Below are positions 1 through 54,788 of a stretch of 54,788 nt of DNA, piece after piece. This DNA comes from a virus. The translations under genes and the position numbers were made by a program. The stretch is from IMG/VR virus record IMGVR_UViG_3300045988_124937, positions 1 to 54,788 of that record, one strand, 5' to 3'. The first letter of the stretch is position 1; every line of letters begins with the position of its first letter. The notes under the pieces are model-generated. The model did not search any database and had not been told where the DNA came from. It saw nothing but the letters and a program-made list of their open reading frames with translations.

Positions 1-55
1 CGTCTTCGCTCTGGGTCGCTCCCTCGTCACCATGATTCCTGCGCTCTACGCTATC
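1..55. repeat. Terminal overlap, identical to 54734..54788 (circular or circularly permuted assembly; unit genome 54,733 bp)
   Basis: cgtcttcgctctgggtcgctccctcgtcaccatgattcctgcgctctacgctatc is read at both window ends. Confidence 0.95.
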
Positions 56-2554
56 CCCGGTCTGGTGGCATCGTTCGGAGTGGCTACTTGGGCTACGGTG
101 AACGCGCTCAAGAAGTGGGACGAGAAGATGAAGGACGTCAATGACCGCTTCAAGGACTTGAACAGCCGCGCGGCAAACAAGTTCTGGGATGCGTTCGAGG
201 CCCCGATGCGTCGCCTCATCAACAACCTGTTCCCCGCATGGGAGCGTGGCTTCCTCAACATGTCCGAAGCGATGGGCAACTTCTTCGTCAAGGCGATTGA
301 GGGTGCGGAGCGCTACGCCTCGCAGGGCGGCATGAACCGCATCTTCGACTCCATGACTAAGGGCGTGGAGTCGATGTCTCGCGCTATGGCACCTTTGACC
401 GAGGGTCTTCTGCGCTTCGTGGAGATTGGCGTATCCTACTTCCCGCGCTTCGGTGACTGGTTCACCGACATGGCGAACAAGTTCAATGACTGGACCAAGA
501 CTGCGGACATCACCTCCGCAATTGATAAGGGTGTCCAGGCGATGAAGGACTTGTGGCGTGTCGCCGTCGAGACGTGGAATATCCTAGATGCTATTTCCAA
601 GGCAGCGACGGCAGCTGGCGGCGCTACGCTTGGCGACTTCGCGGATGCGCTGGGTCGTCTCCACGAGCGCCTGGAAACTGTGCAGTCCCAGTGGATTCTG
701 ACCACCTTGTTCAAGGGCGCTAATGACGCGATGTTCGAGCTCGGCAAGAGCTTCGAGGTTATCTGGGATGCTCTCAGCCGCACCGCAGATAAGGTCGCTC
801 AGGTGATGGTCGGCATCTCCGGCATCGTCAATGCCTTCGTGGATATGATGACTCGTGCCTTCTCTGACACCCGCTTCACGGATGAGTTTGTTCAGGCGAT
901 TCAGGACGTGAAGACCGGCATGGAACAACTGGCTCCGCACGGGTACGATTTGGGAGCCGTCCTCGGTTCCATCTCGTCGGTGGTCGGCACTATGGCAAAG
1001 GTCTTCTTCCCCATCTTCGGTGCAGTTCTTGGAGAGCTGGCACCCATCTTCCAGGACCTCGCACGAGCGGCTGAGGCAGTCATCCCCGTGCTGGGTACCT
1101 GGTTGAAGGATGCGATCAAGGGCATCGGAGACGTTATCGGACCCATCATCGACAAGTTCGCTGATTGGGTAGAGAAGAACCCTGAGCTGGCGGCGACGCT
1201 GGGCATCGTAGCGGTTGCTATTGGTGGAATTATGGCTGTTGTCGGACCGGCTCTGGGTGCTCTGGCTGGTTTTATCGGTACTGTCACCTCCATCTTCGGT
1301 GGTGTTGGTGCGGTGGTCGGTGCGTTCTCGGCGGGTGGCGCGCTAGAGGCAGTCGGCGCGGCTGTAGCTTCGGCGGCGGCTCCTATCGCTATCGCCGTCG
1401 CTGCTGTGTTGGCTTTGGCGTTTGCGTTCAAGTACACCTGGGACCACTCCGAGGAGTTCCGTAAGCGTATCGAGTCTATCGGCAAGCACATCGAAGAAGC
1501 CGCTCAGCCGCTCGTGAAGTTCTTCAACGACGAACTGCGACCGGCTCTTGAGGATGCATGGGGTCACATTCAGAACGCCTTCAAGAAGGTGGGCGACGGT
1601 ATCCAGACCTTCATGGAAGGCGTAGCGGATCTGGCTGATGCGCTTGCCCCCGCCTTGCAGCCGGTGGTGTGGCTGTTTACGGAGATCTTCGGACCCATCC
1701 TCAAGGCTATCATCGACAACGCCGCGCGCCTCTTCGAGCACATCTTCCAGGTTGTCGGCAGTGTCTTCGGTGCTATCGGTGAGATCTTCAAGACCATCGC
1801 AGCTCTGTTGCGAGGGGACTTCTCCGGCGCGCTGGAGCATTTGAAGAACGCCTTCAAGAACGTGTTCGACGCGATCTTCAACCTGGTCGGTGCAGTCATC
1901 CGTGGTATTCTGCTGTGGATCAGTACAGGGATAGGTCGTATCGCGGGCTTCGCCGGGAAGCTACCCGGCATGGTGTGGGACTTCATCAAGGGTATCCCCG
2001 GCGTGTTGGCCAAGGTACCCGAGATGATCTTCAACATCTTCAAGCGCCTGAACCTGTTCAACTCTGGACATAACCTCATCATCGGTTTCGGACAGGGTAT
2101 CGTCAAGGCCTTTAACAAGGTCAAGGAATGGACGCTAGACATGCTCGGCTGGTTGCGAAGCCTGTTCCCGTTCTCACCGGCGAAGCGAGGCCCGTTCTCG
2201 CGAAGCGCTCCGGGCGGTTATCTCGACACCTCGGGTGGAAAGATGATGCGTGACTGGGGTAAGGGTATCGTAGCTCAGCAGGGCTTCCTGTCAGACAGCA
2301 TCAGTACCATGATGGAGGACATCAAGAGCGACATCGACTTTGATATTGCTCCCGCGATTAGCACGCAGAACATGGACCTGGGCTTCGATGCCCGAGGCGA
2401 CGTGCGCCTCTCGGGTAGCTTGACCGGCAGCCTGGAGACGGCTCTGATGAGCGCACTGTCCAGCGGTGTAGAATTGAGGATGTCAAAGGATACGGGCCGC
2501 GCTATCCTCAGCTACGGGGAGAGCGCGATGCGAGCCAGCCGCTCTAGCTGGTAA
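1..2554 (+). CDS. Tape measure protein, C-terminal portion (continues from 52104..54788 across the junction; 1,727 aa in total)
   Basis: Codon phase at position 2/32 equals that of ATG 52104 once the 55-bp overlap is removed. Gly/Ala-rich hydrophobic core. Lies directly downstream of the G/GT chaperones. Stop at 2552-2554. Confidence 0.9.
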   Translation, partial: VFALGRSLVTMIPALYAIPGLVASFGVATWATVNALKKWDEKMKDVNDRFKDLNSRAANKFWDAFEAPMRRLINNLFPAWERGFLNMSEAMGNFFVKAIEGAERYASQGGMNRIFDSMTKGVESMSRAMAPLTEGLLRFVEIGVSYFPRFGDWFTDMANKFNDWTKTADITSAIDKGVQAMKDLWRVAVETWNILDAISKAATAAGGATLGDFADALGRLHERLETVQSQWILTTLFKGANDAMFELGKSFEVIWDALSRTADKVAQVMVGISGIVNAFVDMMTRAFSDTRFTDEFVQAIQDVKTGMEQLAPHGYDLGAVLGSISSVVGTMAKVFFPIFGAVLGELAPIFQDLARAAEAVIPVLGTWLKDAIKGIGDVIGPIIDKFADWVEKNPELAATLGIVAVAIGGIMAVVGPALGALAGFIGTVTSIFGGVGAVVGAFSAGGALEAVGAAVASAAAPIAIAVAAVLALAFAFKYTWDHSEEFRKRIESIGKHIEEAAQPLVKFFNDELRPALEDAWGHIQNAFKKVGDGIQTFMEGVADLADALAPALQPVVWLFTEIFGPILKAIIDNAARLFEHIFQVVGSVFGAIGEIFKTIAALLRGDFSGALEHLKNAFKNVFDAIFNLVGAVIRGILLWISTGIGRIAGFAGKLPGMVWDFIKGIPGVLAKVPEMIFNIFKRLNLFNSGHNLIIGFGQGIVKAFNKVKEWTLDMLGWLRSLFPFSPAKRGPFSRSAPGGYLDTSGGKMMRDWGKGIVAQQGFLSDSISTMMEDIKSDIDFDIAPAISTQNMDLGFDARGDVRLSGSLTGSLETALMSALSSGVELRMSKDTGRAILSYGESAMRASRSSW

Positions 2555-2572
2555 TGATGAAAGGAGATAGGG

Positions 2573-3475
2573 GTGGCCTTCCAGATGGACACCGTGATCC
2601 CCCAGTTCGATGGGTTGGACGGACTAAAGTACGATGCCACGGTGGTGTCGCTTGAGGGTAAGGTCATCCCTATCGCCTTTGGCGAGACAATTACCCACTC
2701 CTACGACGGTGCGAGGTTCAACACATTCACCTCGGCGCGAGGTGTGCAGAGCATTTCGTACCGGGGTGACGCTCCGCGCTCGCTCAGCGTGGCAGTTACC
2801 AAGGTGCCGTGGAAGTACGTTGCCACCGTTACCAACTTGGAACGTATGCAGCGCAAGCCGCTGTATGTTATCACCTCCTTGTCGCGCCGTCTGAACGTTC
2901 TGCCGCCCTGGTTGGACTGGAGCGACGTTCGGACGGGGCGGGCGCGGCATGGTAATAACTGGCCGGAGGCTAAGCTGGACAAGACGGCGCGAACCCTGAG
3001 CGACATCGCGCGTACCGAAATGGCTTCCTATGGCCCCTACGTGATGGAAGTTATCAACACCAGGAACGCGAACATCTACGGTCGAGAGGCGTCACTCCCG
3101 ACGGGGGTTGTCTACTGCTTCCGTGCGGGCTTGCAGGCGAGCGGCGGAGCCACCGCTTCTGTTGGTCTTGTTGGTTTCGACAAGAACGGCAATAAGGTGT
3201 GGGAGTCGCCTGCTATCTGGGCAACCCAGAACTGGGAAGTGAAGACGTCCGGTCGCTTTATCATCCCGGAGGAGGTGGCTACAGTCCGCGACTATTATGA
3301 CGCCGGTATTAGCTCCTTCTCCCCTATTCAGTTGTGGATTGGGGAGCACGAGCCGCCGCCCGCGCCTCGAATGGGTGGCACGTTCCAGATCGCAGACCTC
3401 AGCTTCACCGAAGCACCCAGCACCAAGGCGAAGCTCTATGATGTTTCGTTCACTTTGAAGGAGGTGGCTCCGTGA
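2573..3475 (+). CDS. Minor tail protein (distal-tail/Dit-like by position)
   Basis: 300-aa ORF with a GTG start after aaaggagatagggGTG. It is the first gene after the tape measure. Function is inferred from synteny only. Confidence 0.7.
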   Translation: MAFQMDTVIPQFDGLDGLKYDATVVSLEGKVIPIAFGETITHSYDGARFNTFTSARGVQSISYRGDAPRSLSVAVTKVPWKYVATVTNLERMQRKPLYVITSLSRRLNVLPPWLDWSDVRTGRARHGNNWPEAKLDKTARTLSDIARTEMASYGPYVMEVINTRNANIYGREASLPTGVVYCFRAGLQASGGATASVGLVGFDKNGNKVWESPAIWATQNWEVKTSGRFIIPEEVATVRDYYDAGISSFSPIQLWIGEHEPPPAPRMGGTFQIADLSFTEAPSTKAKLYDVSFTLKEVAP

Positions 3476-6003
3476 GCCCTATCTCGCATACGATCACGTC
3501 TGAGACACTTGAGTGGAAGGGCATTATCCTTCCTGTCGCGGATGTTGTGGTGACGCACGAGTTCTCGCCGCTGCCCAAGGACGTATCCCCCGGCAAGCGC
3601 ACTCCACTCACGGTAACGTGTACGGCTCGTAAGCGGGCGTCGCCCACCTACGTCATGCAAACGCCTTTCGAGGGGGGAGTGCCGGACCAGGGCGACGAGG
3701 TGACCTTGACCCTGTTCAAGCGGTATGGAGATGAAGGTAGCACTCGCACGCACCCGCTCAGGATGGTAGTAGACGAGATTGAATACGATGGGGACAACCT
3801 GTCGCTGCGCCTCATTCAGCGCGTCGATGCCTTCTCTACTACCGTCTCCATCTCTCCGTGCCCGCCACACCACACTCGGTACTGGGCGACCCGCAATGAT
3901 AAGGACGTCAAGGAACAGGTCGGAGACGAGGGGGAAACCCGAAGTGTACTCCCGTCCCTTCGGTGGCCCCTCTACTGGGCGCTCCGTGCGGGCGGGTACT
4001 CAGTGACACCCCCTCCGCTTCCGACGATCGAGCTCGACCTGCCTCTGCAGGGAGCGTACACCACGAACACCTGGGACAATCCGTATTATTCACAAAATGC
4101 GGACCGTGACGCTGCGATCTTGTCTGACGCTAAGGCGATTGACTTCTTCCAGAATCCCGGCGCGGCAGGCGCTGCCAGCAAGGAACCCGAGGGAGTGAAT
4201 GGTATCGGGTTTGCAGGCGAGCTGGCGAGGTCACGTTCTAATAAGGATGGAACTGAGCCCCCGTCCGGCGCGACGCTCAACGGTGTGTGGTTTATGACCG
4301 AAGGCATTGTCCAGGTAACCCAGGCCAAGGTGCATCAGTCTATTTGGGGACAGCGCTACAGCCGCGGGAACACATTCACCTCCTTTATGATTGTCCGCGG
4401 GTCGGATAAGGTGGAGAATCCCGATAACCTGTACCAGGTGAAGTTTTGTACGAGCGCACGGCGCGGCCTGGCTCTGCGATGGAACCAAGCCGGGCATTTC
4501 TGGGTGTACAGCTCCTCGTACCCCCAAGAGTGGGTGGGATTCTCCCCCTCGTCCGAGTCGGTCGTCAAGGAGTTTGATATTGACGGCTGGCACGGGCGAC
4601 GCGAGATTCCAGTGGTTATCGAACAGATTGCTGACCAGGTGACTATCCGCATCGGCACCCTTCACGAGGTGCAGTTCAACACCCCCTCGGTTTCGGGGCG
4701 CTACGGCGCTACTCCTACCTGGGTTGAGGTGTGGATTCACAATCCCACGAAGTCTGCCGCAATGGGTGTTACGGGCGTGCAGGTTGCGGGTATTCCAACG
4801 GAAGAACCGTACAAGAGTCGGTTTATGGAGGTGGCGAAGGACTACCACCGCTTCACTCCGACGGCTCGTATCTTCTCTAACCCCATCCTCTACACCCAGG
4901 GAGTGCTCCCCTCAGTCCGGGCGAAGCCTGCAGGCGAGGTATTGGACGACATCTGTAGCTCCGCCGGTCTTACTTGGTGGATTCGACCCGATGGGGTAGC
5001 GGTTGTTGTGCCCTTGGAGGATCTAGAGCGCTCCAGCTACGGCTCCACCTATGCGATCAACGTGTCGTCGGATGTGAAGGACATCAGCATCTCTAAATCC
5101 GCTGTGGACGCAAAGTCATCTCTTGAAGTTGAGTACGCTGCTGTGGCGATGTGCTCCTTCGAGGAGGCCCGGTGGGTAATCTACGAGGGTGGTGGTTACG
5201 CAGACCGCAATAAGCCGATAGAAATCATGCTCACTGCGGATGAGGAGCTCGACTGGCTGGAGCCCGACTTTACGGTAGAGGAAATGTCTACCCAGGGGTA
5301 CCGCTGGCTCAAGAGCGGCGTAGGTTCCTTCTATGGTGGTGGCACCGAGCACCAGATGCAATGGTATGACCAGAAAGGGGTATTGCAGAGCGGGCCGAAG
5401 TCTTCTACGGCGATGGATTCCACCTTCACGCTCGATAAAATTACTCCCTGGAGTGTTCGGATGACCACTAAATACACCGCCCAGGGATGGATGCCGAACC
5501 CCGGCGGTGGCCGGTTCTGGAATAGGGTGAATGAAGGAGCGCTACAGGCTGTACCTAACTGGGAAAACCGACGTTGGGCACTGGACGCTGGAGCACCGGC
5601 GCAGATCGACGCGCCCATTCACGGGCTACCCATCATCCGTGCCCGCGGGCAGATCAAGCGCGCGAAGAAGACCGGCACCGTTACGGGACCTATTCATAAC
5701 GCTGGTGTGTTGCAGGTGGGTAGTTGGGACTGGTTGATGGGGTCCAGCTTTGCGCGGTATGCGGGCAACGCTATCGGCCCCTGGGTGCTCCGACCCCGAC
5801 TCCAGATTAAGTCCTTGGTCATCCGCTACCGCCCCGAGGTGTCCATCGGAGACACGGTGAACATTTACGGCACCTACGGCTCTGAGATGGGCCGCACGTT
5901 CGATGGGACTCTGACCGGAATCGTGTACTCGGTGACGCACTCCCCGAGTGTTGGCGAGACATCTCTCGGTGTGATGGTCAAGCCGCCGAAGCCGCAGGCA
6001 TAA
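3472..6003 (+). CDS. Minor tail protein (Tal-like tail tip/hub by position)
   Basis: 843-aa ORF overlapping the upstream stop by 4 nt. It is the second gene after the tape measure, which is the typical siphovirus order. Confidence 0.7.
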   Translation: MSPISHTITSETLEWKGIILPVADVVVTHEFSPLPKDVSPGKRTPLTVTCTARKRASPTYVMQTPFEGGVPDQGDEVTLTLFKRYGDEGSTRTHPLRMVVDEIEYDGDNLSLRLIQRVDAFSTTVSISPCPPHHTRYWATRNDKDVKEQVGDEGETRSVLPSLRWPLYWALRAGGYSVTPPPLPTIELDLPLQGAYTTNTWDNPYYSQNADRDAAILSDAKAIDFFQNPGAAGAASKEPEGVNGIGFAGELARSRSNKDGTEPPSGATLNGVWFMTEGIVQVTQAKVHQSIWGQRYSRGNTFTSFMIVRGSDKVENPDNLYQVKFCTSARRGLALRWNQAGHFWVYSSSYPQEWVGFSPSSESVVKEFDIDGWHGRREIPVVIEQIADQVTIRIGTLHEVQFNTPSVSGRYGATPTWVEVWIHNPTKSAAMGVTGVQVAGIPTEEPYKSRFMEVAKDYHRFTPTARIFSNPILYTQGVLPSVRAKPAGEVLDDICSSAGLTWWIRPDGVAVVVPLEDLERSSYGSTYAINVSSDVKDISISKSAVDAKSSLEVEYAAVAMCSFEEARWVIYEGGGYADRNKPIEIMLTADEELDWLEPDFTVEEMSTQGYRWLKSGVGSFYGGGTEHQMQWYDQKGVLQSGPKSSTAMDSTFTLDKITPWSVRMTTKYTAQGWMPNPGGGRFWNRVNEGALQAVPNWENRRWALDAGAPAQIDAPIHGLPIIRARGQIKRAKKTGTVTGPIHNAGVLQVGSWDWLMGSSFARYAGNAIGPWVLRPRLQIKSLVIRYRPEVSIGDTVNIYGTYGSEMGRTFDGTLTGIVYSVTHSPSVGETSLGVMVKPPKPQA

Positions 6004-6024
6004 CCGCTTGATGGTACACTGAAT

Positions 6025-6069
6025 AATAAGCCCCGCCCCGGCCTCCTAGATTACGGGGCGGGGCTTATT
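6025..6069 (+). terminator. 15-bp stem hairpin (AATAAGCCCCGCCCC / GGGGCGGGGCTTATT, 15-nt loop)
   Basis: Perfect inverted repeat read directly, 22 nt after the stop at 6003. Followed by gtgTATAAAtgg and an RBS for the 6100 gene. Confidence 0.6.
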
Positions 6070-6099
6070 GCGTGTATAAATGGACCACGAGAAGGTATA

Positions 6100-7584
6100 A
6101 TGAGCGACTTTAATCAGAACCCCAGTGAGAACGACCCGATTGTAGGCGAGGTAGATAAGGCTGTTGCCGCTATTGCTCGGCGTGTGTTCCGGGAGCAGAT
6201 GAACACTGCCGTGGCCTCGAAGGGGGAAGTTATGGAGTTGGTACGAGCAGCGGTAGCGGCACAGGTGGAACCCACCGAGGTTGCCCCGGCGGGTAACCGT
6301 AACCCGCACCACGTGGATGTCACCATGCCGCCCTACAACGCAGACCCCACTGGCGTAGCGGATGCACGTAAGCCGATTCAGGATGCTATCGACGCGGTAT
6401 CCGCGGCAGGTGGCGGCACTGTGTTCATCCCCGCAGGCGAGTATAAGGTCACCGACCCGTATATTGAACTCAAGGGCTTTGTTCAGGTGGTTGGTGCGGG
6501 TATGAACCAGACCCAGATTATCGCTCAGCCGAGTACTAATGTGTCCGCAGATAAGACGGGCGTATTCCACACCGGCACCTGGAACAAGAAAGTTACCGAC
6601 CCGAACCGCCTGCGCTTCGGCGTGTCTAACCTGTGGATTCGAGGTCGCAAGGGCGGCAAGCACCACCAGCAGCATATCCCCAACCTGTGTGGCGTGCTGT
6701 TCAATACGTACCTGGGTGAAGGCCCGGCAGACCCGGACTGCGTGGCGACCCTGAACTTCGTTGAGGTGTGGGGTATGGAGACGGGTATCGCGATTCTCGG
6801 TTTGGATGACCAGGCGATGAAGTGCCACGGCCTCAAGGTGCGCCAGTCGTTGCAGGCTGGCTTGGTTGTCGGTAAGCCTATAGGTCACCCCGAAGGTGGC
6901 GGTGGTGCTGCGGATAACAAGTTCTTCGGGGCGGACATTGGCGGCTCGAACATCTCCAACGGCGACTTTGCGGGTATCGAAGTGTACACATCGCAGACTA
7001 AGTTCATCGGCTCTACGAGTTGGTACACCCACTCGGGCGCAACCTTCAATGGGTTGTATGGTCTGCCTTCCGGTGCAGTGAAGGGGGACGACAACAAGCC
7101 GTATGCCCCCAAGGAGCCGGTGAACCGTAACGCGCAGAAGAACGGTGCGGGCTGGTACATCGCGGCCACTAAATGCACCTTCTCCGCGTGCGAAGCACAG
7201 GAAAACGGCGGTCACGGTTTCGTCATCCGGTACGGCGATAACTGCCTGTCCGCGTGCCGCTCCGAGTCCTCCAGTTACCGGGGCACCCAGCACGGTAGCG
7301 CCGGGGCGGAGTCCAGCGCAGACTTCTACGTGTGCAATGAGGGCGCTAAGAACACTATCATCAACAGCTGTACTGCGGCGAAGGCGCGCCCCTCGGAGGG
7401 TGGCGCTCGTTGGGGTTTCTACGTCGAGGGCTGGGTGAACAACCTGGACATCTCGCACTGCACCACGGTGAACATCCCGACCCCAGCCGGTGCAACGCAC
7501 CCGGTGCATCTCGGCACGACCGCAGGTGATAACGTCTATGTCCAGGTCGATAAGTTCGTGAAGAATACTCGACCGGCGGCGTAA
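6100..7584 (+). CDS. Tailspike/tail fibre with right-handed beta-helix, pectate-lyase-superfamily-like (putative depolymerase)
   Basis: N-terminal signature NADPTGVADARKPIQDAIDAVSAAGGGTVFIPAGEYKV matches the pectate_lyase_3-type motif (DPTG..D...AIQ.AID.A...GGG.V..P.G.Y). Gly/Asn-rich repeats follow. Confidence 0.75.
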   Translation: MSDFNQNPSENDPIVGEVDKAVAAIARRVFREQMNTAVASKGEVMELVRAAVAAQVEPTEVAPAGNRNPHHVDVTMPPYNADPTGVADARKPIQDAIDAVSAAGGGTVFIPAGEYKVTDPYIELKGFVQVVGAGMNQTQIIAQPSTNVSADKTGVFHTGTWNKKVTDPNRLRFGVSNLWIRGRKGGKHHQQHIPNLCGVLFNTYLGEGPADPDCVATLNFVEVWGMETGIAILGLDDQAMKCHGLKVRQSLQAGLVVGKPIGHPEGGGGAADNKFFGADIGGSNISNGDFAGIEVYTSQTKFIGSTSWYTHSGATFNGLYGLPSGAVKGDDNKPYAPKEPVNRNAQKNGAGWYIAATKCTFSACEAQENGGHGFVIRYGDNCLSACRSESSSYRGTQHGSAGAESSADFYVCNEGAKNTIINSCTAAKARPSEGGARWGFYVEGWVNNLDISHCTTVNIPTPAGATHPVHLGTTAGDNVYVQVDKFVKNTRPAA

Positions 7585-7613
7585 CATCACCCGCCCACGG
7601 TGCGGTAGAATAT

Positions 7614-7657
7614 ACATAATGCCCCTACTCGACTACCTGTCGTTAGGGGCATTATGT
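7614..7657 (+). terminator. 14-bp stem hairpin (ACATAATGCCCCTA / TAGGGGCATTATGT, 16-nt loop)
   Basis: Perfect inverted repeat 30 nt after the stop at 7584. Built like the 6025 hairpin: AT-rich base, CCCC top, 15-16-nt loop. Confidence 0.6.
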
Positions 7658-7682
7658 ATGCATACGACATGAGGAGATTTTC

Positions 7683-8957
7683 ATGGAAAACTTCGCGAAG
7701 AAGCTTGGCTGGCCTATCGAGGGCTCAGCTGTCCCGTCGCACTCTTCGGTGGCGGAAACTACGGAGGACGTAATCGCCCGCGTGGTGAAGAAGGAGATCG
7801 CCCGTTTCGGTGGTAGCGGCAACACCGGCACCGGGAACACTGGCGGCGTTGTGAGCCAGGAGTCCTTGGCAAAGCTCCTCGGGCTGTGGTTCGTGCGTTC
7901 CGAGACTGCGCCCCCGACTACTATGTTTGGGGTACCCGTAGTTTGGGTAGACGCCTCTGGCCGAGTAACCCCCATCCCGTCCCCCGCGACCCCCACTCCG
8001 GCCCCTGTTACTCCTGCACCCGTTACTCCTGCACCCGTTACTCCCGCCCCGGCTCCGGTAGTCAAGCAGGCACGACCCGAACCGCCGACCTTCTCCAGCT
8101 CGGGTAAGAGCTACACGGTTCCTGTTGTGGATGGTGTGAGCTACGAGGAAGGAGGCCGCGTTGTCACTGGTACTGTCGCCGTAGTGCCCCCCAAGACCGT
8201 CACGGTGGTTGCAAAGCCCAAGCAGGGGTACTCCTTCCCCGTGGGTACTATCTCCTCGTGGTCCTTCGAGTTTGACACTGCCAGCTCCCCGTTCGATGAC
8301 GCAGTGCTTCCGCTGACCTCCTATTTCCGCCTGGATGATGCGCCCGGCGCGACCACTCCTCGCGACCGTGGCATTACCCCGCTGACTCTCATCACCAAAT
8401 ATGGCAACACTCTCAACCCCGGCGCTCCGGGTATCGGCATTGGCGCAACCTCCGCCCGAGCCACCGGCAACGGCTTTATCGCCGCGCAGTTCAACCCGTC
8501 CGAAGTGCGCGCTTACACTGCGATTTCGGTCCACAAGGTTAACCGCAAATACACCCAGAGTCGTAGTGCCACCGCGCTGTGGTCTAACTCCATGCCGTCG
8601 CTACTAGTGATGACCATTAAGGACGGGGATCGCACTGTGGTCAATTTCCAGAGCGCCGGCGGCGCGACGACCACCACCGTGAACCCCGTCCCCACGCTGG
8701 CAGACGGCGATATCGCCGTACTGGTCCAGACCTGGGATGGCACCACCATTCACGGCTACGTGAACGGCGTAGAGGTGCTTACTATCCCGTGGGCTGGTTC
8801 CGCTTCCACCAATGACGCGCTGAAGATTGCTTCATGGGGCGCACCCGACAGTAGTGAAATCCACCTCGCCGGTGTCGGCTTCCTGAAGGGCGAAGCAAAG
8901 AGCGCCGAATGGGTCCGCGCCGCATATGAGGCCGCCAAGCAAGGAGCCGCGGCCTAA
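7683..8957 (+). CDS. Minor tail protein with Pro/Thr linker and C-terminal LamG/ConA-like lectin fold
   Basis: RBS gaggagattttcATG. Linker PAPVTPAPVTPAPVTPAPAPV. C-terminal LVQTWDGTTIHGYVNGVEVLT resembles the Laminin_G_3 core. Confidence 0.65.
   Translation: MENFAKKLGWPIEGSAVPSHSSVAETTEDVIARVVKKEIARFGGSGNTGTGNTGGVVSQESLAKLLGLWFVRSETAPPTTMFGVPVVWVDASGRVTPIPSPATPTPAPVTPAPVTPAPVTPAPAPVVKQARPEPPTFSSSGKSYTVPVVDGVSYEEGGRVVTGTVAVVPPKTVTVVAKPKQGYSFPVGTISSWSFEFDTASSPFDDAVLPLTSYFRLDDAPGATTPRDRGITPLTLITKYGNTLNPGAPGIGIGATSARATGNGFIAAQFNPSEVRAYTAISVHKVNRKYTQSRSATALWSNSMPSLLVMTIKDGDRTVVNFQSAGGATTTTVNPVPTLADGDIAVLVQTWDGTTIHGYVNGVEVLTIPWAGSASTNDALKIASWGAPDSSEIHLAGVGFLKGEAKSAEWVRAAYEAAKQGAAA
8001..8045 (+). 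repeat. 3 x 15-bp tandem repeat encoding (PAPVT)n
   Basis: gcccctgttactcct / gcacccgttactcct / gcacccgttactccc, read directly. Confidence 0.9.
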
Positions 8958-10342
8958 TGCGAATTATCGACATGCAGACCGGGCGTGAGGTCACGCTCAA
9001 GCTCTGGGACGGCACAAAGTGGGCAGCAGCGCGTGGACTTGAGGCTGTCGTGCCTCAACGCCGACAGCGCGTCGTGCGCCCCCCGGAAGGACCAGTGAAG
9101 AACGTTATCGGTGGCGGATCGTTCATGAACTCGCCCGCGAATAACGCGCGGGAAACCGGCTCACTGGTGGCGGCGCGACTGCCTGTCGTGGTGGACGTCG
9201 AAAACCCCGTCGCTGAGTTTGACGTGCAGATGAACGACACGGTGGCGCGTGTCGTAGAGATCCGAGTGGCCGTGGCTGTCGGTGACGACGAGCCGGTGCC
9301 GGTGACCTTCGATGGCGGCAAGCTGTCGGCACGTGTGGAGCGCCCCGCCTCTGGACATGGCATCGTCCATGTCAGGACAGACCCGCTACCCGTCACGGCT
9401 AACCGCGGCGAGGTCATCACCTGGTATGGTTTCACCAGCGCGCCGGAGGGCGGCCGCCCTATGGGTGATTCCGTGGGCTACCTGCCCGGTGTGGATGCGT
9501 GGGCCGCCTTTGGCGACACGTTCGAGACTGCCTGGAATAGTGTCCGCATAACTGGCGAAGCGACCATCCTCCCGGGCGCTCGCCCGGCTCGAATCGTGGC
9601 GCCCTCCGACCAGCCTGCGTGGGTACTGACTGGCGACTCGATTATGCATTTCAGCCGCCCCCACGTGCAGCGGTGGGCTATCGCCGCCGGTGTCGCCTGG
9701 GCTAAAAATGCGACAGGTGGACGAAGCTACACTCACGCGACGCAAGATTACGCCGCTCTGTATCATCCTAGCGTCCAGAGCGCAACTATGTGCTTTGACG
9801 CACTGGGCATCAATGGTGCAAATTTCGTGTTGGGCTTGGATCATTGGCGCAAGCTGCGCGCTGACGGCATCCAGGGTATCGTGAAGTCCACGCTCACGCC
9901 GCAGACTACGAGCCGCGACGGTTGGCGCACCGTCGAGGGGCAGACTGCAAACTCCGATGTAGAGGGCTTCCTGAAATGGGACGCCTGGTTACTCGACGGG
10001 GCACCTATGAGGCGCGACTGGTCGGCAGTGGTCGAAACAGGCGCTACAGGCGATGACATCGTGCGCTGTGCCGTGGTGGACGGCGACGGTAAGCTAATCC
10101 GCAAGGGCGACAAGGCGCACGTGTTCGGTAGCGGCGGCGTCGTGGACTGGAACCCGTGCGTGTCACAGGCTGGCGCTGTCGAGGGCGGCTCACGTCGAAT
10201 CTGGCGCATGGACATCGGCCTGCGGCCCGCCGATTACGGGGACGGCCTGCACCCCGGCGATGGAGTCCACGAGGTCATGGCTGGTTACCTCAAGAAGGCT
10301 ATGCCGGTAGTACTCGATAAGGCAGCCCGCATGGAGGTGTAA
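8957..10342 (+). CDS. Tail protein with SGNH/GDSL-type hydrolase (esterase/deacetylase-like) domain
   Basis: Block I VLTGDSIMHFS, block III-like DALGINGAN, block V GDGLHPGDGVH (DxxH). TAATG overlap with the upstream gene. Confidence 0.65.
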   Translation: MRIIDMQTGREVTLKLWDGTKWAAARGLEAVVPQRRQRVVRPPEGPVKNVIGGGSFMNSPANNARETGSLVAARLPVVVDVENPVAEFDVQMNDTVARVVEIRVAVAVGDDEPVPVTFDGGKLSARVERPASGHGIVHVRTDPLPVTANRGEVITWYGFTSAPEGGRPMGDSVGYLPGVDAWAAFGDTFETAWNSVRITGEATILPGARPARIVAPSDQPAWVLTGDSIMHFSRPHVQRWAIAAGVAWAKNATGGRSYTHATQDYAALYHPSVQSATMCFDALGINGANFVLGLDHWRKLRADGIQGIVKSTLTPQTTSRDGWRTVEGQTANSDVEGFLKWDAWLLDGAPMRRDWSAVVETGATGDDIVRCAVVDGDGKLIRKGDKAHVFGSGGVVDWNPCVSQAGAVEGGSRRIWRMDIGLRPADYGDGLHPGDGVHEVMAGYLKKAMPVVLDKAARMEV

Positions 10343-10795
10343 ATGAAGTCCGACATATTTCCGGCGGAGGTGTGGGCGCTCGGGGGTGTAATCCTCGGTA
10401 CCCTAATCCCCGCGTTCTTCGCGTTCATCACGGGTCGGCAGCAGGCCAAGCATGAGTCGAATAAGGTGCTTATTGAGGCTCTGGAGCGCCGTATTGGTGA
10501 CCTGGAGAAGCACCTGCGCGAGGAGACGGACGCTCGGCGTTCGCTAGAGTCCGAGGTTCGCACCCGCGAAGCCGAGGCGCACTCGACGGCGGACAAGGCG
10601 CGTTGGGTGATGAGCATCGCGATCTCGCACATCAACCGGCTCGATGCCCATATCGCCGCCGGTTCCCCGCCCCCGCCGCCGCCTCTGCCTGGTGAGGTGG
10701 AGGAATGGGTGAGCCGTGAGCTGTGGACTACGAGTTTTCAGCCCGGACACCCTGCTTTAGATAAGACCAAGAAGAAGAAGAAGGAGGAAGAGTAA
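10343..10795 (+). CDS. Membrane protein (N-terminal TM plus coiled coil plus KKKKKEEE tail); possible lysis accessory/holin-like
   Basis: TM segment VWALGGVILGTLIPAFFAFITG. Lies immediately upstream of the endolysin. Function is not established. Confidence 0.6.
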   Translation: MKSDIFPAEVWALGGVILGTLIPAFFAFITGRQQAKHESNKVLIEALERRIGDLEKHLREETDARRSLESEVRTREAEAHSTADKARWVMSIAISHINRLDAHIAAGSPPPPPPLPGEVEEWVSRELWTTSFQPGHPALDKTKKKKKEEE

Positions 10796-11685
10796 TGCTT
10801 CTGTTGGAGAAGGATAGCCCGCTGGCGGACAGCATCGCTGTATCGCCTAACTTTAGCAACTCAGGCAGTTACGACCGCAAGTCGAAGTGGGTCGTACTGC
10901 ATACTATGGAGACTGGAGAGAACAGCTCCATCGCGGAGAACATCGGCGCTGGCTGGTTCACCAACCCGAACGCGCAGGCAAGCGCCCACTATTGCGTGGA
11001 CGACAACTCCATCGTTCAGTGTGTGAATGAGGGTGACTATGCGTGGGCCAGCGGCCCGACTGGTAACCTGAACGGCATCCAGATTGAAATGGCGGGCCGC
11101 GCCGCGCAGTCCCGCGCCGACTGGCTGGACGACTACTCCCGCGCTATGCTGGAGCGAACCGCTGCCCTGACTGCCGACATCTGCAAGCGTCACGACATCC
11201 CCGTGCGTGTGCTGACCGACGAGCAGGTTGCCCGGGGCGAAGCGGGCATCACCACCCACGCGGCCTTGGCGCGGGTCTTCCGCGAGACTGACCACAGCGA
11301 CCCTGGCCCCGACTTCCCTTGGGACTTCTTCATGGAGCGAGTGCAGGCGCACGCAGGCGGCACTGGCGGTTCGGTCAATGAGCCCGCTCCGGCTCCCCGT
11401 GCGGCGTCCGTGGCTCAGGCTACCCCTGCAGCGCCTCGCCGTGTAGCAATGTCTGGCGTGTTCTACCCGGACCGCACCCTGGAGGTATCGCGCGATACCG
11501 ACCCGTACAGCCCCTCGGTGGCCTTGTACCGCCCCGGCTCAGCTATCCGCTATGACAGCTACGTGCTGGCGAACGGCTACGCTTGGATCAGCTACGTATC
11601 CTACAGCGGCCAGCGCCGCTACATTGCGGTTGGCCCTGATGACGGACAGACCGGCACCACGTGGGGTCGGGGCTTCTTCAACTAG
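10795..11685 (+). CDS. Endolysin: N-acetylmuramoyl-L-alanine amidase (Amidase_2/PGRP) with C-terminal SH3b-like wall-binding domain
   Basis: Motifs VVLHTMETGE, SAHYCVDD, YAWASGPTGNLNGIQIEMAG, THAAL..ETDHSDPGPDFPW. C-terminal YDSYVLANGYAWISYVSYSGQRRYIAVG. Confidence 0.85.
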   Translation: MLLLEKDSPLADSIAVSPNFSNSGSYDRKSKWVVLHTMETGENSSIAENIGAGWFTNPNAQASAHYCVDDNSIVQCVNEGDYAWASGPTGNLNGIQIEMAGRAAQSRADWLDDYSRAMLERTAALTADICKRHDIPVRVLTDEQVARGEAGITTHAALARVFRETDHSDPGPDFPWDFFMERVQAHAGGTGGSVNEPAPAPRAASVAQATPAAPRRVAMSGVFYPDRTLEVSRDTDPYSPSVALYRPGSAIRYDSYVLANGYAWISYVSYSGQRRYIAVGPDDGQTGTTWGRGFFN

Positions 11686-11695
11686 GAAGGAAACG

Positions 11696-12037
11696 ATGAA
11701 CAAGAACTACGATGTGAACGCAGGCAAGCGCCTAGCCAGCTATGGCGTGATTACTGCGATCTCCGCTCTGGCGGTAGCCTACGGCATCATCACCCCCGAT
11801 AAGGCGGACCTGTGGGTAGCGCTTCTCGTGGTGCTGCTGCCGAACATCGGCGGTATGATTATGGCTATCCGCAACGTCAAGACTGCGACGGAGGAGCCGA
11901 ACCTCGACAAGGTGGCGGCAGCTGTCGTCGCCGCACTGATGGAGGCACCAGCCCCGGCTAACCCGCTTGCGGAGTCGGACCACGGCACCGAGGTTCAGGG
12001 CATCCTGAGCGAAGCGAAGGAGTCCACCGAGCAGTAG
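11696..12037 (+). CDS. Holin-like protein (two TM helices)
   Basis: Start at ggaaggaaacgATG. TM1 LASYGVITAISALAVAYGII, TM2 LWVALLVVLLPNIGGMIMAI, charged C-terminus. Adjacent to the endolysin. Confidence 0.65.
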   Translation: MNKNYDVNAGKRLASYGVITAISALAVAYGIITPDKADLWVALLVVLLPNIGGMIMAIRNVKTATEEPNLDKVAAAVVAALMEAPAPANPLAESDHGTEVQGILSEAKESTEQ

Positions 12038-12039
12038 CA

Positions 12040-12053
12040 ACTCTGCTATACTA
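12040..12053 (+). promoter_or_regulatory. Copy 1 of 14-nt direct repeat ACTCTGCTATACTA containing extended -10 TGcTATACT
   Basis: Same TATACT hexamer as early promoters P1/P2, preceded by TGC. No recognisable -35. Confidence 0.35.
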
Positions 12054-12140
12054 AGTGCATAAGGGCGAAAGCCCCTCCTGCGCAGGAGCGATCGAAGATA
12101 CTTCATCGAAGTAATCAACGGTCATCATACCGGTATAGCC

Positions 12141-12154
12141 ACTCTGCTATACTA
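12141..12154 (+). promoter_or_regulatory. Copy 2 of ACTCTGCTATACTA (extended -10-like), 101 nt after copy 1
   Basis: Exact 14-nt repeat, 37 nt upstream of the terminator hairpin at 12191. Confidence 0.35.
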
Positions 12155-12190
12155 TTTCGGAAGGCTCCTCACAGCCTTTCATGTAGAGGA

Positions 12191-12223
12191 AACCCCCACA
12201 CCCGAGCTGTCGGTGTGGGGGTT
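12191..12223. terminator. Bidirectional intrinsic terminator at the convergence of the late (+) and early/middle (-) arms
   Basis: aaCCCCCACACC cgagctgtc GGTGTGGGGGtttttg. 10-12-bp GC stem. T5 tail on plus, tttcctc on minus. Confidence 0.8.
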
Positions 12224-12227
12224 TTTG

Positions 12228-12902
12228 CTATGCGCCTCGGAGGGCGGCTTGGTATTCGCTGATCGCGTGGCTCGGCTCAGCGTCGTAGCCGGCAAGCCAC
12301 TTCGCCGCCGTCATGACGGCTCGCATCTGCGCCTTGCGCAGGACGTAGAGATTTTCATCCGCAAGGTACTTCTCCCACTCGCGGTCCATCTCCACGATGA
12401 GTCCCGCAACGCCAGGGGTCGGTCGCTCGCGGGTCCACATCGCGTACTGTAGGTGGAGCTGTAGACACTTGCGCGCTTTATCCAAGTCCTCCACTCCGTT
12501 CTTGCTCGGCGCGCGCCACAAATACTTGAGCGCCGCTCCCGCAAAGTACGGCATCTTGTTAATGTGTTTCTCCAAATCCACAAAGAAGATAGGGTCGTAG
12601 TGATGCGGATTGACCGGGTCAATAGCCAAGTCAGCGCGTGGTGCTTCGGCTTCCATGTTCAGGATTCCTTTCTCGATAATGCTCTTGGATACGTCCCCGG
12701 TCAGCTCCAGCTGCTCCGAGTAGTTGTACCCGTAATCCCATGTTAGTGCCTCGATGAGGTCTAGCGTTGCCTTATACGCACGGTGGATGCAGGTTTCGCA
12801 CCGGGGATTGATTGTCTCCCACGGTACGCGGCACGAGACGCACCGGGCGGGTCGCGGGATGGGTGGCGGTGTTCGCGGGGCTGGAACAGAGACGTGACGC
12901 AT
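12228..12902 (-). CDS. DUF3310-like protein with N-terminal CxxC...CxxC
   Basis: MPYFAGAALKYLWRAPSKNGVEDLDKARKCLQL matches the DUF3310 hallmark (YLWR...K.G.EDL.KA). ATG 12902 lies 5 nt after GAAAGGAG; the ORF extends to GTG 12908. Confidence 0.7.
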   Translation of the reverse strand: MRHVSVPAPRTPPPIPRPARCVSCRVPWETINPRCETCIHRAYKATLDLIEALTWDYGYNYSEQLELTGDVSKSIIEKGILNMEAEAPRADLAIDPVNPHHYDPIFFVDLEKHINKMPYFAGAALKYLWRAPSKNGVEDLDKARKCLQLHLQYAMWTRERPTPGVAGLIVEMDREWEKYLADENLYVLRKAQMRAVMTAAKWLAGYDAEPSHAISEYQAALRGA

Positions 12903-12904
12903 CA

Positions 12905-14944
12905 TCACTCCTTTCGATAACGAGCGCAGTAGTAGCCTTCTGCGGCGAGCGGCAGACCCTCAGCCCAGAGCGGCGCGAGCGGGTTGCCCACTCCTGCGCC
13001 CATCAGCTCCTTCATTCGCTCCACGGTTACCCCGCCTTCGGCAATGACCTCATCGTGAACGTGCGCGACGACCGGCACGCCCTCTCGGTCAAGGTTTACC
13101 AGAGCATGAGCCAGAACGTCGCGGGCTACAGCCTGCGTCACGTTCTCAGTCAGTCGCCCTCCGTAGGTGGGGATGACGGCTCGGTGGCTCTTGGGGTCGA
13201 GGAAGTGCAGAGCTTCCACTTCCTTATCGAACTTGGAGACGGTGCGGAAGTGAAGCTTATGGTAGAACAGCTCGCGGCCACTGGGCAGCTTGATTGTGAC
13301 CAGACCGTTAGCCTTCGGGTGTACGGTGATGTACTCTCCGACGCGCCCGGAGCGGTTGCGCATCGCGCGGTCCATGTCAGCCCAGAACTTTGTGATGCGC
13401 GGGTTAGCCGCCCGGTACGTCTGCTTGATCTCTTCAAGCTCCGCGTCGGTACCCTCAGCACCCATCGCCTTGAGCGCATTGATGCCGCCACCGTAGCCCA
13501 GGGCGAGGACTGCAACCTTACCCTTCTTGCGCAGGGGCTTCGCTTCCTCGTAGGGCACGTGGAACATTCGAGCGGCAGTCTCGATGTAGATGTCGCGACC
13601 AGCCCGGAACGCTTCGAGCACCCACTCCTCACCGGCGAGCCACGCCAGCACGCGCGCCTCAATCGCGCTGTAGTCGCAGACGGTGAGGGTCTGCCCTGCA
13701 GGTGCCATGAGCGCTCCACGGATGAGCGGCTTGAGCTCCGAGATGCTGAAATTCTCGGCAGGCTCGTTCATCACGCGATCCACGAACGCCTGTGTCTTCT
13801 CGTCGTCGCCCGCAGTGACGCTCGGGAGGTTCTGCAACTGAACACCACGCCCAGCCCAGCGCCCGGTGTGGGCGCCGAAGTACTGTAGGGTGCCGCGAAC
13901 GCGATTACCAACGCCAAGGCGGTTCATCATTGCCTTGAACTTGGCGACGCTTGCTGCATTGGATGCCGCGCGCTCTTCGAGGAGGGAACGCACGTCTCGG
14001 GGCAAGTCAGTTCGGGACAGCAGGTAAGCCACGGACGCTTTGTTCATGCTATAGAGTGGTTCGCCCGTGTCCTTGAACAGGGGCTTGGGCGGCGGGGGTT
14101 GAATATTGTGTTGTTCGTACCATCGGGCGTCCGCCTCGGGTAGTATCGGGGGGTCCTTGGGCATCTCCATCACGCCCGCCTCAACCAGGCGGCGGTCCAC
14201 CCAGGACAGGACCTGGGTTACGGAGTTGGGATTGGCGAGCCCGGAGATCTCGCCCATGCGCTGCAGGTGCAAGTTCTTAACCGCGGCGGCGATGTCCATA
14301 CACCGAACCGCCAGCTCCGCATCTACGAGGATGCCCCGGTCGTTGATGCGCTGGTCGGCGTTCCACACCTCGCGCTCGCCCTTGGGGAAGCCACCGTAGC
14401 GGGTGGTCAGCTCCGTGTAGACCTCGACCATCGTATCGACGTCCTGAATGGCGTAGCGGCAGAACGCTGCCCACTCTTCGGGGCGCTCCTCGGGGGTCAT
14501 TGCGCGCCCGGTCTTCTTGCTCGGCACGCAGAACATCGCGATCAGAGCGGTACCGGCAGAGTCCTTCTCCTCCACATGCAGAGCGCGGGACAGGTCAGCC
14601 AGGCTGCCTGGGAAGCCCAGAGAGCGACCCATCGCCATAGTGTCGATGAAGCGCTCCGGGGGGATGAAGGTACCCGGCGCGTAGTTGAAGATGCGCGAGA
14701 GCACCAGGCGCTCGAAGTTAGCGTTGTGCGCTACGAAGGTGACGTGTTCACGCTCGTTCAGCCCACGGAGAGCCCACTTGATCTCGGCCTCGCCCTGAGC
14801 GATCTTCGTCTCCCCATCCACGCCATAGCGGTAGGTCATGATGAGGGGCGCGAAGTCGGGCGAGGCCATGTACGGGTACGCTCCGCAGTCGCGCAGGTTC
14901 ACCGAAGAGTACGTTTCAAAGTCGATGAACATCAGTGTTTCCAT
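12905..14944 (-). CDS. DNA polymerase I-type (family A) with 3'-5' exonuclease domain
   Basis: Exo I FIDFETYS. Motif A DYSAIEARVLAWL. Motif B RKKGKVAVLALGYGGG. Motif C VAHVHDEVI. Confidence 0.9.
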   Translation of the reverse strand: METLMFIDFETYSSVNLRDCGAYPYMASPDFAPLIMTYRYGVDGETKIAQGEAEIKWALRGLNEREHVTFVAHNANFERLVLSRIFNYAPGTFIPPERFIDTMAMGRSLGFPGSLADLSRALHVEEKDSAGTALIAMFCVPSKKTGRAMTPEERPEEWAAFCRYAIQDVDTMVEVYTELTTRYGGFPKGEREVWNADQRINDRGILVDAELAVRCMDIAAAVKNLHLQRMGEISGLANPNSVTQVLSWVDRRLVEAGVMEMPKDPPILPEADARWYEQHNIQPPPPKPLFKDTGEPLYSMNKASVAYLLSRTDLPRDVRSLLEERAASNAASVAKFKAMMNRLGVGNRVRGTLQYFGAHTGRWAGRGVQLQNLPSVTAGDDEKTQAFVDRVMNEPAENFSISELKPLIRGALMAPAGQTLTVCDYSAIEARVLAWLAGEEWVLEAFRAGRDIYIETAARMFHVPYEEAKPLRKKGKVAVLALGYGGGINALKAMGAEGTDAELEEIKQTYRAANPRITKFWADMDRAMRNRSGRVGEYITVHPKANGLVTIKLPSGRELFYHKLHFRTVSKFDKEVEALHFLDPKSHRAVIPTYGGRLTENVTQAVARDVLAHALVNLDREGVPVVAHVHDEVIAEGGVTVERMKELMGAGVGNPLAPLWAEGLPLAAEGYYCARYRKE

Positions 14945-14961
14945 AGGAGTCTCCTAGAGGA

Positions 14962-14998
14962 AACCCCCGGCACGTGGGTAGAATCCGTGCCGGGGGTT
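14962..14998 (-). other. 13-bp hairpin AACCCCCGGCACG / CGTGCCGGGGGTT (11-nt loop); possible attenuator and bulge-less relative of the tRNA-mimic minihelices
   Basis: Perfect inverted repeat between the 15018 and 14944 genes. Shares CCCCGGCAC...AGAATC...CGTGCC with module D (39040-39084). Minus-strand tail is UUUCCUCU. Confidence 0.55.
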
Positions 14999-15017
14999 CG
15001 TGTGGAATAGTTACAGT

Positions 15018-15806
15018 CTACAGCACGTCGTCAATCGACTCAGCAGTGGGTGCCGCGAACTCCGATGCGCCCTCGTCTGCTACCTCTGCCATGTAGTCGC
15101 CCATACCCTCGTAGGCCGCGCCTGCGTCACGGGTACCGTCCAGGCGCTCGCCGTCCTGAGTCTTGAGGATCGAGTTCAGGAAGAAGGTCAGACCAGTGCT
15201 TCCCGCGAACTTGTAGACGAAGGGGACCAGCTCTACGAAGCCGTAGTCACCGGAGTGAATCTCTTCGACATCCACACTGACCGGACCCTGCTTATTAGTA
15301 GACGGGTTGATACCCCACTTGAAGGTGGGGACCGGGCCACGCTTGGCACCCGGAGAGATGTTGAAGTTGTAGGTGTTCACCAAGTGTGCCGGGGTGGGCT
15401 CATCGCCCTGTACGTCGCTGTCGCGGATGGTGGTCTTGAGGCTGCCGTTGGAAGCGATGTTCAGTGCGCCCTTGTCGTACCAGTGCTTGCGCAGAAGTTC
15501 GGCCTGCGCCTTAGTGATGCGCTTCGCTTCGACCGCCTCAGTGATCGCGACCTCGACCTTCTCGCCCAGTGCCTCCATCAGCAGCTTGTCGGTGCCGACC
15601 TGCTTATCTTCCTTGCCGATAATCAGGTTGATACCGTACTTCAAGTCAGCAATTTCCTTGCTGTCCTTGCCCTGCTCCGCGATGATGCGGTCTACGGTTG
15701 CCTGCGGGACGTACTCGCGCGAGCCGTCGGGAGCCACGCGGGACGGGTCCTTGAGCTTGACGTAGGAAAAACGGACGCGGCCAAGGGTAATTGCGTTGGT
15801 AGCCAT
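15018..15806 (-). CDS. DUF2815-like ssDNA-binding protein
   Basis: N-terminus TLGRVRFSYVKLKDP matches the DUF2815 signature (G.VR.SY....EP). Conserved partner of DUF2800 plus Pol A modules. Confidence 0.65.
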   Translation of the reverse strand: MATNAITLGRVRFSYVKLKDPSRVAPDGSREYVPQATVDRIIAEQGKDSKEIADLKYGINLIIGKEDKQVGTDKLLMEALGEKVEVAITEAVEAKRITKAQAELLRKHWYDKGALNIASNGSLKTTIRDSDVQGDEPTPAHLVNTYNFNISPGAKRGPVPTFKWGINPSTNKQGPVSVDVEEIHSGDYGFVELVPFVYKFAGSTGLTFFLNSILKTQDGERLDGTRDAGAAYEGMGDYMAEVADEGASEFAAPTAESIDDVL

Positions 15807-15829
15807 TTGGATTGGTTTCCTTTCAGTGG

Positions 15830-16276
15830 TTAGATATTGAGGTTTTCGTAGGCCGAGGCAGCAGCTTCGGCCTTGATTTCTGCCGGGCGCTTATCGCTCT
15901 CCGGGGCGAGAGCAAGCTTCCCGGTGGTCTTGGTGACGAACTCGCTTGCGGGAGTGTCCTCCAGCTTGGAGCCGAGCTTCTTCTCAAGGTTGGTGATGGT
16001 TTCCAGCTTCACGATCTTCTGGCTCAACCCGTCGGTGCTCAGGCCGCCCTCTTCAAGGGCGCGGAGGAAGCCTTCGGGGTCCTTGATGGTGCGTCGAGAA
16101 GCATTGCGCACGACCTTGACTCCGGGGAATTGCACCCCGTGATCGTAGGCTTGGGTGAGCACGTGTGCTTCTACATCGGTGAGCCACTTTTTGATAGCCG
16201 AAGCGTTCAGTACGACCTTGGCGAGCTGATCGACGGTCAGTTCGCCGGGGGGTGTGAGGACCGGGGCGTTAGTCAT
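15830..16276 (-). CDS. Hypothetical protein (replication module)
   Basis: 148-aa ORF overlapping the upstream stop. Packed between the nuclease and the SSB-like gene. Confidence 0.75.
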   Translation of the reverse strand: MTNAPVLTPPGELTVDQLAKVVLNASAIKKWLTDVEAHVLTQAYDHGVQFPGVKVVRNASRRTIKDPEGFLRALEEGGLSTDGLSQKIVKLETITNLEKKLGSKLEDTPASEFVTKTTGKLALAPESDKRPAEIKAEAAASAYENLNI

Positions 16277-17048
16277 CGGTCAGCATCCCTTCTTGTAGGA
16301 GGAATCCCCACATGGCGTTTGCTCGGGCCGAGCAGATTGCCTTGGCGGGGCACCATTGGCAAATCTTATCGCTCGGACAGAACGAGCCGGTGGAGGAGTT
16401 GATTTCGTCAATCGCTGGTAGCACTTTCGTGTCTACCCAGCTTCGCAGCTCATCAGCGGTGACTACATACTCGCTGTGACTGCGCAGACGCGGCTGGAAG
16501 ATGTGAAGCTCGACGGTCTGGATGTCGTACACCAGCTCCCAGATGCGCAGGGCACCGGCTCCGTACAGGAGCAACTGCGAGTTCTCGACTGCGCTGACCG
16601 GCAAGCCTACGCCGTACTTGTAATCCACGACGTACATCGTATCGCCGCTAATGACGATAGCATCGGCGGTACCGAAGCACTGCTCCGAAACCCACACACG
16701 CTGCTCGATGAGAACTAAGGCGGTGGGGTCGTCCCGGAGAATGTCGAGGATGAACTCGACCTGCCCGGAGGCGAACTGCTCCATTTCGGAAATCGCGGGG
16801 CGACCCAGTAACTTCTCGGCTTCTTCCGCGAGTCGCTTGCGCTCTGCCTTGAACTCCGCGGCAGAGACTTTGCCGAGCGCCTGGTTCATCAGGTTCTCCA
16901 GCACAGCGTGGGCTAGAGTTCCCTCCTCAGCCGCCAGGCCCGCTGTCTGCTCGGGTACCTTAGCCGACTCGATGAGGTCGAAGGACTTCGTGCAGTTGAG
17001 CCAGCGGTGGCTGGAGGAGGGGGACAGCTTGGCGTGTACGTCAGGCAT
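16269..17048 (-). CDS. PD-(D/E)XK Cas4-like exonuclease (DUF2800-like) with C-terminal Cys cluster
   Basis: LSPSSSHRWLNC at the N-terminus. DYKYG core. C-terminal CPSDKICQWCPAKAIC. Confidence 0.7.
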   Translation of the reverse strand: MPDVHAKLSPSSSHRWLNCTKSFDLIESAKVPEQTAGLAAEEGTLAHAVLENLMNQALGKVSAAEFKAERKRLAEEAEKLLGRPAISEMEQFASGQVEFILDILRDDPTALVLIEQRVWVSEQCFGTADAIVISGDTMYVVDYKYGVGLPVSAVENSQLLLYGAGALRIWELVYDIQTVELHIFQPRLRSHSEYVVTADELRSWVDTKVLPAIDEINSSTGSFCPSDKICQWCPAKAICSARANAMWGFLLQEGMLTDD

Positions 17049-17388
17049 CCGCGCTGTTCTTTCGGTTCGCGATCTCGCGCTCCAGCTTGCTCAGGATGTC
17101 GGCGCGGTCTGCTACCGGAACCTCCGAGACTCGGGAGAAGCCACGGGTGGAGAGCACGGTCTGCACAAGCGATTTTGCCTGCTCCCCGGCGAGCTCCTGC
17201 AGCTCTAGGACGGCTGCCCGCATCTGCTCGAAGGTGACTTCTCGGGTGGGGGTGCCACCACTTTCAAGCGCTTCGACGCGCTTCGTCAAATCCTCCAAGG
17301 AGGCGGCAATGGTCTGCAGCTCCTTGATGATGATGGTGGCCGCGTCCGTCATGGCGGCGGCGCTTGCCTCAGAGTTGAGGGGGGTCAT
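17041..17388 (-). CDS. Hypothetical protein
   Basis: 115-aa helical ORF with RBS gaaaggaaaagtgaatcATG. Confidence 0.7.
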   Translation of the reverse strand: MTPLNSEASAAAMTDAATIIIKELQTIAASLEDLTKRVEALESGGTPTREVTFEQMRAAVLELQELAGEQAKSLVQTVLSTRGFSRVSEVPVADRADILSKLEREIANRKNSADA

Positions 17389-17492
17389 GATTCACTTTTC
17401 CTTTCATGTAGAGCCCGCTTGAGGCGGGGTGATTCCAGTATTGCACCGGAGCCGCCACCGTTTCAAGCGGGCGTTGGTGAGATAGCCCACGC

Positions 17493-19913
17493 TTAATCAG
17501 CGTAGGTGACACGGAAGACGGTCTGCGAGCCGTAGCAACCGACTCGCTGCCTTCCTTCCTCCTGGACCAGCACACCCTTACGGGTAAGGCTGACCAAGGC
17601 AGCTGTGATGCGGTTCTGGTCACGCAAGGACATATCGGGTAGACCCTTGCGCATGATTTCCACCCACACAGCGGCAGGTGTGATGAACGAGCGGGGAGCC
17701 GTAGGCGCAGACTTATCCTCCGTGCCCATGCTCTTATCCTGGAGCCATTGGTTACGCTCGGGCATGGACATACGCTCCCACGCCAGAGGCACAGGGGACT
17801 CCAGCGCCTCGGTGATGGTAGCCACGAGGTTGTCCTCCATCGTGTGAGACTTCCGAGCCTGCTCTGCCAGCGCTTCCTCTGCAGGAGAGAGCACGGGGCG
17901 CTCGCCGTCCTGGTACAACGCCACCGCTTCTGCCCACACCTGGTCCACATACTCGGGGGTGTACTTATCGAAGTCCATCTGCTCCAGAACATCGACAATG
18001 AGGAAGCGGCGGTTACCGTCACGCTCACGTAGCATCATCGGATCATTGGTGGTGCCCCAGACGACCCACCGGCGCGGTACTTCCGTAGCCGAACGGTCAT
18101 ACGGCAAGCGGTACACGTCCCTCTGCCTGGTCAAGAAGTCCTTGAGCTCATTGAAGTCGGCGTTGTTCAGGGCGTGGCCCTCATCCGACACCATAATCCA
18201 CGAGCGCGAAGCCGAGATGAGCGTGTCCTTGTTCTGGATGTCGCCCAGGCTGGCGGTGTACCCACGAGCCATGCGTTCAATCCAGGTGGTTTTACCGACA
18301 CCCTGCCCGCCGAAGAGGATAAGGGACTGGTCTACCTTGCATCCGGGCTTGAACGCACGAGCTACTGCGCCAAGCAGGGCACGCTTAGCGACCATGCGGT
18401 TGTACGGGGTGTCCTCAGCACCGGGTAGGCACGTCTCCAAGCGGGGTATGCCGTCCCACGTAAGGCTCTGCAGGTACTTTTTCACCGGGTCGATGCGCCG
18501 CTCACGGCGCACGCGCCCGAGAAGGTCATCCACTCGCTGTCGGGTGACTCGCCGGATCTGGTACTGCCGCTCGATATGGTCTTTCAGACCGCTCACGTCC
18601 GCATTATTCACCTGCGGCGGGCTTCCGTCCCTCAAGTCGTAGTCTTCACCCATGATTGCCTCGTAATCACCGCGCACATTCCACCAGAGGGACTTGAAGA
18701 TGGGGTCGTTCATGAAGATGAGGTCGTAATTCTCGATGCGGTCTTCGACCTGCAGGGTCTTCTCGTGCCGGATGAGTTGGCTTGTCCAGTCGAGGCTACC
18801 AGAGCCCGGTTCCTCGTCTTCCTCGGACTCATGAGCGGGCTCAGGCTCCTGCGTGAGGGTCGAGACAGCCTCCGAAGTGGTCAGCGGGATACTGGCAGCG
18901 TCGGGGCGCGCCATATTGCCGTAGGCGGCATCTGCCCGGCGCTGTCGGAAGCCCTCGTGCGTGGCCAAGAAGTTCTTCATCGCCAGAGAGGACGGAGAGT
19001 GGATGACTGCGCCCTCGTACCCTGCATCGAGGGCTCCGAACTTGTGGATTCGCACTAAATCGAAGGCGTTCTGTGCTCGACCGCTCGCCGGGTCGCTGCC
19101 GTGGTTGGAAAAATACAGCAGGGGGGCATCGGGCAGTGGGCTCATGCCGGGAGCGGAGCTTTTGTCGGCGTGGATGTACCGGAAGCGGCTTCCTACGCGC
19201 TCGTAGGGGAGCTTGAAGACCTCAATCAGCTCATCGAGGTCTTGGTAGTGCTTGCAGAACTCCCCCGCTATGCCCTTGAGTGTCAGCGGGTCCTTCTTTC
19301 GCACTCGACCGAGGGAGACAACACCTTCAGGGGAGTCCGGGGCGCTCTGGAACAGCGCACCAGAGGCCAGAGGGCGGTTCAGCTCGCTCCCGTACTCGTA
19401 TAGGCTCTCATCCTTCGCCGCCGGAGTGAACATGATCTGGCTGGGGGTGGCGCTCGCCGCGTCAATCGCCGCTTGAGGCACAGCGCGCATGATTTCACGC
19501 ACGATGCGCGTGTACACGTCGGGGGTGACCATCCCATCGAGCGGGATGAGCACGCGGTACGAGGGCTTTTGCGGAGAGTGCGAGAAGGTCGTGTGCCACA
19601 GCACCGCCACGTCATCCAGGTAGCTCAGAAGCTCCGTGAAGCCCTCTGCGGAGGCTCCGTCCAGATCGAGGGTGATGACGCTACGACCAATCACGTTGTC
19701 GCCGCTACGGTGGTGCCCGCGCAGCTCGCCGGGCAGGTACGAGCGAGCGTTCTTCTGCGTTCCGGGTGAGCGGAGCATGTCGAGGAAGTCATCGAGGCTG
19801 TACTGCAGGGCGGTGGTGTTCGCGCTGGTGCCCTGCGCGAACTCTACGGGGAACCGCTTCTCTGAGCGGATGTCGGCGGCCACCGTAGTTGTTGATGGGG
19901 ATAGTACGGACAT
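17493..19913 (-). CDS. DNA primase-polymerase / VirE-type P-loop helicase fusion
   Basis: N-terminal prim-pol-like VITLDLDG ... WHTTFSHSP..YRVLIPLD. Walker A LILFGGQGVGKTTW, Walker B-like IMVSDEGH. RBS aggagagattgtaccATG. Confidence 0.8.
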   Translation of the reverse strand: MSVLSPSTTTVAADIRSEKRFPVEFAQGTSANTTALQYSLDDFLDMLRSPGTQKNARSYLPGELRGHHRSGDNVIGRSVITLDLDGASAEGFTELLSYLDDVAVLWHTTFSHSPQKPSYRVLIPLDGMVTPDVYTRIVREIMRAVPQAAIDAASATPSQIMFTPAAKDESLYEYGSELNRPLASGALFQSAPDSPEGVVSLGRVRKKDPLTLKGIAGEFCKHYQDLDELIEVFKLPYERVGSRFRYIHADKSSAPGMSPLPDAPLLYFSNHGSDPASGRAQNAFDLVRIHKFGALDAGYEGAVIHSPSSLAMKNFLATHEGFRQRRADAAYGNMARPDAASIPLTTSEAVSTLTQEPEPAHESEEDEEPGSGSLDWTSQLIRHEKTLQVEDRIENYDLIFMNDPIFKSLWWNVRGDYEAIMGEDYDLRDGSPPQVNNADVSGLKDHIERQYQIRRVTRQRVDDLLGRVRRERRIDPVKKYLQSLTWDGIPRLETCLPGAEDTPYNRMVAKRALLGAVARAFKPGCKVDQSLILFGGQGVGKTTWIERMARGYTASLGDIQNKDTLISASRSWIMVSDEGHALNNADFNELKDFLTRQRDVYRLPYDRSATEVPRRWVVWGTTNDPMMLRERDGNRRFLIVDVLEQMDFDKYTPEYVDQVWAEAVALYQDGERPVLSPAEEALAEQARKSHTMEDNLVATITEALESPVPLAWERMSMPERNQWLQDKSMGTEDKSAPTAPRSFITPAAVWVEIMRKGLPDMSLRDQNRITAALVSLTRKGVLVQEEGRQRVGCYGSQTVFRVTYAD

Positions 19914-19973
19914 GGTACAATCTCTCCTAACGTGGATCTATTTTGTCGAGAGTCACTGATGTGGTTGGGTGTT

Positions 19974-20004
19974 ACCCCCGGAGTTCTTAGCTCCGGGGGT
20001 TTTT
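19974..20004 (+). terminator. Canonical intrinsic terminator oriented on the plus strand (antisense to the surrounding operon)
   Basis: ACCCCCGGAG ttcttag CTCCGGGGGT tttt. The U-tract is on the plus strand only. Confidence 0.55.
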
Positions 20005-20019
20005 CGTTGCGTGCCCATT

Positions 20020-21405
20020 CTACACACCCGGACCGTCGTCTTCCTTCTTGAGGTAGTCCAAAAGAGCCTGCTGTGCGTCCACCTTGTGCGTCAATCGCGC
20101 GTAAACGTGCTCGTCAATCGAGTTCGGAACCTCCAGGATGTGAATAGTCACAGGGTGCTCCTGCCCGCTACGGTGAAGGCGCTTATTGGACTGCAACCAC
20201 GCCTCACTGCTCCACGGCAGAGACAGCCAGACGGCGATGTGGCCGCCCTTCTGCAGGTTCAGACCGTGACCGATGGACTCGGGGTGCGCGGCAAGGATGG
20301 GAATCTCGCCATTGTTCCAGCGGTCTACGAAATCCTTGTCCTTGACGGTGCTCACCAGCGGGCCGAGCTTCGGGTGCGCCTTGAGCATCTGCAATTCGGC
20401 GGCGAAGCGGTAGAAGACCAGCACCGGGGAGCCATTGGCGGCTTCCACCAGGTCCTCCAGCTTGTCGAGCTTGGCGCGGTGAAGCACCGTGAACGGGCGC
20501 TCAGCGCTCGCTGGAGCGTCGATGCCGGCTTCATGGTACAAGAAGCCACTGGTGATCTGTGAGAGCTTGCTAGAGGCGACTGCGGCGTTCTGGGCGGAGA
20601 TTTCCTCGCCCTCCGAGGCCAACCAGACGCTCATTTCATCTCGCATCCGCTTGTACGCCTTCACCGCGGTCGCCGTCATGCGCACCGGGTGAGTCACGTA
20701 GGTGACCTCGGGCAGCTCGACGCGACCCTCGGTGCCCATCGACAGGGCGAGGTGGGAGATTGCATCGTAAATCTTCTTGTCGGCTCCCGGCTTCGGCACC
20801 CAGTCAGTGAAGCTGCCGAAGCGCTGGGTCGGGTGGAAGTACCGCTGACGGAAGGTGGTGAGCGTGCGGCCCAGCGCCAACCCACCATCCAGCAACTTGA
20901 TCTGGGCGTACAAATCCATAAGCCCCTTAGGGGTGGGCGTACCAGTCAGACCCCACACGTGGTCTACGAAGGGCGTGATGATTGATGCGCCCTTGAAACG
21001 CCGTGTCGCTTGGTTTTTGTAGCCGGAGAGCTCATCAATAATGAGGGTCTTGAAGTAACCGGAGGCAGCCTTCTGCGCGGCCTCCGCCAGGTTCTCGCGG
21101 GAGATGATGGTCAGGTCTGCATCCACAGCGAGGGCAGCGGCTCGCTTCTGCGGGGTGCCCTTCACAACGGTGATGGACAGGTGCGGTGCCCACTTGTCGC
21201 GCTCCGCTGCCCAGGAGAACTCGGCTACACGCTTGGGAGCGACGATGAGGGCGGGCAGGTGTGCCTTCGTGAGTGCCTGCAGGCAGATGAAGGTCTTACC
21301 GAGGCCCATATCAAGGATGAGAGCCTTGCCCTTACCGGGGCGGTGGAGGTGGTCAATCGCCTCCACCTGGTAGGGGCGAGCGAACAGGATAGGGTCGGTG
21401 GTCAC
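20020..21405 (-). CDS. SNF2-family DNA helicase
   Basis: Motif I LDMGLGKT, motif II IIDELSGYKN, motif VI KRLHRSGQ. GTG start 7 nt after GAAAGGA. Confidence 0.9.
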   Translation of the reverse strand: MTTDPILFARPYQVEAIDHLHRPGKGKALILDMGLGKTFICLQALTKAHLPALIVAPKRVAEFSWAAERDKWAPHLSITVVKGTPQKRAAALAVDADLTIISRENLAEAAQKAASGYFKTLIIDELSGYKNQATRRFKGASIITPFVDHVWGLTGTPTPKGLMDLYAQIKLLDGGLALGRTLTTFRQRYFHPTQRFGSFTDWVPKPGADKKIYDAISHLALSMGTEGRVELPEVTYVTHPVRMTATAVKAYKRMRDEMSVWLASEGEEISAQNAAVASSKLSQITSGFLYHEAGIDAPASAERPFTVLHRAKLDKLEDLVEAANGSPVLVFYRFAAELQMLKAHPKLGPLVSTVKDKDFVDRWNNGEIPILAAHPESIGHGLNLQKGGHIAVWLSLPWSSEAWLQSNKRLHRSGQEHPVTIHILEVPNSIDEHVYARLTHKVDAQQALLDYLKKEDDGPGV

Positions 21406-21421
21406 GATGCGGTCCTTTCGT

Positions 21422-21718
21422 CTAACGCTCGCTGTCGCGGTCTGCGAGCCATTGCGCTACGCCTTCGTGCCCGTAGAGCACCGCGACGTTCGCGCCGATG
21501 ATGTCGAGTTTGTTGATGATGTGTTTCTGCCGGGCAGAGAGCCGCCCGCCTCGCGCTCGCTTGAGTTCGAGGAACCAGACAGCCCCGCCGGGGAGGATAA
21601 CGATCCGGTCGGGTACCCCCGTCTCCGAGGAGAGGAACTTGTAGCTCAGCCAACGACGCTTAGCGCACTGCTTCACGAGGTACTTCTCGACGTCCTTTTC
21701 GAGGGGGGTGTTGGTCAT
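21422..21718 (-). CDS. VRR-NUC domain nuclease
   Basis: GVPDRIVILPGGAVWFLELKRARGGRLSARQK (D...ExK). Start set at ATG 21718, 8 nt after AAGGAG; the longer ORF to 21784 runs into the inverted repeat. Confidence 0.8.
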   Translation of the reverse strand: MTNTPLEKDVEKYLVKQCAKRRWLSYKFLSSETGVPDRIVILPGGAVWFLELKRARGGRLSARQKHIINKLDIIGANVAVLYGHEGVAQWLADRDSER

Positions 21719-21770
21719 GCTCTGGCGCTCCTTTTTCGGCGGTTCCCGAGAAAAGTATATAAACTTTTTT

Positions 21771-21821
21771 AGTTTTAGCGTCATTTAGCGCCAAACCCCT
21801 AGTCAGAGCGTTTTGACCCTA
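21771..21821. repeat. Left arm of 51-bp inverted repeat (1 mismatch) bounding the iteron element
   Basis: agttttagcgtcatttagcgccaaacccctagtcagAgcgttttgacccta equals the reverse complement of 22046..22096. Confidence 0.9.
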
Positions 21822-22092
21822 GATTTTTTTAGCGTCATTTTAGCGTCACTTTAGTGTCACTGACGCTAAAATCTGGATTTGTGGAGAGGTAGCTCACGTG
21901 GCTTTCCTACCTGTTGTGAGCGGGGTCACTAGGTGTAGTGTCGGCGGTCACAGAGGCTCTGTTTTCTGTGTGGGCTACTTCACCTTTGACTCTAAATTTA
22001 GCGTCATTGACCCTAAAATGACCCTAAAGTGACGCTAAAATTTTTTAGGGTCAAAACGCACTGACTAGGGGTTTGGCGCTAAATGACGCTAA
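21775..22092. promoter_or_regulatory. Iteron array: about 15 copies of TTAGSGYCA in both orientations, several phased 10-11 bp apart (putative origin or operator array)
   Basis: Plus-orientation copies start at 21775, 21785, 21829, 21840, 21851, 21998, 22045. Reverse copies start at 21814, 21861, 21987, 22008, 22019, 22030, 22074, 22084. AT-rich in a GC-rich genome. Confidence 0.7.
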
Positions 22093-22096
22093 AACT
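22046..22096. repeat. Right arm of the 51-bp inverted repeat
   Basis: tagggtcaaaacgcActgactaggggtttggcgctaaatgacgctaaaact. A further inverted TATATAAACTTT lies outside both arms (21754-21767 / 22108-22120). Confidence 0.9.
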
Positions 22097-22129
22097 CGCG
22101 CGTACGGAAAGTTTATATAGAAGTTAGCC

Positions 22130-22193
22130 GGAGAGCCCCAGTTCGAGGGTACAGAAAAGCCACCCTCGAACTCCTGTTCATGGGTGGCTCTCC
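22130..22193 (-). other. Nested hairpin just downstream of the HNH stop (outer GGAGAGCC/GGCTCTCC; inner GTTCGAGGGT/ACCCTCGAAC)
   Basis: Inverted repeats read directly. There is no U-tract, so a terminator function is uncertain. Confidence 0.4.
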
Positions 22194-22202
22194 CGTTATT
22201 AC

Positions 22203-22646
22203 CTAACTGCTTTCGGTACCCCTACCTATAGCACTTCCTAGTTTACCGGAAGCCTTGTATTTACTCCAGTCGATGCGGGCGCCCAACGGCGCGTCCTTGC
22301 GGAGGATTTCTCGCCCGCCCAGACCTCGGACCGTCTGCCCCGACATTCGCCTAAGCCTCTGCAGGCTCTCGCGGTTCTTCCGGGCCGTCTCAGCGCTGGT
22401 CTTGCGCCGGTGGTGGTACCCACACAGGGCAACGAGGTTGCTCGGGTCGTTACTCGGCCCGTCAATGTGGTCTACGTCCGTCGCCTTGGCGGTACAGCGT
22501 TGGTTGGTCACGGCGTTGATTGCCCTGCATTGGAAACCGTCTCTCTTGAGCACATCGAGCCGAATCTTCCGCCACTGCGGGGACTGCTTGTAGGTGAGCC
22601 CGCTCTTCGCACCCCACCCGGTACGTTTCTTACTACGCTTCGGCAC
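22203..22646 (-). CDS. HNH endonuclease
   Basis: CRAINAVTNQRCTAKATDVDHIDGPSNDPSNLVALCGYHHRRKT (Cys pair, DH, N, CxxHH). Confidence 0.85.
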   Translation of the reverse strand: MPKRSKKRTGWGAKSGLTYKQSPQWRKIRLDVLKRDGFQCRAINAVTNQRCTAKATDVDHIDGPSNDPSNLVALCGYHHRRKTSAETARKNRESLQRLRRMSGQTVRGLGGREILRKDAPLGARIDWSKYKASGKLGSAIGRGTESS

Positions 22647-23073
22647 GGGATGCCCCCTGTGCGGCCTTCAACGCCACCTCAGCGGCTTCTTCACGGGTTA
22701 GACCACCTGCTGAGTACTCCACGGACTTCGCGGCGCTCAGGAAGCCGTCAGCGCCTCCGGTGATGGTGCAGACGATAAGACCGGAGCTGTCGCCAGTGGC
22801 GTAGTCGTCGACGCGGGATACGTCCGGTACGTTAGAGCCTTCGCCTCGCATCTTCTGCGACATTGTTAGCCCCGCCCACGCCAGGATGTCCTCTTCCCGC
22901 CATAGTCGTCCCTCCCCAAGGTCCTTGCCCCGGTTGTAGGTCACTGCCGGTGCCGGGAAGTTCTTGCTGTTGAGAGCGTGATAGATATTCGCGCGGGTGT
23001 AGCCTGTGGCGGTGGCAATAGCCTGGATGTCGTAGAGCTTTCCGTGCTTACCGAGGTTCGGGGAGTTAGTCAT
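22633..23073 (-). CDS. Helix-turn-helix DNA-binding protein (MerR/excisionase-like HTH)
   Basis: LYDIQAIATATGYTRANIYHALNSKNFPAP ... LWREEDILAW, typical of HTH_17-type domains. Confidence 0.55.
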   Translation of the reverse strand: MTNSPNLGKHGKLYDIQAIATATGYTRANIYHALNSKNFPAPAVTYNRGKDLGEGRLWREEDILAWAGLTMSQKMRGEGSNVPDVSRVDDYATGDSSGLIVCTITGGADGFLSAAKSVEYSAGGLTREEAAEVALKAAQGASRAEA

Positions 23074-23668
23074 TAGTTCCTTCCGTATCTTCCACCGTCA
23101 GAGTCGCCGTGTACAGGTCATTCACGCCTTCCACGGGCTCCGGGGCGGAGAGCTTGAGCTTGCTAAGTGCGTTGGTGAACGCCTTGTTGCGGACGACGGA
23201 GCGGGAGCCCCATTCCAGGTCGTCGGGGAGTTTGATGCCTGCCGCCTGGAGCAGTCGTAGCTCCTTTCGTCCTCGCGCGGCTTCGTCCTCGTCGGGGAAG
23301 TATCGGGAGGCCTTCGCCCAGGCGTAGACATTGACGATGCTGGTCAGCAGCGCACGGCTGAACGTGGTGGCGAAGCTGTTGAGGATGATGTCGTTGGCGA
23401 CGGGTCGGATAGCGTTAGCGAATCCGATGTAGTCTGGCTTCTCCGCCTGTGGGGAGTATAGGGTGGGCAGTCCGTAGTCAGCCGGGTCTGCGCCGTAGGT
23501 CGTCGGCTCGTTGCCCTGCCATGAGGGGGTGTACAAGCCGGGCAGGGCAGTGAACGCGAGTTGATACGCGCTCGGGTCGGTGGGCTCTTTGGTGAGCATG
23601 GTCAGTCCGGGGCGCTCGGCTCCGAACGAAATCAGATTAGCTTTGATCCATACGGGGATCTCAGTCAT
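23066..23668 (-). CDS. Hypothetical protein
   Basis: 200-aa ORF with overlapping stop/start junctions on both sides. Confidence 0.75.
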   Translation of the reverse strand: MTEIPVWIKANLISFGAERPGLTMLTKEPTDPSAYQLAFTALPGLYTPSWQGNEPTTYGADPADYGLPTLYSPQAEKPDYIGFANAIRPVANDIILNSFATTFSRALLTSIVNVYAWAKASRYFPDEDEAARGRKELRLLQAAGIKLPDDLEWGSRSVVRNKAFTNALSKLKLSAPEPVEGVNDLYTATLTVEDTEGTND

Positions 23669-23919
23669 TCGTCAATCCTTTCTAGGTCGTCTTCATCGTC
23701 CCCATCCCACTCCTCGGTCAGCAGGTCTTCCAGTGCGTTGAGGGAGTCTAGGAACTCGGAGGCGGTGAGGGTGAAGGGTGCGGCAGCTTCGGCTACCGCC
23801 TTGTCAGGGTGGGAGTTGAGGAAGGCGAGGTGCCCGAGCATAATCTCCCGGTACGAGTGAATCTTGTCCAGCTCGTCATAGACGGCGGCGGGGTTTACGG
23901 TGATGCGGCGGTCAGTCAT
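23665..23919 (-). CDS. Hypothetical acidic protein (84 aa)
   Basis: Start at gaaaggaggcggggtttATG. C-terminus is EEWDGDDEDDLERIDE. Confidence 0.7.
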   Translation of the reverse strand: MTDRRITVNPAAVYDELDKIHSYREIMLGHLAFLNSHPDKAVAEAAAPFTLTASEFLDSLNALEDLLTEEWDGDDEDDLERIDE

Positions 23920-23950
23920 AAACCCCGCCTCCTTTCTTTCTTTCTTTGGG

Positions 23951-24622
23951 TTACTTCTTGATGAGCTCTGCGAGCAAGGCGCCCAACGGGGAGCCAGCGC
24001 TCTTGGGGAGTACCATACGGACAACGAGTCGGTAATCGCTCCGCGGAAGCATCGTGCTCAGGTCTTTACCGAGCAGCGCCTTGTAACTGGAGCATCGGAA
24101 CGATAGCTCATCGCCGTCGGGGTTGGCGTACCAGCGGTCACGGAAGTGGAAACGCTTGGTTGTGACCAACTTCGTCTCGGTATCGCCACGCTTGGGGACG
24201 TACACCCCCTGAACCGCCTTCTCTTCCGTCACCTTGGCGATGGTCAGTACACGGTAGGAACGTTTATCCTCTGCGACAAAGGGCACCGCCTCGGGCAGGA
24301 TTTTGACCTCCTCGGCAAGCTTGAGCGCCATGCGTCGAACGGTCATGTCCTTCCACCCGGCGAGAACGGGTCCAAAGAGTCCGGTCGGCTGGTCCTTGAT
24401 GCGCACCATGCAGTCCAGCGGCCTGGGCTTGACCGGCGTGGGCTTCCACGCGACCCGGCTGAATAGCAATTCGTAGCGGGCGTTGCCGCCACCGTCACTG
24501 ACCACGCGGACGTTTCGTAGCGTCATTCCGTCACTTGAGAAGGTGTTTTCGAGGTTCCCGTCATGGATCTTCATCACGACGTTATACGGCACCCCGAGGG
24601 GAAGGCAAACATTTTCGGGCAT
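23951..24622 (-). CDS. Hypothetical protein (223 aa)
   Basis: Start chosen at taaggaggatacgaagATG (MPENVCLPLG). The longer ORF to 24730 lacks an RBS. Confidence 0.7.
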   Translation of the reverse strand: MPENVCLPLGVPYNVVMKIHDGNLENTFSSDGMTLRNVRVVSDGGGNARYELLFSRVAWKPTPVKPRPLDCMVRIKDQPTGLFGPVLAGWKDMTVRRMALKLAEEVKILPEAVPFVAEDKRSYRVLTIAKVTEEKAVQGVYVPKRGDTETKLVTTKRFHFRDRWYANPDGDELSFRCSSYKALLGKDLSTMLPRSDYRLVVRMVLPKSAGSPLGALLAELIKK

Positions 24623-24638
24623 CTTCGTATCCTCCTTA

Positions 24639-24776
24639 CTAGCTCGAAATCCAGGCGAGGAACGCGAGCCCGAAGAGAAAGTCATCGCTTTCTTCCTCTC
24701 GCTTCTTCTGCTCATACTCGTACACTTCACCGGCCAGACGCTTCACGTCGTGGTAGCTCATCGGTTCGGGTGTCAT
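24639..24776 (-). CDS. Small hypothetical protein (45 aa; below the ORF-track cutoff)
   Basis: My translation: MTPEPMSYHDVKRLAGEVYEYEQKKREEESDDFLFGLAFLAWISS. ATGA overlap with the 24773 stop. Fills an otherwise empty 150-nt gap. Confidence 0.45.
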   Translation of the reverse strand: MTPEPMSYHDVKRLAGEVYEYEQKKREEESDDFLFGLAFLAWISS

Positions 24777-25528
24777 TGGTTCATCTCCTTCTGTAGGTTT
24801 TCTTCAAGTTGTTGCAGGTCGTAGCGGAGCTTGGTGAGGCTCATAGCTACGTTGCCGGGCACGCTCGCATCTTGCAGTGCCTTGACTGCCAGTGTAGCAA
24901 TACGCTCGGAGAGCTCCTTGAGTGCATCGGCAGCTTCTCGCTCCAGCCCCTTCTTGTGCTCCGAGGTCTTCCACAGCACCGGCACGCCCCCCGGCTCGAA
25001 TGACTCTGCGCCACTGGGCGTAGTGTCCCAGGGCGGCAGCTCTCGCACGCTCTCAGGCAGCCCCACGTGCCCCGAGCCGGGGTAGAGGTAGCCTTGCTGT
25101 ACGACGTAGAGCCATCGGCGCAGGTAGCTGAGCACTCGGTTTCGGTCGCGGCCTTGCACGCGGCTCAGTTCGGCAATGACGAACTCCAGGGACACACCCT
25201 GCGCGCGTGTCCCGCCGCCCCGCTTCTCCGCCAGGAGCCCCTTGATGATGGGGGAGGGGAAGGTCACGACGCTTCGTTCGTCCTTGGCGCGTTCGCGAAT
25301 CCATCCGTTGATGACGCCGGCCTTGAAGCCCATGATGCGGTTGAGCTGGGCGACGTGGGCGTAGACGCCGGGGGTGCCGTTGTGGTCGGCGGCGAACCGG
25401 AAGATGAGCGGCATCTTCTCGACTCGCTTCGTGGCCTGGATGAACACTTCGCAGGTGGCGATGTGAAACTCGGGGCGCTCCTCGCTGGTGCGGTGCGAGA
25501 TGATCTTCATGCCCTCGGTCAGAGTCAT
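24773..25528 (-). CDS. Hypothetical protein (251 aa)
   Basis: Compact ORF overlapping the upstream stop. C-terminal coiled coil. Confidence 0.75.
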   Translation of the reverse strand: MTLTEGMKIISHRTSEERPEFHIATCEVFIQATKRVEKMPLIFRFAADHNGTPGVYAHVAQLNRIMGFKAGVINGWIRERAKDERSVVTFPSPIIKGLLAEKRGGGTRAQGVSLEFVIAELSRVQGRDRNRVLSYLRRWLYVVQQGYLYPGSGHVGLPESVRELPPWDTTPSGAESFEPGGVPVLWKTSEHKKGLEREAADALKELSERIATLAVKALQDASVPGNVAMSLTKLRYDLQQLEENLQKEMNQ

Positions 25529-25989
25529 TGCTCTTCGTCCTTGCGAGCGAAGGCTACGAAGAGTCGCCCGGAGCGGGGCGCCTGGTAGACGTCGATGATC
25601 TCGTACCCACCGGGGAGATGCACCCCATCTAGAGTCTCACCGATGAGCGAGTCCGGGTCGGTGGCGCACGCTACAGGAACCTCCCCCGTGAAGCTGCCAC
25701 CACTAGTCCGCAGGAGAAGCTTCCCACCCTTTCCTTGGTTGAAGGCGGCTTCCCTGATGAGCACTTCACCCTCACCGATGACCGAGGCGAATTCGAGGCC
25801 GGAGCACGCTACGGCCTCGGTGTAGCTGTAGATCGGGTACCTAGCACAGTCCGAGGATTCCCTGGGGTGATACAGAAGCTCGGGGTCGATGAGTGCTTCC
25901 ATGCGCTCGCGGGCGACCGGGGTGAGCTGGCCGTAGTTGCTCAGGGAACCGAACGTAACGATGGTGTTGCGGTTGTATTTGGTGGTCAT
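25525..25989 (-). CDS. Hypothetical protein (154 aa)
   Basis: RBS ctagaaaggataactcATG. Confidence 0.75.
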   Translation of the reverse strand: MTTKYNRNTIVTFGSLSNYGQLTPVARERMEALIDPELLYHPRESSDCARYPIYSYTEAVACSGLEFASVIGEGEVLIREAAFNQGKGGKLLLRTSGGSFTGEVPVACATDPDSLIGETLDGVHLPGGYEIIDVYQAPRSGRLFVAFARKDEEQ

Positions 25990-26001
25990 GAGTTATCCTT
26001 T

Positions 26002-26376
26002 CTAGTCTTGGGTACGGTCACTGACGCGCAGGTAGACTTCGGCTAGTTCGAGCCAGCGTCGTCGCTCGGTGGGGTTGTCACACGCCGCCGCTTTAAGGAG
26101 GTAGGAGCAAGCCAGGGCGTGCTTGGTGCTGCCGAACTCCTCTGCGTTCAGCACTACCATTGCGGAGGAGAAGTTGAGCTCTGCTACGTTCTCCGGGTCT
26201 ACCTCGTGCTCGCGCTTGGAGAGCGCGAGGTCAATGAGCTTCTTAGTGGCTTCTGCCTTATCCGAGTCGGACGACTCGGGGCGCCGGTTCCAGACAGCGC
26301 GGAAGGTGTCGCGCCACTCGTCGGGAAGCATCGAGGCCATGTACTCGCGGTTCTCGTCGTTGTACATGTAGGTCAT
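26002..26376 (-). CDS. Hypothetical protein, paralog family Y-D/N-E-N/Q-RE (member 3 of 3)
   Basis: MTYMYNDENREYMASMLPDEWRDTFRAVWNRRPESSD aligns with the N-termini of the 26762 and 27139 genes. Confidence 0.75.
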   Translation of the reverse strand: MTYMYNDENREYMASMLPDEWRDTFRAVWNRRPESSDSDKAEATKKLIDLALSKREHEVDPENVAELNFSSAMVVLNAEEFGSTKHALACSYLLKAAACDNPTERRRWLELAEVYLRVSDRTQD

Positions 26377-26762
26377 GAGTTCTCCTTTCGTTGGGTGTCA
26401 CGCCAGGCTTCAAGCTTTCGCTCGGCGTGTCGTAGTTCTCGGACGCGCCCTGCCCACTCGTCGCAGATGAGGGCGGCGATGAGGTGGTACACGACCTCGG
26501 ACTGTAGCTTGTGGTGGAACTGGTCGGCGTGCCGCTCGACCATGTACATTGCCGCGAAGAGCCACATGCTACGGATCTGGTCCATCTCGTGCGCACCCGC
26601 CGGGAGGGAGGTGAGCTTGTCGATGCGCCAGAGGGCACTGTCCCAGCTCTTGTCGGTCGAGTCTGGGCGCAGGTTCCATACCCTGTGCAGGGTCTTCCTC
26701 CAGGTGAGAGGCATCTGGGCGGCGATGCGCTCGCGTTGTTCGTCGGTGTAGAGGTTCATCAT
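26373..26762 (-). CDS. Hypothetical protein, same paralog family (member 2)
   Basis: MMNLYTDEQRERIAAQMPLTWRKTLHRVWNLRPDSTD. The start sits in an ATGATGA overlap with the upstream stop. Confidence 0.75.
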   Translation of the reverse strand: MMNLYTDEQRERIAAQMPLTWRKTLHRVWNLRPDSTDKSWDSALWRIDKLTSLPAGAHEMDQIRSMWLFAAMYMVERHADQFHHKLQSEVVYHLIAALICDEWAGRVRELRHAERKLEAWRDTQRKENS

Positions 26763-27139
26763 CGGGTTACCCTTCGTATGTTGGTCCAGAGGCAGAGGGC
26801 TCGACACGCATCAGCTAGAGCCTCCAGGCGCTGCTTCTTGCAGGGTCTAGTAAGCGCCTGGATGAGGTCGTAGACAGCCTCTGCCTGCAATTGATGGGTG
26901 GGCGGTGTCTTGCGTGCTTCCATCACCGCCCACTCGAACAAGATACTCCGTGGCAGCGGCACTTCTTGCGTGTCCAATCTGTTGGAGATGAGCTTTTGCG
27001 CCTGGTTGTAGGCGGCGCGGAAGTCAGCGATGGGGGAGTTGCGGCGTAGGCGTAGCGCACTGTAGAAGGCTTCTGCCCAGCCGTCCGGTAAGGCGCGGAG
27101 GATGCGCTCGCGATTTTCGTTGGTGTAGAAGTCGGTCAT
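26759..27139 (-). CDS. Hypothetical protein, same paralog family (member 1)
   Basis: MTDFYTNENRERILRALPDGWAEAFYSALRLRRNSP. Confidence 0.75.
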   Translation of the reverse strand: MTDFYTNENRERILRALPDGWAEAFYSALRLRRNSPIADFRAAYNQAQKLISNRLDTQEVPLPRSILFEWAVMEARKTPPTHQLQAEAVYDLIQALTRPCKKQRLEALADACRALCLWTNIRRVTR

Positions 27140-27342
27140 TAGTTGTCCTGGCTCAAGGTGAAGAAGGACGGCAGGCCTACGATCGAGTCTGGGCCCGAGG
27201 AGGAGCTACGGCGTTTGCGTTTCGCGCGCTTTTCTTTCGCGCTCATTCCCTTCTTTCGCTTTTCTTCCTCGCGCTTTTCTTCCTCGCGCTTTTCTTCCTC
27301 GCGCTTGCTGTAGTCATCTTCGCGGTAGATGTAATGGTACAT
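27139..27342 (-). CDS. Small highly charged protein with (KREEE)3 repeat
   Basis: Start at aaggagaactaaccATG (MYHYIYREDDYSKREEEKREEEKREEEKRKK...). Confidence 0.6.
   Translation of the reverse strand: MYHYIYREDDYSKREEEKREEEKREEEKRKKGMSAKEKRAKRKRRSSSSGPDSIVGLPSFFTLSQDN
27258..27302. repeat. 3 x 15-bp tandem repeat (gcttttcttcctcgc)
   Basis: Read directly. Encodes the KREEE repeats on the minus strand. Confidence 0.9.
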
Positions 27343-27344
27343 GG

Positions 27345-27581
27345 TTAGTTCTCCTTCTTGTTCGGTCGGGGTACCCACGCCAGCAGGGAGCGTAGCGGAG
27401 GGTACTTGCGTCGGTCAGTTGCATGGCGCAAGTAGGTGTATCGGAGGGTGCGCACTGGCGGCATCTTCGGTACGGGGTAGGTGGCAACGCTCGGTGCGTC
27501 GTAGAGCCAGGCGTCGTCGGCGTTGAGCTCGCGGATGCGGGCATCGTGTTCGGATAGGGTGGTCATGTGGTTTCCATTCAT
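27345..27581 (-). CDS. Hypothetical protein (78 aa)
   Basis: ATGA overlap with the upstream stop. An alternative start exists at 27566. Confidence 0.6.
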   Translation of the reverse strand: MNGNHMTTLSEHDARIRELNADDAWLYDAPSVATYPVPKMPPVRTLRYTYLRHATDRRKYPPLRSLLAWVPRPNKKEN

Positions 27582-28525
27582 TCGTCTTGGTCGTCGGGTT
27601 TTGTGCTTTCGGCAAGGCCTAAGAGAGCGACGAAGACAAGGACCCAGCCGGGGATTATAACCCAGGGGCTGCCGGGGCCTAGGGTGCAGACGAGGTAGAG
27701 CACCGCCCCCACGAGAAGCAGCTCAGCCAACATAAGCACCAAGTCCCAGGGGATGCGGCGCTTAGGTTTAGGCTCCTGTACCTTCTTGGGCTTGGGCTTG
27801 GGCTCCCGTACCTTCTTGGGAGTAGGAGGTGGCGTAGGCTTCTTACGCTTCCTCTTCCTCTTCGGGTCTGCGCGCCCGATAGCTTCGATCAGTGCGGAGT
27901 AGTCACCCCATACCAGCGTAGGTTCTTTCTCGGTCTTCGGCTCGGTCTTCGGCGCAGGTTCCTTGTAGCGGGTGCTCTCGACGTGCGCCTTGACGCGGGG
28001 GAAGTTTATACCGGGGAGCGCGCCCCTACCGGGGCGCTTCTTAGTAGACGGTTCTGGGGAGGGTGGCCTGGGCGCGGGGCGCGCTCCTACTTTGATGCCT
28101 TCCTCTTCGAGGAGTCGCTCGATTCGGTGGTACATCGCCTGGCTGTGGGGTAGTGGTTCCCATGTCCGTTGCGATATGAGATAGAGCACCCGTCCTAGAG
28201 CACCAGCTCCGACAAGGCTGTTTAGGTTAGTCAGCCTGCCGCCACGAACCTCCACACTCTCGATACCCTGGAAGGCGAGCGAAGGGGATAGGTCGGACTC
28301 GAAGCAGGCGAGATCTCCGCGCGTGTCGTAGAGGGTGAAGTCCCACCCTCTCCATTTGGCACTCACCCCTTCTCCTGTGGTCCAATCGCTGAAGTGGGGG
28401 ACGTGTCGTTTCGGGAGCTTACCCTGCTGGGCCGCGTCTCTCGCCCAGATGAGGATCCGCAGGAACCGGGCGGCGATTTCTTTTTCGTCCTTGGTGATGA
28501 TGTTGTACTCGGGTGGCACGGGCAT
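27578..28525 (-). CDS. Hypothetical protein with Lys/Pro-rich linker and C-terminal TM anchor
   Basis: KRKRKRKKPTPPPTPKKVREPKPKPKKVQEPKPKRR followed by LVLMLAELLLVGAVLYLVCTL and WVIIPGWVLVFVALLGL. Confidence 0.75.
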   Translation of the reverse strand: MPVPPEYNIITKDEKEIAARFLRILIWARDAAQQGKLPKRHVPHFSDWTTGEGVSAKWRGWDFTLYDTRGDLACFESDLSPSLAFQGIESVEVRGGRLTNLNSLVGAGALGRVLYLISQRTWEPLPHSQAMYHRIERLLEEEGIKVGARPAPRPPSPEPSTKKRPGRGALPGINFPRVKAHVESTRYKEPAPKTEPKTEKEPTLVWGDYSALIEAIGRADPKRKRKRKKPTPPPTPKKVREPKPKPKKVQEPKPKRRIPWDLVLMLAELLLVGAVLYLVCTLGPGSPWVIIPGWVLVFVALLGLAESTKPDDQDE

Positions 28526-28528
28526 CGC

Positions 28529-29320
28529 TTACTCACTCCGTCCCATGATTTGTCGTGCCTGCTCTTCGAGCATGAGCGAGTCGAGTTCTGCTTCTTCTGA
28601 CCAGCTACCCCCGAGCAGTCGTTCGGTGGCGACTTCGTTGCGGCCCTTTGCGTCAGCTAGGAGTTTGGTTTCCTGGCGCAGGGAGCTGGAGCCGGTGAGC
28701 TTCGCTCGGGCGCCCTGTACAGACTCAACGAGTTCGGCGGTCTTGGTGAGCAGGGTGTTGTTCTGCTCGACGGTCAGCAGTACGCCGAGGCTGGTTTCCT
28801 GGGAGGTGAGGACCTGTTCGATTTGGTTGAGTAGGTCTTTCTGCTGCCCGAGGTTTTCGTCGAGGATACCGGCGGCGGTGTTGGCGGCGTTCATGTTCAG
28901 GACTTTCTGGTGGACTTCCGGGTCGCTTGCCGAGCCGCTCCACCCCCTAATTTCCGCATCGAGTCGGGAGGCGGTGGCGCGGTGTAGGTTGAGGTCTCGT
29001 TCGAGGCGGATGCACCCCTCAACAGCCTGGCCGTGTTCGATGCGCAGGTTGGCGATTTCTGCCTGGAGTTTGGTAATGTCGGGGTTCTCGGTTGCCATGA
29101 AGAGGTCAGCTCCTGTAAGTCGTCGGTAGAAGTGGGTGGTTGGTGTGTCCGGGGAGAACGCCACGAGCGCTTTGTAGCAGGATTCCTGGATTCGGGCGGC
29201 TCCGGGTAGTGAACCGTCCCCGGTGAGTACCTGGTGCAGTGTCTTATCCCCGGTGGTAAGCCAGGTTCGGCGCAAGTCAGAGAGGGCGAAGAGCCAGTCG
29301 GCGTTGTCGGGGATGTCCAT
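28529..29320 (-). CDS. Hypothetical coiled-coil protein (263 aa)
   Basis: RBS ctagaaaggacacgacATG. Heptad-rich central region. Confidence 0.75.
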   Translation of the reverse strand: MDIPDNADWLFALSDLRRTWLTTGDKTLHQVLTGDGSLPGAARIQESCYKALVAFSPDTPTTHFYRRLTGADLFMATENPDITKLQAEIANLRIEHGQAVEGCIRLERDLNLHRATASRLDAEIRGWSGSASDPEVHQKVLNMNAANTAAGILDENLGQQKDLLNQIEQVLTSQETSLGVLLTVEQNNTLLTKTAELVESVQGARAKLTGSSSLRQETKLLADAKGRNEVATERLLGGSWSEEAELDSLMLEEQARQIMGRSE

Positions 29321-29332
29321 GTCGTGTCCTTT

Positions 29333-29437
29333 CTAGAAACCGTAGATGTTCAGTGGCGTGACCGCCAGTAGTAGCGCCAGTACCAGCGCCCCGTTGAGCA
29401 GGAGCAGGTGGGCTTCATCGGTGAGTGCGCTAAGCAT
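29333..29437 (-). CDS. Possible small membrane protein (34 aa; below the ORF-track cutoff)
   Basis: My translation: MLSALTDEAHLLLLNGALVLALLLAVTPLNIYGF. GGGAGG lies 13 nt upstream. Confidence 0.35.
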   Translation of the reverse strand: MLSALTDEAHLLLLNGALVLALLLAVTPLNIYGF

Positions 29438-29458
29438 CACAGGTCAGTGACCTCCCGG

Positions 29459-29860
29459 CTAGGGGTTCACGAGACGGGCGATGATGTACGGTTCCCCGTC
29501 CATCTTGAAGACTTCGATTACCTCGCGTCCGTATTCATCGCGCCAGCCTACGGTCTTGGCGAACATGGAGGCGGGGAAACGCAGGCCATTTGGGAAGTCG
29601 ATGAACTTGACGGGGCGCTTGTGTACGTCCGGGATGGTGACGGGGGTGCCTCGGTAGATGCGGTATGCGATAGCGCTGCGGCAACCTCGGTAGCAGAAAC
29701 TTTCACCGGGGTGTTCCTTCGCAAACATTTTGAGGAAGTTGCGGACGGAGAGGCGTTCCCCTGCGGCGCGCAGTTTCTCTTCGATAGGGGAGTATTTGTA
29801 GATTGGTTCATCGAAGTCTGCCCAGCAGTGGACAGTTTCATCTAGGGGATTTTGGGTCAT
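29459..29860 (-). CDS. Truncated member (6 of 6) of the TLRN / KY.IAE paralog family
   Basis: ERLSVRNFLKMFAKEHP and EVIEVFKMDGEPYIIARLVNP align with the five upstream paralogs. It lacks their N-terminal DPNDPLNEV segment. Confidence 0.75.
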   Translation of the reverse strand: MTQNPLDETVHCWADFDEPIYKYSPIEEKLRAAGERLSVRNFLKMFAKEHPGESFCYRGCRSAIAYRIYRGTPVTIPDVHKRPVKFIDFPNGLRFPASMFAKTVGWRDEYGREVIEVFKMDGEPYIIARLVNP

Positions 29861-30213
29861 TGTTCAGTGTCCTTTCGGTCATTGTTGAAGGGTTCAGGGA
29901 GGGTCAGCCCGCCACAGGCTTCAACGTACTTACCGACGAGCCATCGCACGGTGTGGGCGGTGATGACTCCAGCTCCCCGGAGGTGGTCTACGTGGAGCTT
30001 CTTCTCAGGGTCGAACCACAGCTTCATGGAGATTCGTCCAGCGCGGGAGTTGCTGATCTTGATTCCGTTGAGGCTTGCGGCGCAGACGTTACCGGACTTG
30101 TAGTAGTCCATGCTGAGGCCGATGGCTTCCTTCCAGTTCTGGATGTAGAAGCGGTGCTCTCCGGTCTTGGGGTGTACCCAGTGGTTTAGTTCCAGCTTCT
30201 TCTCTTCGCTCAT
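29857..30213 (-). CDS. Hypothetical protein (118 aa)
   Basis: RBS gaaaggacccctactgATG. Confidence 0.75.
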   Translation of the reverse strand: MSEEKKLELNHWVHPKTGEHRFYIQNWKEAIGLSMDYYKSGNVCAASLNGIKISNSRAGRISMKLWFDPEKKLHVDHLRGAGVITAHTVRWLVGKYVEACGGLTLPEPFNNDRKDTEQ

Positions 30214-30235
30214 CAGTAGGGGTCCTTTCGGTTAG

Positions 30236-30274
30236 CACCCCCGGCACCAGCACGGGTACCAGTGCCGGGGGTGT
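30236..30274 (-). other. 12-bp hairpin CACCCCCGGCAC / GTGCCGGGGGTG (15-nt loop)
   Basis: Perfect inverted repeat in the 30214-30287 gap. The stem sequence is shared with the 14962 hairpin and module D. Confidence 0.55.
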
Positions 30275-30287
30275 GGGGATGGGGTGG

Positions 30288-30800
30288 CTAGGTGTTGTCC
30301 ACCTCAGCGATGACGTACTTCTTGTCGTTCAGCTCGAAGACGTCCAGCACCTTGTATGCGTTACCAACACGCCAGCCCGCGGTCAGATCCTCGATAGACA
30401 CCGGCAAGCTGATGTCGTGCCCCGAAGCCCAGAGCTGGGAGCGGCCGTCGGGGGTGGTGACATACCTGTTGAAGACACGGACGATGCGGTAGTACTTGCG
30501 GGTTGAGCGCGAGCGCACGGTGTACCAGCTGTCCGGGTCGGGCGTCATCATGTACGTCTTGAGCAGGTTTCGGAGGGTGTGGGGCTCCCCCGAGTCCTCA
30601 AGGAGGGTGCGTACCAGAGAGTCGGTTACGGCGGAGGAGTCCGTCGCTACCTGCCCGGGCTCCACAATCTCGTTCAGCGGGTCGTTAGGGTCAAGCTCCG
30701 GCTTACTCTCGCTGCCACGGATAGCTTCGACGTGCTGGGCGAGTTCGGTCAGAGCGCGGGTGATGTCTTCCAGGCTCATGGTCTGGTTGTTCTCAGTCAT
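30288..30800 (-). CDS. Paralog family member 5 (170 aa)
   Basis: Motifs ELDPNDPLNEIV, GEPHTLRNLLKTY, WYTVRSRSTRKYYRI, LTAGWRVG, KVLDVFELNDKKYVIAE. Confidence 0.8.
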   Translation of the reverse strand: MTENNQTMSLEDITRALTELAQHVEAIRGSESKPELDPNDPLNEIVEPGQVATDSSAVTDSLVRTLLEDSGEPHTLRNLLKTYMMTPDPDSWYTVRSRSTRKYYRIVRVFNRYVTTPDGRSQLWASGHDISLPVSIEDLTAGWRVGNAYKVLDVFELNDKKYVIAEVDNT

Positions 30801-30823
30801 TGGTTAATTCCTTTCTTAGGGGG

Positions 30824-31339
30824 TTAGCGGTTGAGAAGCTCCGCGATGAGGTACTTATCCTCTCCCAGCTCAAAGGTGTCCAGTACCCTTGCCACGCGGG
30901 GGATAGCCCAACCGGCCGTCACCGTCTCCGGGGATACCGGGAGGTAGAAGTCGTGAGTGCGGGTGACGCCAAGCGTGGTACCGTAAGGGTCGGTGGGCTG
31001 GTTGCGAAGCTCCGCCAAGTAGACGCGGTAACGCTTGCTGGTTGCTCGGGAGCGGACGGTGTACCACTTATCCGGGTCGTTCGTCTGCATGATCGCCTTG
31101 CAGAAGTTGCGGAGTGTGCGGGGCTCACCGGACTCTTCGAGGATTCGGTTTGCGGCGTTGTCGGTGTCCGTGGATGCGTCCGTAGCAGTCCAGGTGTTGC
31201 CCACCAGAACCTCGTTCAGCGGGTCGTTCGGGTCGAGCTCCGGCGCAGTCTCGGTGCCACCACGGATAGCTTCGACCTTCTGGGTCAGCTCGGTCAGGGC
31301 GGCGACGATAGCCGCCAGGTCGTTGTTGTTGGTAGTCAT
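30824..31339 (-). CDS. Paralog family member 4 (171 aa)
   Basis: ELDPNDPLNEVL, GEPRTLRNFCKAI, WYTVRSRATSKRYRV, VTAGWAIP, RVLDTFELGEDKYLIAE. Confidence 0.8.
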   Translation of the reverse strand: MTTNNNDLAAIVAALTELTQKVEAIRGGTETAPELDPNDPLNEVLVGNTWTATDASTDTDNAANRILEESGEPRTLRNFCKAIMQTNDPDKWYTVRSRATSKRYRVYLAELRNQPTDPYGTTLGVTRTHDFYLPVSPETVTAGWAIPRVARVLDTFELGEDKYLIAELLNR

Positions 31340-31361
31340 TGGTTAGTTCCTTTCTTAGGGG

Positions 31362-31892
31362 TTACTTTTTGTCTGCGGAGGCGATGATGTACGTGTTGCC
31401 ATCGGCCTCGTAGGTTTCGAGAATCTTGTGCTCCCACCCATCTTCGCGGAAAATCCACCCGACAAGCTCCGAGACTCGCTTGTTCTGAGGGATGGGGAAG
31501 GCGGTGGTGTATCGCAGGGGGCTGAAAGTATTACCAGCGGGGGCTTCCGTGCGGCACTCAATGACGCGGAAGATACCGTACAACTTGCCGTCGTCATAAC
31601 TACGGTAGGAGAACCAATTCTCTGCGGGGTGCAGGCTCGCATACGCCATGAGGACGTTGCGGAGGGTTTCCGGCTTACCCTTCTCAGCGAGGTAGCTGTC
31701 TACGCGAAGGCGCTTGATTGCGGAAACGGGGGTGAAAAGCCCACGGGGGTTACCCACGACCTTGTTCAGAGGGTCGGTCGGGCCAGGCTCCGGCGCGTTC
31801 TCGCGATTGCTACCACGGGTAGCTTCAATCATCTTGAGCACCTCTGCAAGAGCTTCGAGCAGGGATACCAGGTTAGGGTTGTTCTCGGTCAT
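31362..31892 (-). CDS. Paralog family member 3 (176 aa)
   Basis: PGPTDPLNKVV, GKPETLRNVLMAY, WFSYRSYDDGKLYGI, LVGWIF, KILETYEADGNTYIIAS. Confidence 0.8.
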   Translation of the reverse strand: MTENNPNLVSLLEALAEVLKMIEATRGSNRENAPEPGPTDPLNKVVGNPRGLFTPVSAIKRLRVDSYLAEKGKPETLRNVLMAYASLHPAENWFSYRSYDDGKLYGIFRVIECRTEAPAGNTFSPLRYTTAFPIPQNKRVSELVGWIFREDGWEHKILETYEADGNTYIIASADKK

Positions 31893-31916
31893 TGGTTAGT
31901 TCCTTTCGGTAGGGGG

Positions 31917-32420
31917 TTAGGAGAGTTCAACGATGATGTACTTGTAGTGGCTGTCTTCAAAGGTGTCAATCACCTTGCTCCACTTGGCGAACGTCCAGCC
32001 AACCAGCGAGGGCAGGACGGTGAAGTGGGGAAGGGGGAAGTCCTTAGTACGATACACCGGGTCGTGCTCGCGCCCATCAGGTGACTTGACCTGGCACGCT
32101 TCAAGGCGGTGAACACGGTAGGAGGCCTCAGTGGTGGGAGAGTCGATGGTGTAGTACTCATAACTGACGAAGGAGTCGTTGCTGTTGGTGATGTACGCCT
32201 TGAGGATGTTGCGGAGGGTGCGGGGAGCACCCCATCTCTGCAAGGTGTCGAAGGCGTCCCGCTCCTCGTACTTGTTCGGATCTCGCACTGTCCACCCATC
32301 CGACACCACCTCATTCAGCGGGTCGTTAGGGTCGAGCGTGCTACCACGGAGGTCCTCGAGCTGCTGGGATACCTCAACCAGGGTTGCGGCGAGGCTTTCC
32401 GGGTTAGGGTTGTCAGCCAT
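31917..32420 (-). CDS. Paralog family member 2 (167 aa)
   Basis: TLDPNDPLNEVV, GAPRTLRNILKAY, LVGWTF, KVIDTFEDSHYKYIIVE. Confidence 0.8.
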   Translation of the reverse strand: MADNPNPESLAATLVEVSQQLEDLRGSTLDPNDPLNEVVSDGWTVRDPNKYEERDAFDTLQRWGAPRTLRNILKAYITNSNDSFVSYEYYTIDSPTTEASYRVHRLEACQVKSPDGREHDPVYRTKDFPLPHFTVLPSLVGWTFAKWSKVIDTFEDSHYKYIIVELS

Positions 32421-32438
32421 TGTTCAGTTCCTTTCGGG

Positions 32439-32951
32439 TTAGTTCTTGGAGGTTTCCAGCATCTCGCAGATGAGGTACTGATCGTCGTTCATCTCGAAGG
32501 CTTCGAGCACCTGAGCAAAGTCCCCGATGCGCCAGCCCACCAGTCCACCCTCAACCAAGCGCGGGATGGAGAAGTCGCTGGTGGAGTACACGGTCACCGT
32601 CTTGCCCCCGGCGTGGGTGCAAAGCTGGCGAGAGGCTAGGTAGATGCGGTAGACCTTGCCGGTCTTCTCGGAGACCACGGAGAAGGAGCGGGATACGGTT
32701 TCCCTGCGCATGAGTTCCTTGAGAACGTTGCGGATGGTGCAGGGTCGCCCGACCTGTTCGAGGCGGCGGAAGGCATCCGCGCCGTGCTGGAAGAGGGTGT
32801 TCACGGAGGTGTGCTTCGTCAGCACTTCGTCCAGCGGGCCGTTGGCGGTAGGATTCGGTTCGGTATGCTCACCAGAGGTAATGCCGAGGTGGGCGGTGAT
32901 GGTGCGGAGAAGTCCCTCGATGTTTTCCAGGGTCTGCTTGTTGGTGGTCAT
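32439..32951 (-). CDS. Paralog family member 1 (170 aa)
   Basis: Start at cgaaaggaactaaccacaATG (MTTNKQTLENIEG). ANGPLDEVL, GRPCTIRNVLKEL, LVGWRIG, QVLEAFEMNDDQYLICE. Confidence 0.8.
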   Translation of the reverse strand: MTTNKQTLENIEGLLRTITAHLGITSGEHTEPNPTANGPLDEVLTKHTSVNTLFQHGADAFRRLEQVGRPCTIRNVLKELMRRETVSRSFSVVSEKTGKVYRIYLASRQLCTHAGGKTVTVYSTSDFSIPRLVEGGLVGWRIGDFAQVLEAFEMNDDQYLICEMLETSKN

Positions 32952-32956
32952 TGTGG

Positions 32957-33358
32957 TTAGTTCCTTTCGTTGGCGTAGACCAGAGTGGCGTAGTCCAGGC
33001 GGTCTATGTATGAGAGTAGGTGGGTGACGATGTTGTGGACGATAGCGCAGTGGAGCATGTCGCTGAGCGGCTTTCCGGGGCGGGCTGCCCCGTTGTCTCG
33101 CAACCACTTGTAGCCGGGGTCATGTGCGAGGCTTCGTGAGGCTTCGCCTGCGTAGAAGTGGCGGCGGGGCTGGGCTTCCTTAGCTCGCTCGTCTCGTGCG
33201 CCGGTGTTCACCATGTGGTCGAAGTGCTTCTCCCACACCCCAAGGTCGATGTACCGTTCCGGGTTGGTCTTGAGGTCAAACAAGCCTTTCAGGTAGGCGG
33301 AGCACCACGGGTAACGCTCGTGGTATGTGGCGCTGATGTCTTCGGGTACGAAGCTCAC
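32957..33358 (-). CDS. Hypothetical protein (133 aa)
   Basis: Compact ORF overlapping the upstream stop. Confidence 0.7.
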   Translation of the reverse strand: MSFVPEDISATYHERYPWCSAYLKGLFDLKTNPERYIDLGVWEKHFDHMVNTGARDERAKEAQPRRHFYAGEASRSLAHDPGYKWLRDNGAARPGKPLSDMLHCAIVHNIVTHLLSYIDRLDYATLVYANERN

Positions 33359-33732
33359 GAGTTATCCTCCTCGGGTAGGGGGTGTAGGGTGATGAGGTGT
33401 TCCCACTTCTTGCAACCGAGCATGTCGTTCTTCAAGACGTTGTAGGCGTACTCTCGGATGGAGTCGCAGGTAGGCTCGGGGCGTTCGGTTCGGTAGGCTT
33501 CCTGTTCGCCTACACGTTCCTTCCAGTACCACCACATGTCGTGCCAGTTCGTTTCCCCGCAGTCGGGGCAGGTGACCGCGACTGCGACATCTTCTGCCCA
33601 TAGCAGGGGTTCGTGGAGGTACCGCTGGGTGCCTTCGAGTTCAGAGATGATGTCCTCATAGGTGCCGTCGAAGGTCAGCGTTTCGTGGTGCTTGAGGGTG
33701 TTCACCGTCAAGCGGTATTTCTGTTCGGTCAT
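33355..33732 (-). CDS. Hypothetical protein with CxxC (possible Zn ribbon)
   Basis: VTCPDCGETNWH plus distal Cys residues. Confidence 0.7.
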   Translation of the reverse strand: MTEQKYRLTVNTLKHHETLTFDGTYEDIISELEGTQRYLHEPLLWAEDVAVAVTCPDCGETNWHDMWWYWKERVGEQEAYRTERPEPTCDSIREYAYNVLKNDMLGCKKWEHLITLHPLPEEDNS

Positions 33733-33796
33733 GATGTGTTCCTTATTGGTTGGTCTTGGTCAGTAGTGCGAGTAAGAATCCGAGGTAGCCCAATGT

Positions 33797-34141
33797 CTAC
33801 GCCTCCTCGCCGGGGTGGAGAAGAAACCCACCGAACAACGAACCTAGTAGCGTAATGCAGTGGATTATGGTTAGCAGACCCATGCCGTCCGACCACGAGG
33901 TGCCCCAACACCACCACCACCAGTTGCAGAGGAAGACCGCCCCAATGTCCAGCAGGAGCATTAGGAACACGGCTCCAGCGGCGGCGGCGCCGTAATCGTG
34001 AGCTTCCTCGTAGTCGGGAGCGCACCCAAGCACCCAGTACCCCCAAGCTCCGTTGATTACGGCGAGCATAGCCAGCACCACGAGCGGGTGGACGAGCCGG
34101 GCGGCAGACTCGAAGCTGAACGTGTTGAGCCAGTCAATCAT
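33797..34141 (-). CDS. Trp-rich integral membrane protein (114 aa)
   Basis: Three hydrophobic segments. CNWWWWCWGTSWSDG motif. Confidence 0.7.
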   Translation of the reverse strand: MIDWLNTFSFESAARLVHPLVVLAMLAVINGAWGYWVLGCAPDYEEAHDYGAAAAGAVFLMLLLDIGAVFLCNWWWWCWGTSWSDGMGLLTIIHCITLLGSLFGGFLLHPGEEA

Positions 34142-34143
34142 GG

Positions 34144-34674
34144 CTAACCCACCTCCTGAGCCACACGCTCGATGAGCACGAAGCTACCGAAGGGCAGGCG
34201 GGTCTTCACGGTGGCACCGCCTGCAATGGTTGCCTCGTCGCCGTCGCTCTCGACGTAGCGGGCGATGCGGTAGTGCCCACGGTACGGTAGGTCGGACAGT
34301 TCGCCGTCGAGGATCGTGTCGGGTCGTACCTCGCCGCGTACCTTGAGGTTGCCGAGGTTGCCTGCGGAGTTATCCAGGTGAAGCCACAGGGCGCGCTCAC
34401 CGGAGAGAAGGTCGAGTCCGTAGGGGGTGAGGGAGGCGAGGAACAGCTCGGGGGAGTCCGTGTCTTCGCCCAGCGCCAGCGGTAGGTTGGTGTCGGAGGT
34501 GCCGCGCACCTGTAGCATGGCGGTTAGAATCTCGTCGGCGGTGGCGTACAGGGGCTTAGCTCCCAGCGCCGCCTCGATAATCTCAGGTCGCCCGAAGGCG
34601 GCGAGGTAGGGGGAGTACGCCACGTCGGGGGTATCGTCGGTGAAGCGCAGGGCGTCGAAGGTCTTTACGGTCAT
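34144..34674 (-). CDS. Hypothetical protein (176 aa)
   Basis: Tightly packed ORF. Weak resemblance to the 34696 gene (LTP..., G.YR.A.Y, GS.VL.E). Confidence 0.75.
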   Translation of the reverse strand: MTVKTFDALRFTDDTPDVAYSPYLAAFGRPEIIEAALGAKPLYATADEILTAMLQVRGTSDTNLPLALGEDTDSPELFLASLTPYGLDLLSGERALWLHLDNSAGNLGNLKVRGEVRPDTILDGELSDLPYRGHYRIARYVESDGDEATIAGGATVKTRLPFGSFVLIERVAQEVG

Positions 34675-34695
34675 TGGGTGTGTTCCTTCCGGGGG

Positions 34696-35241
34696 TTAGT
34701 GACGGGTGCCGGTCTGTTCCAGCAGGACGTAGGAGCCGTCCTCAAGCGGGGTGTAGTATTCCTCGCCGTTGGGGAGATATGCGGTGCCAGCCGATACGTA
34801 GCAGTACTCGGCTACGCGGTATGAGCCCACGAAGTCGAAGATGGTTACCGACGCATCGAGAAGGGTATGCGTGGTGAGGTGGTCGTATGGTGCGGTGTGG
34901 GATACGAAGCCCAGAGCCTCACCCCCAGCGTTGAGCCGGTACGACAGGCTTCGGGGGAACTCAGCATTTCCTAGCAGGCACACGTCCGTTGGGGTTAGCT
35001 GGGCGAAGACCAGGCGGGGTGAGGTATAGGGGGAACCGAAGGCGAGTCGGGCAGCTTCGCCTTTGCCGTGCGCTACGTCCAGGCAGGCGGCGAAGATATG
35101 TTCTCGGGAGTAGTACCGGGCTTCGCCGGTGCGACCAGACACAGCAGAGGGGGCGCCTAGCGAACTGGTGAACTCTTCACGGGCATCTTCGGGGGTGTAG
35201 GCGTGGAAGTCGGAGGCGTTATAGAGGGTGAAGTCAGGCAT
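34696..35241 (-). CDS. Hypothetical protein (181 aa), possible distant paralog of 34144..34674
   Basis: RBS ctagaaaggtaccccaATG. Confidence 0.75.
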   Translation of the reverse strand: MPDFTLYNASDFHAYTPEDAREEFTSSLGAPSAVSGRTGEARYYSREHIFAACLDVAHGKGEAARLAFGSPYTSPRLVFAQLTPTDVCLLGNAEFPRSLSYRLNAGGEALGFVSHTAPYDHLTTHTLLDASVTIFDFVGSYRVAEYCYVSAGTAYLPNGEEYYTPLEDGSYVLLEQTGTRH

Positions 35242-35253
35242 TGGGGTACCTTT

Positions 35254-35730
35254 CTAGGGGTCGTTTCGGCGGTAGGTATAGATGAGCACGCCGTCCTCAC
35301 GGGTCGAGGAGATGCGCTCCCAGGGAGCATCACCCCACGGGTCGTAGGTTCCGGCAACGTCGTTTGTGTAGCCGGGCAGAGAGCGGATAAGCTCACGTTC
35401 GAGGTCGTCGGGGTACCATACCCACGTGTCCCAGTCGTGCAGTGCCCACAGCAGGGAGTTTCGGAGGTAGGGGAAGTGGTCGCCGGTGGTGAAGTGTGAG
35501 AAGTTATCCAGGTCGTCCGGTGCGGTGCCCTCGACTCGCTCAACGCGGTTATGAAGCGGGGTACCGTCGAACATGGCGGCGTCGAGTCCGTCGCAGAGGG
35601 TCAGCTCGCCGTCGTGCTTGGTAACCGTGGTGCCTACGTGGGTCGTTACTTCCACGGGCAGGCAGTCGAAGTCGCCTTCAAACCACGGGATGCGGAGCTC
35701 AACGACGGCGTACTTCGGTTCATTAGCCAA
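35254..35730 (-). CDS. Hypothetical protein (158 aa)
   Basis: Compact ORF overlapping the upstream gene by 8 nt. Confidence 0.75.
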   Translation of the reverse strand: MANEPKYAVVELRIPWFEGDFDCLPVEVTTHVGTTVTKHDGELTLCDGLDAAMFDGTPLHNRVERVEGTAPDDLDNFSHFTTGDHFPYLRNSLLWALHDWDTWVWYPDDLERELIRSLPGYTNDVAGTYDPWGDAPWERISSTREDGVLIYTYRRNDP

Positions 35731-36628
35731 CGAACACCACCGCCCGGCATACTACAGCTTCACAGTCGAGGTGGAAGTCGTGGTTTTCAGCGTCGCCCAG
35801 CACTTCTACCTCAGCGTCCAGCTCAGGGTCGGTGCCGTAGCTCTTCGTCCAGTACCCAAGGTAGGTTTCCAGGTTGCGGCGTGCTTCTCGGGGAATTCTA
35901 TAGCGGGTCTTACCGCTTGAATCAAGGTAGCGGTTAAGGAAGCCGTCGGTAATCCAGTTGCCGGCTACCGGAGAGTAGCCGCTATCACCTTCGGTATAGC
36001 CGCCCTCGCCCTCGTTGCTGCCGAAGTTCCACAACACCAGCTCATAGGCGGGTTCGCCCCTGTGGGAATTAGCCAGCAGGAGCAGGCGAACCTCGCGGCG
36101 GTTACCGGGGTGTACCCAGACACAGGGCTTTCCGTCTTCGGCTAAGCCTGGCTTCAAGATGAACAGGTCTTCGAGCTGGCTCCGGTAATCGTCGCTCAGC
36201 CAGTCAGCGACGTCAGGAAGCCCGGAAGCGTCGTCAGGCTCGCAACAGTCGTCGAAAGGCACCTCGGGTAGGTACAAGCCCTTGCTCTGGAGCCAGGCTC
36301 GCGCCTTATCGTCGGTTGCATAGTCTTCGAGCAGGCTGTGGTAGAAGCGACCGAGGGCTTCGCAACAGTCGTCCTTACCACTGATGAGCCGGTCACAAAG
36401 GTCACGGAACATCTCGTCCATCTTCGCGTCGATGTCGTAAGTGTAGCTACCGGGTACCTCGTAGTACTCATCAAAGACTTCACCCATCTCTGACACTTCA
36501 CCGTTCATATGGGAGCCAAGAATAAGCGCGTCGGGTGTATCGTCGGTGCGCAGGTGGAGCCAATCGCCCAGTTCATAGCCAATCAGCAGGGGGAACGGCT
36601 CGAAGTCGAGCCCGTATGAGGTGGACAC
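35723..36628 (-). CDS. Highly acidic Asp/Glu-rich protein with CC dipeptides (301 aa)
   Basis: GTG start after gaaaggactccaccGTG. DDCCEALG and DDCCEPDD. First gene after tRNA-mimic module A. Confidence 0.75.
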   Translation of the reverse strand: MSTSYGLDFEPFPLLIGYELGDWLHLRTDDTPDALILGSHMNGEVSEMGEVFDEYYEVPGSYTYDIDAKMDEMFRDLCDRLISGKDDCCEALGRFYHSLLEDYATDDKARAWLQSKGLYLPEVPFDDCCEPDDASGLPDVADWLSDDYRSQLEDLFILKPGLAEDGKPCVWVHPGNRREVRLLLLANSHRGEPAYELVLWNFGSNEGEGGYTEGDSGYSPVAGNWITDGFLNRYLDSSGKTRYRIPREARRNLETYLGYWTKSYGTDPELDAEVEVLGDAENHDFHLDCEAVVCRAVVFVG

Positions 36629-36662
36629 GGTGGAGTCCTTTCAACTAGGGGTTTACAGTGGA

Positions 36663-36734
36663 GCGCCGCTCACTACAGGGGCGCAAGTTCCCCGGCATGG
36701 AGTCGAACCGTGCCTAAGCCTACCGAGGCGGGGA
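36663..36734 (-). repeat. tRNA-mimic leader module A (hairpin 36663-36684; minihelix core 36689-36734)
   Basis: Minus strand: TCCCC gcctcggtaggctta GGCACGG TTCGACT CCATGCC GGGGA a ctt GCGCC..GGCGC. Start codon lies 35 nt after the hairpin. Confidence 0.7.
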
Positions 36735-36769
36735 TACCGGAAGAAATTATCGGTTATGTGCGGTGCAAT

Positions 36770-37048
36770 TTATCGGTTTACGGCGGGGTGAATCACCTCC
36801 AATCCTTCGGGGATAGGGCGCGGATTGCGCACCGGCGCGGGTTCAGGTTCGCGCGGTTCGTCTATGAACTCGACGGTATCGCGGAACATACGCAGGGTGT
36901 ACAGCTCAGCGTGCAGGTGCTCCAGCTCGCGGCGTTGCCAGATGTTCAGGGCGAACAGCGCACCGGCTATTATCAGCACCACCACCGAAGCAATGAAGAT
37001 CAGGGCGGGTAGGGCGTCCAGGGTTACGGAAGCAACGGACATTGGCAT
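36770..37048 (-). CDS. Small membrane protein (92 aa)
   Basis: TM segment LPALIFIASVVVLIIAGALFAL. TAATG overlap upstream. Confidence 0.7.
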   Translation of the reverse strand: MPMSVASVTLDALPALIFIASVVVLIIAGALFALNIWQRRELEHLHAELYTLRMFRDTVEFIDEPREPEPAPVRNPRPIPEGLEVIHPAVNR

Positions 37049-37413
37049 TAGAAACTGAACCTCAATCCTGAATTCTCGAAGGCGGAGCGCACTTCACCGG
37101 AGCCGTCGCCGCCCAGAAATTCCATGTCCACCCAGTCATAGCCAACACCTACAGTTCGGGTGTACTTACGGCGGGACTCAGAGTAGCGGAACTTCACCGG
37201 CGGGGCGATACCCAATCGCCCATACACGCCCATTAGGTCGTGGTAATCGTCGCCAACGATACCGAAGGTACGGGTCGGGTTGTACTTGCTTTCGCGCTCG
37301 AAGCTGATAGCCAGGCGAGACAGCTTCCAGTATTCCAGCGCTTCCTTGAGCGCGCCGCTCTCAGCGGCGGCGAGTATCGCGGCCTTGTATTCAGCGGGGG
37401 ACATGGTGGACAT
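37048..37413 (-). CDS. Hypothetical protein (121 aa), paralog of 39611..39967
   Basis: Start at cgaaaggatcccttATG. Shared motifs: Y..LM..Y..LG...P..FR.S....YT...G.GYDW.....LGG...G....AF...GL.F. Confidence 0.75.
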   Translation of the reverse strand: MSTMSPAEYKAAILAAAESGALKEALEYWKLSRLAISFERESKYNPTRTFGIVGDDYHDLMGVYGRLGIAPPVKFRYSESRRKYTRTVGVGYDWVDMEFLGGDGSGEVRSAFENSGLRFSF

Positions 37414-37444
37414 AAGGGATCCTTTCGATAAGAGCTGGCCGGGG

Positions 37445-37714
37445 CTATTCACCGGCGGGTTCGAGGGCAAGACTATGCAGGGTACACCCGAACTCAGGTG
37501 CGAGGTGCGAGTGTACAAACCGTGCGTAGGCTTCCACCGTTGCACGGGTGGGGAGCGGCGGCGGGGCGAACGGCGGAAGGTTCCAGTCGGAGGCGACCTT
37601 AGCCAGGGCGTCTACGTATTCTTCCAGGGTTCGCGGGACGCGGCCGGGTGTACTAGTGGTTAGCTCGCTTGAGGGCTTACGCCACACGGCGGTAAGGGTG
37701 TACAGGTCGGGCAT
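37445..37714 (-). CDS. Hypothetical protein (89 aa)
   Basis: RBS ctagaaggaacctactATG directly after module B. Confidence 0.7.
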   Translation of the reverse strand: MPDLYTLTAVWRKPSSELTTSTPGRVPRTLEEYVDALAKVASDWNLPPFAPPPLPTRATVEAYARFVHSHLAPEFGCTLHSLALEPAGE

Positions 37715-37744
37715 AGTAGGTTCCTTCTAGTAGGGGTTACATAA

Positions 37745-37824
37745 GCGCCAGGGTAGCGCAAGCGCCCGCCGGTGGAGTCGAACCACCGGATATGACCGTC
37801 CGGGCTGTCCAGGTTACGCCTGGA
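37745..37824 (-). repeat. tRNA-mimic leader module B (hairpin 37745-37759; core 37763-37804; upstream hairpin 37806-37824)
   Basis: Minus strand: GTCCAGG..CCTGGAC, then GCCCG gacggtcatat CCGGTGG TTCGACT CCACCGG CGGGC g ctt GCGC taccctg GCGC. Confidence 0.75.
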
Positions 37825-38308
37825 CGCGGGGGGTTAGGGGTTCGCCGTTGAGTTCCAGCGGTTCGCTGGAGGTCAGGGTGTACTTGAGGAAGTAGTTACC
37901 GTCGCCGTCCCTAGACCAGAATTCACAGCGCTCTCCAACGGTGGTTGAGATGTCATCACCGAAGTTTTCGTGCATGACGTTCTTGATGTGACGGGCGCGG
38001 CTGGTCACGTTGGTTCCGTCCTTGAGGTCTGATGCCGCCCACTCGAAGAAGTCCTTAGCGCGGGACGGCTTAGCGCCCTGTAGCCAGCCGTCCGTATCGA
38101 AGTCCAGCATGTCGATTAGGTCGCTAGGAAGGCTTGCGTAGTGCTTGGTGCCACGGCGTAGTACACGACCTTCTTCATCATGGAAGGCACACAGGATACT
38201 GACAGTAAGCAGCTCGCCGCCCACAATAGCGGATACTAGACCGCCGCCGTTGTTGTTCCTTCGGAAAACCTGGAGGGTTACGGGGTAGGTATAGGTGGGG
38301 GTGGACAT
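37814..38308 (-). CDS. Hypothetical protein (164 aa)
   Basis: RBS ctggaaggaaacccctATG after module C. Confidence 0.75.
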   Translation of the reverse strand: MSTPTYTYPVTLQVFRRNNNGGGLVSAIVGGELLTVSILCAFHDEEGRVLRRGTKHYASLPSDLIDMLDFDTDGWLQGAKPSRAKDFFEWAASDLKDGTNVTSRARHIKNVMHENFGDDISTTVGERCEFWSRDGDGNYFLKYTLTSSEPLELNGEPLTPRVQA

Positions 38309-38337
38309 AGGGGTTTCCTTCCAGTAGAGGAATAGGT

Positions 38338-38428
38338 GCGCCAGGGTAGCGCGAGTTCCCCGGCATGGAATCGAACCATGCCTACGTGGTGGGTAGCCAA
38401 CCGTAGCGGGGATACCGGGTATACCGGT
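38338..38428 (-). repeat. tRNA-mimic leader module C (hairpin 38338-38352; core 38357-38412; upstream hairpin 38414-38428)
   Basis: Minus strand: ACCGG tatac CCGGT a TCCCC (25-nt insert) GGCATGG TTCGATT CCATGCC GGGGA a ctc GCGC taccctg GCGC. Confidence 0.75.
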
Positions 38429-38429
38429 G

Positions 38430-38990
38430 CTAGTCGGTGAACACGCCTACCCGGATAGGGTAGGCAATAGCGCCGTCGGTAGTGTCGATAGCTTCTACAG
38501 CGCGGTCTACGTTATCGACATAGTGGAAGCCTTTCGCGGGGCTTCCGACGAGATTCTGCATAAACTCAGCAAAGGAAGAATCCCAACCAAGCCTATATTT
38601 CAGGTCTTCGCGGAACGACTCTTCCGCTTCTTCGTTGATACGGTCGGTACCCTCTTCACCCGTGGGTACATTGGGATACATGAGAATGTAATCGGTGATG
38701 AGGTCGCGGCGCTTATCCATCAGCTCCATTTCTTCGCAATCACCGGGGCAACAGCCGGGTCGGTCATGAGTCTCGAAGATGCGGCGCATATCGTCATTCG
38801 AGTATGTAAACCCGAAGCGGTTGCGGTATTCCACTTCTTCATCATCAGCAATAAGCATGTCCTCCACGGCGAACTCAGGGACACCCCAGAACGAGATGTA
38901 ACCAAAATCCGGGTGGTACAGGTGAGCACCGGGGGTTTCCACGTGGTCATCTATGACAAGGAACAGGTTAGTATCGCGGGTAGTGTACAT
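38430..38990 (-). CDS. Acidic protein with CC/CxxC cluster (186 aa)
   Basis: Start at ctggaaggactctacctATG (MYTTRDTNLF). RPGCCPGDCEEMEL. Confidence 0.75.
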   Translation of the reverse strand: MYTTRDTNLFLVIDDHVETPGAHLYHPDFGYISFWGVPEFAVEDMLIADDEEVEYRNRFGFTYSNDDMRRIFETHDRPGCCPGDCEEMELMDKRRDLITDYILMYPNVPTGEEGTDRINEEAEESFREDLKYRLGWDSSFAEFMQNLVGSPAKGFHYVDNVDRAVEAIDTTDGAIAYPIRVGVFTD

Positions 38991-39019
38991 AGGTAGAGTC
39001 CTTCCAGTAGGGGTGTGAA

Positions 39020-39099
39020 GCACTAGGGACAGTGCAAGCGCCCCGGCACAGAATCGAACCGTGCCTATGCCTCCAAGGCGGGGCTACCGGGTGTACCGG
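39020..39099 (-). repeat. tRNA-mimic leader module D (hairpin 39020-39035; core 39040-39084)
   Basis: Minus strand: GCCCC gccttggaggcata GGCACGG TTCGATT CTGTGCC GGGGC g ctt GCACT gtccct AGTGC. The inner stem has one G.U pair on the minus strand. Confidence 0.75.
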
Positions 39100-39102
39100 C
39101 GG

Positions 39103-39489
39103 TTAGTTATGGGTGCGAACCTTTGCGGTGGCAAGTACAGGGTACGCTAGGGCATCACCAAGGTCTAGCGGCGTGTCATTGAAGCCGAAGTTGGAGCGTA
39201 TAGCGGTGAACTCGACGAACTCAGCACCATCTACAGCGAGGCTCACAAGGCTACGCAAACCCCCGACGCGGTACTCTTCGTTCAAAGCGGCTACGAGCTC
39301 ACGTTCTTCACAGATGAGGGCACCACGGAAAAGTTGGTCATAGGCGCTGCATACCGCCCCGGCATCAACGGGGGTAACCGGGATCGGTTCGTGGAGGTAT
39401 CCGTAGCCCGGTATGTACAGAGCGGCGCTGTTAGAGTACGCCTGAATCGCCAGATGCATGGGTACTGAGGTGTCGGAATTGGCGGACAT
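39103..39489 (-). CDS. Hypothetical protein (128 aa)
   Basis: Start at ccgaaaggaacccctATG (MSANSDTSVPMH). The longer ORF to 39831 reads through module E. Confidence 0.7.
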   Translation of the reverse strand: MSANSDTSVPMHLAIQAYSNSAALYIPGYGYLHEPIPVTPVDAGAVCSAYDQLFRGALICEERELVAALNEEYRVGGLRSLVSLAVDGAEFVEFTAIRSNFGFNDTPLDLGDALAYPVLATAKVRTHN

Positions 39490-39517
39490 AGGGGTTCCTT
39501 TCGGTAGGGGTATGAAT

Positions 39518-39604
39518 ACGCTAGGTATAGCGTGAGTACCCGCCGCCGGATTTGCACCGGCGGTTAGACCCAAGCTAGGGCGGGCTGTCCTGGCTATGCA
39601 GGAC
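39518..39604 (-). repeat. tRNA-mimic leader module E (hairpin 39518-39533; core 39538-39585; upstream hairpin 39587-39604)
   Basis: Minus strand: GTCCTG catagc CAGGAC a GCCCG (17-nt insert) CCGCCGG TGCAAAT CCGGCGG CGGGT a ctc ACGCT atacct AGCGT. Confidence 0.65.
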
Positions 39605-39610
39605 GGGGGT

Positions 39611-39967
39611 TTAGTCAAAGGACAGACCGGCGCTACGGAACGCGTTTGCGGTGCGCCCGTCCATAGACCCGCCCAACAGGTTGCAAGACTTCCAGTCATA
39701 GCCCCAACCAGTAGAGAAGGTGTAGCGGCTCTTATCCTTCGATTCACGAAAGCGGGTCGGGTGGGTAAGACCAAGGTCAGCGTAGATAGCCATAAGGCGG
39801 TCATACTGCACACCGCTAATTTCGTACACATGTGTACCCGTGTTGGGGTTCATGCGGACAAGGCGGGTAACAAGGTTGAATAGGTGGTGCTTCTTAAGAA
39901 GTTCCGCAAGCTTTCCGCTCTTGGAGGCTTCAATAACAGCGGTCTGAACCTGTTCTTCAGTGGACAT
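39611..39967 (-). CDS. Hypothetical protein (118 aa), paralog of 37048..37413; first gene of the early operon
   Basis: RBS cgaaaggacttattATG. See the paralog motifs listed for 37048..37413. Confidence 0.75.
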   Translation of the reverse strand: MSTEEQVQTAVIEASKSGKLAELLKKHHLFNLVTRLVRMNPNTGTHVYEISGVQYDRLMAIYADLGLTHPTRFRESKDKSRYTFSTGWGYDWKSCNLLGGSMDGRTANAFRSAGLSFD

Positions 39968-39998
39968 AATAAGTCCTTTCGATAGGGGTTATGAAAGC

Positions 39999-40075
39999 TC
40001 GACTAGGGGTCGAAACGTTCCCTAGCGAGGGCTCGAACCTCGCACCCGCTACGCGGGCGCTCCAACAGCTAGGGA
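39999..40075 (-). repeat. tRNA-mimic leader module F (hairpin 39999-40013; 57-nt D-armless tRNA-like core 40019-40075)
   Basis: Minus strand: TCCCTAG ctgttggag CGCCC GCGTAGC GGGTG CGAGG TTCGAGC CCTCG CTAGGGA a cgt tTCGAC ccta GTCGA. Confidence 0.75.
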
Positions 40076-40093
40076 TACCTTTTACCTTTTCCC

Positions 40094-40121
40094 ATTACAC
40101 TATTCCATTATCAAACATCAA
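40094..40121 (-). promoter_or_regulatory. Possible promoter P0 (TTGATG-16-TGTAAT)
   Basis: Reverse complement of catcaa (40116-40121) and attaca (40094-40099). Confidence 0.3.
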
Positions 40122-40147
40122 GTTCGGCTATGTGCCTTATGTCATTC

Positions 40148-40176
40148 AGTATATCAGGTCTTAGACAGCTTGTCAA
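40148..40176 (-). promoter_or_regulatory. Early promoter P1 (TTGACA-17 nt-TATACT)
   Basis: Reverse complement reads ggacTTGACAagctgtctaagacctgaTATACTga. Confidence 0.75.
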
Positions 40177-40224
40177 GTCCTTCAATCTGAAATTATTTCG
40201 ACCGGGGTTTTCCCGTTCGTGATT

Positions 40225-40253
40225 AGTATATCAGCTCTTTATCAGTTTGTCAA
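40225..40253 (-). promoter_or_regulatory. Early promoter P2 (TTGACA-17 nt-TATACT)
   Basis: Reverse complement reads TTGACAaactgataaagagctgaTATACT. Confidence 0.75.
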
Positions 40254-40394
40254 ATCGTTTATTTTCGGTTTCGGATTCTCCACGTAAACGACACGTGCGT
40301 TTCCACCGTACCTACTTTTTGGGAATAGGTGGACTCTACAGGCAACCTAGGGGCTAAAAGCCCCGGCGACAAACTTTATTTAGTTGATATGAAT

Positions 40395-40423
40395 ATCGTA
40401 GCAAGCTCTAGACAGCTTGTCAA
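40395..40423 (-). promoter_or_regulatory. Early promoter P3 (TTGACA-17 nt-TACGAT)
   Basis: Shares the 17-nt string agacagcttgtcaagtc with P1. Confidence 0.6.
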
Positions 40424-40473
40424 GTCTTAGCTAGATATTTTTTCTCAGCCGCTTTGTTTTGCGGTATGTGACT

Positions 40474-40503
40474 ATTAGAGCATAGCTTTTGTCAGAATGT
40501 CAA
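40474..40503 (-). promoter_or_regulatory. Possible early promoter P4 (TTGACA-18 nt-TCTAAT)
   Basis: tgtcaa at 40498-40503. The best -10 is attaga (40474-40479). Confidence 0.4.
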
Positions 40504-40549
40504 ACTATTTTAGTGTGAAGTGCGTCACTTTTGTTAGCTCTTTTACATA

Positions 40550-40823
40550 ATGCGCGCGTATGCGCGCGTATGCGCGCGTAGTGTAACACGTTGCTATGAT
40601 GGTGTGCAAGGGGTAGTAGTGTGGTGTTACGCACATTGTATAGTTTGGTGTATGTACGTGTATGTGAGTGTGTATGTGTATGTGTATGTATATGTGCGTG
40701 TATGTGTGTATGTGTGTATGTGTGTATGTGCGTGTATGTATGCGTATGTGTATGAGGGTGTGCATACGTGTGTATGTGTGCGTGTGAGCGCGCGTTAATG
40801 CGTGTATGCGCGCGTATGTGCGT
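40550..40823. repeat. Alternating purine-pyrimidine tract (imperfect GTGTATGT minisatellite flanked by TATGCGCGCGTA repeats); Z-DNA-prone
   Basis: Perfect R-Y alternation runs at 40550-40580 (31 nt, 3 x tgcgcgcgta), 40648-40666 (19), 40668-40754 (87), 40758-40786 (29) and 40798-40823 (26). Confidence 0.9.
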
Positions 40824-40840
40824 TTTAGTGCAAGGGGGCG

Positions 40841-40852
40841 GGGGGTACCCCC
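40841..40852. other. GGGGGTACCCCC palindrome preceded by caagggggcg (candidate packaging/cos-proximal motif; speculative)
   Basis: 12-bp perfect palindrome about 250 bp upstream of the small terminase gene. Confidence 0.25.
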
Positions 40853-40976
40853 TTAGCAGCCTATTTTCGCTCCGCCGGGTTCTGTCGCTCGACCTCTGAA
40901 CCGTAGAAAAAGTACGAGGGCGAACGTGTGTTCTACGTGAGCTGGAACACCAGAAGATGTGTTCGGTAAAACAAAA

Positions 40977-41027
40977 GGACCCCCACCGTATTCTCCCAAG
41001 GCCCCGAGGAGAATACGGTGGGGGTCC
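40977..41027 (-). terminator. 20-bp perfect-stem hairpin with a minus-strand U-tract (insulator terminator or tiny sRNA)
   Basis: GGACCCCCACCGTATTCTCC caaggccccga GGAGAATACGGTGGGGGTCC. The minus strand continues TTTTGTTTT. The plus strand has no T-tract. Confidence 0.65.
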
Positions 41028-41102
41028 CGGCTAGATTCTAGCACACAGCTATACTGGAGACTGCGGGACCCCGCCCGCACAGTTCACAGAAAGGTGCCCG
41101 AA

Positions 41103-41567
41103 ATGGGAGGAGCAGGAAACAACCGAAGCCGCCGCGGTAAGTTCGAGGTGGCGAAGGCAACCCCCGTTGTCATCGACCCCGCAGAGCAGCCGAGCCTAGA
41201 GCAGATCGGACCCAGCGTTGAATGGCTGCCGCCGACGATAGCGTTCTGGGCGTCGCTACCGGAGCACCCCACGTTCCAGACAATGACCAGCGCGCAGTGG
41301 TACGCTGCGGCGATGTCTCTCGCAGTGCCGTATAACGAGGCACTGACGAAGCTGTTCAACGGCCAGCCCTCGATGCGAGCCTCGGAAGTCTTCACCTCTA
41401 ACGCCAAGGACTACGGCCTCTCCCCCAAGGCTATGCTCGGCATGAACATCGAGCTGCTGACCGCTGCCGAGATGCAGCAGCGCGTGGATGCCTCGCGCCC
41501 GCAACTGCCGCCAGCACTGGGTAGCCCCTCCCGCACCTACGACGGACTACGACTGGAGGGTAAGTAA
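41103..41567 (+). CDS. Terminase small subunit (by position)
   Basis: gaaaggtgcccgaaATG. Basic N-terminus MGGAGNNRSRRGKF. TAATG overlap with the large terminase. No diagnostic motif. Confidence 0.6.
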   Translation: MGGAGNNRSRRGKFEVAKATPVVIDPAEQPSLEQIGPSVEWLPPTIAFWASLPEHPTFQTMTSAQWYAAAMSLAVPYNEALTKLFNGQPSMRASEVFTSNAKDYGLSPKAMLGMNIELLTAAEMQQRVDASRPQLPPALGSPSRTYDGLRLEGK

Positions 41568-43324
41568 TGGACATCTTCGGCAACGCACCTGTGGCCGCTG
41601 GCTTCAAGCCGGAGTACCCCGGCGAGTTTCCCACCCTGGGATTCGAGGCGATTCACTGGATGACTCAGTTCCTCGCTCGCCCGACGGTCACCCGGTACGA
41701 ACCGTTCTCCCCGACGCGCGAGCAGGCGGAGTTCCTGCTCAGGTGGTATCGGCTGGACCCCATCACTGGACAGCGCAAGTACCGCCGAGGCGTGATTCAG
41801 CGCCCAAAAGGATGGGGGAAGTCGCCCTTCCTGTCCGCGATCGCAGCGTTCGAGGCGCTGGGCAATTGCCGGTTCGCTGGCTGGGACGCTAACGGGCGAC
41901 CCGTGGGCGCGCCCTGGAACGAGGAGCGCAAGGTGGAAATCTCCCTGCTGGCAGTCTCGGAAGACCAGACCCGCAACGCCTTCGAGCCGATGAAGGAGAT
42001 GATGGGTACCGAACACCTTGCCGCGTACTACCCCGGCTTGGAGGTCATGGAGACACGTATCTTGCTCCCCTTCAACGGCCTGATTAAACCCCGTACCGCG
42101 AGCGCGGCCAGCTTTGAAGGTGCCCCGCAGGTGTTCACGATTGCTGACCAGACCGAGACGTGGCTACCGAATAACGGCGGTCTGGAGCTGGGCCGCGTAG
42201 CTAAGCGAAACATGTCTAAGACGGACGGCACGCTGCTTGAGGCTCCTAACGCCTTCGTGCCCGGCGCAGGCTCCTTCGCGGAGCTGACGTGGGAGGCATA
42301 CCAGAAGGCTATCGCTGGAGACTCGTTCCGAGACAGCATCTTCTATGACACGCGGGATTGGGGTGAGCCAGACCTGGATGACCCGAACAGCGTCATTGCT
42401 GGTCTTGAGCACGCCTACGGTGACTCCCTTAAGTCTGCGCATGGGTGCCGCATCCACACTCCCCCCTGCGGCGTGGACGGTTCCCCGTACCCCGGCGGCT
42501 GGGTGAACATCAACGGCGTACTCGATGACGTGTTCGACCCGGCGACCACGCTCTCCGACGCGGCCCGGTATTTCGGCAACAAGCCTCACGCCGCTGCAGA
42601 TGCCTTCCTGGACATGAGCCAGCTTGCCGCCGCTACCTTCTACGACCTAGAGGCAGCAGGCATCCAGCCTCCGTCCGCGCGCGACGAGATTGTGCTGGGC
42701 TTCGACGGTTCGTGGGGTCGAAGCAAGGGCATCACGGACGCGACCGCGATCGTGGCGATGCGTGTTTCGGATGGTCTATCCTGGGCGGTTCGTATCTGGG
42801 AACAGCCCGACTCTGCGGAGGGTCGTGACTGGGAGCCGCCTCGCCAGGAGATTGACGCGGTAATGCGCCAGACCATCCGGTCGTTCGATGTGGTGGACGC
42901 GCTCTTCGACCCCTCCGGCTGGGAGACTGCTACGGCTGAGTGGGAGAACCTGATTTCCACCCGGCGTGTGGAACGCCAGCAGCTCAGCACCAGGACGAAG
43001 CTACCACCCCGCTACGGTTCGATGATGTGGCGCGGCAACCAGCTTTCGGCGGTGGCCGCGGCGACCCAAGCCCTCCGTGTTGCGATCATCGAGAAGGAAG
43101 TAATGATTACCGGCTCATCAGACCTAAGCCGCCACATCCTGAACGCGGTGTACCGCGAGACGCGCGCGGGTAAAATTCTGTATAAGGAATCCCCGAGCAG
43201 CGCCCGCAAGATTGATGCGGCGTATGCCCTGATGCTGGCGCACCAGTCACGACTGCGTGTGCTGGCTAAGGGCACGGGAGCAGACCAGACGCGCGGCGTA
43301 ATGCAACCGATGCGTATTCGATAG
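41567..43324 (+). CDS. Terminase large subunit
   Basis: 585 aa. Walker A-like VIQRPKGWGKSPFLSAI. C-terminal nuclease-type acidic residues. Upstream of the portal. Confidence 0.85.
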   Translation: MDIFGNAPVAAGFKPEYPGEFPTLGFEAIHWMTQFLARPTVTRYEPFSPTREQAEFLLRWYRLDPITGQRKYRRGVIQRPKGWGKSPFLSAIAAFEALGNCRFAGWDANGRPVGAPWNEERKVEISLLAVSEDQTRNAFEPMKEMMGTEHLAAYYPGLEVMETRILLPFNGLIKPRTASAASFEGAPQVFTIADQTETWLPNNGGLELGRVAKRNMSKTDGTLLEAPNAFVPGAGSFAELTWEAYQKAIAGDSFRDSIFYDTRDWGEPDLDDPNSVIAGLEHAYGDSLKSAHGCRIHTPPCGVDGSPYPGGWVNINGVLDDVFDPATTLSDAARYFGNKPHAAADAFLDMSQLAAATFYDLEAAGIQPPSARDEIVLGFDGSWGRSKGITDATAIVAMRVSDGLSWAVRIWEQPDSAEGRDWEPPRQEIDAVMRQTIRSFDVVDALFDPSGWETATAEWENLISTRRVERQQLSTRTKLPPRYGSMMWRGNQLSAVAAATQALRVAIIEKEVMITGSSDLSRHILNAVYRETRAGKILYKESPSSARKIDAAYALMLAHQSRLRVLAKGTGADQTRGVMQPMRIR

Positions 43325-43335
43325 GAGAAGAAGAT

Positions 43336-44877
43336 TTGCTGATTTCAAGCGACCTCATCGGGGAGCCCGGCTCGGACGCCTGGTGGATGAACCGCCTCGG
43401 CACCATCATGTCCGCTCGCACCCCGCACGTGTACCGGATGTTGGAATGGTATTTCGGTAATGCGCCCATGCCAGACCTGGACGCGATGGTGGATGACAAG
43501 ACGGCGGCGGCGTACAAGCGCCTGGTGAAGCTGTCCCGTATGAACCTGGCGTCCCTGCTGGTGGATGCGCGCCTGCCCCGTATGCGTTTGAGCGGCGCGC
43601 GCACTACGGCGGACGACTCCCCGAACGGTGATGACGTGGTGGCAGAGCTACTGCGCGAGCAGAACTTGAACGTGAAGCTTCGCCTGGCCTGGCGTGATGC
43701 GCTGGTCACCGGCAAGGGATACATCGTCTCGACGGTGGGCGGCATGATGCACTCATCTCCGCTGAACACGGTGTGCGTGACTGATTCGTTCGGTAACGTG
43801 GCAGCGGCGATGACGGTCTATGTTGATGAGATGACTCAGGAGAACGTGCTCCTGCTGGCGCGCCCTGGGTACGTCCGCGAGGCGCGCTCCTCGACCGGAA
43901 TGTGCGTGCTACCGAACGCTATTTACGAAGCGAAGAACGGCGGCGCGTTCAAGCCCGGATTGTTCGCCAACGAGGACGCTAAGGTGTGGTCGATGATGGC
44001 CGACCGATGGGAGCTTGGCGAGCCTTCCCCCACCGGGACTGAGGGTGTGCCGGTCTACGAGTTCGCTTATGATCGCGGTCTGCTCAAGAAGCACGAGGCG
44101 TCGATGCTGCGCATCAACCAGATTCTCCTGCAACGCAGTGTCATCTTCGCAACTCAGGCGTTCAAGCAGCAGGTAGTCCTCGACGCGCCCATGACTGACG
44201 AGAGTGGCAACCCCATTGACTACTCGAAGATTCAGATGGATAACTCCCCCGGCTCGCTATGGTTCCTCCCCCGAGGCGCGAAGTTCTGGGAGTCGTCCAC
44301 GGCTGACACCTCCCCGATGCAGGAGGCGCTACAGGACGAACTGCGCAACCTGGCCGGTGAGTCCCGTACTCCGCTGTTCATGCTGAGCTCGGACTCGGTG
44401 AACGCATCGAGTGAGGGTGCGTCCGCACAGCGCGAGCTTCTGGCCTTCGACATCGAGGAGCTGGAGGACTTGTTCGCCGAAACGTTGAAGCGCCTCATCT
44501 CTGACGCGCTGATTGCGCGCGGTGAGACGGAGCGTGCAGACCGTGCGCAGATGCGCATCGAGTGGGTGGACCCGCGCCGCCCGTCCCAGCTGGAGCGAGC
44601 AACGGCTATCGCGGCAGCGACCGGAGCGGGTATCCCCCTGGACACTGCCCTGCGCAAGTTCGGCGGCTTCACCCCCGATGAGGTGGAGGAGACGATGCGT
44701 GAGGTTGGCGTGGGCAAGCTCATCGACACGCTCTCCTCGAACGTCGCGCCGCTGGGGAATCCGTACCCCGAGGTAACCCCCGGCCAGGAGGAGTCACCGG
44801 CAAGTAGCACGGAGGTTGTGGACACTGCGGTGAACTTCTCCCCCGACGCTAACCGCATCTCGAAGACGGGCGCATAA
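43336..44877 (+). CDS. Portal protein
   Basis: 513 aa with a TTG start after aggagaagaaga. Position between terminase and MuF. SPP1-type portal size. Confidence 0.75.
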   Translation: MLISSDLIGEPGSDAWWMNRLGTIMSARTPHVYRMLEWYFGNAPMPDLDAMVDDKTAAAYKRLVKLSRMNLASLLVDARLPRMRLSGARTTADDSPNGDDVVAELLREQNLNVKLRLAWRDALVTGKGYIVSTVGGMMHSSPLNTVCVTDSFGNVAAAMTVYVDEMTQENVLLLARPGYVREARSSTGMCVLPNAIYEAKNGGAFKPGLFANEDAKVWSMMADRWELGEPSPTGTEGVPVYEFAYDRGLLKKHEASMLRINQILLQRSVIFATQAFKQQVVLDAPMTDESGNPIDYSKIQMDNSPGSLWFLPRGAKFWESSTADTSPMQEALQDELRNLAGESRTPLFMLSSDSVNASSEGASAQRELLAFDIEELEDLFAETLKRLISDALIARGETERADRAQMRIEWVDPRRPSQLERATAIAAATGAGIPLDTALRKFGGFTPDEVEETMREVGVGKLIDTLSSNVAPLGNPYPEVTPGQEESPASSTEVVDTAVNFSPDANRISKTGA

Positions 44878-44879
44878 CC

Positions 44880-45869
44880 ATGACCACGATGGGAGATGTC
44901 GCCAACGGCAAGTCCGCGCGCACCCGCTCCCTGGTGGATGCGCTCGTGCGCTGGCTCTTCAATCTGTGGGAGTCACACACGGATTTCAGCGACGCGGGAA
45001 CAGCTGAGCTGATTCGCGATTCGGTGGATGCCGTGGAGGAGACGCTGGTGCGCGCTCGCCAGGAGGAGGACGCATACCAGGCTGTTGTGTTGCGCGCGCT
45101 GGGCCGCCGCTTCCCTGACGGCGTGCCGCCTGCAGACCGGGAGCTGTACCCACGTCAGAACAAGATTCCAGAGGAAGTGTGGGCGCGCCCTGTTTTCGTT
45201 TACCGCAAGGCACGGCAGGAAGGGGCGAGCCCTGCAGAGGCGAAGTTGCGCGCGCTTGGGCGAGTGCGTGAGCTGGCAGAAGCAGATATTAAAATGGCTC
45301 AGCGCGAGCGCGCCTCCCGCATCCTACAGTCTGCTGCTCCGCAGGGAGTGATAGGGTATCGGCGCATCATCCACCCGGAGCGCTCCAAGACGGGTACCTG
45401 TGGTCTGTGCTTGGTGGCGGCGAACCGTATCTACTCCACCGGCGAGCTGTACCCACTGCACACAGGGTGCCAGTGCGAGGTTCTGCCCATCACCGAGGAG
45501 CATGACCCCGGCTTGCATCTGAACCGCGAAGATTTGGACGCTATCTACCGCATCGCTGGCTCCACCGGCGCGTCCGACCTATCGAACACCCGTATCAAGG
45601 AATACGTCTCGGGTGAGTGGGGGTCGGTGCTGCGCAAGCACGACCGCTCCACGGCCTCGGGTCTGTCCCCGAGGGACGAGAAGTTCGCCCTGCCCAAGGA
45701 GGATGCACAGCGCTACTCGCGGGTGTCCGACCCGGAGCGCATGGTGCGCCGTCTGAACAAGTCGCGCAGCGAGCTCGGGGAGTGGGAGTCTCGCCGCGGC
45801 TCTGCGTCCCGCTCGCGCAAGAGCAACCTGGAGAAGACGCTGGAGTACTGGGAGAAGATGGCAGGATGA
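44880..45869 (+). CDS. MuF-like head morphogenesis (minor capsid) protein
   Basis: KTGTCGLCLVAANRIYSTGELYPLHTGCQCEVLPI, the SPP1 gp7/MuF Cys/His signature. Confidence 0.7.
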   Translation: MTTMGDVANGKSARTRSLVDALVRWLFNLWESHTDFSDAGTAELIRDSVDAVEETLVRARQEEDAYQAVVLRALGRRFPDGVPPADRELYPRQNKIPEEVWARPVFVYRKARQEGASPAEAKLRALGRVRELAEADIKMAQRERASRILQSAAPQGVIGYRRIIHPERSKTGTCGLCLVAANRIYSTGELYPLHTGCQCEVLPITEEHDPGLHLNREDLDAIYRIAGSTGASDLSNTRIKEYVSGEWGSVLRKHDRSTASGLSPRDEKFALPKEDAQRYSRVSDPERMVRRLNKSRSELGEWESRRGSASRSRKSNLEKTLEYWEKMAG

Positions 45870-46255
45870 TTACGCTAGTCACGGGCGCCCCGGCTTCGGG
45901 AAAGAGTACCTATGTGCGGTATCACGCGAAGCCTGGCGATGTTATCATAGATTTGGACAATATCAAGGAGTTTGCGCGTGGAGACGAAAAGTTGGCGGCG
46001 CGACTCCGTACAGCGTTTGAGTCTCGGATGCACACCCTCACTCAGGATGTGTGGGTGGTCCGAACCCTCACGAACCCGGCGGACCGGGCGCTCTACATTC
46101 GCAGGCATCACGTGGCGCGAGTGGTAGAGCTGCGTGCGCCGGGGGAGATTCTTCATTCCCGAGCAAGAGGGCGTGGGGACTCCCTAGAAGTTCACGAGGT
46201 CATCGACCGCTGGCTTGACCAGAACCCCGGAATGGGGAGCACACCGGAAAGGTAA
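45866..46255 (+). CDS. P-loop NTPase / kinase-like protein (129 aa)
   Basis: ATGA overlap start. MITLVTGAPASGKSTYV (Walker A) then VIIDLD (Walker B-like). Confidence 0.6.
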   Translation: MITLVTGAPASGKSTYVRYHAKPGDVIIDLDNIKEFARGDEKLAARLRTAFESRMHTLTQDVWVVRTLTNPADRALYIRRHHVARVVELRAPGEILHSRARGRGDSLEVHEVIDRWLDQNPGMGSTPER

Positions 46256-46257
46256 TC

Positions 46258-46824
46258 ATGGAGAACGAAGCAAACTTCACTATCGAACCGGAGCCCAAGG
46301 CGGTAGACATCTCCCAGGTCGGAGAACAGCTCGGCAAGGAAGAAGACGCACCCAAGGGTGGCACGGATTGGAAGCATCACTCCCGAACCTGGGAGCAGCG
46401 CGCTAAGGACTCGGCACGAAAGGTGAAGGAATTGGAAGACGCACTAGCAGCACAGAGTGCAAGCACAAACGCGACTGACCAGATGGCAGCATTGCAGGCG
46501 AAGGTCGCGTCGCTAGAGGCTGACGTAGCCGAGAAGGAGTTTGACAACATCTTCAACCAGGCTATTCAGTCGTCGGGTGCATTGCATCTGGCAGCGCTCA
46601 AGGAAGGACTCAACCGAGAAGCCTTCCGCGCCGAGGACGGTTCGTGGGATTCGGGAAAGCTGAACGCCTACATCTCCGGTCTGGTGCCTGCAGCCGCTAC
46701 TCCCGCTCCTGTTTCTCCTGGACTCCCGCAGAACTTCTCGCAGGGTGCGACCCCCTCCACTAAGGATGAGGTCGCCTCGGCTAAGCATCTTGCGGGCGTT
46801 ATGAAGCAGAAGAATCTTAAGTAG
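46258..46824 (+). CDS. Scaffolding protein (by position and composition)
   Basis: 188 aa, helical and charged, lying between MuF and the capsid genes. Confidence 0.6.
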   Translation: MENEANFTIEPEPKAVDISQVGEQLGKEEDAPKGGTDWKHHSRTWEQRAKDSARKVKELEDALAAQSASTNATDQMAALQAKVASLEADVAEKEFDNIFNQAIQSSGALHLAALKEGLNREAFRAEDGSWDSGKLNAYISGLVPAAATPAPVSPGLPQNFSQGATPSTKDEVASAKHLAGVMKQKNLK

Positions 46825-46836
46825 AAAGAGGCAAAC

Positions 46837-47238
46837 ATGCCCCGCATCAAGCGTGTGGATTACCGCATGTCTGGTCCGAGCTGGCTGCTGGAAGGCAAGG
46901 CACGCGACCACGGCCAGACCGCGATTTACGATCCCGCAAACTTCACCGAGGTGATTGCCAAGTACAAGTGCATCCCCTCGGGTTACCCTGTGCTCTTCGA
47001 TGCACGCGGTAATATCACCCCCATCACCGCAGCGAACGAGACTCCCGATGCACTGGTCATCTGGGATCAGAGCGCTAAGCCTGGCACTGGTAAGCAGGAA
47101 GTCGCTGTATTGGTTCACGGCGCGGTCTACCACCACCGCCTGCCCAAGGTTATTGTCGGCGGCGAGGAGAAGGTTCTCGAAGTGGATAAGACCAAGAAGA
47201 CCCCGCTGATTTACCTGTACAAGGAGGCTGACAACTAA
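46837..47238 (+). CDS. Head decoration protein (lambda gpD-like, by position)
   Basis: 133 aa directly upstream of a gpE-like capsid gene. EVAVLVHGAVYHHRL resembles the decoration-protein C-terminal strand. Confidence 0.5.
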   Translation: MPRIKRVDYRMSGPSWLLEGKARDHGQTAIYDPANFTEVIAKYKCIPSGYPVLFDARGNITPITAANETPDALVIWDQSAKPGTGKQEVAVLVHGAVYHHRLPKVIVGGEEKVLEVDKTKKTPLIYLYKEADN

Positions 47239-48278
47239 TGGCTGAGCTGTGGCATGATGCCGTAACCCCCCGCGAGCTGACCCTCGCGGTGCGCGACTTC
47301 GCAGGCGAGTACCTGGAGGCGGAGCGTAAGAACGGCCACCTGACCTCCTACTTGCCGGAGATTCAGGTACCTTCTGACTCTGTATCTCTGTCTGCGCTGG
47401 CTCCCTCCCGACAGGGTATGGCGCTGAACCGTGCGCTGGACGCTGAGACTACCCGCGGTTCCTCCGTGGCGGCACGCAAGATGTCGTTCGACCTGCCGAA
47501 CCTGTCCCACGCGGTGCCTATCTCCGAAGCCCAGCTGCTCGCGGCTGGTCTGGGTACGTCCCCCTTCGCGGAGAACTACATCGCGGACGCGGCTGTGGCA
47601 ACCTTCAAGGCTATTGACGCTACCCTGGAGTGGCAGCGTGGTCGCGCGCTGACCACCGGCAAGACCCCGCTGATTTACCCCGGCGGCCAGATTCTTGAGG
47701 ACGATTGGGGCCGCGACGCGCGTATGTCCGTCACCGCTACCCAGCTGTGGAGCGACCCGAACGCGCCGGTGCTTGACCACCTGCGCGATTTCGTGGAGGC
47801 ATACCGCCTGGTGAACTTCACCGAGCCGGGTACCCTGGTCATCTCTAAGAAGATTCGTGACCTGCTGCTGCGCAACAACCAGATCTTCAAGATGATCTAC
47901 GGTACCAACGCTACTGCGCTGGCTGGCATCATCATTGGTATGGATGCTGTGAACCAGGTTCTCAACGTAGTTGGTCTTCCCACCGTCGTTGTGTACGACC
48001 GCATCGTTCGTAACCCGGAGGGTGTGGACGTGCGAGTGCTTGACGAGGATCGCATTTACATGCTTCCGTCTGAAGGCTCTACCGATATGGGCGCGACCTT
48101 CTGGGGTCCCACCGCTACCTCGCTGGCTCTGGGTTGGAACCCTGCAGAGGGCGCAGGCATCTTCACTGGTATGCGTCGTAACAACACCATCCCCGTTGTC
48201 ACTGAGGTTGTTTCGGACGCACTGGCTATGCCCGCGCTCCACAACCCGAACCTGGCCTTCACCGCTAAGGTTCTCTAG
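47238..48278 (+). CDS. Major capsid protein (lambda gpE-like family)
   Basis: 346 aa. Position is correct for a capsid gene. N-terminal MAELWHDAVTPRELT and overall length are typical of the capsid-E family. Confidence 0.75.
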   Translation: MAELWHDAVTPRELTLAVRDFAGEYLEAERKNGHLTSYLPEIQVPSDSVSLSALAPSRQGMALNRALDAETTRGSSVAARKMSFDLPNLSHAVPISEAQLLAAGLGTSPFAENYIADAAVATFKAIDATLEWQRGRALTTGKTPLIYPGGQILEDDWGRDARMSVTATQLWSDPNAPVLDHLRDFVEAYRLVNFTEPGTLVISKKIRDLLLRNNQIFKMIYGTNATALAGIIIGMDAVNQVLNVVGLPTVVVYDRIVRNPEGVDVRVLDEDRIYMLPSEGSTDMGATFWGPTATSLALGWNPAEGAGIFTGMRRNNTIPVVTEVVSDALAMPALHNPNLAFTAKVL

Positions 48279-48454
48279 TGGCTAAGGCAGCGGATACCCT
48301 GTTCATCGCTGGTCGGTTCATCCTGGCTGGCGAAGAGATCCCTGCCGAGCTGGTCCCCCTCATCACCAATCCAGAGGCGATCGAGGGGGGCATCCCTGCT
48401 CCGGCAAAGGCGCGAAAGCCGCGTACCAAGAAGGAACCCGTAGAGGAGGCGTAG
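48278..48454 (+). CDS. Small hypothetical protein (58 aa; below the ORF-track cutoff)
   Basis: GTG overlapping the capsid TAG. My translation begins VAKAADTLFIAGRFILAGEEIPAELVPLITNPEAIEGG and ends KKEPVEEA. Confidence 0.45.
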   Translation: MAKAADTLFIAGRFILAGEEIPAELVPLITNPEAIEGGIPAPAKARKPRTKKEPVEEA

Positions 48455-48894
48455 TGGCTAATTTGGTCATCACCCGAGAAGAAGTTGAGCTAGAGCTGGG
48501 CGACTTGCCGTTGGCTCGTTCCCTCGACCTTATCGAGGGAAAGATCAAGGCCGCTATCGCAACCCTTCGCGGAGTCTGCCCTCGCGTGGACCGCTTGCTT
48601 GCATCTGACGCACCGCTGAGCGAAGTCGATGAGCTGAACATCAAGACTGCGGTTATCAACTCGGTCAGTCGTTTCATGCGAAACGACATGTCGGGGTACC
48701 GCAAGGAGGAAGAGTCCAGCTACGCCTACGAGCGCGACCCGCTGTGGTCGAGCGCGAACCTGTGGTTCACCGACTTGGAGCTCAAGGCGCTCAAGTGCAA
48801 CAGCATCGACGGGTGTACCGCCTTCGGCACCATCCGCACCACTCTCTCGGAGCCTTACGCTTCTGGGTGGGGTTTCTCAGGTGGGTGGTGCTGA
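48454..48894 (+). CDS. Head-tail connector/adaptor protein
   Basis: 146 aa. First gene after the capsid block. GTG start overlapping the upstream stop. Confidence 0.55.
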   Translation: MANLVITREEVELELGDLPLARSLDLIEGKIKAAIATLRGVCPRVDRLLASDAPLSEVDELNIKTAVINSVSRFMRNDMSGYRKEEESSYAYERDPLWSSANLWFTDLELKALKCNSIDGCTAFGTIRTTLSEPYASGWGFSGGWC

Positions 48895-49373
48895 TGAGCC
48901 TGGTTACCAACCCCCGGCATGTGGTGAAGGTGTACCCGGCAATCAAGAAGATGATGCCTGACGGCGGTGGCGGCATTGGCTGGTCGGATGAGCCGTTGCT
49001 CATCCGGGGCAATGTTCAGCCGCTCGCTAGTGATAACTTGAACCGTACCGCCTCGACCCGTGATGAATATTACGGCGAAACGTTGGCGACTACGGCGGTT
49101 ATTACGACCCCACCCGGCACGTGGGATAAGGCGCGACAGACCCTCCCCGAGGAGCTTCGCGAGGGCTTCCCCATCGACGCGCTGGTGGTGTTCGACCCCA
49201 ACCAGTACACCACTGTGCTTGGGGTGCGAACCCCTACGGGCGGCCCGCCGTTGGTCTACCAGATCAACGCGCGCGAGGTTCTGTTTCGTATGGGGAGGCA
49301 CACCCAGCACGATAAGGTTTCTTTGTATCGCGGCAATGATGTTCACCGTAAGTTCCTGGAAGGAAAGGTCTAG
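48894..49373 (+). CDS. Head closure / head-tail joining protein
   Basis: ATGA overlap start (MSLVTNPRHVVKVYPA...). IRGNVQPLASDNL resembles the H_T_join family. Confidence 0.55.
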   Translation: MSLVTNPRHVVKVYPAIKKMMPDGGGGIGWSDEPLLIRGNVQPLASDNLNRTASTRDEYYGETLATTAVITTPPGTWDKARQTLPEELREGFPIDALVVFDPNQYTTVLGVRTPTGGPPLVYQINAREVLFRMGRHTQHDKVSLYRGNDVHRKFLEGKV

Positions 49374-49882
49374 TGGCACGACGAGACGGAATCGAGCTGT
49401 ACGACTCCAACGCCCGGCACATCAGTAGCCGGTTGTCCATACAGACCACCATCCTTGATGACGTGGCTGACGACATCCGACGCGAAGCACGACGCGCGGC
49501 GATGCCGTATCGAAAGAGCATTGGGGACTCGTATGTCGATCACTTCAAGGTGAAGACAGACCGATACACCGGCAAGGGCCGCCACAAGCAGTACCCGGTG
49601 TATGACCGACTGGTGGTCAATGACCACTACGCGGCGCACATCGTGGAGCTGGGTATCGGCAAGGACGTTATTCACTTCTCGGACGGACGCGAGCAGGAGG
49701 TTACGGAGCTGCAGCGCGGTCACTTCTTCCTGACCGGCGCGGCCGCAAAGGTGGTAGGAATGAAGAAGCTTCGCCGTCCCCGTCCTGCACTGCGACCGGC
49801 AGATTGGGACAAGCGCGATGCACGCCGCGAGATCAACAAGGGCACTGGCTTCCGTCACAACGTTCTGCGAAAGGGCAAGTGA
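49373..49882 (+). CDS. HK97 gp10-like tail-completion/neck protein
   Basis: 169 aa. Position and the HIVELG segment. Confidence 0.5.
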   Translation: MARRDGIELYDSNARHISSRLSIQTTILDDVADDIRREARRAAMPYRKSIGDSYVDHFKVKTDRYTGKGRHKQYPVYDRLVVNDHYAAHIVELGIGKDVIHFSDGREQEVTELQRGHFFLTGAAAKVVGMKKLRRPRPALRPADWDKRDARREINKGTGFRHNVLRKGK

Positions 49883-50316
49883 TGGAACCTGCAAACTCGG
49901 CGGTGTGGCTTCATACCGTGCTCGAACGAGCGTTCCCCGGTCACGTCATCAAGGACGTCGGCTCGGGGGAGCTTCCCGAATGGTATATCCAGCAGCACGA
50001 GATGATGTCCTCTTTTGATGAGCCGGATGCGGAGGATGTGCTCAGTATCTCCCGCCGAAGCTTCCGACTGCGCGTGTACGCGCCGACTTCCTATGAAGCG
50101 ACGCAGCACGCATCCCGCGCTCTCGGCGCGGTGCGACAGGCTGTCAAGGACCAGGTAACCGCTGGCGGCCTCACCGGATGGTCTTTCTCTTTGTGGCAGG
50201 CGCCCGTGGAGAATTTCAAGGTCACGTCCATTAAGGCGACTATCGGAGCGCAGGTAGACTGCTCATTCTCTGTGAAGTTCCTGCACACCTTCGATGAGCT
50301 TTTCGGGCTTGGCTAA
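49882..50316 (+). CDS. Tail terminator-like protein
   Basis: ATG 49882 overlaps the upstream TGA. It is the last gene before the major tail protein. Confidence 0.5.
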   Translation: MEPANSAVWLHTVLERAFPGHVIKDVGSGELPEWYIQQHEMMSSFDEPDAEDVLSISRRSFRLRVYAPTSYEATQHASRALGAVRQAVKDQVTAGGLTGWSFSLWQAPVENFKVTSIKATIGAQVDCSFSVKFLHTFDELFGLG

Positions 50317-50340
50317 AACACTAATTAGAAAGGAGTTCTT

Positions 50341-51063
50341 GTGGCACGTCATAAGAACTATGATCCGGCTGATGTAGTCGGCGTGAACTGGGCAACCGTT
50401 CTGGTTGGCACTAAGGGTCCGGCAACCCCGTTCCCGGACATCAGCAACTTCAAGTTTGAGGATGCGTCCACTTACCCGACTGGCTTCGTTCCTATCGGTC
50501 TGACCTCGCGAGAAAGCCTCCCGTCAGTCACCACCGACGGCGGCGAAGAGACTGTCCTGGACACTGCCGAGATGAAGAACGTGGAGTCTCTGACTTCCGG
50601 TAAGTCCTTCTCCATCGCGTTCACCGTTCACTCCCTCAACAAGAACACCCTCAAGATCGCGTTCGGCGGCGGTAAGGACGAGTCCCAGCTTGTTAAGGGC
50701 TCTGGCACCAACACCCAGATTATTCAGGGCATCAGCTCGGGCGACAACTCGCTTGAGCTTCCGGTTCTGATTATCTACTCCGGTGGCGGTAAGAACGTCG
50801 GCCTGTATTGGCCTCGCGTCAAGGTCAGTGGTGGTACTCTCGCGGATGTCTCGATGGAGTCGCTGATGGCTCTGAACTTCACCGGCAAGATGCTGCAGCC
50901 CACTACCGAACACCTCAAGGAGATTACCAAGGTGTTCACCCCCGGTGGCTCGCACGAGGGCTTCCTTATCAAGCCTTCCGCTTCTGCGGTGACCGCGAAC
51001 GCGGTTGTGGCACTGGAGGGTGGCGACCCCGTGTCTCCGGTATCGCCGGTACCTGGCGGCTAA
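50341..51063 (+). CDS. Major tail protein
   Basis: 240 aa. gaaaggagttcttGTG. Immediately upstream of the chaperone pair. Followed by a strong terminator. Confidence 0.7.
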   Translation: MARHKNYDPADVVGVNWATVLVGTKGPATPFPDISNFKFEDASTYPTGFVPIGLTSRESLPSVTTDGGEETVLDTAEMKNVESLTSGKSFSIAFTVHSLNKNTLKIAFGGGKDESQLVKGSGTNTQIIQGISSGDNSLELPVLIIYSGGGKNVGLYWPRVKVSGGTLADVSMESLMALNFTGKMLQPTTEHLKEITKVFTPGGSHEGFLIKPSASAVTANAVVALEGGDPVSPVSPVPGG

Positions 51064-51098
51064 TACGTAGCGCCTCTACGGGCAAGAGACGCTATAAT

Positions 51099-51130
51099 AA
51101 TGGGAGCAGAGATTCGTCTCTGCTCCCATT
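51099..51130 (+). terminator. Intrinsic terminator/attenuator after the major tail gene
   Basis: AATGGGAGCAGAGA ttcg TCTCTGCTCCCATT ttct. Confidence 0.7.
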
Positions 51131-51156
51131 TTCTATGTGCATGAAAGGACGGATCC

Positions 51157-51567
51157 TTGACTGAGATCAACCCCTCGCTTCCCCCCGTCTACGCTGACCA
51201 GCTGGCGGAGCTTCACACCCCCGAGCAGGCAGATGCTATCGCGCTCGCCGCTGCTGCCGAGAACACCCCGGCACCCGCCGAGGAGCCTAAGAGCTACCTC
51301 GAACTGCCCGGCCACGACCTGCTGATTCCGCTGGAGAAGCTAAAGACTAGCGACAGCTTCCGACTCTACGGCGCGTTCTCTGTTGTGCTGGAGCACGACA
51401 CTCAGTCGGCACAGATGTTCGCCCTGGCAGACTTCCTGGATGAGAACGCCTCGAAGTTCATCTCGGCTGAGCGCCTGGCAGATTGGGAGAACTTCGCCGT
51501 CGCAAAGAACAACAACGAAGTTCTCGACCTGCTCATGGCCTACTTCGCAGAAATGGGAAACGACTAA
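51157..51567 (+). CDS. Tail assembly chaperone (G-like)
   Basis: TTG start 7 nt after GAAAGGA. 136 aa, acidic. Upstream of the tape measure. Confidence 0.75.
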   Translation: MTEINPSLPPVYADQLAELHTPEQADAIALAAAAENTPAPAEEPKSYLELPGHDLLIPLEKLKTSDSFRLYGAFSVVLEHDTQSAQMFALADFLDENASKFISAERLADWENFAVAKNNNEVLDLLMAYFAEMGND

Positions 51568-52052
51568 AGCTTCTTCGCCTCGCGCGACGAGAACCGAGCC
51601 TCGCTGCTGATTTCCTTGTCCTCTACGGTATCAACCTAGAGGAAGAAGCAATGCGTCTGCCCGCCTACATAGGTGGAGCACTCCTCAAGCGCCTGACCTT
51701 CGAGCCCCGCTCGATGTTCCGGCACGAGGTGCGATTCGAGGTTCTGCAGGACGAGCGTGATATGCCGGAACCCCCGGATTTGAGGACGGAAGCCGAGAAG
51801 GAGCGTGCGCAATACGACGCACTCTTCGGCTACAGCCTCACGGAGCAGCGCCTCACTTGGATTCTGGAGCGGCTGATTTCGTTCCAGGCAATGTACTTCT
51901 CGGCTAACTCGCCCAAGGGTGCCCGCCAGATGGAGCGGGACGAGATTCCCACGCCGGATAAGCTAGTCACGAAGAAGCGCAAACCTACGCCTACCGATTT
52001 GCTCCGGCTATACTACGGAGGCGAGGAAGAAGATGACGAGCCCGCGGCCTAA
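51157..52052 (+). CDS. Tail assembly chaperone GT-like fusion (join 51157..51561, 51561..52052 by -1 frameshift; about 298 aa)
   Basis: The second ORF (51483..52052) is in the -1 frame relative to the first and has no RBS of its own. Confidence 0.7.
51555..51561 (+). promoter_or_regulatory. -1 programmed frameshift slippery heptamer G_GGA_AAC
   Basis: The zero frame reads ATG GGA AAC GAC TAA. The -1 frame reads GGG AAA CGA ... and stays open to 52052. Confidence 0.8.
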
Positions 52053-52103
52053 CCTATACGGTGGGCAGGCGGGCTCGTCTGTGTATGAGAGTAAGGAGGA
52101 TAC

Positions 52104-54788
52104 ATGGCTCTCGGAAGCTTTGAGGCAGGTAAGGTACACATCCGTGTCCTGCCCGATGCCTCGGGATTCAACCGCAAGCTCCGGCCTGAGCTAATGAAGG
52201 CCAAGCGCGATGCTGAGAAGCTGATGCGCATCGAGGTTACCCCGGTGCTGAACAAGCAGGCGCTACAGCGCATCAAGGCGCAGCTGTCCGGTCTGGGTGG
52301 TACCGCAAAGATTCAGGTGGATGCCGATACGTCGGAGGCCAAGCGCAAGCTGGATGAGGCGACGGAGGACCGCACCTCGACTGTCCACGTGAAGGCAGAC
52401 CCCGCCGACCTGCAGAAGAGCCTGGATGAAGGCACCCGCGACCGAGGCGTGCGTGTTCATATGGTGGGCGACTCGGACGACCTGGAGCGCAGTCTGCGCC
52501 GAAGCACCCGCGACCGCGGCGTGAAGGTCAAGACCGAGGCGGACTCCCGCGACCTAGAGAAGAGCCTGAACGAAAGCACCCGCAACCGTTCAATCAAGCT
52601 GCCCCTGGAAGCGGACTTCGACCACCTGGAGAAGCGCCTCAAGAAGGCGACCAAGGAGCGCAAGCCCCTGCGTATCCGTATCCAGGAGACGGTCGAAAAG
52701 TACGACAAGCTGGTGGACGCAGGCAAGGACGACAACCGCCCGTGGAGCCAGCGCTTTGGTGATGAGTTCGAGCGTCTGCGCCAGAAGTTCAAGGAGTCTG
52801 AGCGCATCCCCCGGTCGTGGGGTGAGGCCTGGCAGAAGTCGGTGAGCTTCCTGCGCAAGGATAAGGACATCGACGAGTTCCTGCGCAAGATCTCGCACGC
52901 CCGCACCGAGACGAAGAAGCTGCGCGAGTTCTTCCGTGAGCGCCGCGAGCGCCGCGAGCGCCGTTCGGGGATTAGCTCGTCGGACGGGGAGGACTCCTCT
53001 AGCCATTCCGTAGATACCGGCAAGGTTCGCACCGGGGGACTGCGTGACAGCATCTCCCGCTCGGTGACCTCTATCCGTTCCTTCATCGACCAGGTTCGCT
53101 CCACTGAGGGGCCGCTGTCTTCCCTGCGTAACGCCTTGAGCAAGGGTGCGCAGTCATTCAGTGATTTCTACTCGCGTGTCTCCGAGCGCGCCCGCGAGAC
53201 GTTCGAGCGGATGAAGAACTGGGTTACTCGCTCGAACGTGGACGACGAGTCCTTCAAGCGCTCCGGCAAGGTTCTAGATGACTTCAACAAGAAGGCAAAG
53301 GACAGCGCGGACAAGTCACTGTCCCTATCCGAGCGCATCTCTCAGCGTATGCGCCGCATTGCTGAGGCGACGGTAGATAAGATTCACTGGATCACGACCG
53401 GCCAGTTCGAGGATGATGACGCGGAGGACGTCACTAACCGCTTCTTTGATGCCTTCGAGAAGGGTATCTCCAACCACGATAAGCCGGACTTCAAGCTGTC
53501 CGACCTCGTGGATTTCAGCGACGACGACCTGCTGCGCCGCGCCGAGGAGCGCATGAGCGACTACCGAAAGCGCCTGCAGGACTTCGAGAAGCAGAACCGC
53601 ACCCTGATTCGCAAGATTGCTAACTCTGCATCCTTCGATGCGGCGCGCGGTACTGAGTCCTTCGACCAGATGAACGCGCGCCTACAGGAGCTCGCACGAC
53701 AGGCTAACCTGGCGCGTAAGAATCTGCAGGCGATGGACAAGGCGATGCGCGATGCTCGTCGTAACGGTATCTCCAAGAAGGACTCGGCGGTAGAGGACGG
53801 TTCCTCACCGCTGATGGGTGTGCGCTCCCTGCAGCAGAACAACGCCCTGCTCGATGAGGCACGCCGCCGCTTTGCAGACCTGGCTGACCAGGCGGAGCGA
53901 CTGGGTAACATCGACATGGCGCGCGGTCTGCGCGAGTCGATGGAGGCTGTGGGTCGTCAGATCGAGCAGAACCTCAAGAATCAGAAGCTCTTCGGGCAGG
54001 CTCTCTCCGAGACTGACCGCGTGCGCAACCGTAAGGTGGAGCCTGGCGAGCGCCCGTCCTCTCCTCTCGATGCGTTCCCGCAGACTCAGGTAGACTTTGG
54101 AGACTTCTCTGAGTCCTTGGCGAAGCTGACTTCGCACATCCAGGAACTCAAGGAGGAGCGCGCTAAGCTCTCGTCTGACCTGCATAACGCGGTTCAGTCT
54201 GGCGACGTCGAGGGCGTGAACCGTCTGGAGAAGGCTTTCGCCAACCTGCGTGACCGTCTTCGTGACGCTCGCGAGCAGATGGACTCGCTCAATTCCGCGC
54301 AGAAGGTCTTGAACTCGCCGGTGAACATCGGCAAGGATCTACTCGACCGACTGCGCGGGGACAACAAGGGTGAGCCTATCGAGATTGAGGCTGAGGTAGA
54401 CCTTGACGACACGGTGGCTAAGGAGAAGCTGAGCCGCCTGACGGAGGATAAGGAAGTTACGGTCGATGCGGACGCGGACACTGGCCGCGCCCGTATGAAG
54501 ATGGCATCTCTGACCCGCCCCCGCCACGTGCTCATTTCGCCCAAGTTGAACAAGGCCGCCTTCGTTAAGGTGGCAACGGCGCTTGCGTCGCTGTCCGGTG
54601 CTCGTGCTGCGTTCGACTTCACCAAGAAGTTTACGGACTTCATCAAGGACATGGATAAGAACCTGGGCGCGCTGGTCACGATGACTTCGGTTATCTCCAC
54701 GCTCACGGCAGGCGTGCTGTCTCTGACCTCGCACGTCTTCGCTCTGGGTCGCTCCCTCGTCACCATGATTCCTGCGCTCTACGCTATC
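52104..54788 (+). CDS. Tape measure protein, N-terminal portion (runs off the window; continues at 56..2554)
   Basis: taaggaggatacATG. I translated segments across 52104-53450 and found no stop. About 24-aa repeats (AD...L.KSLDE.TRDR.V.V) at 52300-52700. Confidence 0.9.
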   Translation, partial: MALGSFEAGKVHIRVLPDASGFNRKLRPELMKAKRDAEKLMRIEVTPVLNKQALQRIKAQLSGLGGTAKIQVDADTSEAKRKLDEATEDRTSTVHVKADPADLQKSLDEGTRDRGVRVHMVGDSDDLERSLRRSTRDRGVKVKTEADSRDLEKSLNESTRNRSIKLPLEADFDHLEKRLKKATKERKPLRIRIQETVEKYDKLVDAGKDDNRPWSQRFGDEFERLRQKFKESERIPRSWGEAWQKSVSFLRKDKDIDEFLRKISHARTETKKLREFFRERRERRERRSGISSSDGEDSSSHSVDTGKVRTGGLRDSISRSVTSIRSFIDQVRSTEGPLSSLRNALSKGAQSFSDFYSRVSERARETFERMKNWVTRSNVDDESFKRSGKVLDDFNKKAKDSADKSLSLSERISQRMRRIAEATVDKIHWITTGQFEDDDAEDVTNRFFDAFEKGISNHDKPDFKLSDLVDFSDDDLLRRAEERMSDYRKRLQDFEKQNRTLIRKIANSASFDAARGTESFDQMNARLQELARQANLARKNLQAMDKAMRDARRNGISKKDSAVEDGSSPLMGVRSLQQNNALLDEARRRFADLADQAERLGNIDMARGLRESMEAVGRQIEQNLKNQKLFGQALSETDRVRNRKVEPGERPSSPLDAFPQTQVDFGDFSESLAKLTSHIQELKEERAKLSSDLHNAVQSGDVEGVNRLEKAFANLRDRLRDAREQMDSLNSAQKVLNSPVNIGKDLLDRLRGDNKGEPIEIEAEVDLDDTVAKEKLSRLTEDKEVTVDADADTGRARMKMASLTRPRHVLISPKLNKAAFVKVATALASLSGARAAFDFTKKFTDFIKDMDKNLGALVTMTSVISTLTAGVLSLTSHVFALGRSLVTMIPALYAI
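54734..54788. repeat. Terminal overlap, identical to 1..55
   Basis: See feature 1..55. Confidence 0.95.

Follow-up and report, generated by a model that had tools for sequence, protein, structure and literature searches.

Which role do the structured elements play that lie among the first genes of the early operon in this virus, and how far do they resemble tRNAs? The window analysed here, the whole stretch of 54,788 nt, carries six of them, A to F (Table 1); the core of each module is called TLS (tRNA-like structure), a truncated tRNA mimic.

Six modules at the start of the early operon

An earlier note on this DNA had described six minus-strand elements, all of which are present at the positions it gave, except that its 5' end of B was one base short; the loop, outer-stem and inner-stem sequences and the purine-CTY behind them (ACG in F) could likewise be verified on the sequence. 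When a covariance model was run over every position and both strands of the 54.8-kb window with filters off, modules A-F were matches 1-6 (E = 3e-10 to 0.21; seventh-ranked match, E = 1.9), all six on the minus strand, which is the transcribed one, in agreement with the earlier claim of acceptor/T-arm mimicry in sense orientation only. Against an expectation of 1.19, the motif GGTTCGANYC has six occurrences in the window; all are on the minus strand, and five fall inside modules. ARAGORN calls no tRNA in the window, as had been anticipated, and no Rfam family matches there at gathering score; a sub-threshold match was obtained only for F (mascRNA, 31.6 bits, E = 0.0011). Folded alone, each core adopts the proposed structure as its MFE fold (-20 to -33 kcal/mol); for whole intergenic regions the advantage over shuffles is only modest (z +0.4 to -3.0), and their MFE folds sometimes lack the outer stem.

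All six modules had been placed in intergenic gaps, which is correct for A-E but not for F, found in the 5' UTR of gene 1 with the putative promoter P2 about 70 nt upstream. TLS-F and its counterparts stand in 5' UTRs, without cistrons to separate. Genes 5, 6 and 7 are consecutive with no TLS between them, and from gene 8 onward genes are packed tightly and no more TLS occur; the elements are limited to promoter-proximal genes, and downstream genes manage without them. The pattern search for the leader/RBS motif gave 10 matches (0.98 expected), and a variant form of this motif precedes gene 8.

Table 1. Features of the promoter-proximal early operon, in order of transcription; all on the minus strand (disc., discriminator)
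Feature	Position	Description	Basis
P3, promoter-like	40395..40423	TTGACA-17-TACGAT, TG-extended	consensus scan, 10/12 positions
P1, promoter-like	40225..40253	TTGACA-17-TATACT, TG-extended	consensus scan, 11/12 positions
P2, promoter-like	40148..40176	TTGACA-17-TATACT, TG-extended	consensus scan, 11/12 positions
TLS-F	40018-40075	5' UTR of gene 1; cloverleaf-like; acceptor 6-7 bp; D-like stem 3 bp, loop GTTGG; anticodon-like stem 6 bp with triloop; T arm 5-6 bp, loop TTCGAGC; -1 A; disc. A, then CGT	sequence; 17.8 bits (model R2)
Hairpin	39998..40014	3 nt past TLS-F disc.; proposed 5' cap, gene 1 mRNA	fold
Leader/RBS motif	39974..39988	CCCCTAYNGRAAGGA	pattern search
Early gene 1	39611..39967	118 aa, no family, paralogue of gene 6	
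Hairpin	39587..39604	GTCCTG/CAGGAC, ends 1 nt before TLS-E +1; proposed 3' cap, gene 1 mRNA	
TLS-E	39537-39585	intergenic; acceptor GCCCG/CGGGT (one G.U); D-like CCC/GGG hairpin; T arm 7 bp, loop TGCAAAT, retaining U54, C56, A57, A58; -1 A; disc. A, then CTC	sequence; 29 bits, E = 0.013 (0.0013 with filters off)
Hairpin	39518..39533	ACGCTA/TAGCGT, 3 nt past TLS-E disc.	
Leader/RBS motif	39496-39510	CCCCTAYNGRAAGGA	
Early gene 2	39103..39489	128 aa, no family	
Hairpin	39086..39100	GCCGG/CCGGT, ends 1 nt before TLS-D +1	
TLS-D	39039-39084	intergenic; acceptor GCCCC/GGGGC; D-like GCCT/AGGC, loop TGG; T arm GGCACGG/CTGTGCC (one G.U), loop TTCGATT; -1 A; disc. G, then CTT	sequence; 60.2 bits
Hairpin	39020..39035	GCACT(G)/(T)AGTGC, 3 nt past TLS-D disc.	
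Leader/RBS motif	38999-39013	CCCCTAYNGRAAGGA	
Early gene 3	38430..38990	186 aa, no family	
Hairpin	38414..38428	ACCGG/CCGGT, ends 1 nt before TLS-C +1; longer-flank MFE fold differs	local fold
TLS-C	38356-38412	intergenic; acceptor TCCCC/GGGGA; D-like GCTA/TGGC, loop CGGT; additional CTAC/GTAG hairpin, 7-nt loop; T arm GGCATGG/CCATGCC, loop TTCGATT; -1 A; disc. A, then CTC	sequence; 53.5 bits
Hairpin	38338..38352	GCGCTA/TGGCGC, 3 nt past TLS-C disc.	
Leader/RBS motif	38316-38330	CCCCTAYNGRAAGGA	
Early gene 4	37814..38308	164 aa, no family	
Hairpin	37807..37825	GTCCAGG/CCTGGAC, ends 1 nt before TLS-B +1	
TLS-B	37763-37805	intergenic; acceptor GCCCG/CGGGC; 11-nt GACGGTCATAT; T arm CCGGTGG/CCACCGG, loop TTCGACT; -1 A; disc. 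G, then CTT	sequence; 56 bits
Hairpin	37745..37759	GCGCTA/TGGCGC, 3 nt past TLS-B disc.	
Leader/RBS motif	37722-37736	CCCCTAYNGRAAGGA	
Early gene 5	37445..37714	89 aa	
Gene 6	37048-37413		
Gene 7	36770-37048		
Hairpin	36736..36754	weak, ACCG/CGGT, ends 1 nt before TLS-A +1; within a motif that both phage clades conserve	
TLS-A	36688-36734	intergenic; acceptor TCCCC/GGGGA; D-like GCCT/AGGC, loop CGGT; T arm GGCACGG/CCATGCC (one C.A mismatch), loop TTCGACT; -1 A; disc. A, then CTT	sequence; 62.1 bits
Hairpin	36663..36684	GCGCC...GGCGC, 3 nt past TLS-A disc.	
Early gene 8	35723..36628	301 aa, GTG start	

Likeness to tRNA and covariation

The TLS is a mimic of the tRNA acceptor/T-arm and more than a bare minihelix. 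It has in common with tRNA the coaxial stack of acceptor and T stem, which amounts to 12 bp in every split (5+7, 6+6 or 7+5), and a canonical T-loop, with G53, C56, R57, A58, T60 and C61 invariant and T54 in 37/38 sequences; it differs in having no anticodon and a 3' tail that is never CCA. The 5'-side insert of 11-26 nt reported previously is present, but it is itself structured: it is a D-arm-like hairpin that covaries and whose loop has a conserved GG, and this GG can pair with the T-loop to give the tRNA 'elbow'. C and F contain a second, anticodon-arm-like hairpin in addition, and the view that a D arm is missing from the modules cannot be upheld. TLS-B represents the minimal 43-nt type, the commonest across other phages.

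That the stems covary, as had been stated, is borne out by 93-97% paired cells and by changes on both sides in 12-14 of 16 pairs, in alignments that are model-fitted and hence biased towards the structure; controls with partners slid by 1-3 columns reach 31-60% over all sets (31-57% in the two related clades). Clades 1 and 2 have 95.0% and 93.4% of cells paired, with both-side changes in 12/16 and 13/16 pairs, and a covariation score of 0.49-0.50 as compared to 0.15-0.17 for shuffles. Among 72 distinct sequences from other phages, where the acceptor helix is predetermined by the search pattern, 96.5% of cells are paired and 14/16 pairs show both-side changes. Compensatory changes were found by RNAalifold in 8/21 pairs of the TLS-F orthologues (n=6), and the G.U pairs in TLS are compatible with the transcribed strand only.

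Module borders and occurrence in other phages

Internal modules follow one order: upstream hairpin, A(-1), TLS, purine discriminator, C74, hairpin, conserved leader and ribosome-binding site. C74, a position outside both the covariance model and the search pattern, is found in 41/41 and 71/74 sequences and A(-1) in 35/41, while C occupies position 75 in only 6/74. Of 38 distinct upstream flanks, 28 have a hairpin whose end lies exactly 1 nt short of +1 (5.4% in shuffles), and 20 of 39 downstream flanks have one that starts at +3 (3.1% in shuffles). These flanking hairpins comprise at least 10 unrelated sequences: at the position of the hairpin before TLS-B, orthologues have GTAGTGA/TCACTAC or GTACAGG/CCTGTAC, and the stem after TLS-F varies from TCGAC/GTCGA to TCGGC/GTCGA and TCGACA/TGTCGA. 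For the modules, the computations show the structure, strand and position, along with the covariation, the conservation of the junctions and the geometry of the flanks.

TLS constitute a widespread actinobacteriophage family: over 100 IMG/VR contigs have them, and so do cultured phages of Gordonia, Mycobacterium (MyraDee and the classic mycobacteriophage L5), Streptomyces and Corynebacterium. The earlier note knew of no such arrangement in a phage; we found no description of the element in Rfam 15 and the literature searched, but the arrangement itself occurs in many phages. Where annotation allowed a check, TLS are intergenic, oriented as the genes and themselves unannotated. All ten TLS of Gordonia phage Morgana are co-oriented with genes, divergent operons included, nine lie in annotated gaps, and they punctuate the first genes past the divergent promoter region. 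In both MyraDee and L5, the Pleft-proximal early operon includes a TLS. L5 carries one in the gene 88-89 gap and D29 has none there, so an individual copy can be dispensable. In the relatives L052, L073, L102 and L125, outside the present window, AUG immediately follows C74, which leaves no room for a Shine-Dalgarno sequence.

Proposed processing of the early transcript

What could such modules be for? The earlier note had proposed that host tRNA-processing enzymes cut the early transcript, which is consistent with the flanking hairpins, the conserved junction and the start codons next to C74 in relatives. We cautiously lean towards host RNase P cutting 5' of the TLS and RNase Z or RNase E 3' of it, freeing hairpin-capped mRNAs; the cleavage steps, the enzymes involved and the stabilising effect are what we infer from the features described above. 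Each module would then be a processing cassette of the early polycistronic RNA, built on a truncated tRNA mimic that retains the features recognised by tRNA-end-processing enzymes. Host RNase P would cut between A(-1) and +1, and the upstream mRNA would end in a hairpin plus 1 nt, blocking 3' exonucleases. A second cut, between the purine discriminator and C74, would be made by host RNase Z or actinobacterial RNase E, leaving at the 5' end of the downstream mRNA at most 3 free nt and then a hairpin, which could shield it from 5'-end-dependent RNase E or J and would be followed by a standard leader and Shine-Dalgarno sequence. In some relatives, the cut at C74 adjoining AUG would yield a leaderless mRNA. 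Host enzymes are implied because no phage-encoded RNA-processing enzyme is recognisable.

A precedent is known from M. smegmatis, where RNase P cuts the tRNA-like part of YrlA, a D/T-arm mimic, in vitro, and where this module is cleaved and receives a CCA tail in vivo (PMC4201824). Mycobacterial RNase E cuts RN|CNU, directly 5' of C (PMC10641625). In the modules, the hairpin abutting -2 leaves the RNase P protein subunit almost no single-stranded leader, and the 3' tail of the TLS is not RCCA. The efficiency of bacterial RNase P could drop with a short single-stranded leader or a non-RCCA tail. These two points weigh against the processing reading, as do the TLS in 5' UTRs, the downstream genes that manage without them, the copy missing from D29, the modest folding advantage of whole intergenic regions and the bias of the alignments towards the structure. 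Processing would also free one mini-tRNA of 42-58 nt per gene, and these excised products may instead be the point of the arrangement, acting in trans as decoys.

If the processing of the early RNA takes place as proposed, the first genes, which probably serve host takeover, would be expressed from separate, uniformly ended and stabilised mRNAs, and the ends of these mRNAs would be the same irrespective of which of the tandem promoters fired.

tRNA-like structures of the early operon

The phage genome under study is almost complete (~55 kb, GC ~60%) and belongs to a tailed phage, with the tape measure, large terminase, portal and major capsid genes on the plus strand and the genes for DNA polymerase, primase/helicase and a helicase on the minus strand. 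In the early operon of the minus strand, the six elements described in the earlier note, here called tRNA-like structures (TLS-A to TLS-F, see the table), lie at the places claimed on the transcribed strand, with loops, stems and trailers as described; the borders could also be confirmed, except at the 5' end of B, which had been misplaced by one base (37805). In isolation, every core has the proposed structure as its minimum free energy fold. The T-arm motif GGTTCGANYC, which had been said to occur in the sense orientation only, is present at six sites (1.2 expected), all of them on the minus strand, and a covariance model run at every position of both strands places the six modules at ranks 1-6, the next match having E = 1.9. 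The z-scores of whole intergenic regions were modest (+0.4 to -3.0), with the outer stem not always recovered, and because of this thermodynamics alone was not counted as evidence. As anticipated, ARAGORN calls no tRNA gene in the window, nor does it call any in 12 related loci; RF00005 gives no match even at E <= 10, and no Rfam family matches the window at its gathering score. With a permissive Rfam threshold TLS-F alone finds a match, to mascRNA (RF01684; 31.6 bits, E = 0.0011, gathering threshold 42.5).

The elements had been regarded as incomplete tRNAs, possessing neither D nor anticodon arm and carrying an insert of 11-26 nt on the 5' side. The view that they are no full tRNAs stands, as no tRNA is called and a true anticodon arm is absent, but the insert is structured: it forms a D-arm-like hairpin, whose stem covaries as well. 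In A, C and D this is a 4-bp hairpin (GCCT/AGGC, GCTA/TGGC) with GG in the loop, in E the hairpin has 3 bp (CCC/GGG), GG standing at its 3' end, and in B the insert is merely GACGGTC. C and F contain an extra second hairpin, which resembles an anticodon arm and is a short substitute for a true one; for TLS-F a four-helix cloverleaf was predicted independently by RNAalifold. The cores measure about 42-58 nt, and the proposed coaxial helix of acceptor and T arm (~12 bp) amounts to 12 bp in every copy, split 5+7, 6+6 or 7+5. Among 38 distinct relatives the residues G53, C56, R57, A58, T60 and C61 of the tRNA T-loop consensus are invariant, T54 is kept in 37, position 55 is T or G, and GG is found in most D-like loops; T-loop consensus and D-loop GG, able to form an elbow as in canonical tRNAs, are both present. 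Because the D-like GG, the T-loop consensus and the 12-bp stack are kept, the TLS are anticodon-less tRNA mimics retaining the elbow and the acceptor/T stack, that part of a tRNA which is read by RNase P, RNase Z and the CCA-adding enzyme. The minimal-substrate features of RNase P and RNase Z can be recognised, namely the ~12-bp stack, the T-loop and 1-3 unpaired nucleotides after the discriminator. The sole exception at T54 is a clade-2 TLS in the related locus L026, with C at T-loop position 54 (GGGGGCTCGACTCCCCC).

Relatives were recovered from IMG/VR by a pattern search and a terminase search; they form two clades (terminase identity 97% and 72%) sharing the same divergent layout, and in both the TLS occupy the first few kb of the early operon, one copy residing in the 5' UTR. 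Two successive covariance models (R1, R2) found 34 and 46 copies in 570 kb, all on the early-transcribed strand. MAFFT, applied to 20 cores of mixed type, misaligned the 5' acceptor strand, and the model was built from eight sequences of one geometry and then iterated; R2 caught the F type weakly (17.8 bits) and did not list the 'GCGTAC' type of clade 2, and both types were treated by structural scan and RNAalifold. The covariation of the stems noticed between the copies of the window extends to both clades: 95.0% and 93.4% of the pairs are standard, both sides have changed in 12 and 13 of the 16 pairs, the covariation scores are 0.49-0.50 as against 0.15-0.17 in shuffles, and sliding the partner by 1-3 columns brings the paired cells down to 31-57%; these alignments are model-fitted and favour structure, but the margin is large.

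The 3.8-kb region containing the TLS gave zero matches to 50,697 deposited phage records (megablast, blastn), and the phage has no cultured close relative. Its nearest relatives are metagenome contigs of IMG/VR, several of them with 7000000xxx sample numbers, which we take to be Human Microbiome Project samples. The protein relatives of the terminase all belong to actinobacteriophages or to Streptomyces/Kitasatospora prophages (~42% identity), and the best match of the primase is a Glutamicibacter phage. On account of these relatives and samples we infer that the host is an actinobacterium, probably a human-associated one. No TLS were found in the Streptomyces/Kitasatospora prophages with the ~42%-identical terminase; the structures are therefore not bound to the terminase lineage of the window.

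Positions of the TLS and of associated features in the window and in related loci (L-numbers; L165 is phage L5, L167 and L168 are Gordonia phage Morgana)
Feature	Record	Position	Strand	Remark
TLS-F	window	40018-40075	minus	5' UTR of gene 1
TLS-E	window	39537-39585	minus	
TLS-D	window	39039-39084	minus	
TLS-C	window	38356-38412	minus	
TLS-B	window	37763-37805	minus	
TLS-A	window	36688-36734	minus	
Three tandem putative promoters, near-consensus, sigma-70 type	window	40148-40423	minus	TTGACA-17-TATACT with TG extension, aimed leftwards into the long operon
Purine-rich leader GATAATGGAATAGTGTAATGGGAAAAGGTAAAAGGTA	window	~40076-40112		directly before TLS-F
Gene 1	window	39611-39967	minus	paralogue of gene 6
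Gene 6	window	37048-37413	minus	paralogue of gene 1
Motif TTGCACCGCACATAACCGATAAT	window	36746-36768	minus	just upstream of TLS-A
Leader/RBS motif CCCCTAYNGRAAGGA	window	31901-31915	minus	before a gene without TLS
Leader/RBS motif CCCCTAYNGRAAGGA	window	37420-37434	minus	before a gene without TLS
22 consecutive early and middle ORFs	window	~21400-36630	minus	
TLS with C at position 54	L026	5430-5476		clade 2
Motif TTGCACCGCACATAACCGATAAT	L026	~7778-7810		
TLS with abutting AUG	L052	1321-1362		
TLS with abutting AUG	L073	3895-3936		
TLS with abutting AUG	L102	5824-5865		
TLS with abutting AUG	L125	3413-3455		
TLS	phage L5	50426-50472		gene 88-89 gap
Stretch with CTTGACAGCCACC after the TLS	L165	10380-10426		L5 record ~50380-50425
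Tandem TLS pair	L168	32310-32447		Morgana record ~77309-77446
Morgana cassettes	L167	6045-6090, 6900-6944, 7533-7582, 8160-8212, 9036-9087		

Flanking hairpins, leaders and junctions

Counting the first nucleotide of a TLS as +1 and its discriminator as position 73, the internal modules follow a common plan: a hairpin after the upstream stop codon ends exactly one nucleotide (an A) before +1, a second hairpin begins 3 nt past the discriminator, and behind it stands a conserved leader, ACCCCTAY-N-GRAAGGA, followed by the start codon. Of 38 distinct upstream flanks, 28 have a hairpin ending at -2 (5.4% of shuffles), and of 39 downstream flanks, 20 have one beginning at +3 (3.1% of shuffles); these counts are not independent, because the flanks share descent, and at least ten unrelated hairpin sequences are among them. 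Between orthologues the flanking hairpins are swapped wholesale while their position is kept, GTCCAGG/CCTGGAC being replaced by GTAGTGA/TCACTAC or GTACAGG/CCTGTAC. The leader is a separable part of the cassette, since its motif CCCCTAYNGRAAGGA also precedes two genes lacking a TLS.

The base after the discriminator, C74, lies outside both the covariance model and the search pattern. Every one of the 41 distinct modules from the window's lineages has it, as do 71 of 74 in a wide set from other phages; the nucleotide before +1, N(-1), is A in 35 of 41, and a purine discriminator is found in 41 of 41 and, in the wide set, in 70 of 74. Position 75 is seldom C, CCA thus being avoided, and the trailers read CTY or CGN, never CCA. 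RNase Z cuts CCA-less precursors 3' of the discriminator. Mycobacterial RNase E cleaves single-stranded RNA directly 5' of C, with the motif RN|CNU (PMC10641625). RNase E and RNase Z would cut one and the same bond (73/74). At four loci on unrelated viral contigs, involving two unrelated genes, an AUG directly follows C74 (discriminator-C-ATG), which leaves no room for a Shine-Dalgarno sequence; the small protein encoded downstream is conserved between L073 and L102 (MST..HPIIV..C.DCGG). On uncut RNA this AUG is pressed against the 12-bp helix, and the arrangement suggests that cleavage would yield an mRNA with a 1-nt leader, effectively a leaderless one. Leaderless mRNAs are common in mycobacteria.

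Several observations concern the surroundings of the modules. The purine-rich leader of ~40 nt before TLS-F is kept in all clade-1 relatives. None of the first 10 ORFs of the minus-strand operon has a Pfam family, the sole match among them being a weak one of gene 8 to a PHROG family without assigned function. Genes 1 and 6 share 35% identity over 112 aa (E = 3e-24) and have no known domain, and an early protein of clade 2 (L026) ends in a C-terminal G(Y)YW...LGG...G motif resembling theirs. All 22 of the 22 consecutive early and middle ORFs scanned are without a Pfam family, and three ORFs of this stretch compared with PHROGs gave one weak match, to a family of unknown function, making it an unusually dark region even by phage standards. 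Among the early and middle ORFs scanned against Pfam and PHROGs, none was recognised as an RNase, an RNA ligase, a CCA-adding enzyme or Ro60. The motif TTGCACCGCACATAACCGATAAT (CACCGCACAT...ACCGATAA) near TLS-A recurs in L017, L026, L033 and L036, and its conservation between both phage clades exceeds that of the TLS; in the window AACCGATAA occurs as a direct repeat. The motif does not have the spacing of a sigma-70 promoter; it could be the binding site of a regulator or belong to a larger RNA element.

Occurrence in other phages and relation to known RNAs

A wider search with a structure-agnostic pattern (B-type acceptor and short insert, real tRNAs excluded) matched over 119 stretches on IMG/VR contigs measuring 35-107 kb, and R2 confirmed 84 copies in 100 of the loci so found. 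In this set covariation is seen at 14 of 16 pairs, and pairing in 96.5% of the cells; since the pattern fixed the acceptor, the evidence comes from the T arm and the D-like stem alone. Where inspected, these TLS lie between same-strand ORFs of early or replication modules. Among deposited phages, a 46-nt query found further, unannotated copies in many actinobacteriophages, and the arrangement is not peculiar to the window phage: matches occur in Gordonia phages (Cafasso, Aleemily, ObLaDi, Morgana, MakoManhole), Mycobacterium phages (MyraDee, SWU2, HINdeR, Sheen, Odin, Superchunk, Indlulamithi), Streptomyces phage Dagobah and Corynebacterium phage StAB. In MyraDee the TLS occupies the gp89-gp88 gap of the leftward early operon, and that of L5 scores 49.3 bits. 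No TLS was found in phage D29, in agreement with the reported deletion of the 88-89-gap segment of L5 from D29 (PMC5712189). An identity of the TLS with the abundant Pleft non-coding RNA of L5/D29 was rejected, as this RNA lies upstream of gene 89 (PMC5712189). Within ~15 nt of the L5 TLS follows CTTGACAGCCACC, the reverse complement of the stoperator consensus GGTGGc/aTGTCAAG known from the literature; in L5 the repressor would bind next to the TLS, on one leader.

Morgana contains 10 TLS in its right 42.5 kb, nine of them in annotated gaps and all running in the direction of their neighbouring genes, on either arm of a divergent promoter region, where they punctuate the first genes of the leftward operon from gene 161. 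Two are arranged in tandem, 38 nt apart and with no gene between, and because one of this pair falls inside the CDS of gene 150 ('nkf protein'), that CDS is probably a mis-call. In the downstream part of the Morgana cassettes a hairpin starts 1-2 nt past the discriminator; a conserved GGCACGGCACCCAACA leader comes next, and then a Shine-Dalgarno sequence; since this design differs, the same TLS is joined to different leaders in different phages.

Rfam holds no family for the TLS, and in keeping with the earlier note, which knew of no such arrangement in a phage, no description was found in open-access full texts and bioRxiv. In a large catalogue of viral structured RNAs the only tRNA-like candidates mentioned are those overlapping ARAGORN calls (PMC10690425). 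What appears to be new, an earlier description beyond open-access texts and bioRxiv being possible, is the RNA family itself and the conserved, repeated, hairpin-flanked cassette in phage operons; tRNA-like processing signals as such are already known.

By analogy, the nearest functional counterparts would be mascRNA on the one hand and plant mitochondrial t-elements and tRNA punctuation on the other. The mascRNA and MEN-beta RNAs of MALAT1 and NEAT1 are cloverleaf-like mimics without a real anticodon, which end a long transcript and are excised by RNase P and RNase Z. TLS-F aligns over the entire mascRNA model; mascRNA, however, belongs to vertebrate nuclear lncRNAs and is present as a single copy at the 3' end, and membership of its family was rejected, as TLS-F stays below the gathering score and the other five have no match at all. 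In mitochondria real tRNAs or tRNA-like structures stand between coding regions, t-elements being non-decoding as the TLS are, and a non-decoding tRNA-like stem-loop flanking coding regions on the transcribed strand is also what the phages contain. At t-elements, RNase P at the 5' border sets mRNA 3' ends and RNase Z at the 3' border sets 5' ends (Forner et al. 2007, PMC1920247). These are organellar elements with experimentally mapped cleavage, whereas that of the phage TLS is predicted; the TLS, for their part, are a defined family with a 5+7-bp stack, a D-like GG hairpin and an invariant C74, have presumably protective hairpins on both sides and occur several in series per early operon. The actinobacterial and mycobacteriophage RNA YrlA likewise mimics D and T arms and acceptor stem and has no anticodon function (Chen et al. 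2014, PMC4201824), but it is a free-standing ncRNA with a Ro60-binding stem, encoded beside rsr, whereas the TLS are mRNA-embedded and repeated. Classification as Y RNA was discarded, as there is no Rfam Y-RNA match and neither a Ro60-binding stem nor the GNCGAAN0-1G motif, the flanks being short unrelated hairpins; a Ro60 (TROVE) domain was found in none of the 40 window proteins scanned.

The closest phage analogue would be the early operon of T7, in which host RNase III cuts between genes at structured intergenic signals, long imperfect duplexes, and leaves stabilising hairpins. The flanking hairpins of the TLS, in contrast, have just 4-7 bp and surround a tRNA mimic, which implies RNase P and RNase Z or E; RNase III sites, with duplexes of ~20 bp or more, were dismissed, the longest continuous helices being 7 bp. 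The 3' TLS of plant RNA viruses such as TYMV are structures that RNase P and the CCA-adding enzyme recognise; they are terminal, pseudoknotted, CCA-ended and aminoacylatable. Both are viral tRNA mimics, but the phage copies lie inside a DNA-phage transcript, are unknotted and have no CCA, and assignment to the TYMV type failed on the internal position, the plain-helix acceptor and the CTY/CGN trailer. RNase P is also known to cut phage RNAs and operon mRNAs, such as the C4 antisense RNA of P1/P7, M3 RNA of phi80, T4 gene 32 mRNA and operon mRNAs of E. coli (PMC11143913); these are single, idiosyncratic sites without a conserved tRNA-elbow mimic, and unlike the TLS none is a repeated, conserved cassette between successive genes.

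Possible functions and significance

The most likely mechanism, which we favour with moderate confidence, is a cutting of early RNA by host enzymes at the TLS borders. RNase P would cut at -1/+1 and RNase Z or RNase E at 73/74; the upstream mRNA would retain its 3' hairpin and one nucleotide, and the downstream mRNA would start with at most three free nucleotides followed by a hairpin. Both such end arrangements guard against exonucleases and 5'-end-dependent decay in E. coli and B. subtilis. The TLS of the 5' UTR would provide the first mRNA with one standard 5' end, irrespective of which tandem promoter fires. [quoted passage not shown] Against cleavage speak the structured leader adjoining the RNase P site, the absence of RCCA, the confinement of TLS to promoter-proximal genes and the dispensability of the L5 copy in D29.

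Alternatively, the excised mini-tRNA could be the selected product, acting in trans, with mRNA cutting as a by-product: many mimics of elbow and acceptor, probably CCA-tailed, would saturate or mislead factors acting on tRNA ends or elbow, such as acceptor-end abortive-infection toxins, the CCA-adding enzyme, RNase P or modification enzymes. We consider this rather unlikely, even though the several copies per operon, one of them in a 5' UTR with no cistron to separate, the tandem Morgana pair without an intervening gene, the expression at the very start of infection beside ~35 orphan early genes, the acceptor fairly conserved (N-C-C-C-S) in phages of different host genera and the CCA tail which the tRNA-like module of YrlA receives in M. 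smegmatis (PMC4201824) all argue for it. The fixed two-sided hairpin geometry, the standard leader/RBS and the AUG abutting C74 are, however, features of an mRNA, and the TLS are spaced one per gene, unlike clustered tRNA arrays; a decoy of anticodon nucleases is impossible without an anticodon arm, and the free variation of the T and D-like stems leaves no conserved sequence for specific pairing in trans. That machinery and product both matter is a notion we would call unlikely: the host tRNA-maturation machinery would punctuate early operons into hairpin-capped, sometimes leaderless mRNAs, and at the same time CCA-tailed, anticodon-less mini-tRNAs would be released in a flood within minutes of infection and, as decoys or sponges, draw off tRNA-end-directed defences (e.g. 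AbiEii/MenT-type nucleotidyltransferase toxins) or tRNA-processing enzymes, so that the released RNA would be a selected anti-defence or takeover effector and no by-product.

An uncut TLS might also serve in cis as a spacer or insulator between cistrons, by permitting independent RBS folding, blocking Rho loading, stopping exonucleases or recruiting ribosomes via its tRNA-like elbow. The gaps of ~100-140 nt, filled by a dense series of hairpin, TLS and hairpin directly before the conserved leader/RBS, would suit such a role; we judge it quite unlikely, given that the invariant T-loop, GG D-loop, 12-bp stack, A(-1), purine 73 and C74 are needless for it and that an AUG 1 nt past a stable helix, with no Shine-Dalgarno sequence, would by known initiation requirements be uninitiable on uncut RNA. 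It is very improbable that the TLS are relics without RNA function (decayed tRNA genes, attachment-site fragments or small repeated or mobile DNA). Their D-like loops (TTGGT, GTTGG) and T arms do look tRNA-derived, and repeats could drive the mosaic exchange of early genes observed between close relatives, but the covariation disfavours this explanation, three helices being kept by compensatory changes across distant phages; phages of oral metagenomes, of Gordonia and of Mycobacterium all keep the truncated architecture, the strand is always that of the genes, and the copies within a genome are too divergent for recent transposition. As the earlier note had pointed out, the 5' acceptor strand, which attP cores do not have, is present, and each of the six copies lies between early genes or in the 5' UTR of gene 1; tRNA genes or pseudogenes were rejected, with no ARAGORN gene, no RF00005 match and no anticodon arm. 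Transcription terminators or attenuators grading early-operon expression would account for GC-rich hairpins after stop codons and recall the fall in RNA level by more than 90% downstream of the Pleft leader in L5-type phages (PMC5712189). We hardly give them credence, as no U tract follows any hairpin, the trailers have no T runs, a scan of the minus strand finds no terminator-like site at any module, the L5 drop is upstream of gene 89 and not at the TLS, and tRNA-like loops are superfluous for termination.

If the cuts proposed for host enzymes occur, the TLS would be the first case in a bacterium or phage comparable to mitochondrial tRNA punctuation and plant t-elements, a conserved and compact cassette (42-58 nt) which, via RNase P and RNase Z/E, splits one early transcript into several defined, stabilised mRNAs; they suggest, moreover, a route to leaderless mRNAs by processing rather than by transcription initiation. 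The hypothesis is testable in tractable hosts, M. smegmatis and Gordonia rubripertincta, and the element is a natural part with which several genes or guide RNAs could be expressed in mycobacteria and other actinobacteria. As regards annotation, a structured RNA overlaps a called CDS in at least one case (Morgana gene 150), and the TLS would explain long-unannotated intergenic gaps in much-studied actinobacteriophages, including many SEA-PHAGES genomes and L5, sequenced in 1993. As an added RNA family of these phages, they may matter in the conflict between phage and host over tRNA.
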